64,000 bases of DNA, taken from contig JAYWIR010000058.1 in the NCBI GenBank assembly GCA_036172245.1, forward strand, positions 186,001-250,000, given 5' to 3'. This document shows positions 1-64,000 of this stretch, piece by piece (position 1 is the stretch's first letter; each line of letters begins with the position of its first letter). The stretch comes from Raillietiella orientalis (taxonomy: Eukaryota). The notes beneath the pieces were generated by a model that saw only the letters and a program-made list of their open reading frames with translations, ran no database searches and had not been told where the DNA came from. Both the position numbers and the translations under genes were made by a program.

Positions 1-1430
1 ATGAACAAGGTAGCATCCTTTGCTACCAAAGGGAGCAAAGGATAAGGGCTTGGTCTGGAAGCGGAGATCATCAGCTACCTGACTTGCGCTGAAGATCTGC
101 TCTTAGTCATGGCTAACGAGCAGCATCAAAAGGAGTCACCGGACCTTTCTCACCCAGTGACAGACGGACTCAGCATGAAGATTGATCCGGCGATTGCATC
201 TGCTACACGTTGTTTTCTATTGGATTTCCTGATACCACTATCCTGCACACTGACACTACACTCTGAGAAGACAAGAAGTGATCCAATACAGCGGCGAAGA
301 TCCCTCCTGGAAGGAAAGGACCAATCGATGGAACGGTGTGCTCTTCACACAAGTTCCCTTTCGACGAGACCTTCCACAACATTCCAGAGAAGGTGGCCAA
401 ACATCACGTCAACTCCCCAAAAGCGGATCCCCAAACCGCGGGTGATGTTCCACGAGTTCCTTTGCCGACGGAGAAAGCAAGCCTGCACCGGTAAGCGGGA
501 GATCGCATCCGCCACCGAGCTCCGGCACTTGCAGCATGTCATGAAGCACGTCGACTTCTGGCACGAATGGCCGCGAGCGTTCCAACAAACACACGCAAGA
601 GGCTGAGCGGAACCGACGGTGGCTGATGTCAACCCTACCCGGACCACCGGGGGAGGGGAGGAAGGAAGATCGTCCCGACCTGGCCGAGGGAACGAAACCC
701 AGTCGGAGGCTCCAGAGGGAAAATCGTCCCGAAAAGAAGGGAAAGCCCGGAGAGAGGAAGCTGTCCTTGGCAACTCGGTTTTATTCATGAGCAAGAGTTT
801 CGTGGGTCACCGGGAGAGGAAGACAAAACTGGCCATCCACTGCGAGCACCATTGGGAACACCCAGGAAGTGCGAGTGTACGCCGGACGCAGGAATGGATG
901 ACCCGCGAAACCCGCGAACTCTGGAAAGCTCCGGGCTCGCCGTGGATCCAGCAAGCTCCGCCTCCGAGCTCTGGCGGACCACGGACAGCTGCATGTTGCC
1001 GCAGCGGAAGCCACGGGGAAGGCGTGGACACGGCTTGGACAACCTGACAGCCGTCGGGACGGTCCTCCGAACTGTTCGTTTCCAAACGTCCAGGATTGGC
1101 CTGCTGATGCCCTCTCGCAGAGGGTCCCCTTGCGGCACGAGGCTTCGCCACCGGACGGGGAACTCCGATGGTGGACGATGCGCCCGTTGTGCGGGAGCGC
1201 GGAAGACGACCGATCCAAGCCCGTTCACTTGCCGAACTCCACTCTAGGATTGCAGAACGATCGAGTACGCCAAGCAGGAAAGAACACGGCCCAAGCTTGG
1301 AGATCCTTCGGGGACTCTTGGAGGACAGGGAATAGTCCCATTCGAGGTCATCCCCAGTTGAGGATCTTCCTTTCCTTCTAGGCTTTAGCATTCCCATGGG
1401 GAGCACCGAGACACGGATCTGCGCTCAAGG
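1..1430 (+). mobile_element. Decayed non-LTR retrotransposon ORF2, 3' part (RT C-terminal half to zinc knuckle)
   Basis: Frame 1 reads IISYLTCAEDLLLV...GLSMKIDP, resembling the LINE RT motif YADDxxL...GLxINxxK. CARCAGARKTTDPSPFTC near 1180-1235 resembles a CCHC knuckle. Stops and frameshifts throughout; boundaries approximate. Confidence 0.55.
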
Positions 1431-2149
1431 TGGCAGCACGGGACGTCCCGATGGGCTTACCGAGCGGAGAAGTTGGCACCCGAGGAGTGCGGGTGAGTCC
1501 CAGCTTTGACCACACTTTTCACTATCAAAATGATGCGAGAAGCATTGCTCGAGGTTCAGTTGTCAAAGTGTGGTACAGCGTGGTGAGAGCGTATTTATCC
1601 AAGAGATGCGGTGAAAAGGTTGCCAAAACTCCGTTCAAGCTCTGTGAGATGGTAGTCTGAACCAGCCAATTTCCTCAGCCTCTTGCTGGACTGGGGAAAA
1701 TCAAATGAAGAAAACAAAGCAAAGGGGCCAAACGAGGGCAGTGACTCTTGCTCTACAGGGTTGGTTGCAATTTTGCTCCTAATCATGTGAGCATCAATTC
1801 GTCATCCGGAAACCTTTGCGAGTGATAAGTATGTAAGCTCTGGCTCTGGTGCCATGGGCAATGCACAGGCCTGGGAGGGCCCACAGAGAGTAAAGCAGCG
1901 GAGAGGAATGGAGCGGTAGGAGTAGGTGTACTCCTACTCGAATGCCTGCTAGTTAGTCCGGATGCCGACGCTGAGCACCTCCCAGCTTGGGATAATTGTT
2001 CCAGAAATTCTGGTAAGCATCGGATAGTTCGGCCCCCCCGCCCCATCTCCAACGACGGAGTGCAGCTGTTGTGGAGGATGATGAGGAGAATGGAATCTCT
2101 TATCGGAGCATTGATGGCGCGAAGTGTATGCTTCCTTGAACATCTGAAG

Positions 2150-2580
2150 ATGAAGAAGTGGCCAAGTGGTCTCTCTTCTAAGATTTTCCCATGGAAAATG
2201 AGCCACATCTCGCACGGGGATGACGAGGTTTGGTTTTGCTGGATACAGGTAGCTCCATCAAGAATTCATCCTCCCGTTCAGAACGCCCCGACCATCGGTG
2301 ATTCTTTCATGATGAGCTCCTTACGACTAGTTCATGACGTCATTTGCCTCAGATTACTCGAAATTGGTTCACCTATCAGCAGTCATCAGTAATCAAGATG
2401 GAAGCTCTCTCCGGTAGGCATCAAATGTCTTTCACCCCGGATCTCATCCGAACCATCCCTTGCATGTTGCACTGAACCCAACCCCATCCCGTACACAACT
2501 TACCCAGAATCTCCCTCTGAACCAAAGTGAGCGGCACTCGAAAGCACCATGACGATCTCAGCACCCTTCTCGCTGGTTTT
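2150..2580 (-). mobile_element. Possible decayed Ty3/Gypsy integrase fragment
   Basis: Minus strand reads RVPLTLVQREILGKLCTGWG...MRSGVKDI, resembling the integrase zinc-binding segment (IPxxLxxEILxxLHxGHxG...WPGxxKDI). Key residues are lost. Confidence 0.3.
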
Positions 2581-5500
2581 TGATCCAAAACCTTTTTAGT
2601 CCTTTCTTGCCGAGAGGCCTCCTGTCACTTCGAAGATGCAGAGGAATTCTGCCGACTCCATTCTTGCAGTGTTTTCAGTCGAAGGCGGACTGCCGCTACA
2701 AGTCTGCTCCTCTGTCGGAGGGAGAGAGATCCCTGCAGTGTTATCTAAGAGATAACACTGCTGGCTTCTGTGTGAGGATAAAAATTTCCCTGCCGTGCCA
2801 CTCTTTTCAGAGTCAAGATGGCTCCGCCTGACGAAACGTCGCCGGCATCGGGAATGAAGTGCCATTTCTTCTCGCTTTCGATGTCCGAGAACGAAGAATC
2901 GGAAATAGTCGGAAGTAGTTGAGCGTGAGATCCGGGGGACATGGCTGAAGACCTCACGTAGGAGGCGCACTGAAAAGAGATTTCACGGTTTGCATCCTCT
3001 CGAACGAGGTAGAGGCAGCATTCGAAATCGAAAAATCGGATCGTGGCACTCGAGGGTGTCTTTATCAGAACTGAGAACCCAAAGAGCCCAGACAAGGATT
3101 GGTGCTCTGCTGGTAGCTTCACGTTGGGAACAAAGCGAAAGAAAAATGCTCACGAACGGCCTCATCCGTGTTTGGCGTCATCTTCCGGCGTGAGCTGGTG
3201 CGACGAGAAGCCGTCACGCGGGAAAACGAAAAAAGCACGAAAGAATTAGCGCTCTATGCAGGAATCGCCATCGGAAGACGACGACGCATCGAAACGCCTC
3301 AGCAACGGCTGCGCGCGGCTCACGTTCTCTCGGACATCTGTCGGAATGGAAATGCAAACGATTTGGTGGGAAAGGAGTTGAAAGCACAGACTCCTTCCTG
3401 CTGTCAGCTATCCTGAGATCCAGCCATTAGAAAAAATCAATGAGCACTGCCCTGAGGGTGCCGGCACATAAAAACGCCGCCGCCATCACCGCACTCGCAA
3501 AAGTAGAAACGGACCCGCAGCGCAAATGTCAAACGTCTGCAGTGATCTACCGAAGAATAGAACAAACGTCTCACTTAGGGAGGAACGAAGCGAAACTTCA
3601 CCCTCCGCTTCCTGAGCGACCGATCTCCGATCAGCTTTGCTCTTCTTCTCTCTTCCAGTTCATCAGAAGGCTGGGAAAGAATGGGTCCGTTTTATAGTAG
3701 TAACTGCTGAATGCAATATGGGGTTCAGCAGCCTGCAAACAGAGCCCTACAGTCAGGGTACTTGGAATCACTCGAATCGAGTAGGGTCTTAACGAGAGAA
3801 ACGCAAGTCGATTATGGCATGCGCATCAGCAGCAACCATGCCCATGCAACGCTTCCGTAGACAATATTTTACCGTGTCTGGGCAGATTAAAGTCTGTCTG
3901 CCCAATTACCCATCAGGAGTACCTTATGTACCTGATTCAGGAGATGAGAGCCATTTCTGTGCTTCAGAGACATGGAATTTTCATCTCCTGGCGTTTACCA
4001 ACCAAATGAGAACTTGTAAGATGAGAAATCGCCAGCGATTTTCCTAATAGCAACGAGAAGAATGAGACTGCAAATCAAAATCAATCAATTGCTCCTGCAC
4101 CTGCTCACAGAAAGAAAGAAAGCTAAAAAAGAGCATTTCATTGTTCCCATCCTCTAATGACAGAACACTCCTGGAATAATTAGACTGCCGAAATTCCGTG
4201 TGAAGAATTGGAACATTGATTCGGGAGGTTCAAAACCCTTAAAGCTCCTCAAGAAGTTTCCGTGCCAGAAAGTCCCCTTCGTAGATCTGCGTCTAGTGGC
4301 TTGCAATGCGATGAGAGTATGAGAGAATGAAAGTATGAGAGAAACTGGAAACTTCGCACAGCCTTGTACACCAGTAGCAGCCCGAGGCGGAAGTACTACG
4401 AGTAGCCATCCCGAATGTTTGCCTCTCATTCTGTAGGATTGGAGCGCACCTCTTCCCGGGAAGGTGAGCATCGCTCCATAGGCGCTTCCGAGTCTCCATG
4501 TTGAGCCCAGGAGCCTACGAAGTAAGAAAACATCCAGCTCAATGGATTGCCCATATTGCCATCCCGGCAATCGCCGCGTGCCACGCTCGCGGTTGGATCT
4601 GAGGCTGGAAGCGGGATGGATAGCAGCTCACAGTGAGGTCCCAAAGGTTTGCGCGCGAAGAGGAGCAGGGAAAGGAATGGCCCCAGGTGTTTCAGAGAGG
4701 CATCACACCATCACGTGCTTCGCAGTGGCTGTCTCATCGCTGGAGATTCTCCGGCACGTGCGAGGAACCACCAAGATGTAGGAAGAGCGTAGCCGCTGTC
4801 CCAAGGAGCCACCTATGGTCGCCATCACCTACACGCGAGAGGCAAGGAAGTGACCCATCCCAAGGTGAGAGAGACAGGGTTGATGAATGTGGGCAGACCG
4901 CCCCGACACGGGCAGGGAAGGGATAAAAGAGGAGGAAAAGTGCGTTCAACGCTTCTTTATCCCAATCCTGCCAGAATGGGGATCTCTGGAGTCAATCACG
5001 ACGTTGACAACCTGGAGGCCCGTCCATCTCATTCCCGGGTATTTCTTGTTTCCTTCCCTCCCTCCTCTGCGGCCCTCCGCTACTCCCTAGCTCTGTCGTC
5101 AGTGGAGGTACTTCCTTCGCTTTCTCTCCGGCAGATGTGTTTCCTTCTTCAACTGCATCAATTTCACTCATTTATTTTGAAAGAATAGCCCGGAAATCCG
5201 GAATGAGAAGGCTAAGAGCGGTAGGACATTTAGTTTTCAAGTAAACGTACAAGAACGCGGCAGGCCCAGCTTCTTCCGTGGGAAAGTTCGTCTGGGAGGG
5301 AGCGCCGACTTGCAGGTCATCTGCACATTAAGACTGGAGGTAGAGGCGGTGAGCTGATCCATAAGTAAAACCAAAAATGCAAAAGGAACGCGAGGGAAGG
5401 GATGGAGATTTTTTGTTAATGCACCCCAGGTCTTGTAAAGTCTGCGAGAGATGCAGGAATCCTTTTTTGCAGAATTCTTCATGCAGGTAGGGGAGTCTCG

Positions 5501-6819
5501 CCACATCCTTCATCAGCGAAGCTGCCGTATTGTTTCTGGAGAAGCTGCAGTTAGTGGCGTGAGTCACTATGCCGCACACCCGATACCAGATCTTCCTCGC
5601 GGAGGTCGACAGTCCTTCCCAAACGAAGAAAGCTGGGAGCCGAATCACCCTCGACCAGAACCAGGCTCCCACGATCCCTCCCTCTTTCCTCCTTCCACCA
5701 ATTGAAATTCACCTATCGCTCACTGATCTCTCCTGTCTTCCTACGTTTGAAACCGTCTTTGCGAGCGCAGACTTGAGCTCCGAGTCCGTCTGGCACTTCC
5801 ACGTTGCGGAGTGCACGTCCCACTCGCTCTGCTTGTTCGTTTCCATGCGTTCCCTCATCTGCATGGAAACGAACGCCCGCGAATACGAAAGCTTTCTATC
5901 TTCCGGTCACCCCACGCAACGAGCAAACTCTCCGTTGGCGTTTTCCTCGTTGGTTGGCAGCAGCACATTTAAGGCGCGACCGTACCTCGGCAAGGGTTCC
6001 ATTCTGACACCTCATGAGCCACCAGGAGAAAATATTCCACTTGAGAAAGTTCTTACCTGAAGAGTAGTCGATCCTCCTTGCGCAAATCTGCCTTTCAGGG
6101 AACCGAAACGCATGCCTTCCTGCTTTGAGATCCCACATCCCCTCGAGTTATCGATGCGCAATTTTTCGTTTCCTCCAGGAACTGCCCCGCGTAGCGCCTG
6201 CACTGCGAAAACATTCTTTGAAGGGGATACGAGACTTCTTAAGGTCATTTGCTGCTGCAGAGCGAAGATGATTCGAGCATCCTGGCTAGCGGATGCTTAA
6301 TGAAACTTGACCAGGAAGCTGAGCTGGTTCTCCGGTTGTTTCGCCCGGATATTTGGAATGGAAAGCAATAAGAAGCATGCCCTGCTTCTAGACATTGGAA
6401 AACTTCTCTCGGCAGAATCTGCTTCCCTTTGCTACGTCAGGGCCAACACTTAAGTAAAGGAAAGGCAGTCGCTCTTCTGTGAAAGACTCATCCGTGAAGT
6501 TTGAAATGCAAAATGTCCCTCATCGGCTACTCATTTTCCAGCGTGTCCTCGTGCTGCTGTCAATGGGGGCGTTCTTACTCGCCCTCTGCTTCGCTGGATC
6601 CAGTTTCATTGCGAATTCAGGAGAGAGAGGAAACGTAATCAAAACACGACCTCCGGTCGTGAAATCGGTCCTTGAAATCCCTATTTCATATTTGCTTCCT
6701 GATGTCCCTTTATGATTTCTGACTGCGAATCAGCAGAAATAGCACGCCGAAATCTACGAAAGACACGCATTCTAGAGACGCGGCGCCATTAACAGGCTTC
6801 TCTCTTTTAAGAAAACACG

Positions 6820-7560
6820 GCGATGGCATCCATCTTGGCAACGTTATGCACTCTGGCTCTCCTTCTCCCGATGCAGATGCATCTTGCAATCCCTTCAGCA
6901 CTTCCCTCCTTCGCAGCCTTCAGATGTGCCGATATCTGCGTTCACGGGATCCAAACTCTGCCGCGACCGAACCCGCTTCGTGAGTTTCCCTATCGCCATG
7001 TTGGGAGCGTGGGAAACAGCGAAGGCTCGTCTTCACGTAGTCGAGGGAAGCCAGGGCGAAGAGCATGTCGGCGCATGAGTCGACGTCCTCATCCTGATCG
7101 TCAGGATATCCAGGGAAGGCCTTAAGGCGGATGAGCGTTTCACACCCGGTAGCCCCATCTTGCTGGTGCATCAGGTAACAAGCACACAGGATCGTCTCCA
7201 CCCTTCAGAGGGGAGAGTGCCCATAGGGTGTGCGCGCCCCACCACTGCAGTGTGTTGGCGACAGTGGCGACAGTGCCGCCGCAAGTGCTGCTTGAATGCA
7301 GAGTGCTCGCGTCGGCGAGGACAGTGCCCCCCCTCAGGCACCTCGGTTCCTCGATGCTGCTGCGCAGCATCTGCTTCAAAATAACACTCACTTCTCCAGG
7401 CTCACCGGATGCTAACGATTCTCTTCCACATGCCAGCAGCCGCGACGGCCCCAATGCAGAAGAAGTGCGTCCTTCACCCCCCGAGTGCTCTTCATCCACA
7501 TGAGGAGGGCAACAAGATGGCCCACCCCGGGTTGAGTGTTTCAGCGGAACGTTCGGACGA
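6820..7560 (-). mobile_element. Decayed Ty3/Gypsy pol fragment (RNase H to integrase zinc domain)
   Basis: Motif remnants in the expected order on the minus strand: VLADAS; LPDAPAR; TLIRLKAF...CADML; RVWIP*TQISAHLKAAKEG..GIARC...RARV. Broken by frameshifts. Confidence 0.5.
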
Positions 7561-8649
7561 CTGTTGGCACGCCAACCCGACGACGCTCTCTCCTATGCCA
7601 TCCTTGCCTGCCGCAGGCCTTGGACAACTATGCTGAGTTCCGCGGTCTGGACCATCTCTTTCCTTGTTTCTTTGCTGTCCTTTTCTTCACTCTTTCTTAG
7701 TTCCGTCCCCAGAAAGGGTGGTTCCTGTTGGTGCGGACCCCCGTAGGATCAACTACAGTCGTTTGCATTGATTGAACATACGGAGCGGATATTTGGGTCA
7801 CGGGAGCGGGTCACTGTGATCACAGCATGCAAACGGAAGGAGAAAAGTGAGTTCTACTTAGGGGACCCACTGCCTCGCTAGTCGAATACAGCCAGAGTAG
7901 GCAGAGAAGGGAGAAAAGAATGACACAATAAATCCATTAAAAGAAAGCGGGGCTAAGAGAGATAAGGTCAGAGTCATCCCCGTGCGCCTCCCACTTCTCG
8001 TTCGGGAGCTGCAGGTCTCCTCCTCTCCTTGATTCCATCCAAAAGGGTGGTTTCATCTCGTCTCCCCTCTCAACACGGCTGGGGACATTTCCACCCCTTT
8101 TCCCTGCTGTTCTCAATCCGCGCTAGGCGGCGTCCCGTTCTTTACTCCACAGACGCAGAACGTTTTTTGGTCCAGCGGCTGTTCCCCACACGTGAAGAGA
8201 ACCTGAGCGAGTCTCTGGAGGCGCCCTCCGCGGACGAGGCAACCTCCGCGGAACGTGTCTCCATCAGACAAGAGGGAACCACGGTCTGGGAAAAAATGAT
8301 GGATCGATTCCACCTCCCCGCCAAGGGATAGTTAGGAGAAAACGCAGTTCCTCACCTCGAGAACGGCGAAAGAGGACTCACGGCAAGAGCGCAAGAGCGG
8401 GTTGCCGTGTGCTGCTGTCTGAGAGACTACGCCAAACAGTCCCCACATCTTTCGGAGGGATTCGCAGGAGATACGCTCGATGAGGAAGCCCTCCCAGCGT
8501 CTTCGCGCTGCCCGATCACCTAATAATCGGGTCTCTCCCGATTTCCTAACAACGTGCTCCCGGAGCCCTCCTGAGCCCGCATTACGGTGTATCGGATCGG
8601 CAGACAATTTGTCCCAAGCGGCAGAGCAATGGAGGACAAGTAGGCAAGC

Positions 8650-10595
8650 CATCGGGTCAGGACTCGTTCCCTTCAGAGCCCATTAGGAAGAAATCCAGGC
8701 GAAAGCGCTCATCATTCTGGGATCTGAGCTGTATCCATGGCAGCAGGGAAACTGCTGCGAAAGCTTTCTTCTTTCCCAGAATAGTGCACTCCCGGGAGCA
8801 TCTAGAGAAGCAGACTGGTCGTTTAGTATCAAGAAGATCAAGTCTGTCAATCCACCAAGCGGAGCTCTCAACGGATGCCGATCTATCGAGGGCGTGTCTG
8901 GACCACCCCAGTCTGCGAAACGAAGCCGATAAATGCGCAGCCTGCAGCAGTTGAGAAGATCACTGAGGTCGCGCGAGCCAGCTGTGCAGGAACAATCCCA
9001 AAGAACTGCAAGCCTTGGTGGCAAGAAAGAGGCTACAGGGAACACCGACGGGAGATTTGGGAAAATTCGTGCCTAGAGCTACCGAAGGGGAATTCCAGAA
9101 ATGCAGACCTGTCGCTAAAAAAGTCACAACGCAGGGCAACCAACTCACCTGCCGGATGAAGGTCGTAACTCTGACGACTAATCAGGACGAGCCTACTACG
9201 CTCAGAGTAGGAGATTCCATTTATCCGGATCCATCAACTGAAGAGGAAAAATCATTCATCCCACCCACAATCTAGAGAAGGAAAGTGAGACTTTCCTCAC
9301 ACTCTGAATTGGGAAACGTCGTTCGTTGGACGGGGAAAACTTGCTTCGTGCGGAAACCAAGAGGCGTGACACAAGTGACGTCTTCCCAGTCCGCCGTTGC
9401 CGCTGAGCTTGCTCCCCGTGTGGCTAAGGTGCTTGCCAGCACTCGAATTTGGGCAAACCGGAGCCCCGCGCACAGGAGACTCCGAGAACCGTTAAAGTGG
9501 ATGAGCCGTCACGAATCCATCGCACCAACCGAGAAGCTGCATGCCATAGCAGCAGGAAACTTCCCGACGTTGGTGCGGCGCGCGATGACCCCCCAACATC
9601 TACATGCCAGCAGTGGACTTATACGTTGCGCGACCACGGACCCGGGCGTGCCGTTCCGTTCGAATCCGTGAGAACAGCTGCGCGCCCGATATGGGGCCGA
9701 TATGCGGAACTTGAAAACTGGACAGCAGCACTCGTACAGCTTGCGACTGCACACCCTGGTTGGCGCACCCTGAAAGCCGAGGGAACCCTTCCCAGAATCC
9801 CTTCCAAGCACCCACTACCTTTCCCATTTCCGAATTCCAATCGGCCAGTATACACCCTCCAAATGCATACACCTCCGCCGGTGCACTGGAATCACTCGGA
9901 AAATCAGGCTCGGTGACTCGGAACGCTGTCCGCCACTGGGAACACTCCCTTCATCTAAAGCGCACACATGGGATGACAGGATCTAGATGGCCCAAGACAC
10001 TAAGCGCAGCAGGAGACCGCACGCGAGAAGTACGAGGCAACATGCAGGCAGATTTCCTGCTGGAATCCAAAGGAAGTGAACGCGGAAAAGCCTGAATCCA
10101 AGCGCTGATCCCGCGTGCAGTGGTTCACGAAACCAGATTCAAGGCACCAGGAGGAAGGTGTCGAGGTACGGACCCACGGCGGCTTTCCCGAAGCGATGAA
10201 GCAGGACGTTCCTTGTGACCGCACGTCGATTGCAACGTGGCGAGGGAGCGACCGCAGCAGGTTCGGGAGCGACGCGATCCCGCTGCCCGCGAACCCAACC
10301 CAACAGCTCCTGACTGACTGACAGGTCGGCGCTGCTGAACGTCGGAAACGAATCTTCCCGAAGTGAGGTGTTCCCGATTGTCCCGGTCGCAGGGAAGAGC
10401 AACGCTCTTGCAATACTTCGTGTTCCGTCGGCGCTCAAGAACATGTCCCAGCGGGAGTTAGCAGCAGGGATGATGCACGCTTCGCACGGGGTGAACACCG
10501 CCTCCCCGCGCAGTCCGCGGCGTACGGTGTCAGTGAGTGCATTCTGGAAGTGCACATAAACGCGGAGGCGCTCCTGGCACGCGGAGCACCGCGTC
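8650..10595 (+). mobile_element. Decayed LINE ORF2 (endonuclease, RT and knuckle remnants)
   Basis: ALIILG...W...ESFLLSQN (APE-like); ITEVARASCAGTIPKNCKPWW (post-APE PWW motif); RGVTQVT (GVPQGS-like); SPRSPRRTVSVSAFWKC (knuckle-like). Ends at the left arm of the inverted repeat. Confidence 0.5.
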
Positions 10596-10631
10596 CAATG
10601 ATTTCTCTATCGTATTTTTCATACTATCCAT
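10530..10631 (-). pseudogene. Duplicated EXOSC5 5' fragment (12 codons) fused to antisense LINE sequence; 33-aa chimeric ORF
   Basis: Mirror of 34369-34404. Reads MDSMKNTIEKSL, then DAVLRVPGAPPRLCALPECTH* across the junction at 10596/10595. Confidence 0.8.
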
Positions 10632-12180
10632 TCTAACTGTTTTTGATCCTGAACACTTATCGTTTCCTTATCCTTTCTGATACCAACAGATGAGACTTAT
10701 GTCGCAACTACATGATAGAGAATTTACAAAATACATTACAAGTGAAATTATTTTAACAAGAAATTTTTTCAAATTCAGTTCATGGCAAAATCGTCCTCCA
10801 AAATTGCTCGTTCCCAATCCTAATTATTAACAAATGTCTTTCTCAAAAAAGAATGCTATTCATTTTGAAGCTCCGAATTCATATTTTGATGTTTCAATAA
10901 TCGATTTTTCATGAGAAACCAAAGTGAGGGGGTTTATCCCACAAAAACCTCTAGACATAAACCTCAGTGTTTCTCCATGCTCAAGAGCTTAAACAATCAG
11001 AAAATCCCAAGCAATACCGAAGCAGGAGTCACAGCCATACAAAAAATTTGTGTCTGAAGTTACATAAACTACGGAATTTAAACAAGAATTAAACTGACTT
11101 TCTTTCCTTTTTTTTCCCCCGTGTTTTTCTCCACGAACACACAGCCACCGCATCGCTCCGCTCATGCGACCGGGCGCACTGAAATTTCAGTCTTTCCAGC
11201 AATTCACGTTACCAAAGCAGCCTTCAGTTCGGAGCATGGGAGAAAAAAAACAAGTTTTTCTTCTAGAAACCTGATTTCCACATCCGAAGGAGCACACTGC
11301 GTCCTGGGAGCCGCGGCAACTGCCTACTGGTGGCGCAAAGAAATGAGTGGGCGAGCAGCAACTTTGAGGTTTCTCTTTTCGTTTTTTTTCCTTTTTTTCT
11401 ATTCAGATCTTCAGCGCGGTGCAGCACTTTTGGAGGCCGGGAACCGAAGAAGAAACTGAAGAAGACAAACGAGATGAAAGTTTGCAGCGCGCATCGTCGA
11501 GGGGCAGTGCACGCTGGCCGGAACTTCTGTTGCTACCCGGGGGAGGAAGGGGAACCTCCCCTGGTGGTGATTTGGGTAAGTTTAGGGACCGCGACAATCG
11601 CCGTCTCTCCGTCTTCCAGGAGTCGCGCGCCTGGAAGCAATTCATACGGAACCACGCGCCAAAGTAGGCGCGCCGTTGGGCACCTTGAGACAGGTTCGCG
11701 GCTTCAAATTCAATAAATTTTTACAAGGGCGTTCGTCTTTGCTTCATTTCGTGATGTTCACGTAGCGGACACCTGGTCCAGCTGCCTCCGAAAGACAGAG
11801 TCGGATCGGCGCACGACCCGTTCCCGGGTGGCGAGTTCGTCTTGCGGGAAGGGGCCGTAGCGTGGAGCACGGATGTGGCTCCCCTGCTTCGCCTCTTGCA
11901 TTTTGTTTGCCCCTCCCCGAGCACTGCGAAGAAGCGGACCGAGGGGGCCTCGGATCTTGGTGCTCTGAAATCCCGGTGCATCTAGACTTGCGTCGATAGT
12001 CGGGCGCTCTGCATGGCACCCGCAAGGTGGATAAAGGGAGGAAGCCTTCGAAGGGGCCACTCGCAGGGAAAATGTCGGAATTAATGCACCACTTCGTTCG
12101 GAGTTCGAGACGCTGCAGCAGGGAGCCATTTGCCGTTGGCGTGGAGAAACATCTGCATAGAGTTACTGGAGTATACTCGG

Positions 12181-12270
12181 AATGTACATGTACGTACGTG
12201 CAAGTACATGTATGTATGTGTGCATGTCTTTCTGCAACCAGAGTACGCATGTGCGTACGTATGCACGTTG
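12181..12270. repeat. Alternating purine-pyrimidine low-complexity tract (TACA/TACG/TATG); mirror at about 32730-32819
   Basis: atgtacatgtacgtacgtgcaagtacatgtatgtatgtgtgcatg...gtacgcatgtgcgtacgtatgcacgt. Confidence 0.7.
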
Positions 12271-13399
12271 CTTTTACGGGAAAGTTAGCCCAAGTAATCC
12301 TTCCAAGATTCCTGGGGGGCATCTTTGGCGAAGCACTCGAAATGCTGCGGCAGAAATCTCTACGGCCAGCGATTCCCGAATGGAGACACGGAATCGAACA
12401 ACATAAACGGGCAGGTTGAAGATGAAGGAAATCTCATCCCGGAATGCCGAGCGCATGGAGCGTCCGAGAGAACTGCACGGGAGACGAGAAATCCGACCTC
12501 CTCGCTTGGAACTACGCTCTAAAAGCCTGGTCTGTTTTCGAAACAAAAAACAATGCAAACAAAAGAAATAGACAAGCAACGTGTCTTTCTCTAAAATCTC
12601 ACCTAAGCGGAGATCATCTCGCGGCAACGTAGGAAAGCCAACACTTTTTCCTGAAGAGTGGCGAACTTTCTGACGCCTGAAGTTGGAGCTATGCGAGAAG
12701 ACCAACTGCAAGATGGAGACAGCATGAGTGCAGGCTCCAAAAGTCCCCGTTTGCCCCTCTTTCTGAAAACCCCGGGCCCATTCGCTCCATCATCAAATAC
12801 ATTCTCCCAGCATGTAAGCTCCTCTTCTCCTTCAGAGCATCAGCTAGCAGTGTGTGAGGGCTGCATAAGCTGGGTTGTCCCTACCTTGCACAAACTGTGC
12901 CCGGGAGCACTTCCGGAACGAACGTACGAAGAGGCTTGCTTCTAAAGAGTAGAATCTCACATGGAGCTCGCTACTTCCGTGTGCTGCATCCAGATAAACA
13001 GCTTGCAAATCGTTGGATAAGAAAAAATTTCCTTCTCGTTTAGCCAAGTTCACTAGAGCGACGGAATGCACATCTATATCATTGTACTGAAATATAGGTG
13101 TATACATCTATGCACACTTCACAACGACCTCTGTTGGAAGGAACTTCGTTACAACGACTCGTGTCTTTTCATCTTCCGAGAAAAAGAGTGGCTGGGGAGC
13201 AAAATGTTTGCAAGACCAGCACTGACGTTGGCTTCGAACTGTTGTGTACAGCATTTTGCCAAGGTGGACGCTGCAGCAAGCGAAAACAAAAGAAGCAAAG
13301 GCACCGCAGGAACTCCTCCAGAGAAGTACTGGGGCTGTGAGCAGGTGATGGCGAAAGTTCTGGCAATGAAAGAGAGGGGAGGCTGCGGCAACGTGTCTG

Positions 13400-15290
13400 C
13401 GCTTGGCTGACTCATCTCCCCTATCCTGGTTCCCTCTCTGAGAGCAGGCAAGAGCATCCGTCTCCTTCGCCCGGCTGCCTGCGGGCAACAGCTGAGCGCC
13501 GGTATTCCATGGGTTCCGGTACCGACGGAGACGGGTCGCTATCCAGGTCGTGGTCTCGCTGGTGCCCGTCTCGGGAGCATCGGAGAGCACGAGGCTCGAG
13601 CTTTTCGCGCGCCCCTCGTCGCCCGCTCTTCTTGCAAAGTGAGGGAACGAAACGGCCAGCTTCGGGTGCCCCTCTTTGCACCGTGTCCAGCAAGTCCCGT
13701 CGACGACATCCATCGTCGCCTCAGGGCGACGAGGAGATGTCGAGCCTCCTTCGAGGTGCCGCGGCACTCCGCAGAGGCCAAGCTTTCCGATCAACCGCGG
13801 GCGGACTGCCTTTTCGCCGACCTGCAGCCCACGGGAAAGCCTCCTCTTGCCCCCCACAGCGACGTGCGCGTCAGTATTCGAACCCTGTCCTGCAGCCGGG
13901 AAGTGCAAAAGTGACTGCCACCTCCCAAGTGGGGACCACGTCGCGATCCACGCTTTTCGCAGCGATGCTTCCGAGCTGGATCGCAGCGATGCTGCCTCAT
14001 GCACCTGGCAACACTTTTCGCCCTGCGTCACCCGGAAAGTACTCCATCAGGTGCTGAGTGTCGCATCCCGCACCACGCCGCCACGCACCCACCCACACAC
14101 CGCTTCCGCAAAGCCCTACTGTGGATTCGCAGTCGCCGTTGCGCACGCTCGATCTCTTTCCCGCGATTGTGAGCCACCCCGCTGCGACTTGCGCTGGCGC
14201 TGCGCGTCCGCCCGCGTGCCTGCAGCGGAAGCAGTTGCCCGGAATCTCTTTGGCGCGCTCTCCCTCCCTCTCTTCGGGAAGCTTCATTGCCGCGACGCCT
14301 GCGCTGGGGTGGACGGGGTTCGACGGCTGGACCTTCACGCTGGTGGATGGACTGCACGGACCACCGCAACCGTAAACGCAACCGACAGCTTCCCTCTTCG
14401 TTCGACAGGTACGGCGCACTTCGCCTGGCCGACGGCCCTTCGAAGCGCAGCTCTTCCGGATCGGTGGATCGGGAACAACCAGGCACTTCGCAATGCGACG
14501 GAGGAAGGCGCGTCCGCAAAGTTCCACCCAACGGCATGCCCTTACAGGCAATTGGATGGAAGGATGGTTCATCGCTCGGTAGACCGAAGGGCATTTTGTG
14601 TTGAACTTTCGAACGGGAATCAGGCATTCCTCATTTTCCCGTTCCCGTTCTTCGCTTCTCCGTGGACTTGGCGTCGGCTGCGCCACTTCAAGGGACTGTC
14701 CGCATCGGGTTCTCCTCCGTCCCAGACCTCTAGGATCTCTCTGGAGCATTCGCTACCATTTCCAAAACGGGCGCCGACAGCAGCGGCGGCGCCCCCCGGT
14801 GAGCTCTCTCGCCCGAACCCTTTCGCGCGCACCGTCGCCGCCCTCCTCCTGCTTCGCCGGAACCCGGAGAACCTGCCGTCTTCCAGCAACGACGCGGCGG
14901 AGGACAGGGGCAGGTCTGCAGCTCGGCAGTTAGGTGCGGGCCCGGCGCTGGACAGCCAGCCGCGGTTGCCCCGGTCTGCGAGTCGTGTTACACGCCCTTG
15001 AGAGGGTCCCTGCTTCCGTCCGCCTTACTGTCCATGGCAACCGGGAGCTTCTGTCGTGGGATCCGAGGAACGTCGCGGCGTTCGCTGCATTCACTCAGCT
15101 GCAGTGCCGCCGCTCGCCCGAATGGGCCCACTGACCGACGCTTGCGCATCCGACGGTCCGAGGTTCAGGTCCGGCCTTCTCATCCCATGTCCAGCTGGAG
15201 AGCAGGTCGAGGTGACCTCGCTCCCGGTGTGTCTGATCGTTTGCTTTACTGGACGCGCTCCAGCCACCCAGATGGGAACTCTTGAGGGAA
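13400..15290 (-). mobile_element. Decayed Ty3/Gypsy pol (RT, RNase H, integrase), truncated copy inside the left arm
   Basis: MPFGL at 14594-14580; VQPSNPVHPSAGVAAMKLP; TQGEKCCQVHEAASL. Mirror of the element in the right arm, but lacking the gag/protease part. Confidence 0.65.
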
Positions 15291-16370
15291 GAAACTATGA
15301 AATGGTCCTCCATGATTTCGTTCAAGAATAATTTTTGCGAAAAGGTATTTTAGTTTTCCTTTGAGATGGATTAGCACATGTACAGAATGTATATTGAGGA
15401 TCTGAAAAGTCTACCCACACCTATTTTCGTCTGAAGATGGGTGAATAAATGACAGAACTTCTATTTGTGGAAAGGCCGAAATTTCCACAATTTTTCAAAG
15501 TGGTTGGGGAAGTCTTTTGTTTTCGTTGGTTTATTAAATGTGCTAGTTATTTTTCGATAATGATTGAATATGAGGATCATTCAGTTTATAAAGCTAGCAT
15601 TTGTAAAGCATTTTAATCATATGATTTGTCTGGAAGTGTTTCCTCTGTATAGAAACAAGCGAATCAAAATCATTCTTCCTCTGGAAAACTGCAATAGTTT
15701 GAAATCGTCTCTGGGAAACGTTGAATAAGTGATTTATTTGTTCCATGATAGGAAGTACATATAATGTATTTATGTGGATACAATTTGAAGATCGTATCAC
15801 TTCCTTTTATTTTAGACAATACTTTTTCCCCTTCGCATCATATGTACCCAGTCATGTAAGGAGGTGAGTTTTAATGGCTTAAGGATTGAGCGTCTGGTAA
15901 GCTCATCTATGGGCTGCAATATTGCTAAAATTTCTTAACGTGGGATTCGCACTTACTAGTAAAACTTTGCATGGTTGTACTGTTACCAAATAGAATGCTC
16001 AGCAAAAATATAGGGGAATTTGACATTTTTTGCAGCTATCCAAGTTCACAAAGATTGCATTCATTACTTTACATTCAGTCTGAAGTTACTGTTTCTGCTT
16101 GAGTCGATGTTTACTGATTCACGTTGTTGTGTATATTATTCACAGTCCAATGCCTTGTAATCACACGGAAAGGATTGCGTTAGAAAATTTTCCTTCTTTG
16201 CTCAACAGTGTCATCACCAGCAAACGGTGGGATGGTTTGAGCTCGCAAGCATTCTTTTGTTTAATTATTCTTCTTTTGCTTTCTCATTTTGGGATCTAAA
16301 CTTTGCTGCATTATGCTGATCTATGCGGTCTCGGCGAGTCGCAAAGTCGGAAGTCTATGTGGAGTCGAAG

Positions 16371-17210
16371 ATTCTTTGAATGGAAATGGATGATGGAAAA
16401 TCCTTTGGGGTTCTTTTCTGTCTTCACTGTTTTTCTTCCGGCCCCTTTTTTTTTGTTTTTTTTTTTGTTCGCCAAGCACTGAAGAACCGTTTACCTGGCG
16501 GCTCACGAAGCTCCTTAACGCTGTTCCACGCCATTCGAGGGTGCATGTGAACTAATGGAGATAGGGACATATAGGGAGGGGAGCACCCTATGAATCCAGG
16601 AAGGGGTTCAGAGAGGGGAGGCTGTTCCTCTCACGCCTGGGAGGGATCTCCGAAGGAACCCTCAGTCCTGGTTGTCTCCCAAGGGAACCTCTTCCTTATT
16701 CTCTCCAGAGTGACCTCCGGAGGGGTCTGCTCCATTTCTTCCCCGGAGGGAACTCGCACGGGAACCGCTCCTTGTTACTCCTCTGAAGAGAACTGCGAAG
16801 GGATGCTTCCGAATTTTCTCTGAAGGGCGCTCCCTGAGGGGTGCAGCAGGCTTCTTCATACTCTGGGGAGGCATCATCAATTCGCCAGCTCCACAAGATG
16901 GGGATCCCCCTGAGGGGGAGGACGGCTCCTTTGCACACCCAGAAGGAACGAGACTCCTTGGTTCAGTTTCCTGGGAGGACCCCGGAGGGTCGACACCCAA
17001 TCCCGGCTATTCATAGGGGGATGGGATCCGGTTTTTCGGCTACCAGTACTGCACCCGAATATAGGCCAACCAGCGTCATCTTGCAGGAGGAACTCGGACC
17101 CACGACGCATTCATTTCTCTGGAGTCGACTCTTTCCAAATATTCGACCCCGCAACGTTTGATGCCACGCACGGAAACCGTAAATATGTAGCCTCCGATGC
17201 AGCACATACA
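16371..17210 (-). repeat. GC-rich dispersed repeat, homologous in opposite orientation to about 42150-42650
   Basis: Collinear shared blocks: tgcgtcgtgg, cgctggttggcc, ttcgggtg, aaaccgg, gccgggattgg, gaccctcc, ggttccc...gaagaaat. An 11-bp direct repeat tggagtcgaag lies at 16360-16370 and 17211-17221; T-run at about 16446-16466. Confidence 0.65.
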
Positions 17211-19219
17211 TGGAGTCGAAGTTTTTTAAGTAGACTTACTAAAGCCGAAAACTGAAGAAAGTATATCACTTCGTCATGTGTGATAAAACAATGTTGGCTT
17301 GAGGAGCTTCAAGCAGCATTGGTCTCTTTTGAAACAAAAAATCCATTACAGACTTCACTTCCAGGCTCGCCATGCTTTCATTACCTTCATCACAATTGAG
17401 CCTAATTAAAAGGCTCCACTAATAATGTAATTGCTCAATATTTTGAATGCCCATAATAAATTAGAAAATGACATTATATACAGAGTCATCACCTGGTGGC
17501 GTATTTTGGTGTGGCACCAGATTGATTCAATTTCAGTCTACTTAGCTTTGACATAAATACTAATGCGGGCTAAATCGAAAACTTTATTTTAGTTGGTCAA
17601 ATTTGTGTTCTGAGAAGAGTACTCCGTTTAAATCATTTGCCACATAGGAATTAAAACTATATTGTGTAATCTACGGGAAAAAAATGAGCAACATACACTG
17701 CAGCCTGAGGTAGCAGTTTTTATGCTGCTATGGTAATCTTCCAAACTTAACACATGTTCACTTTTTTGAGTTTGCACAAATTCAACTTTGCTATTGCGGT
17801 GTCAATTATGCTTGGCAGTTGCACAGTAAATTAGCTCAAAATGAATTATTCTTTGGGAAAGCGCTATTCCAATTTAGTTGAGACTAAAGATAAGTATTTT
17901 TTGTCAGCTAAGCTTGAATGAGGGAATCATGCCAAAATACGTTCAATTTTTTTGCCTTGTTGGTTCAGACTTACAAAAGCATGCTTTGGGAAGGCAACTT
18001 CCAAACTGATTAGTATGACATTTTTGATATTAGAAATGATTACTGGTACACTCATTTCTTTCAACACTCTCTGCAATATATTTACTAGAAATGCACTTCG
18101 ACCATATGATTTCCTTTACATAGAAGCCAGACTTTTCTCATTTGAAAGAAATACGATAAAAACAAAAAAACAATTAAAGATTTCCAAAAATGAAGTTTTT
18201 TAGTATACAATTGGAATAAATAAAACTTAAATCTATATAGTACATTGTAAACATCTAAAAACACAATAGTCTATTCAATATATAGTCTATTTCAATAGTC
18301 TACCCACATGTTAATAAGCTCATGACCACATGTATCATGCATATTTGATGTCAGTAATAGAAATTGCAGAAGAAAAAATAGTTTATGCATATTTGAGATT
18401 ATGGACTTGTGTAGTTTCTGAGATTCAGAGAACAAGATCACCTCAGTATGCCATTATGCTATTGGAGATTGTGCCTTCCTTTTACTGACTTGTAAAATAG
18501 GAATTTTTGACATCATCTAAACTTATGATCCCATAAATTTTGTACTACAACAATGCTTTTTTTTCACCTTTATGTCATCCCTGGAAAACAAAGATGTACC
18601 AAACAAGAATTTGTGAGTATAAATAACTGACAGACAATTCTTGTTGGTGATTGTGATTTTTCAAGTACTCTGAGATTTTTCTTTTAACATGGCATCTACC
18701 ACCAGAATTTTAATGTGTAATAATGAATTGTAAATTGCAAAATAATTTATCTAAGAAAATTGTAAAATGCTTCATATACTTTCTTGGATTTCAGTTTTTA
18801 AAGCTATTTGAAATTTAAAATATGCAACAGACAAAATAAGTGCACAATTAGCTTCAATTAATATAATTCACACTTCAGTTTTTTTTAATGCCAAAGATCA
18901 AGAGCCAGTTCATTTACATATGTATTAAATGAAAAGAAACCCTTGATACAAGTTAGCAAAAAGCTGCATAGATAGAGAAGAAAAAAAATCATGCTATAAT
19001 AAATAGAAAACACACAGTGCTTAAACTACATTTACAAAACACTAAATTTCAAAGAATTTCATAACATGAAGTGAAGACCTAAAATCTATCACTAAATCAT
19101 AGTAAATTATTCATAAATGGATACTGACTGCAAATCTATTGTGAATATGGTACAAAGGATTTTTTGATCATTGTGTTTATTTGCTCATTTGCTTTCCCTT
19201 ATTTATTGCTAAATCAACT

Positions 19220-19600
19220 TCAGTGTTCTTTAGATACCATTTGCCTCATTAGATTACCCACAAATTTCTCAATTTTCTTTAAGTCTTGGGAGAATTCAGT
19301 TTTATACTGTAGGCACTAAAACAAGCAAACAAAAAAAAAACGGAAACAAAGAAAGAAAAGAAAAAAAAGCAATATTTTTACAGTAATAAATAATTAAAGT
19401 CATTACCACGCAATCATCTGTAACTTTCAGATTTAATTTGCTTTGACTGTGATTGTATTTCATAACATATCTCACCTATTAATATATAACATTATTATTA
19501 TGCAATACTGAATTGATGAAAATCTCACCTTGGCAGGATTCTGAAAGTACAAACGTTCGGCAGCTTTCTCAAATTCTTCCCAAGATTTTAAATATGTCAT
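19220..19600 (-). CDS. SRP9: Signal recognition particle 9 kDa protein (78 aa, 3 coding exons)
   Basis: complement join(19220-19315, 19407-19475, 19529-19600) with GT-AG introns gives [78 protein letters not shown]. Minus-strand AATAAA at 19202-19207. Confidence 0.95.
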
Positions 19601-22600
19601 GACAAATACTATTCTACAATAATAATAATCTTTAATCCATACCACTGAACTGTTATCATATGTTTCATAGCAAATATGTACATGGGCAAATGAGTGCAAA
19701 CATTTTAATACAAATTCCGATTTAAGACTTTTACTCGAACACTTGCTGAAAAACATGGGGATTTGAAACATTAACATTATCCTATGTGATTTCATAACTG
19801 TTCTAAATCAGTTCATACAGTACATACTTTCAAAGAACATTAGTTTTCACTGCCAAGGTTGCATATTTTCATCTATTCAAAGTTAAAAAAGTTTACTTTT
19901 AAATTCAATTCATGAAAATTGTCTAATCATAAACAAGGAATAAAATTTTAAAATTTGCTTTTCAAACGCCTAAAAAGAACATCACGGATTTCTGTCATAG
20001 TGTTCAGGTTGAACAGGTTATAACAGAAAGAAAATAAGAAAATCTAGACCTAATAATGAAAATTCGTTTTTCCTTCATGACCAATTCCAAAATGAGGTTC
20101 TAATCACGCATCACAGTTTTTGAATTTTCTGGAAAGATTTCTTTATGGCGCTGCGCTTTCCAATCAACATATTCATGCTACGTATACGGCATGTGCTCGC
20201 ACGGTACTCAGAATCACAATTTTACACGGTATTCTATCTTGAACACGATGCAGAACTACCATCTTTTATTAGCTGCCACATTAAGTTCTTACGGTGATTA
20301 ATCATCAAAGAATACGCGGAAATAGTTTCGCCTCCCAGATTTCTTTACGAATTTAATTAAAGAGAGATGCGAGAAAAAAATAAAAGTTTTTCCAAAATAT
20401 TTGCATTTGCATCCTAGAGTGTTTGCATTCTCATTCTCACTCCCTTGATATTTTTATTATAGGATTGGGGGCTACTTTTCACAAACAAAAGAAACTTTTT
20501 TTCTTTTGCAAAGAAATCATCACTTGTTCACAATATTGGTTAGTTCTCATTCTGTTACAATGACCATGGACTCGAAGATATACTGCCACTTGGTCAGGAG
20601 GAAAACGAAATTAAATAACAAATACAGCAGATCTATCCAGTAAATTAAATTTGCACGATTGCTCATATAGCAAACAGTGAATTTCAGTTTTATGGATAGG
20701 AGAAATTTTCTGCGCTTACATTGACTAGAGATTATGCAATTTCTTAACTAGATGAATTTGCGATTTAATCCTAGTCAGTGTTTGTTTGTCTTCTTTTTCT
20801 ATCTCAGTAAAAGTAAGCATAAACAGAAAATAGCAGATGTAAACATTCCTGGTAGACGTTGGCATCGAAGATATTGCATTGTATATATACATTCAAGATG
20901 TATGAATTTATTATTATTTTACTGCCAAGTCAGTTGAAATTTTCAACTTTTTATCTTGGAACTAACTTACCTTCCACGGAATTTTTGATCTGATTTCAAG
21001 AATTCCAGAATTCTTTGCTAAAGAATTCTCTTCTAAACTGAGTATTCCAAGTTAGTTAGAGTTATTTTTTTAACCATACACCTCAAGCAGAAGAAAGCTA
21101 CGTATGAGGCTCTATTTTGTGCAAAGTAGCAGAATTTTCCATGTCTAAATGAAACTTTCCAAAAGCTGCTAGAAGTATATTTAAAGAATTTTCCTGAGAA
21201 CGTGACACATCACTTAATCAACATCTTCTGCCTTGAATCCTTAACAAAGAACAGAAAGTTCGTCTTTATTGAATATAAGAGTTGAATAAATTAGCAGGTC
21301 GCTGGAACAATGAGTGCGCTTTAAAATTTCATCCTAAATCTCATCCTAATTATTACCAAATATTCAATTGCATGGTTACTGGCCTTCCTCCCCATATTAA
21401 AAAATTCATCAGTAATACTCTTTTTGTTTGAATCAGAAACGGCTCTTTAGATGGATCTTTAGATCACGGAATCACTTTTGGAATGATGTAATATCGTATT
21501 CTTGTATTTATACACCTCAACAGTCAAGTTCCGTACGTATCAGTGGAATTCAATGCTGTTCACCGTTGATAGCCAAAGATGTTTATAGAATCCTTTCATT
21601 CTTTTTACTCAGAAGTGTAAAGATGATGAACTCCCGACAAAGACGTTTATAATTCAATTAGTCTTTCTGCAAACTCCAAAACACGTCATCACTAAGTAGC
21701 CCCCAAAAGTATTTGAGACAGCTCGAATAAATCGTGTTTAGTTTGTGAGTGATTATTTGTGTGCTACAGGATAAAAGTGTCTTTTTTATAGAAAGTGAGA
21801 ATTCTATGGAATAACTCTTAAACTTGTAAAAATCTTGTAAAAATCCATTAAGTTACAGATTTACTAAATGGTTTCTCTAGGAATGCTAAGAGAAAACATG
21901 CGTCTAAGTTTGGAAGAACTGTTCAGGATAACTAACAGAAAATAGGTAATCACTGATTTACACTCCCATTTTCCTTATTGTGTCTGTTGCCATAAACCTG
22001 TTTCTCAGGGCAGTTCGAGATACCACGCAAACGAGAAAATGAGTTTCCTGATGACAAATGATTGCTTATGAAGTTTTCACTCTATAACAGAAATATTTGT
22101 GTTCATCTGAAGCGATTTCTGATATTGATTGTGAAGACTATCTTATTTACTTTCGTTGCTATGAGACAGTCACAACACTCAACAGTGATCGATGTAGGCT
22201 TGTCACACTTGCATTGTGTTCGCTTTACTTAATAATCTGCAGCCTCTTAGGGAACTTGATGTTTCTGAAGTGCTATTCATTAAGCCGACGAAATTTTTGG
22301 TTTTTGAATGTTAACACTGTCTTCTGTGCTCCTTTTCATTAAAATGAAAAAAAAAACTGCACAGATTGAATGTGATCAAATTTTTCATGTATGAGTTTGA
22401 TCGTGAGGTTTCTCTGAATGTAAGAAAAGTTTGCACATTTTTACGAGAAAGCATATTCCAACATCTCTTTATCAAGAAACATTCCATATGAAAAATATAT
22501 TATGAAATTACTTTTTCTTTTTCCACTTTTTACGTTTATCATTATGTTCCAGATAATATTGTTCGACAACATCTAATGTTGAAAGTCGCTCTCATAGGAA

Positions 22601-25600
22601 GCTAGAATCTAATTACATGCTCAGATTTATCAGATTCCTTTTTTTTTCTTCGAAATAAACGGAAACGGATAAGTGAATGGAATGGTTCACACGAAAGGGT
22701 GACTACCCAGATTGCATCTGATATAGTACGCATCCCTTCTTCCTGCCCCCCCCCCCCTCTCCCCCTTTCCCATGAATCGCAGATGCGGCGAAGATCGTCG
22801 TATAAACGGACTCGTATAACGCAACTAAAAAATGGAGACTGTCCTCGCAATGACGGTAAATCAACTGTGAGGAGGATGCCGTGGGTATCTTTAGTGTTGT
22901 AGTGCAGTGTCAGTTCAGCTGTTTATTTAGAACGCGAACACAGGATTTAAGTAGGATGAATACTGTCTCTTCCAAACTGGTGAGCTGAGCAGCTCATGAA
23001 GATAGGTTTCTCAACAACGAGAACGATAGAACTGTTTAAATTTAAGAGATAGAAGTTTTTTATTGTTATTTCAAGCTCAGTAATAGAGCAGCATTTTTCA
23101 TTTTTGTTTTAAAGTGGAATAATAAATATTTTGTCGTTACAATCTTTGTCGTTCATATCTTTCATGCATACTATCGTGTTATCTATGTATAGGGCTGATA
23201 TAACATGGAGCGTATCTTCCGTTTTATACGAAGGGACGTTTTATATCTTGCTCTGTGAGCTTTGTTCTAGATTGACCAAGGATGAGTGTCTTTTATCATC
23301 GTTATTCCATAGCAACGATCGTTTAAAAGAACTTTCTTGACCGTCCTGCTTGTCAGGTTCTGTTTCAGTTCATTCTCGAAGCTGATGGATTGCATACTAT
23401 AACAAAAATTACAAATAGAACAACCTCTTCAGAAAATTCTGCGAAAGAAAGAATATGCTGAACACAAAAGAAATAAATCATTCTTCAATGTATTTGATTA
23501 ATATTAATTTACTCAATTTAATGTGAGGCATTCTAAAATGAGAGTCAGAGGAACTGCTTTACTTGTGGTTCTATTGTAAAAGAGCAATTGTAATGGAGAA
23601 TTTATTAACCACTATTTTCGTTGTTATTTAGCACATATGCATTGAGTATTTCATCTTCGTTTCCTTCTCTTTCGGGCTCTAGGAGGAGAAGAATATCATT
23701 CTCTCACACAGGTCCTTTCACGTTCTGTATAATACATCGTGAAGACTCATCTAAGAATTCGACACGTACCTGCATGCGCCCCTGTGATCCTGTGCAGCCT
23801 ATTATTGTTGTAACTCTAGCAAGTTTTACTTTATCCATTCTTCAGATCTAATTATATGCAACTTTTTCCAAGCACACATATGTTTCCTTCAGGACGGTCA
23901 AGAAAGTCTTCGTGAAGTTAATGAACCTAATTCAGTGATGCATCACTTTCAGATGAGCACTTTTGGGGGAAGTCCTTCTTATTCGACATAATCTTCCCAT
24001 ATAAATTAGAAACAAGTAGGAAAAAAAAAAGAGAGTGGAACAATCGGATCTTGGTGCAGAGGCAAGCATCGTAAAGACGTCACGGCGTGCGACATCAAAA
24101 TTGCCACCAATCAAGGCTCACGCAAAACATGATTCGATCCGTCTTATTTAGCTTTGCCATTTCATTAAACATGCTGGCAGAATTTGTTTTTCCGCTGGGC
24201 ATTTTAGTTGTTGATTCTTATATTACACTTCTCGCTTTCTATCTCTCCGATCCGGATTCACACCTGAACTGAACTTCGTAAGATGCAGTTATGTTTGCTT
24301 AGTCTTTCCTTTCATGTTGTGAGTTTGTCATTCTGTTTGGGGAAACCCATGCTTCCTGATTTCTGAATCGTTTGTGAATGAACGATTCTGTTCTTTGAAA
24401 ATATAAAGGGGATACAATCTGCTATGCAATCAAAAGTGTAGTCGTGGATTTAGATCGTAGACCAGATTGCCTTCATCTTGAACTCTCAACTGCTGAAATT
24501 GTCTGCGACTATCACGTTTATTCCATGGCGAAAAGTGAGGATCAACAAAGCAACTTTTCTACTAATCGAAATTGTCGAATTGTAAATGGCTTTTGTAAAA
24601 TAATGAGTAGAATGGCTTCTCCTTCACTTAAGTCATTCAGTTCGCTGAATGACTTGAAAAACATTGCTTTGAACACATCTAAAATCAACAAAAAGCAGAA
24701 GCATCAGGAGGAAAAATCATCTAAAACGAATACAATGTATCGGTGTGGGCAGTAGTGGGCATCAAATATGCGTTCTGCATGCAGTAAATGAACAGTGGAC
24801 TTCCAATCGAACTCTACTCTAATCTGTCTCCATAATTGTCTCCAAATATGACAAGCATGTAGTAGGAATCAATCTTCTTGAGGAATTAAAAGAAATCCAT
24901 CGGAAACACGAGTTTTTCTGAAGCTCTGCTAACATAAAAATAGGTTTTTTTAAAAAATGATTTCCCCTTGGTCAAGTTTATTCTTCCTTCTCGAGGTCCG
25001 AACGGTTTCCTCTTTAAGAGCAATAAACATATTTCCATCCACAAAAGTGAAGATGAAAAACGATTACAAAGAAAATGCATGCGACCATCCATATTGAAAG
25101 AGTCTTTCAAAAGACTCAGGGACAGAAAAGCATTAGCACAATCACGATTAAAAAATCTGATCAGAGTATCTCATTTAGATATTTTGATCCATAACGAATG
25201 GTTTAAAATTCAGGTGAGAGAGAAGTGTGCATCAAAAACTGAATGTACAGAATAGTGAGCTGAGAATTAGAAACATTCCGTTGATCGGAGGAACGAAATC
25301 TGTCGATAGTCTGAAGAAAGGAATCCAATATACAATACACATATTTTAATAAGAAAAAAAAAGAAAAAATAGAGAGAAGAGAATAAAAAATGGATGTTCT
25401 AACTCTAAAAGGATATAGCAAGCACTAAACGATGGCTCTTAAAGTTGAAGGATTCGTTTTCAATAGGAGAAAGTAACTTATCTCTAGTGAAGAGTTGTGT
25501 CCAAAGAGTTTTCCAATTTGGAGGCTGGATGCTGTTTCCAGGGAGCATCCATTTGTTTTTTTAAAAAAGAAGTTCGGTTGTGGGATTCTGTTTCACTGTA

Positions 25601-26899
25601 CCGCTTCTCGTGACATAGCATTTGAAAATAGATCCCTTGTACCTGAAACCTATGTATGATGATGGTGTTAGAATAATATGAATCAAAAAGTTCGTCTTAA
25701 TGAGGGATTTTGAAACCAGCTCTAACTGCATTTGTTACAAGACTGAAGGTCATCCTTCTTCTGGATGTGCACCATGAAAACGGAACTTCATATCACAACT
25801 TCAGGCAAGTTTCGCCCAAGTGCTTGGCAAAAAATCCATTCCTCTTGTTCAGAGGACTTACTGATTTCATGTACCAGCAATTTTCAGAAATTCCCTACTG
25901 CTATTCTTGCATTCTTTCAAATATTTCTGCAGAAAATTTAGTATTCCTCGTGAAGACCAAGTGACTGAATGAATTTTAGAAGAATAGCTCACCTTGAAGC
26001 AATACTACTGTTTTTTTGCTTTAAGTTCTGTCATCCCGTAAACAGAAAATCTTTCGCTTCATTAATCAAAAGAATATTCTAAAAGAATATTCATGAGCGC
26101 CACCAAGTAGTTTTCCTATATCCAGCAGAGATCTTTCTCTGATCCTGTCTTACCAAAGCAATGCAAAACATTTTTTGCGCTTCTGTGAGGAATCGATTCC
26201 ATCGTGTGGTGAAACAACAAAAATGCATAAGAAATCGATTCACTGCAAAATGTGGCAGCCATCAGTTTGACTGAGTCAGCAATTCCAGGCATAACTTGGC
26301 TGGTACACAAATAAAATTCCAAGACAGCTACACACAAATGGTCAGTACATATAACACTCGAGAAGCAAGGCTTTCATGAAAACTTCCACTTGAGGAGCGT
26401 AAACTCAAAGCTCTGAATAAAATTGTATACTTATGGATATTTATATTGTACATTCATACACATCATGTGCACTTAAATTGAAATTCATCAGTTGTAATGG
26501 TTGTGGAGCTGACGCCAAAAGATGATCCATGGACTTCCTTTGTAGCTTTTATATTCGTGCCTTATACCTTCACTCTCAAGATTTCAAATCCCGTTGTTTC
26601 CTAAATTCATAGATGGCGCAGATGGTTGCACGATCAAACTTGAGGACAAATGAAAGGTTGAACGTGCTGCTATCTAGCGTGCGGAGTCCAACTTCTAAGG
26701 AAAGAATGATTATCAAATGATCATCAGTTGATGGTAACGTTCTTCTCAGAAAAAGTAGTATTTTTCTTCCAGCACTGAAGACAGAAGGAGCAAGAGATCG
26801 GTAAGAACCAGCGGATGCTTCCAGTGAGTGTCACAGGAGCTTTGGATGTAAAACGCTCCATTTCCTTTCTGTTGCGCTGAGTCTTGTTTCTTTGAGCAC

Positions 26900-27730
26900 T
26901 GCATCATTTCCTTGGTCCTAAGGATTCCAGAACGAGTGCCTGTACCGAGCGGGAGCTCCGTTGGTGAAAGAGTGGGAAGATTTTTCCCGTTATCTGCTTT
27001 CCTTTCGTTAGTCTCGTTTTCTCCAAGACCATCGTGGAGCTTTCCAAGGAACCCGATGATGTGGACGGTGTTGGCTCGTCCCTAGCCTGACAGCAGCAAG
27101 CCCTCTCAAGGCAAGAAGTCGGTCCCAGATCTATACCTGGAGTTACCCCTGCCTTCTTGATCCGTTCTATCTCGTCGTGACTCACCACGATTGGACCGGA
27201 TGATTGATGCGACGATTAAGAACTAAACGAGAGATTCTTACCAGGTCTTGACCACTTAGTCCAAATCGAAAGAGCTACTCAACAAGCTTGTAGTGGTCCT
27301 AAGCTCCAAAGGCTGGGAATGAAAACTGGTGGTCCTCAACCAACTGACACACGAGATTCGATTCAAAAGTTTAGTGTTCGAGAGAGAAAGGCGAGTTGTT
27401 GTACTCCACGTGTTTTGTACTTTTGAGGTTCCGTGACAGCTCCACAGGGCGTCAGGCGGAGAACGGAATGAGGATACCAGGGGTCGGTCCTGCGATTCTC
27501 CATCAGAGGAGTGCCTGCTTCAGTGCAAACACTCGTCGTAGGATTCCCAGGACTCCAAGAAGCGTTGAAGATGAAGACGTCTCGTAGCCAAGCGGAAAAG
27601 AGATGGTGTGTTCTGGCATGCAGCCTTCATGAGATTTCTGAAAAATTGCTGGCTTCGTCTCGACCTCCAATAACGATTGGCCATCTTCAAAATCCACAGC
27701 CACTTCTAGAGGGCTAGATGGAAAGGATCA
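26900..27730 (-). mobile_element. Decayed LTR-retrotransposon integrase core fragment
   Basis: PSSPLEVAVDFEDGQSLLEVE resembles PxxPWxxVxxDF...YLvvVD; SGSLESSTMVLEKTRLTK resembles SNGxxERxxxxLKxxLxK. Confidence 0.4.
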
Positions 27731-28199
27731 AACCTATCAAACACCCTCATCAAACACCCCTTGGAAGTGACTAAAGAGTGAATAAAATGAAAGAAAAAAA
27801 ATCCTTAAAGAGTGAGTTTCCGCAAAGCTCTCAAGTTAAACCTGAAACGCTCGTTCCAAAGCGCCCTCCAGGACTGCTGTAGAGGCTTGTGTTGGAGAAT
27901 CAAGGGAAACATTCAGGAAGATAGAACACTAAAGCTCTTCTTCCTCTTGTTTAAAACATAAGGGAACGAAAACGTATCCTGGAAAGCAGTTCATCCCGGT
28001 GTTTTGCGTAAGGCAGGATCCCGGTGAGACTTAGGCTGAGGAGCAAGAAGTAACCTTCTAACGTTGTATTTCCTCTAAGGTATCGGGAACATTTTCAGGT
28101 CTGGAGCAGGAACAGGGTAGCATTCCAAACCCATATCCGGGAATTCCGTTTCGGAAATTGCTGTGGTACTAGAGCATCTGGACCTTTTCTTGAAAAGAT

Positions 28200-31100
28200 A
28201 AATTCGCCGATTCTTCGAAATTGAAACAAACGCTTATTTGGATCAGGGTCTGCTTGGTGTTGGGGGCAGGTGTTTCCACACAACTGAGGCCACTCCAACT
28301 CAGTGCAGCAGGAAGGATTGGGAGGCAATCCGGTGAATGGAAGACAACAAATGCAATTTCGGGATTCTGCTCTAGAGGAAGACTGGGTCACGGCAAAAGA
28401 CCCAATTCAGATGACTCGTAGCGACAGTGAGGAGGAGGACTTCAAAGCCCGCCTCACTTGCTCTGTCGCCGCCTCTCAGCCCGAAATGAAGAGCTCTTCA
28501 GTATTCTATGCAACGTGCAACAGGTGGAGCATGTGCCTGCCATGAGAGAAAGTTGACCACCCGGAGGCCAACAGAAAGAGTGTGGTTGCTGAATGGGTGA
28601 TGAGAAATACGGATGAATTCCTCTGCGTCGAGGAAAATCGGAAAACGGGAACGACGGCCCATCGGCGATTACCCTGAGGTCAAAGGAAACAAAAAGCAAA
28701 AAAAAAAGCGTATTTTAAGCACCGAAGATAGGAATGAGGATTCAGGATGGTGAATGATTGTCAGCATTTTCTAAAATTGGTCAAAGAGGACGTGATATTC
28801 TGACTCAAGTGGACAGCAGTGTCAGGAATCCCTGACTACAAGTGTCGCTGACACCTGTAGTCAGGGATTCTCTCTCATCGAACGTCTGCTCACGCACGAT
28901 CTGCTGCATATGTGAGATCACCACACTGATTCCGCATCCTCCTACGAACGAAACTTCTGCAAACCGCTCTTAGATAATAAACAATTGCATCGACACCCTC
29001 TGCATTCTGTGGAAGAACAGACCGCAATGCCAAACTTGGTCTTGCCGTACTCAATGAATGCAGTCATCAGAACGGGTTCAACGGGAGCGAGAGGATAGTC
29101 TTCCTTGTGTCCAACGTAGAGTGATGCTCGGTTATCACGCACACTTGCATTTCGAGAAATGAACCCCGAGGAGAGTTTGATGAAAGTGGAGTTCAGAAAC
29201 TGGCAGGAGACTCCGAAATCTCCCCAAACCCCATCACCGTCCCTAAGAAGAAGCTGATGTCGGTGACTTTCGAGATCAAGGGAGCACGAGATCCCTTTCC
29301 AAGCAGGATCTGTTCTTCATCCGCTACCATTCATTTCCAGGATGCAGCTGCACCATTTCTTCTTATATGAAAGAAATGGCAATGGCAATTGAAACTCCAA
29401 TAGCCAGAGAACGGCGTCCTCCGCCATGCCGGGTATCCTGGAAGTTCCCAACTGTGCGAGGCTTCCGAAATCATGCGCATGCAGCGGCTGAAATCTCAGC
29501 CCCAGAACGGGCCAAGGGAAGGTTTGTCCGTTTACACAGCTGGCTTTCCACCTTTTGCATGGATGACGCCTTCAAAGCAGCACTCCCACTTCTCTCTAAG
29601 GACTCCCATCGCTGCATCTTCGATCGAGCGCAAAGTGTGGGCCTCGTCACCTAGACGCGAGACATACTCTGATATATCCTCTAGACAAGCTCATCAGGAT
29701 AACAGACAGTTCCCTCGAGAGTTCCCATCTGGGTGGCTGGAGCGCGTCCAGTAAAGCAAACGATCAGACACACCGGGAGCGAGGTCACCTCGACCTGCTC
29801 TCCAGCTGGACATGGGATGAGAAGGCCGGACCTGAACCTCGGACCGTCGGATGCGCAAGCGTCGGTCAGTGGGCCCATTCGGGCGAGCGGCGGCACTGCA
29901 GCTGAGTGAATGCAGCGAACGCCGCGACGTTCCTCGGATCCCACGACAGAAGCTCCCGGTTGCCATGGACAGTAAGGCGGACGGAAGCAGGGACCCTCTC
30001 AAGGGCGTGTAACACGACTCGCAGACCGGGGCAACCGCGGCTGGCTGTCCAGCGCCGGGCCCGCACCTAACTGCCGAGCTGCAGACCTGCCCCTGTCCTC
30101 CGCCGCGTCGTTGCTGGAAGACGGCAGGTTCTCCGGGTTCCGGCGAAGCAGGAGGAGGGCGGCGACGGTGCGCGCGAAAGGGTTCGGGCGAGAGAGCTCA
30201 CCGGGGGGCGCCGCCGCTGCTGTCGGCGCCCGTTTTGGAAATGGTAGCGAATGCTCCAGAGAGATCCTAGAGGTCTGGGACGGAGGAGAACCCGATGCGG
30301 ACAGTCCCTTGAAGTGGCGCAGCCGACGCCAAGTCCACGGAGAAGCGAAGAACGGGAACGGGAAAATGAGGAATGCCTGATTCCCGTTCGAAAGTTCAAC
30401 ACAAAATGCCCTTCGGTCTACCGAGCGATGAACCATCCTTCCATCCAATTGCCTGTAAGGGCATGCCGTTGGGTGGAACTTTGCGGACGCGCCTTCCTCC
30501 GTCGCATTGCGAAGTGCCTGGTTGTTCCCGATCCACCGATCCGGAAGAGCTGCGCTTCGAAGGGCCGTCGGCCAGGCGAAGTGCGCCGTACCTGTCGAAC
30601 GAAGAGGGAAGCTGTCGGTTGCGTTTACGGTTGCGGTGGTCCGTGCAGTCCATCCACCAGCGTGAAGGTCCAGCCGTCGAACCCCGTCCACCCCAGCGCA
30701 GGCGTCGCGGCAATGAAGCTTCCCGAAGAGAGGGAGGGAGAGCGCGCCAAAGAGATTCCGGGCAACTGCTTCCGCTGCAGGCACGCGGGCGGACGCGCAG
30801 CGCCAGCGCAAGTCGCAGCGGGGTGGCTCACAATCGCGGGAAAGAGATCGAGCGTGCGCAACGGCGACTGCGAATCCACAGTAGGGCTTTGCGGAAGCGG
30901 TGTGTGGGTGGGTGCGTGGCGGCGTGGTGCGGGATGCGACACTCAGCACCTGATGGAGTACTTTCCGGGTGACGCAGGGCGAAAAGTGTTGCCAGGTGCA
31001 TGAGGCAGCATCGCTGCGATCCAGCTCGGAAGCATCGCTGCGAAAAGCGTGGATCGCGACGTGGTCCCCACTTGGGAGGTGGCAGTCACTTTTGCACTTC

Positions 31101-31600
31101 CCGGCTGCAGGACAGGGTTCGAATACTGACGCGCACGTCGCTGTGGGGGGCAAGAGGAGGCTTTCCCGTGGGCTGCAGGTCGGCGAAAAGGCAGTCCGCC
31201 CGCGGTTGATCGGAAAGCTTGGCCTCTGCGGAGTGCCGCGGCACCTCGAAGGAGGCTCGACATCTCCTCGTCGCCCTGAGGCGACGATGGATGTCGTCGA
31301 CGGGACTTGCTGGACACGGTGCAAAGAGGGGCACCCGAAGCTGGCCGTTTCGTTCCCTCACTTTGCAAGAAGAGCGGGCGACGAGGGGCGCGCGAAAAGC
31401 TCGAGCCTCGTGCTCTCCGATGCTCCCGAGACGGGCACCAGCGAGACCACGACCTGGATAGCGACCCGTCTCCGTCGGTACCGGAACCCATGGAATACCG
31501 GCGCTCAGCTGTTGCCCGCAGGCAGCCGGGCGAAGGAGACGGATGCTCTTGCCTGCTCTCAGAGAGGGAACCAGGATAGGGGAGATGAGTCAGCCAAGCG
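28200..31600 (+). mobile_element. Decayed Ty3/Gypsy element (gag-like, protease, RT, RNase H, integrase remnants), continuous across the inner end of the right arm
   Basis: AVIRTGST at about 29060 (DTGS-like protease motif); RESSPGGAAAAVGARFGNG (SPW..V.K..G-like); MPFGL at 30406-30420; NFADA (YxDD position); then RNase H and integrase remnants in Gypsy order. No LTRs recognised. Confidence 0.65.
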
Positions 31601-34404
31601 CAGACACGTTGCCGCAGCCTCCCCTCTCTTTCATTGCCAGAACTTTCGCCATCACCTGCTCACAGCCCCAGTACTTCTCTGGAGGAGTTCCTGCGGTGCC
31701 TTTGCTTCTTTTGTTTTCGCTTGCTGCAGCGTCCACCTTGGCAAAATGCTGTACACAACAGTTCGAAGCCAACGTCAGTGCTGGTCTTGCAAACATTTTG
31801 CTCCCCAGCCACTCTTTTTCTCGGAAGATGAAAAGACACGAGTCGTTGTAACGAAGTTCCTTCCAACAGAGGTCGTTGTGAAGTGTGCATAGATGTATAC
31901 ACCTATATTTCAGTACAATGATATAGATGTGCATTCCGTCGCTCTAGTGAACTTGGCTAAACGAGAAGGAAATTTTTTCTTATCCAACGATTTGCAAGCT
32001 GTTTATCTGGATGCAGCACACGGAAGTAGCGAGCTCCATGTGAGATTCTACTCTTTAGAAGCAAGCCTCTTCGTACGTTCGTTCCGGAAGTGCTCCCGGG
32101 CACAGTTTGTGCAAGGTAGGGACAACCCAGCTTATGCAGCCCTCACACACTGCTAGCTGATGCTCTGAAGGAGAAGAGGAGCTTACATGCTGGGAGAATG
32201 TATTTGATGATGGAGCGAATGGGCCCGGGGTTTTCAGAAAGAGGGGCAAACGGGGACTTTTGGAGCCTGCACTCATGCTGTCTCCATCTTGCAGTTGGTC
32301 TTCTCGCATAGCTCCAACTTCAGGCGTCAGAAAGTTCGCCACTCTTCAGGAAAAAGTGTTGGCTTTCCTACGTTGCCGCGAGATGATCTCAGCTTAGGTG
32401 AGATTTTAGAGAAAGACACGTTGCTTGTCTATTTCTTTTGTTTGCATTGTTTTTTGTTTCGAAAACAGACCAGGCTTTTAGAGCGTAGTTCCAAGCGAGG
32501 AGGTCGGATTTCTCGTCTCCCGTGCAGTTCTCTCGGACGCTCCATGCGCTCGGCATTCCGGGATGAGATTTCCTTCATCTTCAACCTGCCCGTTTATGTT
32601 GTTCGATTCCGTGTCTCCATTCGGGAATCGCTGGCAGTAGAGATTTCTGCCGCAGCATTTCGAGTGCTTCGCCAAAGATGCCCCCCAGGAATCTTGGAAG
32701 GATTACTTGGGCTAACTTTCCCGTAAAAGCAACGTGCATACGTACGCACATGCGTACTCTGGTTGCAGAAAGACATGCACACATACATACATGTACTTGC
32801 ACGTACGTACATGTACATTCCGAGTATACTCCAGTAACTCTATGCAGATGTTTCTCCACGCCAACGGCAAATGGCTCCCTGCTGCAGCGTCTCGAACTCC
32901 GAACGAAGTGGTGCATTAATTCCGACATTTTCCCTGCGAGTGGCCCCTTCGAAGGCTTCCTCCCTTTATCCACCTTGCGGGTGCCATGCAGAGCGCCCGA
33001 CTATCGACGCAAGTCTAGATGCACCGGGATTTCAGAGCACCAAGATCCGAGGCCCCCTCGGTCCGCTTCTTCGCAGTGCTCGGGGAGGGGCAAACAAAAT
33101 GCAAGAGGCGAAGCAGGGGAGCCACATCCGTGCTCCACGCTACGGCCCCTTCCCGCAAGACGAACTCGCCACCCGGGAACGGGTCGTGCGCCGATCCGAC
33201 TCTGTCTTTCGGAGGCAGCTGGACCAGGTGTCCGCTACGTGAACATCACGAAATGAAGCAAAGACGAACGCCCTTGTAAAAATTTATTGAATTTGAAGCC
33301 GCGAACCTGTCTCAAGGTGCCCAACGGCGCGCCTACTTTGGCGCGTGGTTCCGTATGAATTGCTTCCAGGCGCGCGACTCCTGGAAGACGGAGAGACGGC
33401 GATTGTCGCGGTCCCTAAACTTACCCAAATCACCACCAGGGGAGGTTCCCCTTCCTCCCCCGGGTAGCAACAGAAGTTCCGGCCAGCGTGCACTGCCCCT
33501 CGACGATGCGCGCTGCAAACTTTCATCTCGTTTGTCTTCTTCAGTTTCTTCTTCGGTTCCCGGCCTCCAAAAGTGCTGCACCGCGCTGAAGATCTGAATA
33601 GAAAAAAAGGAAAAAAAACGAAAAGAGAAACCTCAAAGTTGCTGCTCGCCCACTCATTTCTTTGCGCCACCAGTAGGCAGTTGCCGCGGCTCCCAGGACG
33701 CAGTGTGCTCCTTCGGATGTGGAAATCAGGTTTCTAGAAGAAAAACTTGTTTTTTTTCTCCCATGCTCCGAACTGAAGGCTGCTTTGGTAACGTGAATTG
33801 CTGGAAAGACTGAAATTTCAGTGCGCCCGGTCGCATGAGCGGAGCGATGCGGTGGCTGTGTGTTCGTGGAGAAAAACACGGGGGAAAAAAAAGGAAAGAA
33901 AGTCAGTTTAATTCTTGTTTAAATTCCGTAGTTTATGTAACTTCAGACACAAATTTTTTGTATGGCTGTGACTCCTGCTTCGGTATTGCTTGGGATTTTC
34001 TGATTGTTTAAGCTCTTGAGCATGGAGAAACACTGAGGTTTATGTCTAGAGGTTTTTGTGGGATAAACCCCCTCACTTTGGTTTCTCATGAAAAATCGAT
34101 TATTGAAACATCAAAATATGAATTCGGAGCTTCAAAATGAATAGCATTCTTTTTTGAGAAAGACATTTGTTAATAATTAGGATTGGGAACGAGCAATTTT
34201 GGAGGACGATTTTGCCATGAACTGAATTTGAAAAAATTTCTTGTTAAAATAATTTCACTTGTAATGTATTTTGTAAATTCTCTATCATGTAGTTGCGACA
34301 TAAGTCTCATCTGTTGGTATCAGAAAGGATAAGGAAACGATAAGTGTTCAGGATCAAAAACAGTTAGAATGGATAGTATGAAAAATACGATAGAGAAATC
34401 ATTG
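29710..34404. repeat. Right (source) arm of the 4,695-bp inverted duplication
   Basis: Reverse complement of 10596-15290. Continues in frame into EXOSC5 exon 1 on the right and into upstream Gypsy remnants on the left. Confidence 0.98.
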
Positions 34405-35273
34405 AGAGTGCATTCATGCGAACAAGGATGTCTTTCACAAGCTGATGGCTCAGCCTTATACGTTCAGGGTATGCAAATCAAAAACTGAAATAAAAAAAAG
34501 TTAACATCAAAAATTTGAGAAATGAACTGTTGATGACAGTTGCTGTTGCATGTTTATTTCAAGGTGATACGGTTGTTCTTGCAACTGTCATTGGTCCTAC
34601 TGAAGTCAAGTCTCAGAAATTTATGATTGATCGTGCTACAGTAGAAGTTGTTTATAATCCCAGAGTTGGGATTTCAGGTTGAAATCAGTCCTTATGAATA
34701 TTTAAACCTTTTTTTTTTCTTTACAGCTATTGGTGATAAATTGAAAACACAATTAATCCGAAATAGCTGTGAAACAGTGCTTTTAGCCACACTTCATCCA
34801 CGAACTTCCATTGTGGTAAGTTTACAAGAAATGCAAGATTTTGGAGGGGTGAGTTCCCATTTGAAAATCTTAGAAACCTCAAATCAGTTATTATCATGTT
34901 GCATTAACGCCATGTGTATGGCATTATTAGATGCTGGCCTATCTATGAGATTTTTGATTGCTGCTGTGACATGTGGTATAACTCATAATGGGGAAATAAT
35001 AGTAGATCCAACTGATAAACAATTGAAGGTATTGGTGCAGTGAAGTTTAGAAACAAATGAGTTCATTCTTCTGAGTTCTTTTTACAGGATTGTAACTGTT
35101 CCCTAACTCTTGCTTTTGACAGTCAAAACTTTGAAGTCTTGGCATGTTGGACCGAAGGTTGGTATCTACCTCAGCAAGCCATGAATTGTATGGAAGCTGC
35201 ACGACAAGCTAGCAAACAGATTTTTGGTTTTTATCGAAATGCAATCAAACGCAGGTTTATTAAAGAGCAATGA
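34369..35273 (+). CDS. EXOSC5: Exosome complex component RRP46 (220 aa, 5 coding exons)
   Basis: join(34369-34468, 34564-34677, 34727-34848, 34888-35028, 35088-35273) = 663 nt, GT-AG introns. Motifs [69 protein letters not shown] match RNase PH-fold RRP46. The start could instead be the second ATG at 34378. Confidence 0.95.
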
Positions 35274-36523
35274 TTATATTGGAACAGAAATGAGTTCTTC
35301 ATATGCCTTGATTTTTCTACTGATACTCATATCCACATATTTATCTCCAATTGAAACAATCATGCCTCCAATGATAGAAGGATCCACTTTGCAATGTAAA
35401 AGCAGTTTTTGCTTTCCATTGAAGAAACCCTTGAGAGCAGCTTCCAATTCTTTTCTTGTTTGTGTTTCCAAAGCCTGTAACAGTTTAAATGACCTAGTTG
35501 AGTGTTACTCACTTTGGCTGTAGTAACTTCACACAGTACTTCACCTCTATAGGCAGACATGATGGTGTCAAAACTGCCAAGAATGCGATCTATGTGTTTC
35601 ATACGGTTATTCTCAATAACAGTATCTAAAATTAAAATAATAGGTGATATTGTAATAATAGATGCCCTTACCTAGAAATGAACTCATCAGCTTGCTATAA
35701 TTCTGTGCTTTTGCAAGTTCAATAATGAATGCTTGCTTGGAATACTTCTTAATAACTGGATTTTCTAAGAATGCTTTAATCTGTGGTGACTCTAGAAGCA
35801 GTTTCTAAATCACACATATCATAAAAGATAGATTAGAATGCAACAACATGAGAAGTCTCACCGCAAATGTTTTTGTCTCTGTTTCTATTAATTCTAATTG
35901 CTTTTGCTTCACAGAAGCAGAATAAAGTGCTGAGGCATATTGACCAGCTACTCCAAACACGTTTGTAGGTGTCTATGAATACAAAATCAAATCACATATT
36001 AGGCTTTATACAATGATGCTATCAAATGCTCAAATACCTATTCGTGAAAGTTCAGAATATTAATAAAAAGTTGATCAAACTGGAACAGTTGTAGCTAAAT
36101 GTTAACAATAATACCTAATAAAGTTGCTGCAATAATTGGGAACATGAAAGTTTCCAAAATAATTCTGACAGGAAACTAGATCCTTTGCATTAGCACAGAA
36201 ACAAATTGTGGTATTCATTTTAACATTACTATCAGAGATTTTGAGAACATATTGCTCTGTTACCTGAATTAGCTTGCCATGTAATGCTTGAGATGCGCTG
36301 AAAGCACGTGAACAAACCACCTGAAATTAATTCCATAGTATGAAAAAACAGCATAATGACCAATATTGCATGCAATGTAAGTCTACAAAGTAAAACAAAC
36401 AATGAAAGTCATGTTAGAATTGGATACTGTATGTGGTATCGCTAGTTATTTTTACTCAGTGCTAATATATCATTTTAAATGCTTTAGGAATAAAAACAAT
36501 TTTTTTACCATAACATTGGCCAT
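35274..36523 (-). CDS. ATP5PO: Mitochondrial ATP synthase subunit O / OSCP (209 aa, 6 coding exons)
   Basis: complement join(35274-35474, 35513-35625, 35672-35804, 35862-35972, 36264-36320, 36509-36523) = 630 nt. Motifs VFGVAGQYASALYSA, RGEVLCEVTTA, KVDPSIIGGMIVSIGDKYVDMS; transit-peptide-like N-terminus. The 15-nt first exon is the least certain. Confidence 0.95.
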
Positions 36524-38499
36524 TGCTTTAAGAAAAGGAGTTAATAAAATGGATAATTAATCACACCAGCAGAAGCTAACGATCCATGCTGTTCTCCGGG
36601 AGTTGGCGATAACTTTTTTTTTTACAAAGGTGGCAGAAATTTTACTCGTTTACCTCGCGCATAACCAACCAAAAATTGAATAAACAAACTGCAGGAGTCT
36701 AAAAGCAAAACGGAAAAACAAGAAATAATCAAAATAAATGCATCTGTCACTTTAAAAATAACATGGTTTCGCGTTATCATCCAATCAACAGTATCTACAG
36801 AAAACGCGAATTATATAACATCACTGCAGTTCTATTGCGATCGCTGGAATTATTAAGGCAGTTTTCGGAAATGTTGACATTTCTTTTATCTGCTGTACTT
36901 TCTTTGAATCAACATAAAGTGCGGCATGGATTCTTTCCAATACTTTCATAGGCAAGCTATGCATACACTAAACACCCTGGGACTTGATATTTGATTTGTC
37001 AAGATATCACTTATTTTCTCGCATTTGCACATATTAAGCATTCGGAGTCTGAATTATTTCAAGCGTTCAACCGGTTTATCTTGGTTTCGGACTACCTAAA
37101 ACCATTGTATTGTGGATATTTGATTCAGCAGCTTCATTGCGATTATTTCACGTATTTGTTTGTTTTTTTCTAAATGAAAATGTGCAGATTTTTGCAGCTT
37201 CCAAGTATTTAATGAGAAACAATGATGTCTTGCAAAGTCTACTATCTCTATATTTAGGTTGCACTGTTCACTTGTTTCCCTGGGTGATTTTTGCCACGAG
37301 TAACGAAGTTGCTCTACCTCCATTTGTCATTAGACCATCTGTTCGAAAATGGAAGATTGTTCATCTTGCAGCTCTGAATAATTTTTTATATTATTCTTTT
37401 CATCTTGATAGTTTCTTGAAGACAGACGCATAACTCTTACGTCAAATAGCCTGATGATCTATTCTTGCTTTATTTTTTCGCTACAAAGTTCATTATTAAT
37501 ACAAGTGACTGTAGTCACAAGAGGTGTTTTCGTCATTCAAGATGTCTTTGTACATTCACTGCAATAAGGCCGTCTCATGGATGAATACTTGGTTGTGCTG
37601 GGGAGTTTATATAAAAGAAACATACAAGCCAATGTTACAAATATATAAAAAGGAACCTGCCGAGAACCGACACGCAGGCTGGAGAGATTCTCCTCGGCAG
37701 CAGAGGGGGAGAAGGATAAGCAAAAGGATAAATGAAGCAAAAAGTATATATAAAAAAATGGGAGGGTTCGAGAAGGAATCACTGGTTACTGGAGGGCACC
37801 GGGCTGGACGCAGAGTTTGTTGGAAGTTGTCCTGTTTCAAGACCGTCTCGTGGAAGGTGGCCAATATTGTGACTCTCATCTGTTAGGTTATATTTCAGCT
37901 GATGGACCTGAGCGAATCAATAGATCAACTTTGTTTTCTATTTTCTCCCAGCAGACGTGTATATCATACCGACATGAATGACGTATGAAGATTCGACTGG
38001 CCATGGGAATAATCTGAGTGAATTTTTGTAACTCACAGATTATTTCATGCTTAAGGGTAGCCGTAAGAGTAACAAGGCTGTTCCATCAAAAATCGTGTAC
38101 TATACTACTGTTAATTTCGGAATAGTCAACAGTGTATTTTTAATATCAGTAGATGGATGGGCCTCACCAATTAGATTAGTGATGCCTATCTAATTAGCGA
38201 AATCCATCCTGTGTACTGTGTTTCCTATTTCTGCTATCAAATTCTTTCATGATGTCTTCATATTCTTTTTAAAATGAGACATGCAGCCTACGTAACATCC
38301 ACGTGAAACGACCACAGACGGAATTTCCTTTCCAGTCACTAATCAGACTTAAATACTCATCATTTTGCGGTTAAAAAACACTAGCTTATTTTCTTTTAGA
38401 TTATCTTAGGTATCATTGTTATGCAACAATACAATGACTAGAACTTAAATAACATAAAATTGCGTTGCATGCATTTTAAGATAGAACACTATTGCATTT

Positions 38500-39600
38500 G
38501 GTTGGTATACAAATGGAGTCCTTGACAAGGCATTCTTTAAAGTTGGAATTATCTATCTCAAAGAACAGACTGGACACTTCTCCAGTTCCGAAGTTCTTTG
38601 AAATTTCTGAAGTTGGTGATTATGAGATATTTACAGTGTTTTGGAACAAAACAAATGAAGCACAAAAAATAATTCTCCTTAAAATAGACCAGCCTTCTAA
38701 AGGAGTAAGTGCTCATTTTAAGTTTTCAAGATATGAAACTAATTCTAGCAATTGTTCTTGATCAATATACTGTATTCAAAATAAGCACTGAACTAAACAA
38801 ATAGTGATAAGTGACAATTATTTATATAAGACAACTTTTAGTGGAGAAAAGTTTTCACGACTATAGCCCACAAAAGCCATCACAAATGCACGGCTTGTTT
38901 CTTCCTGACATTTGAAGCACCATTCCTCTCCTTCCGGTTGTTGATTAAGATATTAATCATACGTATTAGGCAACTTGAAGCTGTAAAAACAGTAAACCAA
39001 CGCTTTTTTTTTTTTTCAACGAAAATATCTCAAAAAAACAGTTCATTGTAATGCATGTGTCACTATAACTTCCCAGTTATAATGACTGCATAGTCAGCGA
39101 AATTCATTGTTGATTGTATATTTAGTTGGAAAACAAGCCTATCCTATGTTTATTTGTTTGTTTTTACATTTGTCAGTAACTAGAAATTAATTTCATACCA
39201 GTTATTGAGAATTTTGTGCCTAAATGGAATTAAATTATGTTAAAGTACCACAAATGGTTTCAATTCTATTTTGCTTATCGACACCTGAGTACACTTGCAA
39301 TTAATTCCATGTTGATGCGAAGAGGCTCGTAATTAAAACCTCCAAACAACTGATTTCTTTCAATATTTCTTTATGTGGTCGCTTAGACAACAGAGAATAC
39401 CCAATAATTTCATTCATAAAAGACCCATAATTATTGTTATCAAATCACAATGCTATACAATATGAACTTTTGCTTGTACATTTTCCGGCACATCCAACAT
39501 GTTTCGATTCATCTGATAGCATGTACAAAGCGATAGATTTTCTAATTAATAGGTGTCGTGTTCCATTTTATTCCTTTCAAATGAGCCCACGGTGAAATCC
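38500..39600 (-). mobile_element. Possible decayed hAT-type transposase
   Basis: Only scattered motif-like strings in order: LSDESKHV (DESTD-like), NGASNV (DGAxNM-like), EQLLELVS. Spacing is shorter than in an intact transposase. Confidence 0.22.
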
Positions 39601-40462
39601 CAATTCGACACCACATTACATCTACCTGTTCAAATACAGACTTTGTAATTCCTTTCTCCCACTCATCAAGTACTTCTTGACTCAACTTTTCTATCATCCT
39701 TTACTAAGAAATTGTTTTTCCAAATATTAGCATAAAAAAAGGCACAGGTAAAAAGTTAATGGAGTACCATTTATTCTGCAAACTCCCTTAATGACACATC
39801 TCAACCAATACTCATCCAATGCGAGGAATAGACTACAGACTTCTATTTTGTACAGTCATATAATGAAACATATAAAACTTATATCTGAAACTGTATAAAA
39901 CTATCTATATAAACGAAATTTCTTCATCGAAGCCAAAAATATGCTGACATTGGCTCAATTCCTATGTTGATCACCACTGCCGCACATAAACAGCAGTGGT
40001 GATCATAATTTTTTTCACTAATCACTGACTCAAATTATTGTTGCATTCGAAATCAGGTGCAATACGATGTGCACCTTCAAATTCATATTCATATCTTGCA
40101 AAACGGTGTCAATCCAGATGAGGAAGCTTTTTGCTAACAGATCAAATATGAAAATCTACAAAGACAACCTGCACATGTACTCCTGCTGTATTATTTGATG
40201 CATTATTGATGCATATTAAGTCATCAAGGAATCAATCCTTTTTATCGTAGAAGTGATTCATGGAACTGGTCATTCTGTCCAATCTTATGAAAACAAAATC
40301 CTATAGTAAAATCGTACTCAACTTGAGTAAATTTCAGATGGTTTCTCCTTTACAATGATACTCTATTGTTGGATACATTTTTTGTTCTATTGGCACATTA
40401 TACAGAATTACGTTTATGGTAAACATTAATGGTAAATTTTAAATTTAATTATTTTAAAAAGG

Positions 40463-40518
40463 CAGGGAATAGTTTAATAGAATATTTTGCTTACAACAAA
40501 AAGGAAAAATTTCTTTAA
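40463..40518 (+). tRNA. trnV: Mitochondrial-type tRNA-Val(TAC) copy in the NUMT, apparently without a T-arm
   Basis: Anticodon arm ttttg-ctTACaa-caaaa; D region tagtttaatagaata; acceptor cagggaa/ttcttta; only about 9 nt (aggaaaaat) in place of the variable loop and T-arm. Confidence 0.7.
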
Positions 40519-40534
40519 AAATTTAAAATTGAAA

Positions 40535-40596
40535 ACTAATATGACAGAAATATATGTATTAAATTTAGGATTTAATTATGCTTAAAGCTGTTAGTA
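40535..40596 (+). tRNA. trnL1: Mitochondrial-type tRNA-Leu(TAG) copy in the NUMT
   Basis: Acceptor actaata/tgttagt; anticodon arm ttaaa-ttTAGga-tttaa; short T-arm gct-taa-agc. Confidence 0.8.
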
Positions 40597-40599
40597 AGG

Positions 40600-41260
40600 A
40601 TTTTTACATGTGATTTAATATTAGTTGAAATAATGAGGTGTATACAAATTTTAAAAGTAAATGTGTAGTATTTAATTTTAATTATAAAAAAATTTGAATT
40701 AGTAATTATTTAAGATTTTGCTAATATGCGTGCCAGCAGTAGCGGTTAAACATAAAAGTTAAATTAATATTAATGCTTTATTAATTTGAAATAAAATTTT
40801 TGGTTTTATATTTAGATATTAAGTTTTGATAAGTTATTGTTTGTAAAATAGAATTAGGTACTCTAGTATAAATAGTGGATATTAAAAAATGAGGAGGAAG
40901 ACTTATATGAATTGGTGGTAATGAGGATTATTAGGAGAGTTTGCTTAGTAAATGATAATCCACGAGGAATTTGCCTTTGGTGTTTGTATATCGTTGATTT
41001 GATTATTTAGGAGTAATTAATTTTCTTAATAAAGGTAATTGAAAGTTTTAATCAAGATGGAGCATGAAAAGGAATATTAGTGAGCTACAATATTTAAAAT
41101 GAGTTAAATAAAATGATTGCTATGCGCAAGGAAATATGGTTGAATTTGACTATGGAAGTACTAGAAGTATATGCTTAGTAATGAATTACTAGTGAGTTGT
41201 GGGTTTTGGAGATAGTTGTCATAAGATTTTAATGTTTAATTAATATTAATTTTTTAAGTA
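40600..41260 (+). rRNA. rrnS: Mitochondrial 12S rRNA pseudogene (NUMT)
   Basis: gtgccagcagtagcggttaaac at about 40730-40751, then decayed conserved blocks in order: tagaattaggtactctagtat, gaattggtggt, gataatccacg, ttgtatatcgt, tcaagatggagc, gagctacaat. The 3' conserved motifs are eroded. Confidence 0.85.
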
Positions 41261-42149
41261 TTTATGAGTGGAACGTAGTTAATAATGGTTTATGTGAAGT
41301 AGTGGTAGCTAAAATAAGGTAAAGTTTTTATTTTCAAAATAGGCATTTCGATCAATCAGTTATTTCTTATGGAATAATGAAGATTTTTTATTTTAATTTC
41401 TTCTAAAACAATGTGGAGTTAAAATATTTTGTGCTTTATAATTTTTAATATGGTACTCCTGAAATTTTTTTGATGAAATCGCTGACATATACATATCTTT
41501 AATTTAGGGATGTGTTATTCAGAAATAAGTGCATGCATCATGTTGGTTGCCCCAGGTATCTGATTCCTTGAGAGCCTTGTGAGGTCGTTTTCAACGATCA
41601 CCTTGTCGGTGCTTATGTTTATTGCTTTGCTAAGAGCTCTCAGCAGCTACTTGTGAATTCAAATAAATCTGTGCTGTTCCCTGTTTGGGGTCAAAACATT
41701 CTTGCAGTCATCACCTTTGTCTTTTTCATCTATTGGGTATCACCTATCCTATCAGTCTTCTCTGACCTACCTTGAAAGTTTGGGTTCTTCGCGCAAAATA
41801 TTCAGCGATCAGTAATAGAGTCTGGAAGACTTATAGATCGACGAGGTCTTTCGGACTTGCTATGAGTTTTGTCACGTGCAGCTCTGAGCGTTCCCAAAAC
41901 CCGGAGAATGACCACACTGTGGCTGCAAGAGCAGGGCACTGCCGGCTCCGGGATCACGAAAGGAAACGCAACTTTTTCTCCTACTTTGCAGTTCCTTGGC
42001 ACACAATAGAACGCACCTATACATAGCCATAGAAGGCTCCCGTGCCTTGCAACCTCCGAGCTAACCTAAATCCAGGGGAAAGGACGGGGAGGGAGAGGAG
42101 GATCATACTCAGCATGGTGGGCTACCAAAGTTCTGGGCAGAGGACGGAG

Positions 42150-42650
42150 TCCAGCATCCACTACCCTTAACACTTGGGTATCCCTCGTTGTGACTGGGAA
42201 TGGCTATTCACTGCATGTAGGACCCGCCTTGGCGGCTGGGTAACGCCGAGAATGGGTGCGTCGTGGATTTTCGAGCCCATCCCCCAAGTCGCTGGTTGGC
42301 CGATAGTCTTCGGGTGTGATGCAAGTGCGCGTAGGAAACCGGCTGTCCCGGTGACTGGCCGGGATTGGAAATTGACCCTCCAGAGTCCTTTCAGGATTCA
42401 AGGAGCGCCAGTCCCCTCTGGGGTTTCCCTCCAGTTGTGTAATCGTAATCGACCCCTTCCTCGGGGGGAGCCTCCATCGTGTTCCACGTAGCTGGATTCC
42501 TCTCCAGAGTGTCGGAAGCGCGTTGCCCCCTTCAGGGCAACTTTTTAGAAGTATAAACGGGGAGTGGTTCCCTTACGGGTTCCTTCCGTAGAAGAAATCA
42601 AGAGCGGCCTCTTTTGGGGAATCCTCTCTGAGAAATGGGAGTTACACCTA
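42150..42650 (+). repeat. Second diverged copy of the GC-rich repeat at 16371-17210
   Basis: Collinear nucleotide blocks; shadow translations also match (TPEGRHPIPAIHRG..PEYRPTS vs TLEGQFPIPASHRD..PEDYRPTS). Confidence 0.65.
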
Positions 42651-42699
42651 GCACCTTCGGGTGGTGCTGAAAGGCTACGCTAGTGACATCGTGGAGGCA

Positions 42700-43370
42700 T
42701 CGCCGAGAGACACTTCTAAGAGGCGGACTTCTTGAGATCTTTCTGAGCCCCGAAATGAGTTTCCTTTTTCTTTTGGGTATGTGTGCAAGACAGAGAGGAG
42801 AACAGGAGGAGGAAAGTCAGCCAAGGGATGCCTCCGTACTCTTAGTTTGTGACCATAGTATCCATGGCATGGAGGCACACTTTCCACTCTTGTTCACTGC
42901 TTGTCAGTGAATATCCCTTCCCGTGGAAGGTGAGGGTTACTACATGACATGAGAGGTAACATCACGTGGTTAGTGATGGGTCCCTAGAGACTTTTTCTCC
43001 GATACTTCCACCCTGCACGGGGAAGAGAAAGACAGGTTCTTTCGTCGACATTTTCTTCTACACCATTCGCTCCGTGCACTCCTTCCACACTGAGGTCCTG
43101 CACTTGTTTTCTTTCAAAGCTCCCAGGGATGTACTTTTTTTTTTCACTCTCCCCAGCTCCCATCCTGTCCTGGAGTGCGGCCAATACCTAGAGCTGATTC
43201 TGTCCTTCTCAGAAATTTCCTTCCCTGTGCTTTCTCTTCCCTTTAGTGAACGAAGGGAAATAGGAGAGTGTCTACCCGCTCGTTCTCACAATCACCTTCC
43301 ATCGGCACAAATCGTGGTGAGGCAACTCTCTCCACCTCTGGGAATTGGGGATCCATTCCCTTTCTAAAAA
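42700..43370 (-). mobile_element. Decayed Gypsy RT/RNase H linker fragment
   Basis: VWKECTERMV*KKMSTKEPVFLFP resembles WxxECxxAFxxLKxxLTxxPVLxxP. Confidence 0.35.
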
Positions 43371-45128
43371 TGACTTTTCCATGTCGATGCTGAGAAATTT
43401 TATAGAGGTTTTGTAGAGGTCGAAGCTCTTTTTTCCTCCATCAGCTGCATGATGTCTCATCTGGATAGTCTGGATAGAAGAAACGCGACCCTGGGTCTGC
43501 TCTTTAACTGAAGAGAGCCGCATTTTTCAATGCCTGCTTTCAGCACCAATGAGCTAAATCACGATGTAACGCATATATGCGTGTTGTAGTTTGGTGAGAG
43601 TACACTCCAAGAGAAAAAAGAAATGGACTTACCGCTCACATCCTCTCACTTTCTTCTTTTCCTCCAGGAGACAAAGGAGAAAGCGAGGGATGTGAGCTGT
43701 AAGTTTCGATCTGAGGAGTCTGCGCCTCTCCTTCACCTTCTCCTTCCCGTCTGGAAAAGTTCCAATCTTGCAAAGGGGGCTTCCAGCAGATGCCGGTCAG
43801 CAGTTTCTTTGAAGATATGATCACGTTCCACGGAGAAAGGCTCTGGGAAACTGCAGGGAGTTCTGACTATAGAGAACAAATGTCATAGCTTCTGGCTCTC
43901 TCATTCGGCTCTCCTACTTATCTTTAAAGGCGCAGAGTTTCTCTAAATCATAAATTTCCTGATATCAGAAACCAACCGGTCAGCGTATCCATTGTTTCAA
44001 GAACACCGACCGGTAGACCACTTTGAGCTTGTAATGGGCGCAGAGCACTCGGTCCTCAGTCTCCCGTGATTCCTCTCAGATAGACTTTCGCTCTGCTAGA
44101 AAAACAAATCTCACCCTTCTACCTAGATATTTGCCAAGTATGGCAACCCCATCTGTACAAATAACCGAGATCCATTACTTTCCTTACTGAAAAGGATCTT
44201 TTTTTTTTGAAGAAGTCATTTTTTCTTTCTTTCTTTGGAAATGCTTGGGAGGGACATTCTCACATCTCTGATGGACAAAACCCCTACAATCAATCAGCAT
44301 GCTTTTAGGAAATCTCCATTCCGCTAGCAGAAGGAAAGGAAAAGAGAGAAATTTTCTTGGCTGCCGGACTGAAAGAGTCTCTCCGATTCGTCTACCGCAG
44401 CAAGGAGCTCGGAAGCTGTGACGGAGCGCTTCAGATATCTGTCAACAGCCGAAACGTCCTCTTGCCGATCTGCATGTAAGACGGATCGGTTGTTTCCTGG
44501 AATGCTTGTCCTCCGCTTCACGTTTGCTTCCAGTCCACTCTTCTGGAGAACTTCTACAGAGAGCGATCGATCGATCGATCCATTTCTCTTCCTTCCTATT
44601 AACCCCAGAGGTCACTTTCTCTCCATATCTCTGGTTATCTACCTTTTCATTCTTTCTTCTATTAGAAAGAAATGCTTTATGTTTTTTCCTATTTTGGTAC
44701 CGCTCACTGCCGACAAGCGCCAACGATACGCGGAGGAATACGGAAGATTAGGGATGAAAGACCCCTCACATTTAGTTTCTTCTGGTATGCGGTTCTCAAT
44801 CAAAAGATTTCCGACAGCACCAGCGAGACTCTATCCTCTCGCTCAGTTCAACGGCTGAGTGACGCGGCAGACAATGCAGATACTCGAGTAACATTCTGCG
44901 GATGCAAGAAACAAGTTTCTTCTCCTCCCCAGCACCTCCCCTTCAGAAACAGCCTGATCCCGCGCACAAGGTGCAAGGGAGGTTTCGGCTGCATATCTTC
45001 TAGCTTCTGACAACTCGTCAGAACGAACGAAAGCCGCTCGGAAAAAAAATTCCTTCAGACCACGCTTTAACTTCGCAACAACACGTGCTGCTTGAACTAA
45101 CCACTGCCGCTTGTGTTTCGCCCCTCAG

Positions 45129-48100
45129 ACGGGAACCGAGCGGCCAGCTGAGAGCTGGGTGCAGTTGCCTCCACCTTCGAGAGGAAGACACGATGCTTGG
45201 CTGCCGACTCCGGGCTGTCCTGCACCTCTACAATGTGGGAAATAAACCAACGAGATTCCGGCTGGCCTGCGAGGATCGGTCCCTTCTTTTCTCCCCGTCT
45301 TCTGGAAGCATTGCTCCGAATTCCGATGAGCGAATCCAAGTGACCCGTGATTCGCTTCCGGAAGCAAAAGCTATGGGCTACAGGGAGGAAGTTGTGTGAG
45401 TTTGTAAAGAATAAACGCTCAGTAGCATAAGTGCAGTGGATTCAGCGCAGATCTTGTTTTCTTGTTTTGTTTTGTTTTGCTTTGTTTTCTCGCTTAGTTT
45501 TAAGGTTTTGACGGGAAGACAGTGTACTGCCACTTGCTGGCTGCTGGAACTTGAGAATTTCTAAACGCGGAAGTCGCAAAGTTGAGTTTGCACCGGCTCG
45601 CTCTCAGACTTTTCGAAATAAACACGCTTGCTGATGCTTCCTTATCTTCCTCCAAATCTTGAAAATTTTTTACGAGTTCTCAACTATGAGTCATCAGCCT
45701 TGCTTCAACAACTGAAAAAACAAACAAACGGAGCTTCCTTTAACCATTGAAGGGCACCGAAGAAACAAGTTACAAGAAGAGAAAAAATTCCATGACAGAA
45801 GGACATGGAAGGAATGGAGGGTCATCAGATCGAAGCCTACGAGCGCTTGCTCGTTTCTGCATGCAATTTGGTTCCTCTCTAGTCGAAACCGCTGACACAC
45901 GCTTAGCGTGCGAATCCAAAATAACCAATCAAGAAACAGCCGGCACTTACGAGGCTGAAACAAGAACGCGTGACAACCTTTCCCGAAAAGCGCATCTAGA
46001 GTGCTTGCATTTTATCAAGATTTCTCTATAGAGAGCTTGCATCGTTCTATTCCCAACTTTCTCCTTCGTTTCTCTGAAAAGGGTGAGCAGCGATAACAGT
46101 CAAGAGCAAATCCGAGTGCTGCTGATGGCGGAGCCAGTCAGGCGCACCCTGGAGATCCGCTGCTGCAAGACGGGAGTCTACCTCGAGGAAATACAGCTGA
46201 AGCCAACCTTTTTCGGAGCGAGGAGTTCAGCGGCGTTCTTCCTGGTGAGCGAAGCATTCTCGTCCTCTGCCCGCTTCGTTGTGACTTGGGACGCGGCTGC
46301 GGGCGGGCAACTACTGGTATAGTTTGGGAGCGAGATGAGGAGATCTGAGAATCAATGGACATCAGGGAGAGCCCTTGACGTTCGCTTTAAAACATCCGCC
46401 TTCCGATGCAGCAGGACAGATGAGCAAACTGCACTTTTGTGACGCCAACTATTCGACACGAGACATTGAAAAGATATTCGTGGTCAGTCCGAGAGAAGGT
46501 CACCTGGGAACTGGGAAGCAGAGGATGAAAATCGAGTAAGTTCTCCCTGTTCTTTCCTTAAAGAAACGCATAATTTGTCTCCACCATTCTACTCTACTGA
46601 AGAAAAAAAAACGAAAAAACGCGTACACACACGACTGTGTGAGCAAATTCCCTCATTCTCTCTCTGTAAATCCCAAGATTTTCACCTCCGAGTCTCTCGG
46701 TCGAACAGGACGGAGCAACTTACAAGAAAGGACACTTGCCTGTTCTCAAGTATCGAATCATGCTTGCCGTAGACGTGGTCGACCAGCATTCGTCCTCCTT
46801 CCACACAGGTTTGACTGTTGGACAATTTCACTCTTCTCTCCCTCTTCCCTCCCCTTACGAACCCTCTCCCAGCCGTAGACTTTTGCTCTGTGCTGAACTC
46901 CTCCACATGCCTCTTCCGAGGTGAGAGCTCTTACTTGCTCAGAGCAGAGTTAGCCTGTTCCTTATTCTTGGTTCGATAGGCTAATCTCTCCTCGTGCACG
47001 CATACGCACTCTCTGTTATTGGTATGAATTCCGGCTTCATCGAGTTCCATCCTTCTTTGTGTGTGCCCTCGCATTTTAACTTCAAATTCTATGCCGGTCT
47101 TTGTTTTGCACTCATATACACCTTTGTTGATGTAGACAGCAGCATTTCTGCATGGAAAAAAACGAAACAAGACAAAAATAAGTACCTAAGGCGGTCTCCA
47201 TTGTGGTGGCCTCGTCTTATGAGGGGTGTTTTCTTTGTTTGGCTGAAAGTGGAAGTTCCTGGCATAGAACAGAACAGAGAAAACACCGATGCTTGTCAAA
47301 GAAAGTCCACCGTCCTCTGTCTGTCTAGATGTTGTTGTAGTCAATTTCGTCAACGTTCTGGTCTACTAGATCCGCAAACTTCCTCTCCGTTACATAAAGG
47401 GAAACAACGTTCATAAAGGAAATGACGTTGTTTAACAACAAATTGTGTAAGGGTTTTATGATTTCGCACTTAGGTTCTCGCGTAAATAAGAGACCCCATA
47501 TTAACGCGAACACCTTTTTTTAACATAAGATCCTGGCATTTCTAACTTTGGAGGAAAGAGGACTTGGGCAACATTCTTTCGTTTTCTCCAGCAACCGGGC
47601 TTACAAAAGCATTGTCGATGCTCGTTTGGTTTGTCTTTGTTCTACGAAAAAAAATGTCTCATTTTCGCAAATACTGTTTTCCTGTTCCCCAATGAGTGCA
47701 CGACTGAAGGTATTCTATAAAAAGCAAGGTAGCTTTGAGCAGTTTCGTTGGTTGTTCCTCACTTGCATTTTCACAGCCCTTTTCCTAGATTTTCCGTGTT
47801 TGAATGAGAATCAGAATGTGCTTCAAGCCAATAAATTGCAAGTAGGCGCACATCAGGGTGCCAGATGCTTCTAACAAATGGAAGATCCGCTAATGTGGAA
47901 CATGCCTTGCAGAGTGCACAAGGCATGAGTCCTGAAGATTCTTCGTTGTTTTCTTATCCATGTTTATGTCGTTCCCTCTCTTCCGCATCCTCATATCCGT
48001 CTACTTCCCTTGATTGATTTCTTGCTTACAGAAACAGCAGGTAGAATTTCTTACTCTTCTAGCATATTGAACAAGCACAAAGCTGATGAAGAGGAACATG

Positions 48101-51100
48101 AGTAACTCTCCCAAAGTACCTCGGATTTCAGTCAAGTTTTTCAGACTGTACACAGTCCTTTCAAATGCAGGTGCCTTTAGTTTCCTAGTGTTAGTAATCT
48201 GGAGCGAAAAATTTCTCTTAGAAGACATTCGACCTTTTTCTGAAACCGTCGTTTGTTCTCTATGTGTCCTCTTTCTGTCAAATCCTTGACGACAGTGCAT
48301 AATCTTCGAGACCAAAAACAGTCTGCGACATAGCCTGCCGAAGACTTGCAGCTGTGCAGAACTGTCACGTTCATTCTGGACATTTCACTCACTTCATCAG
48401 AGGCAACAGTGGAAAGGTGGTTCAGGGGAAGACATCTCTCAGACTGCGGTCCAAAATCTGAATGATGGTCCTTTCTGTTTGATATCATTGATATTCTGTT
48501 CTATCGTTTCCCTTCCAAATGCAGTTTCGTTGTTCTCTTCCCACATTTCTTCCGTTCTCGGGGTTCAAGTTGCACGCATCTTTCTAGAGAGCATTGATTA
48601 CCACCGCAATTGGAAAGGAACAACGTGGTTGTTTTCGGCGATATTAAGGGATCCTGTTCTTGACGCGTCCCAAAGAGCATCCAGTCTGCTGAAACGATGA
48701 GACGGGACCTCCGAAGGTCGGCGAACATTCAGCATGCTTCCCTTACAGGATTCTCTCTCTCTCTCTTCCCATCCTTACCCGCTTCCTCTTTCCCAAGGGA
48801 GAGCATTTCAAAGAGACGAAAAAAAAAAGAATAGATGCCGGAATCTTATAAAAATGGATTCGGGGAAGAGGGGGCTCTCGGAAATTTGCTCACGAATGTC
48901 AGTGGCTCCAGAAGATTGAGGGGTAGCCATCATTGCAGAAGCATGGTTAGGATGTGTAGCAGTAGGCTTCTTTTGTAGAAGAAAGAGTAATCTTCCCTTT
49001 TTTTGCTTCCGAATGTGATCCTTGGTCTTCCTAAAGCCTAGGTTTAAGCGAACAAGAACAGTTGATGCACTGTAAAGAGCAGCTCCCTGTCAGCAACGGC
49101 TACACGGAACTGATGCTTTGTGCTCGCTTAAGAAACGGACGTGGATCGAAAGAACCTCGAAGATGCGAAAGCAGATGCTTTCGAGCACAGCTTCTTGCCC
49201 TGTTTCAGGACCGCGTCGCAACCTGGCCGTTTCCACTTTCGCCATCCCGCTGTGTGTCACGGTGCAGCCACAGGAAATCGACTTCGGCGTCTGCGTTGTG
49301 GGGACCAGGACAACGAAAGTGATGACAATCCGGAACAAGTCCCTGGAAGCAGTGCATTACCAGATGCGTCCGGGGACGTTCTTCCGCTTTTTTTCCGCCC
49401 ATGGGAAGGTCGACCCCCTCTGCCAAGTGGAAGTTCAAATCTCTTTCCTTCCATGTTACGCCATGCCAGTGAAGACCAAAGTTGCCGTCGCGTTCGGAGC
49501 CTCCTCGCTGGTGAGAGGGGAAAAGACAGCGAGGATCGGAGTAGCCCACATCGTCATAGCAGGAAAGGGTCGATTTGCCATAGTTCCCGTCGTCAGGACA
49601 GGTAAAGGACGCTCCTGATTTCGGCCTTTTTGGAGTGCGAGGTCGCACAAACGTCGAGAGCCCCTCACGACACCATTTGCGTGCAAACGGGTGGTTCCTA
49701 AGCAACAATCTGTGAAAACGCGGAACGGAGTGATGCTGCTGTTCTTTGGGTGTCCGGTTTCCTCCTTTCCGTTTCCTTGCCTGCAAGCCAAAGGGGGACA
49801 TTCTATAAAAGAAACTGCAGGCAAATGAATATGCCTCGGTCGCTACTTTCGGAACGGATGGACGAACCGCCGACGAGACTCGAGCGCGCTCCCTGGAAGA
49901 CAACGTTGTTGTGCGCGAAAGTTAAAAAAAAAAGAATTGCCTAGGTGAGCGGTGGCTCAATTTCAAATCTTCGGGATGCTGCGGCTCATGCCTTGTACTC
50001 TTCGGAAATGGCGACCGCTGGGAGAGGAGGTGCCTGAATTTCGGATTGGATCCTGTTGGGGGACGACACGAAAGAGCCTCGTAGCTTTATCAAAGTACCA
50101 GACCTCAAATCTGATGCGATCTCCGCAGAAGGGAAGAAAATGATACGGGAAAGGAGACTTCCAGTTGACTGCCAAAGAGGGGTCTCTGCCTCCCGAGTCG
50201 AGCTGGGAGAGTCGAAGATTGTGCTTCCCGATCTCCTGTCCTTGAGTTTCGCCTCAGGGGAACTTCTTTCCACGATTTTCGCCCTTCATTCTGCGCGGGG
50301 GATAAACGGAGCGGGGATGAACATCCAGGGCACCTTCTGTGGCGAATTCCTGTTTCCATGTTTCCATTCCAGATAGAGCAGGGGCGATGAAAGAAGGTGC
50401 GTCTCCCGCGAAGGACAGAATCATCTCTGAGGCCGCCAACACCAGGACTTCTTTTCGCGACTGTCGCCTTGGGCAGAGCAGGTAAGAAAGATGAAAGTCT
50501 TTGCGAGTGCATGAGCGTGAGTACGAGGGCGTGTCCTTACCGCTGCCGCCTCTGGGATGCTTCACGGACGAGAGTAGTCTTTTCTTATTGATCTGAGCGT
50601 CTGCCACCACGGCAGCCCCATCCCTTCCCGGCAACGTGCGTGAGCTATTCCCCTGGGTATCTGAGGGAAGTGTCCCGGGACATTTTGAAAAATCCGATGA
50701 GATAGGGAAGCCAGGACTCTTGAGAAAATCTGCTTTCTCACGACTCGCTGCGAGGCTCAGAGGAGCAGTAGCAGCCGTGACGTGTTGAGGGAGCGAGTGA
50801 CGCGTCAAGTTGGCACCACTGTCTTCTCGAACGAAATGGCGGGAACGGTCACCGCCTTTCGAGCGGGGCGGTAGGATGCCACTTTCTCCACTGAGACGCG
50901 AAGGAATGAACTGCGAAACTTTGTGCTGGAAACGGGAACGCAGAATCCCTATCGTGAATTTGCTTGAAGTTCTTCCCAAGAAACAGGAGGAATTCCCCTG
51001 AAGGTGTCCGGTAATCACCTGCCCACCTCGGTGAGGCTAGCAGAATGGCTGTCGATGGCAGGCGACGCTGCATGCCTCCTGACAGAGACTTTCCCTGCGG

Positions 51101-54100
51101 AGGGCAGGGGCGAGATGCGTCTGCTCATACGAGATCCAGCATGCACAAACCTACTCTTCGTGCCGAACAAGGCGAAACCGTGCGCGGAACGCAGAACCGC
51201 CCCCAGGAGGTTCCGAAACATCCCCCTCCACGACTTGCGACTCATCAGCCTGGAGCCGATGCTTCTCGATTTCGGAGAGGTATGCGGGACGTATGGGCAA
51301 CCTCTGCTGTTTCTCTTCTCTCTTCCTACCTCTTGTGCCTCGCCTTTGCACCTCCCTTCGATTTTCTAGGTCTGTTCCGGTTTCCCGCAAACCCGGAAAG
51401 TCATGATGAGGAACAAGTGGGTTGATGACGTTAGGATCGTACTGGAAACGCATTTCGAGGAAGTGAACATGGGCGTTTCTCTATGCTGCGTTCTGCCTCC
51501 GTCCACATGCAGCGAGGTCGAGGTGGTGTTCCACAGCACAGCGGTGGGACAATGGGAAAGGTATGCATAGTGACAACGTACTGCGGCAAGCGCTCAAGGC
51601 AGCGTTCAAGAACGTCAGCACGCATGTGTAAACATGTTTTCACAGTCGCCTTCGCACACACTTAAACATGCGCGTACACAAAATGTTCAGTCCAACATGC
51701 TCCGTCGACCTCGAAAGTGTCCTCGTCCTCTGTGGGTTGCGGGCGGGTGCAGATCGTAATAACTTACCGGATGCATCTCTGATGCCCGTCCGTGAGGTGT
51801 CATCTGGGAACGCCTCCAGGCCTCGGATCTCGCAGCTTAGAACCAATCCATCGCTGTCCTTGTCCGTCAGGGAAACAGGCTTCTCTTTTCTAGGAAAGTT
51901 CCCTATCAAGTCAACGACGTCGCGCTCCGGAACTTCACCATTAGGGCTCAGGTGGTGAAGCCATCCCTCAAGGTCTCTGCTAGCGAGGTCATCTTTTCCG
52001 ACGAAGGAAGTGACCCAGAAGCGGCCAGGCAACAGGTGCTATGCCTATCAAACATCCACAATGGCTACGTGAAGTTCGCAATGAAGTTCGAGACGGGTGC
52101 CGGCAACCAGGAGGAATGCCCTTTCGTGGTTACCCCTGACGAAGGTGCGTTGAATCAGTTTGGATTTCCACCACCTCGAGTACGGAGGCGACCCATCTTG
52201 TGCGAAGAAGGCGGACACGCATGAGAAGTATGGGTAAGGCCGTGGCAGAGAAAAAAAAGGACGTCAAGAAAGCATAGCAAGAGATTGGACACAGCGTTGG
52301 AACAGAATGGAATTGGTTGAGGAAAAGATTGGTTGAGGAAGGAATACAAGAGGGATGGAAGGGAGAGTTGTGCCCTCTCTGCCTCGGCATGACCCTTTCC
52401 CTTTCTTCCCCTAGGCATGGTGGAACCTTACTCGAACCAGCTGTGCCGGTTGCTGCTGAATCCACAGAGGTCGGGACCAATCCGCGACGCTCTGCTTTCC
52501 ATCTTGCTGGAGGGAAGAGAAGACCGCCTTCAGGTGGCATGTCTGGCGCGCTTCATCTCTCCGGCAGCAGTCAAAATCCTCGGTAACCCAGTCGATCTGG
52601 GCACGGTGTCCTGCTGCTACGATGTTCACCGCACCGTTCTTGTCCGCAACCTGAACACTTTCGACCTGTGGTTCCGCTTTCGCGGACCAGCCTTCAGGAC
52701 AGCGGAACAACCTCTTGTGTGCTCGCCTCCTTCCGGTCTCATCCGGAGGAACGGAATCATCTCTCTGAATGTGACCTTTTTCCCTGGACTTCTGTCTCCC
52801 AAGGGAGGACCGTTCGAATGCTCCGGCGAGCTCCTCCTGTATCCCGGGGAAGAAGTCGCCCTCCTCCGCATTCTGGGAGTCGTGGAGGTACCCCGGGTAG
52901 AGCTGGAACCATCCCTCATCTTCTTTCGAGACATTCCCCGAGGGTGCCTTTGTACGAAGGAGTTCAAGATCCACAACCGCGGTCGCTGCCCTGTGAAGAT
53001 CCACACCGATCTCACAAAGACACCTGACTTACAGCTCTTCTCCTGCGACGGTGGCGCGTCCCTGACGCTCATCCATCAGAGGACAGCGGGTGAGCTCTGC
53101 CGCCATTACGAGATCCTTCTCGAGGAGACTTCCTCCGCAAGCCTGCAGATGGAGTTCCGCCCCAGGAGAACCTCCTCTGCCTATGATTACTTCCTTCCCT
53201 TCCGCGTTGGACATCAACGGTCTAAGGATGAGGAATCAAACAGATCAGAGGATTCCTCCGCACAGAAGAACGAGAGTAGTATCAGTCGAGGAAGCAAGCT
53301 CTCCAAGATGCTTCCTCCGCTTCCTTCCCATTCCGCGCCCTCTTCGGGGTTTGGGCTACGCGTCCGAGCCACTACTCCTGCCAACAGTCCTGTAGTCCTG
53401 GAGCCCGAAACCCTATTCTTTCGCTGCCCTTCCCGATTAGAAAGGAAGCAACACACTCATGTGCTGAGAGCATCCAGCAGCCCATTGATGAGTTCTCCTG
53501 TCGAGTTTCACCTGGATCTGACTCCTCGTTTCGCCTGCGGGAACTCTATTTTCCGCTTCTCGGTGGAGGGCAAGGAGATTACCGCAGGAAGCTCCCTCGC
53601 TCTGAATCCCGGAGCCACGATGGAACTGAAGGTCTTCTTCGAGCCTCCAGACTTCGGAATCTTTAAGCAGGAGGCCATCCTGAGAAGAGAGACGGCTGAC
53701 GCGACCTTCCCACTGGCAGCAGCCACCCTGGTGGGTCGATGGGAGAGACTGCGCTTAAATTTTGAGCCTCAAGTGCTGTTCTTCCCCTGTTGCCCTCTGG
53801 GGGTGGAGCTAAAGAGGATGATAAAGGTGACCTTCGTAGGTCATCTCCCGCGGTGGCAGAGGAGACTTCGGTGGTCCTTGGCTCAGGAAGGAGAACATCC
53901 AGGGAAAGACTGTCGCCTCGAATGCCACTTCGTGGATCCTTCCAGAGACTCTCCCATTCTTGAAGAGGCGAAAGAGGAGATAAGGAAGGACAGCGAAGAA
54001 GGCAAGACAACGGAAGAGGAGGAAGAGGATGAGGAGGACAAGGTTTCTTCTCTAGAACTGGTCGTGTGCTATGAGTCTTGTAGCAATGCGTCACATGCCT

Positions 54101-57100
54101 TCACTCTCTGCTTCTGGAACGACGACGAAGAGGAATGCAGGTATTTCTGCTCTGCCCTTCCCAACTTCAAAGTGGCTCTCCTTCTCCCACTTTCACTTTC
54201 TTCCTTCATCGTCTGCGCTCGTCTAGAGCGTTACCCTACTCCGTTGCCTCACTTCTGCTTTTCCTCACCTTCCCCACACTTTCTCCTAGATCCTACTTTT
54301 ATCACGTCTTCGCTGCTTCCCGGAATTCGATGCTTAGCTGCTACCAGTTCCATAAAGAGCTTCCTGCTGCACCCTGGACAAAGAGTCAATTCCCTTCTTT
54401 CTACTTGGGAGCAGGAGCTAGTGATCAATGCATCTGGGGTGAAGAGCCTCCCTCGGATGTCACTCCTCAAACCACCACCTATCGGCGCCCGAATGTGGAA
54501 TCGCCCTCTACGCGCGAGGGAACCTCCATCAGCCTCAAAAGTACGGGGTCGAAGATTTCCTGCACCTCCCGGACGACGGCGATGACGACGAAGACTCGAG
54601 AGACGGAGGTGCGACGGGAAGTTTTCCTCCTCCCCCCACCCTCGTTTCCTTTCTTCCCCGATCCCGAGGACGACCGTCACGGGATCTTTGCTCAGGCGCT
54701 AGCCGCCGTCGAGAAGTGCTTTGCGCTCATCCCCTTTGACGGGGCACACTCACGAGCCATCTCTGTGCCCGACGGACTCATCCGGGGGCTGTATGCCCCC
54801 CCTGGGGAAGGGAGGAACTTCTTTGAACTGTTCTCGAGAATTACGGGACGCGAACTGCGTGTCGGGAAGCGAGAGGTGGCCCTTCGGAACTGTGTGCCTT
54901 CTGCCACCAGGATCAGACGGGTCACAGAGCTCCTGAACCGGATCGCAGCCGTCCTGTCCGTGCTCCGCGAGAATGCCGACGCACCTCTGTCCCACGTACT
55001 TCCCGAGTTCCTTCTGGGCCACGAGGACTTTCGTGCATTCCTGTTGGAAGAGAAGCGAGGAGCCGTGAGGCATGTCGGCCGACATAATGCTCCCAGGCAG
55101 CCGGCGTGTCCCTCTTCCGGAGATGCCGCCGACGTCTTTGTGTTCGATGGAGACTTGCGGCCCTCCCAGTGGTACACGGACAATGAGCTGGATTATTTCT
55201 TGTCCATGGACCGGGAGATGTTTCGGAAGCTGTCGACTACCGCGTGGATGGATGTGTTGGTGGAGATGTACCAGCGCTTCTTTTCCTGCGCGGACGGTAG
55301 AGCCGAGGAAGACAGTGGTGACGAAGCAGACAGGTGGTTCTCCACACGTGAAAAGACTCTCCTTAACTGGGCTGACGAGATGCGGGAACAGCAGAGGAGG
55401 AATGTCTGGAGGGGAACAGGGCAGGAGGAGCCTCCTCCGAGGGTCGTGCACAACTTTGATGAGGATCTACAGGATTCTGTGGCTCTGATCTGCCTGTTGG
55501 CCCACCACTGTCCCTTCCTTGTGGATGGCTTTCTGAAGAGCACCCACTCGAATCCAGCCAGCAGGGAACAGATGTTCCACAACGCTTTCTGCGTCACCCG
55601 CGCTCTGGACGTTCTGGACCTGCGGTTCCCCGTTGAGCCGGAAAGCATCTTCGAGGGAGACTGGATGGAATTGCGCTTCCTGTTGGACCACCTCCACAGG
55701 ACGTTGCCCTCCTACACTCCCCGGAATAAGGTCGTATTCTCTGGAAGCCTCCATTCCAAGGTCATCGCCCACGTTCTCCTCGACAACCCTCACAGTGTGC
55801 CGATGCGCTTGAGGCCCAAACTGATTGCTGGACGCGATCTTGGGTGCTTTTCTTTCGACGGCAAATCGCCTCCATCGACTGTTGCCATCGCACCAAGGTC
55901 AAAGGCACGCTTCCACCTGCGATGCCACCTTCGCAAGATAGGGAGACAGTACGGTGAGCAAGCAGCTTCCAGTCTTTGGGTTTGTAGAACCGCAGCTTTC
56001 CCTTTCTCTTCCTCCCGGGGAGAAAGGAAAAAGGGGAGAGGGGTCTCGTCCGATTCCTGATGCGGATGCTGATCTTGCTCTGAAAGCACTCTCTTCTCTC
56101 CTGAGATCGCAGGGGAGCGGAAAAGGAAGGCGAGCAAAGTGCTGCTCAAGTGGCTACGCCCTCTCCATCCAAGCTCTCCCTCCTTCCTCACTTGAAACTT
56201 TCAACCCCCCCCCCCTATCTCTCTCTCGTCTGCCTCGCCCTTCAGCAGCATCGATAAGAAAGTTCCGACGTGGTCGTGCGGTCATGAATCACACCTTGAG
56301 GGCTCGACCGGCGCTTGTCTCCTCTTGCACTATAAGCTCAGAGCTTTGTTACTGAATGTGTGGTTAAGGAGAATGTTTCTGCCTCCTACGAAAAGTCGGA
56401 GGGGGAGCTCCTGGGTCCGACGAGATGGCTCTTCCCTTTGATCTAGCTAGCTAGTCTGGCCAGTCCTCCTCTCCTGTCTTACTGCACTCATCATCCTCCC
56501 ACGCCCACGATCGCCGAGGGAGGGCTAACGGGCTGACGGACTAAAATCCTTCTTTCCTCTTCAAGGATTCCTGCTCTTCGTCGGAGGCTGTACGGAAGGA
56601 GGGAGCGCGCAGGCGCTCGGCGTGCTCAGGCAGGCTTTCGAGCTGGAGACGCGGGTGACCGGATGCCGGCCAGAAGCGTTCACCTTCCCCTCCCGGATGT
56701 ACCAGGAGAGGAGGATTGACGTTCCCCTCCGAGTTCCCTTTTTGGAAGACGACGGCATCTTTTCGGTGGCGCTGGAGTTGAACCCTCCTTGGAGGGCAGA
56801 CAAAACGAACCCGTCCGCCTATGGGAATACCATCTTGCCCCAGTTCTTCCTCGAGGAGGAGGCTCCTCCGCCCGTCGTCATCGGACCTCAGAGCCCCGCC
56901 TCCCTGGGAATGAAGTTCTTCCCCATCGATCCATCTCAAGCCGCGAACGAGTGCTGGCTGGTCCTCGAAGGATCTCCAGAGGGGGAGGATTTTGTCATCC
57001 ATGTCTGCGCTCAGCTGAGCTATCCAGAACCCGGAGGCGTTTTCGTTCCGCCTCTGCTTCCGGTCCTCGTAGAGAGGAAATCTCCCGCCCTGCTGCTGGA

Positions 57101-59254
57101 GGGGAAACCAGGAACCGCTCTCCGAGGAGAGATGCTGATCCCTCTGGAGAACAGGCTCCTGGAAGTGGCTTGCCATCAGCTCCTGCGCTTCTGCAATTCC
57201 AGGAGGGACATCCAGGAGAAGATGGACTGCGGTAAACAGCCCGGAACATCGCTTGATTTTCTCGAAAGAGGGAAAAAGGGAAGATGCTCGCTAAAACCCA
57301 GGGGATCTCCCTGATTTGAAAACGCGCTCTTCGCTAGCGTGCCTTTGCAGCAGAAACCGTTCCCCCCTTCCCCTTCTCCCCTTTCTCCTCCTCCTCTTCC
57401 TCTTCCTTTTCAATGTCCCCGTCCTTCCGCTCTCTGGGATCCGGGGTCGGAAGCACCCGGATACGAAAGTAGGATAGACTTTCTTAAAGGCGCATGCACC
57501 CTTTGAAAGGATGGTCCCCTCTCCCTCCCCACGTTAGGGGCGAGCGACCCCTCGAAAGAACGGAGTCCGCTCCGGTTCGAGACGCGTCATGCCCGCGTCG
57601 TCACATCGGAAGCAGAGGATGAGGACTCAGAGAGAGGGGATGGAAGGAGCTATCCGTTTGGTTTCCCCTTCTTTCGGGAATGCATGAACTTCATCAGATA
57701 CGGGATAAGAGGGAGGAAGGAGGATAAACGTCCCTTTTTTTCCTACCACCCTGTTGCCGCCGGGACGCGCACGATTCCCCTCATTGTGCAGGATTTCGGA
57801 AGATCTGGGGGAGAGGTCGGAGACTCAGAGGAGCTGCCCTCCTCCGCTGCCGCGTTGCACCACTGCAGACTAGGGCTTGCACTCGTGGTCAGCCGCATGA
57901 TAGAGACGAAGCTGGAAGAGGAGGAAGGGGAAGAGGGGGAAGAGAAAAAGTGGTGACTGCTCGTCTCTGGCTTTCCGGCATTTTGCCCATCTTTTTCACC
58001 TTCTAGGGGTGGCTCCCTTCTCCCTCCTGCAGGGACTCTCGTCTACCTGCTGCTACGGACCGGATGGAGCTTCCCGGTTCCTGTTCTCTTCCTTCAAGTT
58101 CAAAGTGGACTACCGCTGCCCCACCGGGAAGTTCCGACCCGACCAGTCCGAAATCTGCAGCAATGGTGAGTCGGGGAACCGTTCTCTCACTCCCAAGGAG
58201 GAAAGAGAAAGAAAAAGAACCCCTCACCTCCTCTCCCTCCAGAATCCCAGAATGGCCTGCTGAAACTGTCCTTTTCCTTTATTCCTAATGGGCCCGGCAC
58301 ACACACCGGAACGTGCATCTTGCAAGGCATTGGCCATGCCCACGACATCCGCACCTTCCTGGTGAAGATCCTGGTGGAAAAGTGAACTGCTCGCCCCCTT
58401 CCTGCCGCGCGCAGCGGGAGCGATCCGTCCGCCGGACCCGCACTGCTACGGTTTTCCACAAAGGCAGTAGGAGGAAGGAAGCGATCCTCGGAAAAGAAAG
58501 TTGACTTCTCTGGAGCACGCACTCTTCCTGCCCTGGATTGCAGGGAAAGGATGCAGCTGGAACGAACTTGGATCCGATAAAGGAGGAAAGGGGGAAGGGA
58601 AGACTGCAGACTTTCGTGAAACTTTCGTGGACCTGCGAGCGAGAGGAGGTCCATGCCGACGGTGCACCTGCCACCTGTCTACGCATAGGCATGGAATACC
58701 GGTGTTGGGACTAATCAAAAATCCCCTTCGCTTCATCTTCCCATCCCTAGCCGACCCACCTCAGGAAGACAGCCTACGAAGGAATAATATAGAATCTTTG
58801 TTTGGCTCGTGATTTTTGAGGGTATTTGAGAAAACTGAACGTGGGACTGCACAGTGCAGGCGTCAGGAGGGATTGTGGCACTTCGTTGGCACGCACTCTC
58901 CTTCTCTCTCCTTCCCTTCCTCCTTTCTTTCTTTTTTCCTTTTCTCTATTCTGCATATGCGCGCGTGCACTGCTGCATGTAGGCGCGTGCAACTTTCTTG
59001 TGCGGGGAGGGAGATGAGGGATGAGATGGGAAGATGGGAGGACGTAAGGAACATGCCGTGTGCTCGCAGGATACGCAATGCTGGTGGCACCGAAGCATCC
59101 CTCGGCCTGTAACGACGTCGTAAGCTTCTCTCGTAATCACGTAACCTTGGCAGCCTCAGCGCTGAGACGTGCCGCACTGCTTGTAGAACATTCTCACAGT
59201 ACTGCTTACGACTCAACAAAGGGAGCAGATGACCAACAACTTTGGGAGCTATAA
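45129..59254 (+). CDS. CFAP47: Cilia- and flagella-associated protein 47 homologue (multi-exon; ASH/Ig-like repeats and calponin-homology domain)
   Basis: Approximate exons: 45130-45395, 46082-46316, 46411-46535, 49209-49601, about 50-52.1 kb, 52414-54140, 54290-55953, 56567-57231, 58007-58165 and probably 59070-59254. EKTLLNW...VVHNFDEDLQDSVALICLLAHHCPFL...EQMFHNA...LPSYTP...FSGSLH...LDNP...AGRD matches the CFAP47 CH region; IDFG/LxN repeats are Hydin-like. Start codon and terminal exon uncertain. Confidence 0.88.
46654..47258 (-). CDS. Candidate nested antisense gene or pseudogene in a CFAP47 intron; product unknown
   Basis: Three phase-compatible GT-AG exons 47258-47186, 47147-46935 and 46814-46724 (first intron 38 nt) give an open frame of about 125 aa containing YECK...NRECVC. 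Possible final RE* near 46654. Confidence 0.4.
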
Positions 59255-59399
59255 ATTAAACTCTCCTGTGACCCAAAAAACTTCGAAAACGGGAGAGAAA
59301 TGCTGAGAGAATGGTCTCAAGGTATTTCTTCAGGGGAATGACTCGAGAAAGCTTTTAGCCTTATGGCAACGCACAAATGATAGCTAGGAAGAGGGAAGG

Positions 59400-60300
59400 G
59401 AAGCTTGATCGCCGAGTTGATGAGTTCACTCCACTCTTCCTCTCTTCCATAAAGTCACTTTCCCGCTTCTTATAAACGGGAGGAAACTTTTGCACACAAT
59501 CTCCCCCTTTTGGGAACTTTGGAGCTCCCTTTCCCATCCACTCGTTTCCTCCTCCAACCTCTTTTCGCCACTCCCTTTGTAAGGACTCTGCTTCCCACGG
59601 AAACACGTGGATGTCTCACTTACTTGGCAGGTAACACGCGATCTCCATCTTTCAGTCAGCGAAAACACTGAAAGAGTCATCTGGCGTTCCCAACTCTTAT
59701 TCCTTCTTTCCTTACCTTCCAGCCTGCCCTGGTGTGAATACTTCCTCTCTTTTCCCACAAGCCACACGCCAAGTTGGTCAACAACAACAATCCGGCGGGG
59801 GAAGCTGGTTGCAGTCAGTCATCTACTCAATGGCTTTCTGCATGTAGCGAATTTTGAGATGTAACTTCTGCCCGCCTCCCCTCATCTTCCAACACACCCA
59901 ACCATCCTTCCGAAGTTCTACCTGAAAATCCCATCTCCTCTTGCCACTGTTGCTGATTTTGCCCCCCGGAGAAAGGAAATACTCTCGCGAGTTGCCGTCG
60001 CACCACAGATCTAACGTGGACAAGAACAATTGTGCAGGAGGACTCTTAGTTTCCAACTGCCATCCGGAGCGACAGCGGTTGTGGAGTGACTGCTCCGTAA
60101 CATCACATCATGCAAACCCGTTCTCTCACTTCTCTAACGTCGCACACAAGCCCACAAGGCTTTCTCATTCTCCTAAAAATTTCGTTCTAGGACGCAACAT
60201 TGGACGTTCCATTTCGTTTTCCGTGTGCAGTAAAATCACATTTCTGAAACACATCCATAAGAAACCTCCATTCTTACTATATCTGCAGAATTGTAAGCAA
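59400..60300 (-). mobile_element. Possible decayed LINE RT fragment
   Basis: GFA*CDV (YADD-like) followed by LSTLDLWCDGN; weak. Confidence 0.2.
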
Positions 60301-60499
60301 AAATAACTGTGATTTGCTGGTGAAAGCTACCCATGCATGCCCATTAGTGAGTGTGGGTGACGAGTTCTTTTTCTTTTCTTTTTTCAGCCGCAGCCACTCT
60401 TGCAACATTGGCATACTTGTTCACCCTCTTCTCTAGTTGCCTTCTTGTAATGCCGTTAAAAAAACCCGCCAAACGGATTAGCCAATAAAAAGAGCGCCG

Positions 60500-62000
60500 C
60501 ATTAGCCTGCGTGGTTTTTCTGAGAGACCTGGGCTTGAAGATCAACGCCCAGAAATCGCAGCTATTGCCCATTGGAATCCTGGACCTCTCCGCCTTAACG
60601 AAGACAGGATTTAGAGTGGTGGACGACATCGAGTACCTGGGAAGCTACATGGGCGACGCCTCGGCTTCGCAACTGCTGTGGAAAGAAATCCTGGGGGAAA
60701 GGAAAGAGGTTGCAAAATACGTCCGACCCGACTTTTGCCTGAAGCAGAGGGCAAACCTATGAAACGGAGTCCTCATTCCCAAGGTGCTCTTTGGATCTGC
60801 CTTCTGTCGGCTGGACAAACGAACGAGCAAGGAGGTGGAACAACTGCAGCGGAGGATATTGTATAAACAGTTCAAGCCACGGGGCAGGCTAAAACTGCTG
60901 TACTGATCTCGAGATAAGATCGGGTCCGGGATAAAATCGCTCGAGCGATCCGTGGATCTCCTGGACATGAGACAAACTCTGGATCTTGCCAGCAAATGGG
61001 ACGAGTGGCCTTATGCGGCGCACAGAGCCCACTCGCAGCTGCTCAACAATTCGAGAGACCTGATGTCTGCCCTAATAGGCAAACGAGGATAGTGGGGAAG
61101 CATCGATCCCACTTGGAAGCGCAAGCAGGCACTGCTGAACATGCACCATCTCAAAATAGTGCCTAGGAGTAAAGAAATTTGGAGAGACGAACTGGTGAAG
61201 ACCATCCCATGCTTCCTGCTGGTCCCTTGGGATACCAGAAAGTGGATGTTCGACAGGACAAGGATGACCATCAAGGACTGCGAGTAGTTCGCAATCAGTG
61301 GCGACCGCCAGAAAATGCGACTGTTCCGACTTACCAAGATGATGGGAAGATTTACCCACAAATATCGAGAGCTCTGGACAAATCAAGAATCCAAGTGTTG
61401 GCGCCTGATCACCAGAGGAGACATCCAAGAAGCAGTGAAGAAGAATCCTGAAGAGGATGACGCTCTGTCTGTGGCCGCCAGCCGCTACGGATGCCGCCAG
61501 GTGAACGCACTGGCGGTTAGAACCACGGTCTGGACGAGCGATTTACCACCCCACACTCAAGATGACCTCCTGATGTTTTATCACGGAGGCATCCTGAGAG
61601 GCACGAGGACGAGACACTGGTCAGGGAACGCGCAAGACGAAATGTGCAAGGCCTGTAAAGCCAGGGAAACCTAACTTCACGTGTTCACCTGTCGACACTG
61701 CGCCGGGACTAGGCCAAGCTGAAGGAGGTGACAGGCCTGCAGAGGATGGACAAGATGGAGATCCTGGAAGGGATGTTTGAAGGGAACGGCAACGTACCTC
61801 GATACAACCCAATGGTCTGCATCATCATCACCCTCTTCATCACGAGCATCGTGATGAGAAGGGCAAACATGAGGAACGGAATAAACAGCATACCAACTGT
61901 GGAAACATTGAAAGGTTTAGTGAAAAGAGGAATTGGGATCAGAAACTGTGGATGCATTCCCACTTGAACGTAGTTACATCCTGCGAAGGATTCAGGAACA
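60500..62000 (+). mobile_element. 5'-truncated, inactivated L1/Tx1-like non-LTR retrotransposon (RT C-terminus and zinc knuckle)
   Basis: LGLKINAQKS...IEYLG...KQRANL*NGVLIPKVLF...LLY*SRDKIGSGIKSL...CKACKARET*LHVFTC. Largely one frame with in-frame stops; the best-preserved TE in the window. Confidence 0.85.
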
Positions 62001-62501
62001 TTGTCAGGGGAGTAAATTCTTCACACAAACTGTGATTGGACGCCCGAAGACCAACCCCGAAAGTGAAAACTGAGAACCAGTGACATTCAAGAATAATTGT
62101 CTGAATGAAAGTTGAAAACAAATTCACCCAACAGCGAGTCGGATTTGGAAAAAGTGCGTTCTGTTTTTCTAATGCTGGTTCTACAAAGTAGGATTATCTT
62201 TTTGGTGGATCACTCAAAAAATGCATCAATAAAAAAGTTATTTATTTTGAGATTAGAATGCATTCATCTTTAGACCGGAAGAGAATCTATCTTCGTGTCC
62301 GATTACCAAAGCAAATACGTAGATCTTACGTAAATTATCATTGGACCAGTCGACAAATCACATGTGAGACAGTCCTTTCTTACTAGGTTAAGCTCTGCCG
62401 AAATTGTTCTTGTGCATCTTTTCAAAGAAATGAAAACACACAAGCAGCTCTTTTTCACAGCGGATTTAGACGTGATGCGGCTGTCGTTCCGCTAGTCTAT
62501 C

Positions 62502-63514
62502 ATGTATCTAGCGTCTACTCCTTCACCGCTGGAAGACGTACAAGGTGACGGCCGTTGGCAAAGCTTGGTAAAGTATGAATGTTTGAATTTTTAAAGGACT
62601 CTGAAGAGTATAGTGTGACTCACCAAAAAACCCAGGAAAAGCTTCCCATGACTGCTGCGGTACTACGTTTCGCATGCATCCCTTACCGAATATTAGTTTG
62701 CGGCTAATATTTGATAAGGTGAAGCCTATTTTCCTTACATAACCCATTAAGGATGTTGTGTAGATCAAATCTGAATCTGCCATATAAGTTGATACACATC
62801 CATGCTTTTAATTTTAAGTGAATTATTATTCATTTTTGTAAAGCATGACCTCTTCGTAAGTAAATGCCGAGAAGGAAACCCAGATGTACTTTTCATTGGT
62901 GATTCAATCACAGCCTTGATGACGCAAACGGATATATGGGAAAAATGGTTTCTTCCAATGAACTCTTGGAATTTTGGAATTGGAGGCGATCAGACACAAC
63001 ATCTGTTGTGGAGAATCGAAAATGGGGAACTAGAAAAGATTCGGCCCAAGGTAATGACAGTAAATGGCATGGTGGCATATAACAGGTTTGCTTGCAGGCT
63101 ATCGTCGTTCTGATCGGAACTAACAATCATGAACATTCGGCAGAGGAAGTGGCAAAAGGCATCGAAGAAATTGTCAAATCGGTTTCCAGGCAACAACCAC
63201 AGGCATGGATTTTACTCCTGGTGAGAATAACATTAAAAGAATGGGCAATTTTTGTGTCCTTGCAGACACTTCTTCCCAGAGGACAGTATCCTAACAAACT
63301 GAGGGAAAAAAATGCAAAAATCAACATACTAATGGTTGGAATAGTGAAGTCATTTAGTAAATGTCAGTTAGTAGATATTACTGCAAACTTCATTGGCAAT
63401 GATGGAACCATATCCCATCATGACATGCACGATTATCTGCACCTAACAAGACAAGGCTATGCAAAAGCCTTCCAATCTGTGTACACTTTGTTGCAACAAT
63501 TGCTTAACGAATGA
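62502..63514 (+). CDS. PAFAH1B2: Platelet-activating factor acetylhydrolase IB catalytic subunit homologue (PAFAH1B2/B3 family, SGNH hydrolase; 214 aa, 4 coding exons)
   Basis: join(62502-62567, 62844-63050, 63098-63220, 63266-63514) = 645 nt. Motifs EDVQGDGRW, VLFIGDS, NFGIGGD, IGTNN, LLPRG, DMHDYLHL. The symbol denotes the family, not one vertebrate paralogue. Confidence 0.95.
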
Positions 63515-63558
63515 AAGCATGCTTGCTGCTTCTGGAGCTGCATATAAGATCAACAACA

Positions 63559-63978
63559 TCAAGAGTCAAATAAATAGTTTGTGTCTTCTGGAGACCTATT
63601 TTCTGAAGGCAGCTGCTGGTATTTTTTAAGAAGCCATTGGCGGGATATACAATTGGACAAAAGCCGTTCATCCAAAATGACAGATAGACGATGGCCTTTC
63701 AAAAGTTCCTGAAGAGAACAACCCAGCATGTGCACATATTCTGCACACTCATCTTCACTCAAGTCATTTTCAGAACAATCTGCAAGCAGTTTATTCTCAT
63801 TTCCGGTTAAGCATCTTGAAATATTAAGCTTACAAATAGTCACAATTAAATCACAGATGAGATTGTTCCGGTATGGTTTGGTATGCAACTGAGCACACTG
63901 ATTGCAGTCCTTAAGAAGCTGACGTAATTCTATGCTCGGAATTGGCTTTTGTTCCAAAATCAGTCTCCGCATGCAGTG
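63559..63978 (-). CDS. Probable last coding exon of an unidentified gene continuing beyond the window
   Basis: About 140 open codons in AT-rich DNA after an ATTTTAG acceptor-like site, Leu/Cys-rich; convergent with the PAFAH gene. Not recognised. Confidence 0.6.
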   Translation of the reverse strand, partial: HCMRRLILEQKPIPSIELRQLLKDCNQCAQLHTKPYRNNLICDLIVTICKLNISRCLTGNENKLLADCSENDLSEDECAEYVHMLGCSLQELLKGHRLSVILDERLLSNCISRQWLLKKYQQLPSENRSPEDTNYLFDS

Positions 63979-64000
63979 CTAAAATATGACTTACTTCTAG

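Follow-up and report, generated by a model that had tools for sequence, protein, structure and literature searches.

Inverted duplications that flank a single-copy segment have been described in several settings. In Drosophila, inversions produced by staggered breaks carry inverted duplications at their breakpoints, ranging from 46 bp to 8–9 kb, and breakpoints are reused (excerpts of PMC1885836, PMC4965816 and PMC6861252). Human DUP-NML-DUP and DUP-NML-INV/DUP rearrangements belong with FoSTeS/MMBIR (excerpts of PMC9851044 and PMC4888836), the second source describing MMBIR. The youngest duplicates in C. elegans are intrachromosomal, adjacent and mostly inverted, and partial or chimeric copies are frequent among them, as summarised in the excerpt of PMC4546093. 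Inverted chimeras are also a product of MDA, with overlaps of 5–8 nt and a typical distance of 250–300 nt, below 10 kb (excerpt of PMC9984789).

Here we analyse a pair of long, nearly identical inverted arms in a window of 64,000 nucleotides from Raillietiella orientalis (contig JAYWIR010000058.1 of GCA_036172245.1, positions 186,001 to 250,000). The pair is likely to be a real and very young rearrangement, and our best reading, to which we give a probability of roughly one half, is that it is a scar left where a break was repaired by copying local templates in two steps. Mirror-image repeats of this kind are common in this genome and are already known from flies and humans.

Results

Mirror comparison and self-BLAST of the window aligned 10596-15290 with 34404-29710 over 4,695 columns, with 3 mismatches and 0 gaps (E=0), and the identity stops sharply at both arm ends (Table 1). 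These searches bear out what an earlier note on this DNA had read from it: two 4,695-bp arms with three substitutions and no net indel around a 14,419-bp spacer. Beyond this pair the window matches itself only in a 45-bp hairpin at 28826-28870, and Rfam at gathering thresholds gave no match across the window. The assembly comprises 210 Mb in 491 contigs, the window sits on a contig of 753 kb, and the 510 kb of that contig searched for ambiguous bases hold none. Fourteen matches to the RR chitin-binding family suggest an arthropod; a search for nematode cuticle collagens, which carries little weight here, gave no match. Two near-identical arm copies were found in the genome among 43 matches listed (40 of 623 candidates scored), the remaining arm matches listed being all partial, at 66–85% identity. 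Among the matches listed for three junction regions, neither the flanks nor the ends of the spacer have another near-identical copy, and no alternative haplotype was seen in them. The spacer end has no paralogue among the matches listed, and a protein search with its ORF matched only itself. In the assembly, B and A are each present twice and S once.

Table 1. Features of the inverted pair and its surroundings (window positions)
Feature	Positions	Strand	Evidence or remark
L, flank on the left: start of a copy of a GC-rich multicopy family, broken off at 10595	9572..10595	+	C37 paralogue and 7-paralogue alignment
a, additional inverted copy of the region upstream of EXOSC5 and of its first 12 codons	10596..11096	-	replaces ~120 bp (x) of the family copy
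B, copy native on the left: remainder of the family copy (as far as about 13370), GC-rich DNA of unique sequence, 28S fragment	11097..15290	+	7 paralogues
Decayed 28S rRNA fragment	14656..15307	-	shares ~65% identity with dispersed rDNA pieces
S, single-copy spacer, 14,419 bp	15291..29709		self-BLAST and junction searches
b, additional inverted copy of B	29710..33903	-	7-bp overlap at 29709/29710, then one mismatch
A, native EXOSC5 upstream region and codons 1-12	33904..34404	+	frame crosses 34404/34405 into the conserved N-terminus
EXOSC5/RRP46-like gene	34369..35273	+	4 exons, 233 aa, intact in an exon model made by inspection

In left-arm numbering the mismatches lie at 12364, 12609 and 15283. 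The two interior differences are both G/T, and the third, which the inner end follows after 7 bp, could be part of the junction rather than of the arm. Because the arms may be identical and G/T is an error-like class, the three differences can neither date the event nor establish that there are two loci: they are weak proof of the latter, and the arms may truly be identical, with errors accounting for the differences. We share the view of the earlier note that an artefact needs excluding. The same note had pointed to the mirror coordinates, which sum to exactly 45,000 in the window (417,000 in the contig); the sum is real, a round value occurs in none of the seven other inverted pairs listed, and we take the round value as chance.

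Judged from paralogues on one side and from a gene on the other, the arm joins two pieces, each native to the opposite side of the spacer (A to the right, B to the left), and pieces native about 19 kb apart appear to have recently exchanged reversed copies. On the left, the C37 paralogue matches 9572-10595 at 71% and stops exactly at the junction 10595, and a C15 paralogue covers 11098-13367. We aligned seven paralogues, that on C37 and six on C7: five align up to the junction, the other two lack a short stretch immediately ahead of it, and in every one the alignment picks up again at about 11093, bypassing the AT-rich 500 bp of a. Since the paralogues run from the left flank into B without a, the inner ~4.2 kb (B) are native on the left. 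The five paralogues measured carry 116–125 bp between their L and B parts, and by this alignment a loss of x, about 120 bp, from the left side is shown. When x was sought in a and in the spacer, the scores fell within those of shuffles in all 15 comparisons. The family that forms L and B has splice-like signals; no Pfam family was found for it in the long GC-rich arm ORFs searched, and the left flank has a weak zf-Nse match (E=6e-4, below the cut-off). That the family is DIRS reverse-transcriptase debris was an assumption of ours prompted by a motif, and it found no Pfam support.

On the right, the outer arm end falls inside exon 1 of the EXOSC5-like gene, after codon 12. The gene matches Pfam RNase_PH (E=9e-7) and its protein has seven homologues at 42–52% identity. 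Because the EXOSC5 frame continues intact past the arm end, the outer ~500 bp (A) are native on the right, and by the same reading frame the right outer junction is shown to be native. EXOSC5 retains its upstream region and its frame. The first 502 arm positions have no further genomic match among the matches listed; the inner boundary of a is placed to within about 5 bp. The copied ATG at 10631 opens a chimeric ORF of 33 codons leftwards into the repeat remnant, so that a spare EXOSC5 5' end faces the remnant. The rearrangement as a whole is without evident function. The arms had been described in the earlier note as host promoter DNA mixed with old TE debris. The first half of that description survives as EXOSC5 upstream DNA, though it reaches 12 codons into the gene; what was read as debris comprises an unclassified multicopy family and a piece of 28S rRNA, and no TE protein family was matched in the ORFs of the left flank and arm.

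The arm-spacer-arm shape and the round mirror sum would suit the long TIRs of a Foldback- or Mutator-like element, or deliberately placed sequence, but either origin is highly improbable. The right end lies within EXOSC5 exon 1, the outer flanks differ and form no direct repeat, so the earlier statement that there is no target-site duplication holds, and only two copies were found among the matches listed, with termini not common to other copies. ORF-based Pfam searches, which may miss short or decayed exons, matched no transposase or RT family in 128 spacer ORFs or in 59 ORFs of the left flank and arm. These searches and the exonic end agree with the earlier judgement that the arms lack a terminal-repeat or transposase signature and are not TIRs of an ordinary element. 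Had a copy been pasted in, all of it would be native to a single side, whereas the composite arm has a native part on each. Given the missing target-site duplication, the coding-exon end, no further copies among the matches listed and no transposase match, we rejected a transposon. The spacer itself holds a high-copy repeat at about 16385-17200 and, on the minus strand, an SRP9-like gene with its first exon from 19600 (Pfam SRP9 E=0.0024, below the cut-off).

The innermost ~630 bp of the arm are a decayed piece of 28S rRNA whose relatives are dispersed rDNA fragments; one paralogue, L019, scores 967 bits with the LSU rRNA model of Rfam, and Rfam gave no match on the arm's own copy. Anchored extension of the 28S homology past the shared bases agreed at 10/17 positions on the left and 7/17 on the right, and among 20,000 random positions 0.3% and 7.8%, respectively, scored as well; an unanchored test over 250 bp gave no signal on either side. 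The 28S fragment thus probably extends about 17 bp beyond the left inner junction. Because the continuation is better on the left spacer side, the left inner junction (15290/15291) is probably native, a call that is weakly shown and rests on those 17 bp, and the junction 29709/29710 is probably new. At 29710, a 7-bp overlap adjoins the third mismatch, and at 10596 the paralogues suggest about 2 bp of microhomology. The 5-mer CAGTT stands at both ends of b (29707-29711 and 33904-33908), which fits an insertion without loss and could also be chance (about 5%, a rough estimate).

Other local pairs were surveyed in 680 kb (510 kb of C58, 120 kb of C1 and 50 kb of C2), chosen without regard to repeats except for holding this locus; pairs had at least 300 bp and at least 80% identity, and we omitted two rows belonging to a tandem array with which C58 begins, as well as a block of C5 that had been picked for its doubled Ku hit. 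The sample holds seven inverted pairs, the EXOSC5-side pair included, and two direct ones, at 90.6–99.9% identity, with none in the 50 kb of C2. Among young duplicates in the sampled sequence, local inverted copies are the commonest. Their density is about one inverted pair per 100 kb in the sample, on the order of 2,000 genome-wide if extrapolated. Because such pairs recur at 90.6–99.9% identity, the class of local inverted pairs is real in this genome. All three pairs tested lack a third near-identical copy. The C5 pair has 9.3-kb arms at 99.5% identity around a 7.9-kb spacer, with 13 indels, several of them in short repeats, and it doubles a Ku gene; no informative Pfam match for a gene broken across its junctions was found in 23 ORFs.

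Several pairs have mismatches bunched at their ends, and an inverted tract on C37, at 95%, is embedded in older paralogues at 70–80%. Both patterns point to conversion between inverted copies. The C37 pair had been taken up as a test of the staggered model and was dropped when it turned out to be a conversion tract between old paralogues. These tracts with diverged ends give some standing to a further account of our locus, that an older inverted duplication has been kept identical by gene conversion between its arms, which the earlier note had also entertained. We consider this improbable at the EXOSC5 side, where no diverged homology continues past either arm end and only one mismatch lies near an end, and conversion leaves the composite arm unexplained.

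Discussion

The preferred reading, repair by two-step templated copying, would derive the locus from an ancestral order L-x-B-S-A-R and give L-a-B-S-b-A-R, with three new junctions, one of them present twice, and without net inversion of the spacer. The paralogues place L and B in the ancestral order, and the spacer start probably too (the 17-bp 28S continuation). In a first step, either B (4.2 kb) or A (0.5 kb) would be copied in inverted orientation into a break across the spacer, creating the A/B junction and an inverted repeat. In a second step, a break beside the other copy would let its end invade the repeat, and synthesis would cross the new junction into the neighbouring piece, until the strand rejoined via short microhomology with a loss of about 120 bp (x). 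The product would be L-a-B-S-b-A-R with the A/B junction twice and EXOSC5 intact. Because the same junction occurs twice, it would have been made once and then copied, and the second step explains the doubled junction without coincidence. A local inverted copy followed by one-sided invasion with end joining is the most economical route to this product; the order of the steps and the pathway are those we infer. The earlier proposal of a very recent inverted segmental duplication thus holds in that the event is young, local and inverted, and falls short in that the arm is no single block: it is composite, with one part native on each side.

The locus resembles the staggered-break inversions of Drosophila in that each end of a segment carries an inverted duplicate of non-repetitive DNA, a partial gene copy accompanies an intact original, and the size is within the reported range. 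A two-sided staggered inversion, however, gives L-B-a-s-b-A-R according to the excerpt of PMC1885836, whereas our locus reads L-a-B-S-b-A-R, joins both pieces in one continuous arm, has three junction types and shows no evident net inversion, and its segment is 14 kb rather than cytological. An alternative is two successive overlapping inversions: the first would invert B-S and make the b/A junction, and the second would invert spacer and arm with one staggered end of 4.7 kb, re-using the left breakpoint and duplicating b-A. This gives the same product as two-step copying, and a native outer right and inner left junction with a new outer left and inner right one is the pattern of a one-sided staggered-break inversion (excerpt of PMC1885836). 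For D. subobscura, duplications of as much as 8 kb are described along with the reuse of breakpoints at the molecular level (excerpt of PMC4965816), and GC steps at the C5 pair show a like pattern in composition only. Against this, the two breaks on the L side must lie no more than about 120 bp apart, those on the spacer side must lie a few bases apart if the CAGTT 5-mer is real, and no homology connects L with the reversed spacer end (they have no word longer than 4 nt in common). We regard the double inversion as rather unlikely, though the least so of the alternatives.

Two-step copying has counterparts in the human DUP-NML-DUP and DUP-NML-INV/DUP classes, with which the locus shares a duplicated-normal-duplicated pattern and inversion-type junctions, and whose short microhomology its junction overlaps may parallel (excerpts of PMC9851044 and PMC4888836). 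It differs from DUP-NML-INV/DUP in being of kilobase scale in the germline assembly of a small animal, and in having one junction twice and an additional 120-bp loss. An excess of young adjacent inverted copies is shared with C. elegans (excerpt of PMC4546093), from whose young duplicates the composite arm and the probably arthropod host set this locus apart.

In another alternative the locus is partly an artefact: to a real small inverted duplicate (e.g. a/A), a single chimeric junction would have added the rest, arising in amplification or in a chimeric long read and resolved through the repeat. A single false junction (29709/29710) would suffice. Its inverted configuration and 7-bp overlap sit in the 5–8 nt range of MDA chimeras, at the peak of the overlaps given in the excerpt of PMC9984789, and MDA libraries contain thousands of false inversions (excerpt of bioRxiv 10.64898/2026.06.11.730069). 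PacBio reads have a slight excess of A/C and G/T substitutions (excerpt of PMC7671305), and these prevail in the two largest young pairs: 10 of the 13 differences in the EXOSC5-side and C5 pairs are C:G-A:T transversions, versus 67/288 in seven older pairs (Fisher p=1e-4, post hoc), where transitions make up 152/288. For the five youngest pairs together the count is 11/21 (p=0.007, post hoc). On the other hand, the artefactual jump would span 14.4 kb, whereas MDA chimera distances are usually <10 kb (same excerpt of PMC9984789), and the locus has jumps of 14–24 kb with normal flanks on both sides, unlike MDA chimeras. There is no sign of amplification of the DNA, the contigs are up to 12 Mb long, no alternative contig with the ancestral junction appears among the matches listed, and the older pairs show the process to be biological. 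We hold such an artefact to be unlikely, a little more so than the double inversion.

Taken by itself, the locus is an ordinary young structural variant whose history is unusually readable, paralogues and gene revealing the native side of each piece. Should the density hold genome-wide and withstand reads, the species would be good for measuring the origin, growth and conversion of small inverted duplications and micro-inversions and for testing whether captured housekeeping promoters start new transcripts. Should the youngest pairs prove false, they would flag a class of false duplications in the assembly, the doubled Ku gene included.

Recombination between the arms could flip the spacer. 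A more speculative view, which we think doubtful, is that this genome has unusually active local inverted copying, in which small duplicates seed one-sided conversion and grow into multi-kb composite arms. Such growth would yield flip-flop cassettes with housekeeping genes aboard (SRP9 here, the doubled Ku of the C5 pair), which would supply new neighbours with promoters, with the EXOSC5-side locus as a growth step. The genome has three matches to Ku and seven to family-A polymerases, and with both present we rejected loss of classical end joining as a cause.

Further inverted pairs and local duplications

The main inverted pair adjoins a second private one, whose 1,209-bp copies are 99.2% identical across an 8-kb spacer and differ mostly toward their ends. 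A Ku-domain gene is present twice through the C5 pair, the inverted copies of which are 9.3 kb long, 99.5% identical, separated by a 7.9-kb spacer and distinguished by differences of an error-like class. More local two-copy pairs were found on C58 and C1 (0.4-1.4 kb, 90.6-99.5% identity), inverted in most cases. Embedded in older paralogues of the unclassified, GC-rich L-B family is an inverted tract of 95% identity (G000:C37:2168832-2175490), apparently the product of gene conversion.

Coordinates of features in the window and in the assembly searched (G000; C, contigs, C58 carrying the window; L, loci)
Feature	Location	Strand/orientation	Remarks
Second private inverted pair	window 334-1542 + G000:C58:177050-178257	inverted	adjoins main feature
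C5 inverted pair	G000:C5:3768474-3794983	inverted	L097, L098, L101-L108
Local two-copy pair	G000:C58:76016-124569		
Local two-copy pair	G000:C58:280652-390273		
Local two-copy pair	G000:C58:404445-469095		
Local two-copy pair	G000:C58:422623-424241		
Local two-copy pair	C1:3042173-3048345		
Local two-copy pair	C1:3109665-3117120		
Tandem array	G000:C58:1-21315		start of contig
Imperfect hairpin, 45 bp	window 28826-28870		inside spacer of main pair
ATP synthase OSCP gene	window ~35200-36700	minus	Pfam OSCP, E=2e-5
CFAP47-like gene	window 49076-56060		very long GC-rich ORFs
GDSL lipase-like ORF	window 63083-63514		

Repeats, base composition and genes

Ten contigs carry scattered 28S rRNA fragments (L019-L028), which are 88-98% similar to one another in the comparisons printed and mostly have one end in common. 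The tandem array consists of ~8.5-kb units of 94-96% identity. Throughout the window and C58, AT-rich blocks (26-40% GC) with compact genes and short introns form a sharp mosaic with GC-rich blocks (50-64% GC). An AT-rich stretch also lies at window ~40400-41500. Judging by its motifs, it resembles a mitochondrial insertion comprising 12S rRNA and a short tRNA; Rfam gave no match for this stretch, and its table 5 translation no clear gene. The OSCP gene is arranged tail-to-tail with the EXOSC5/RRP46-like gene that holds the outer end of the right arm. Two ORFs of the CFAP47-like gene share 54084-54585 in differing frames, a change that reflects either an intron or a frameshift.
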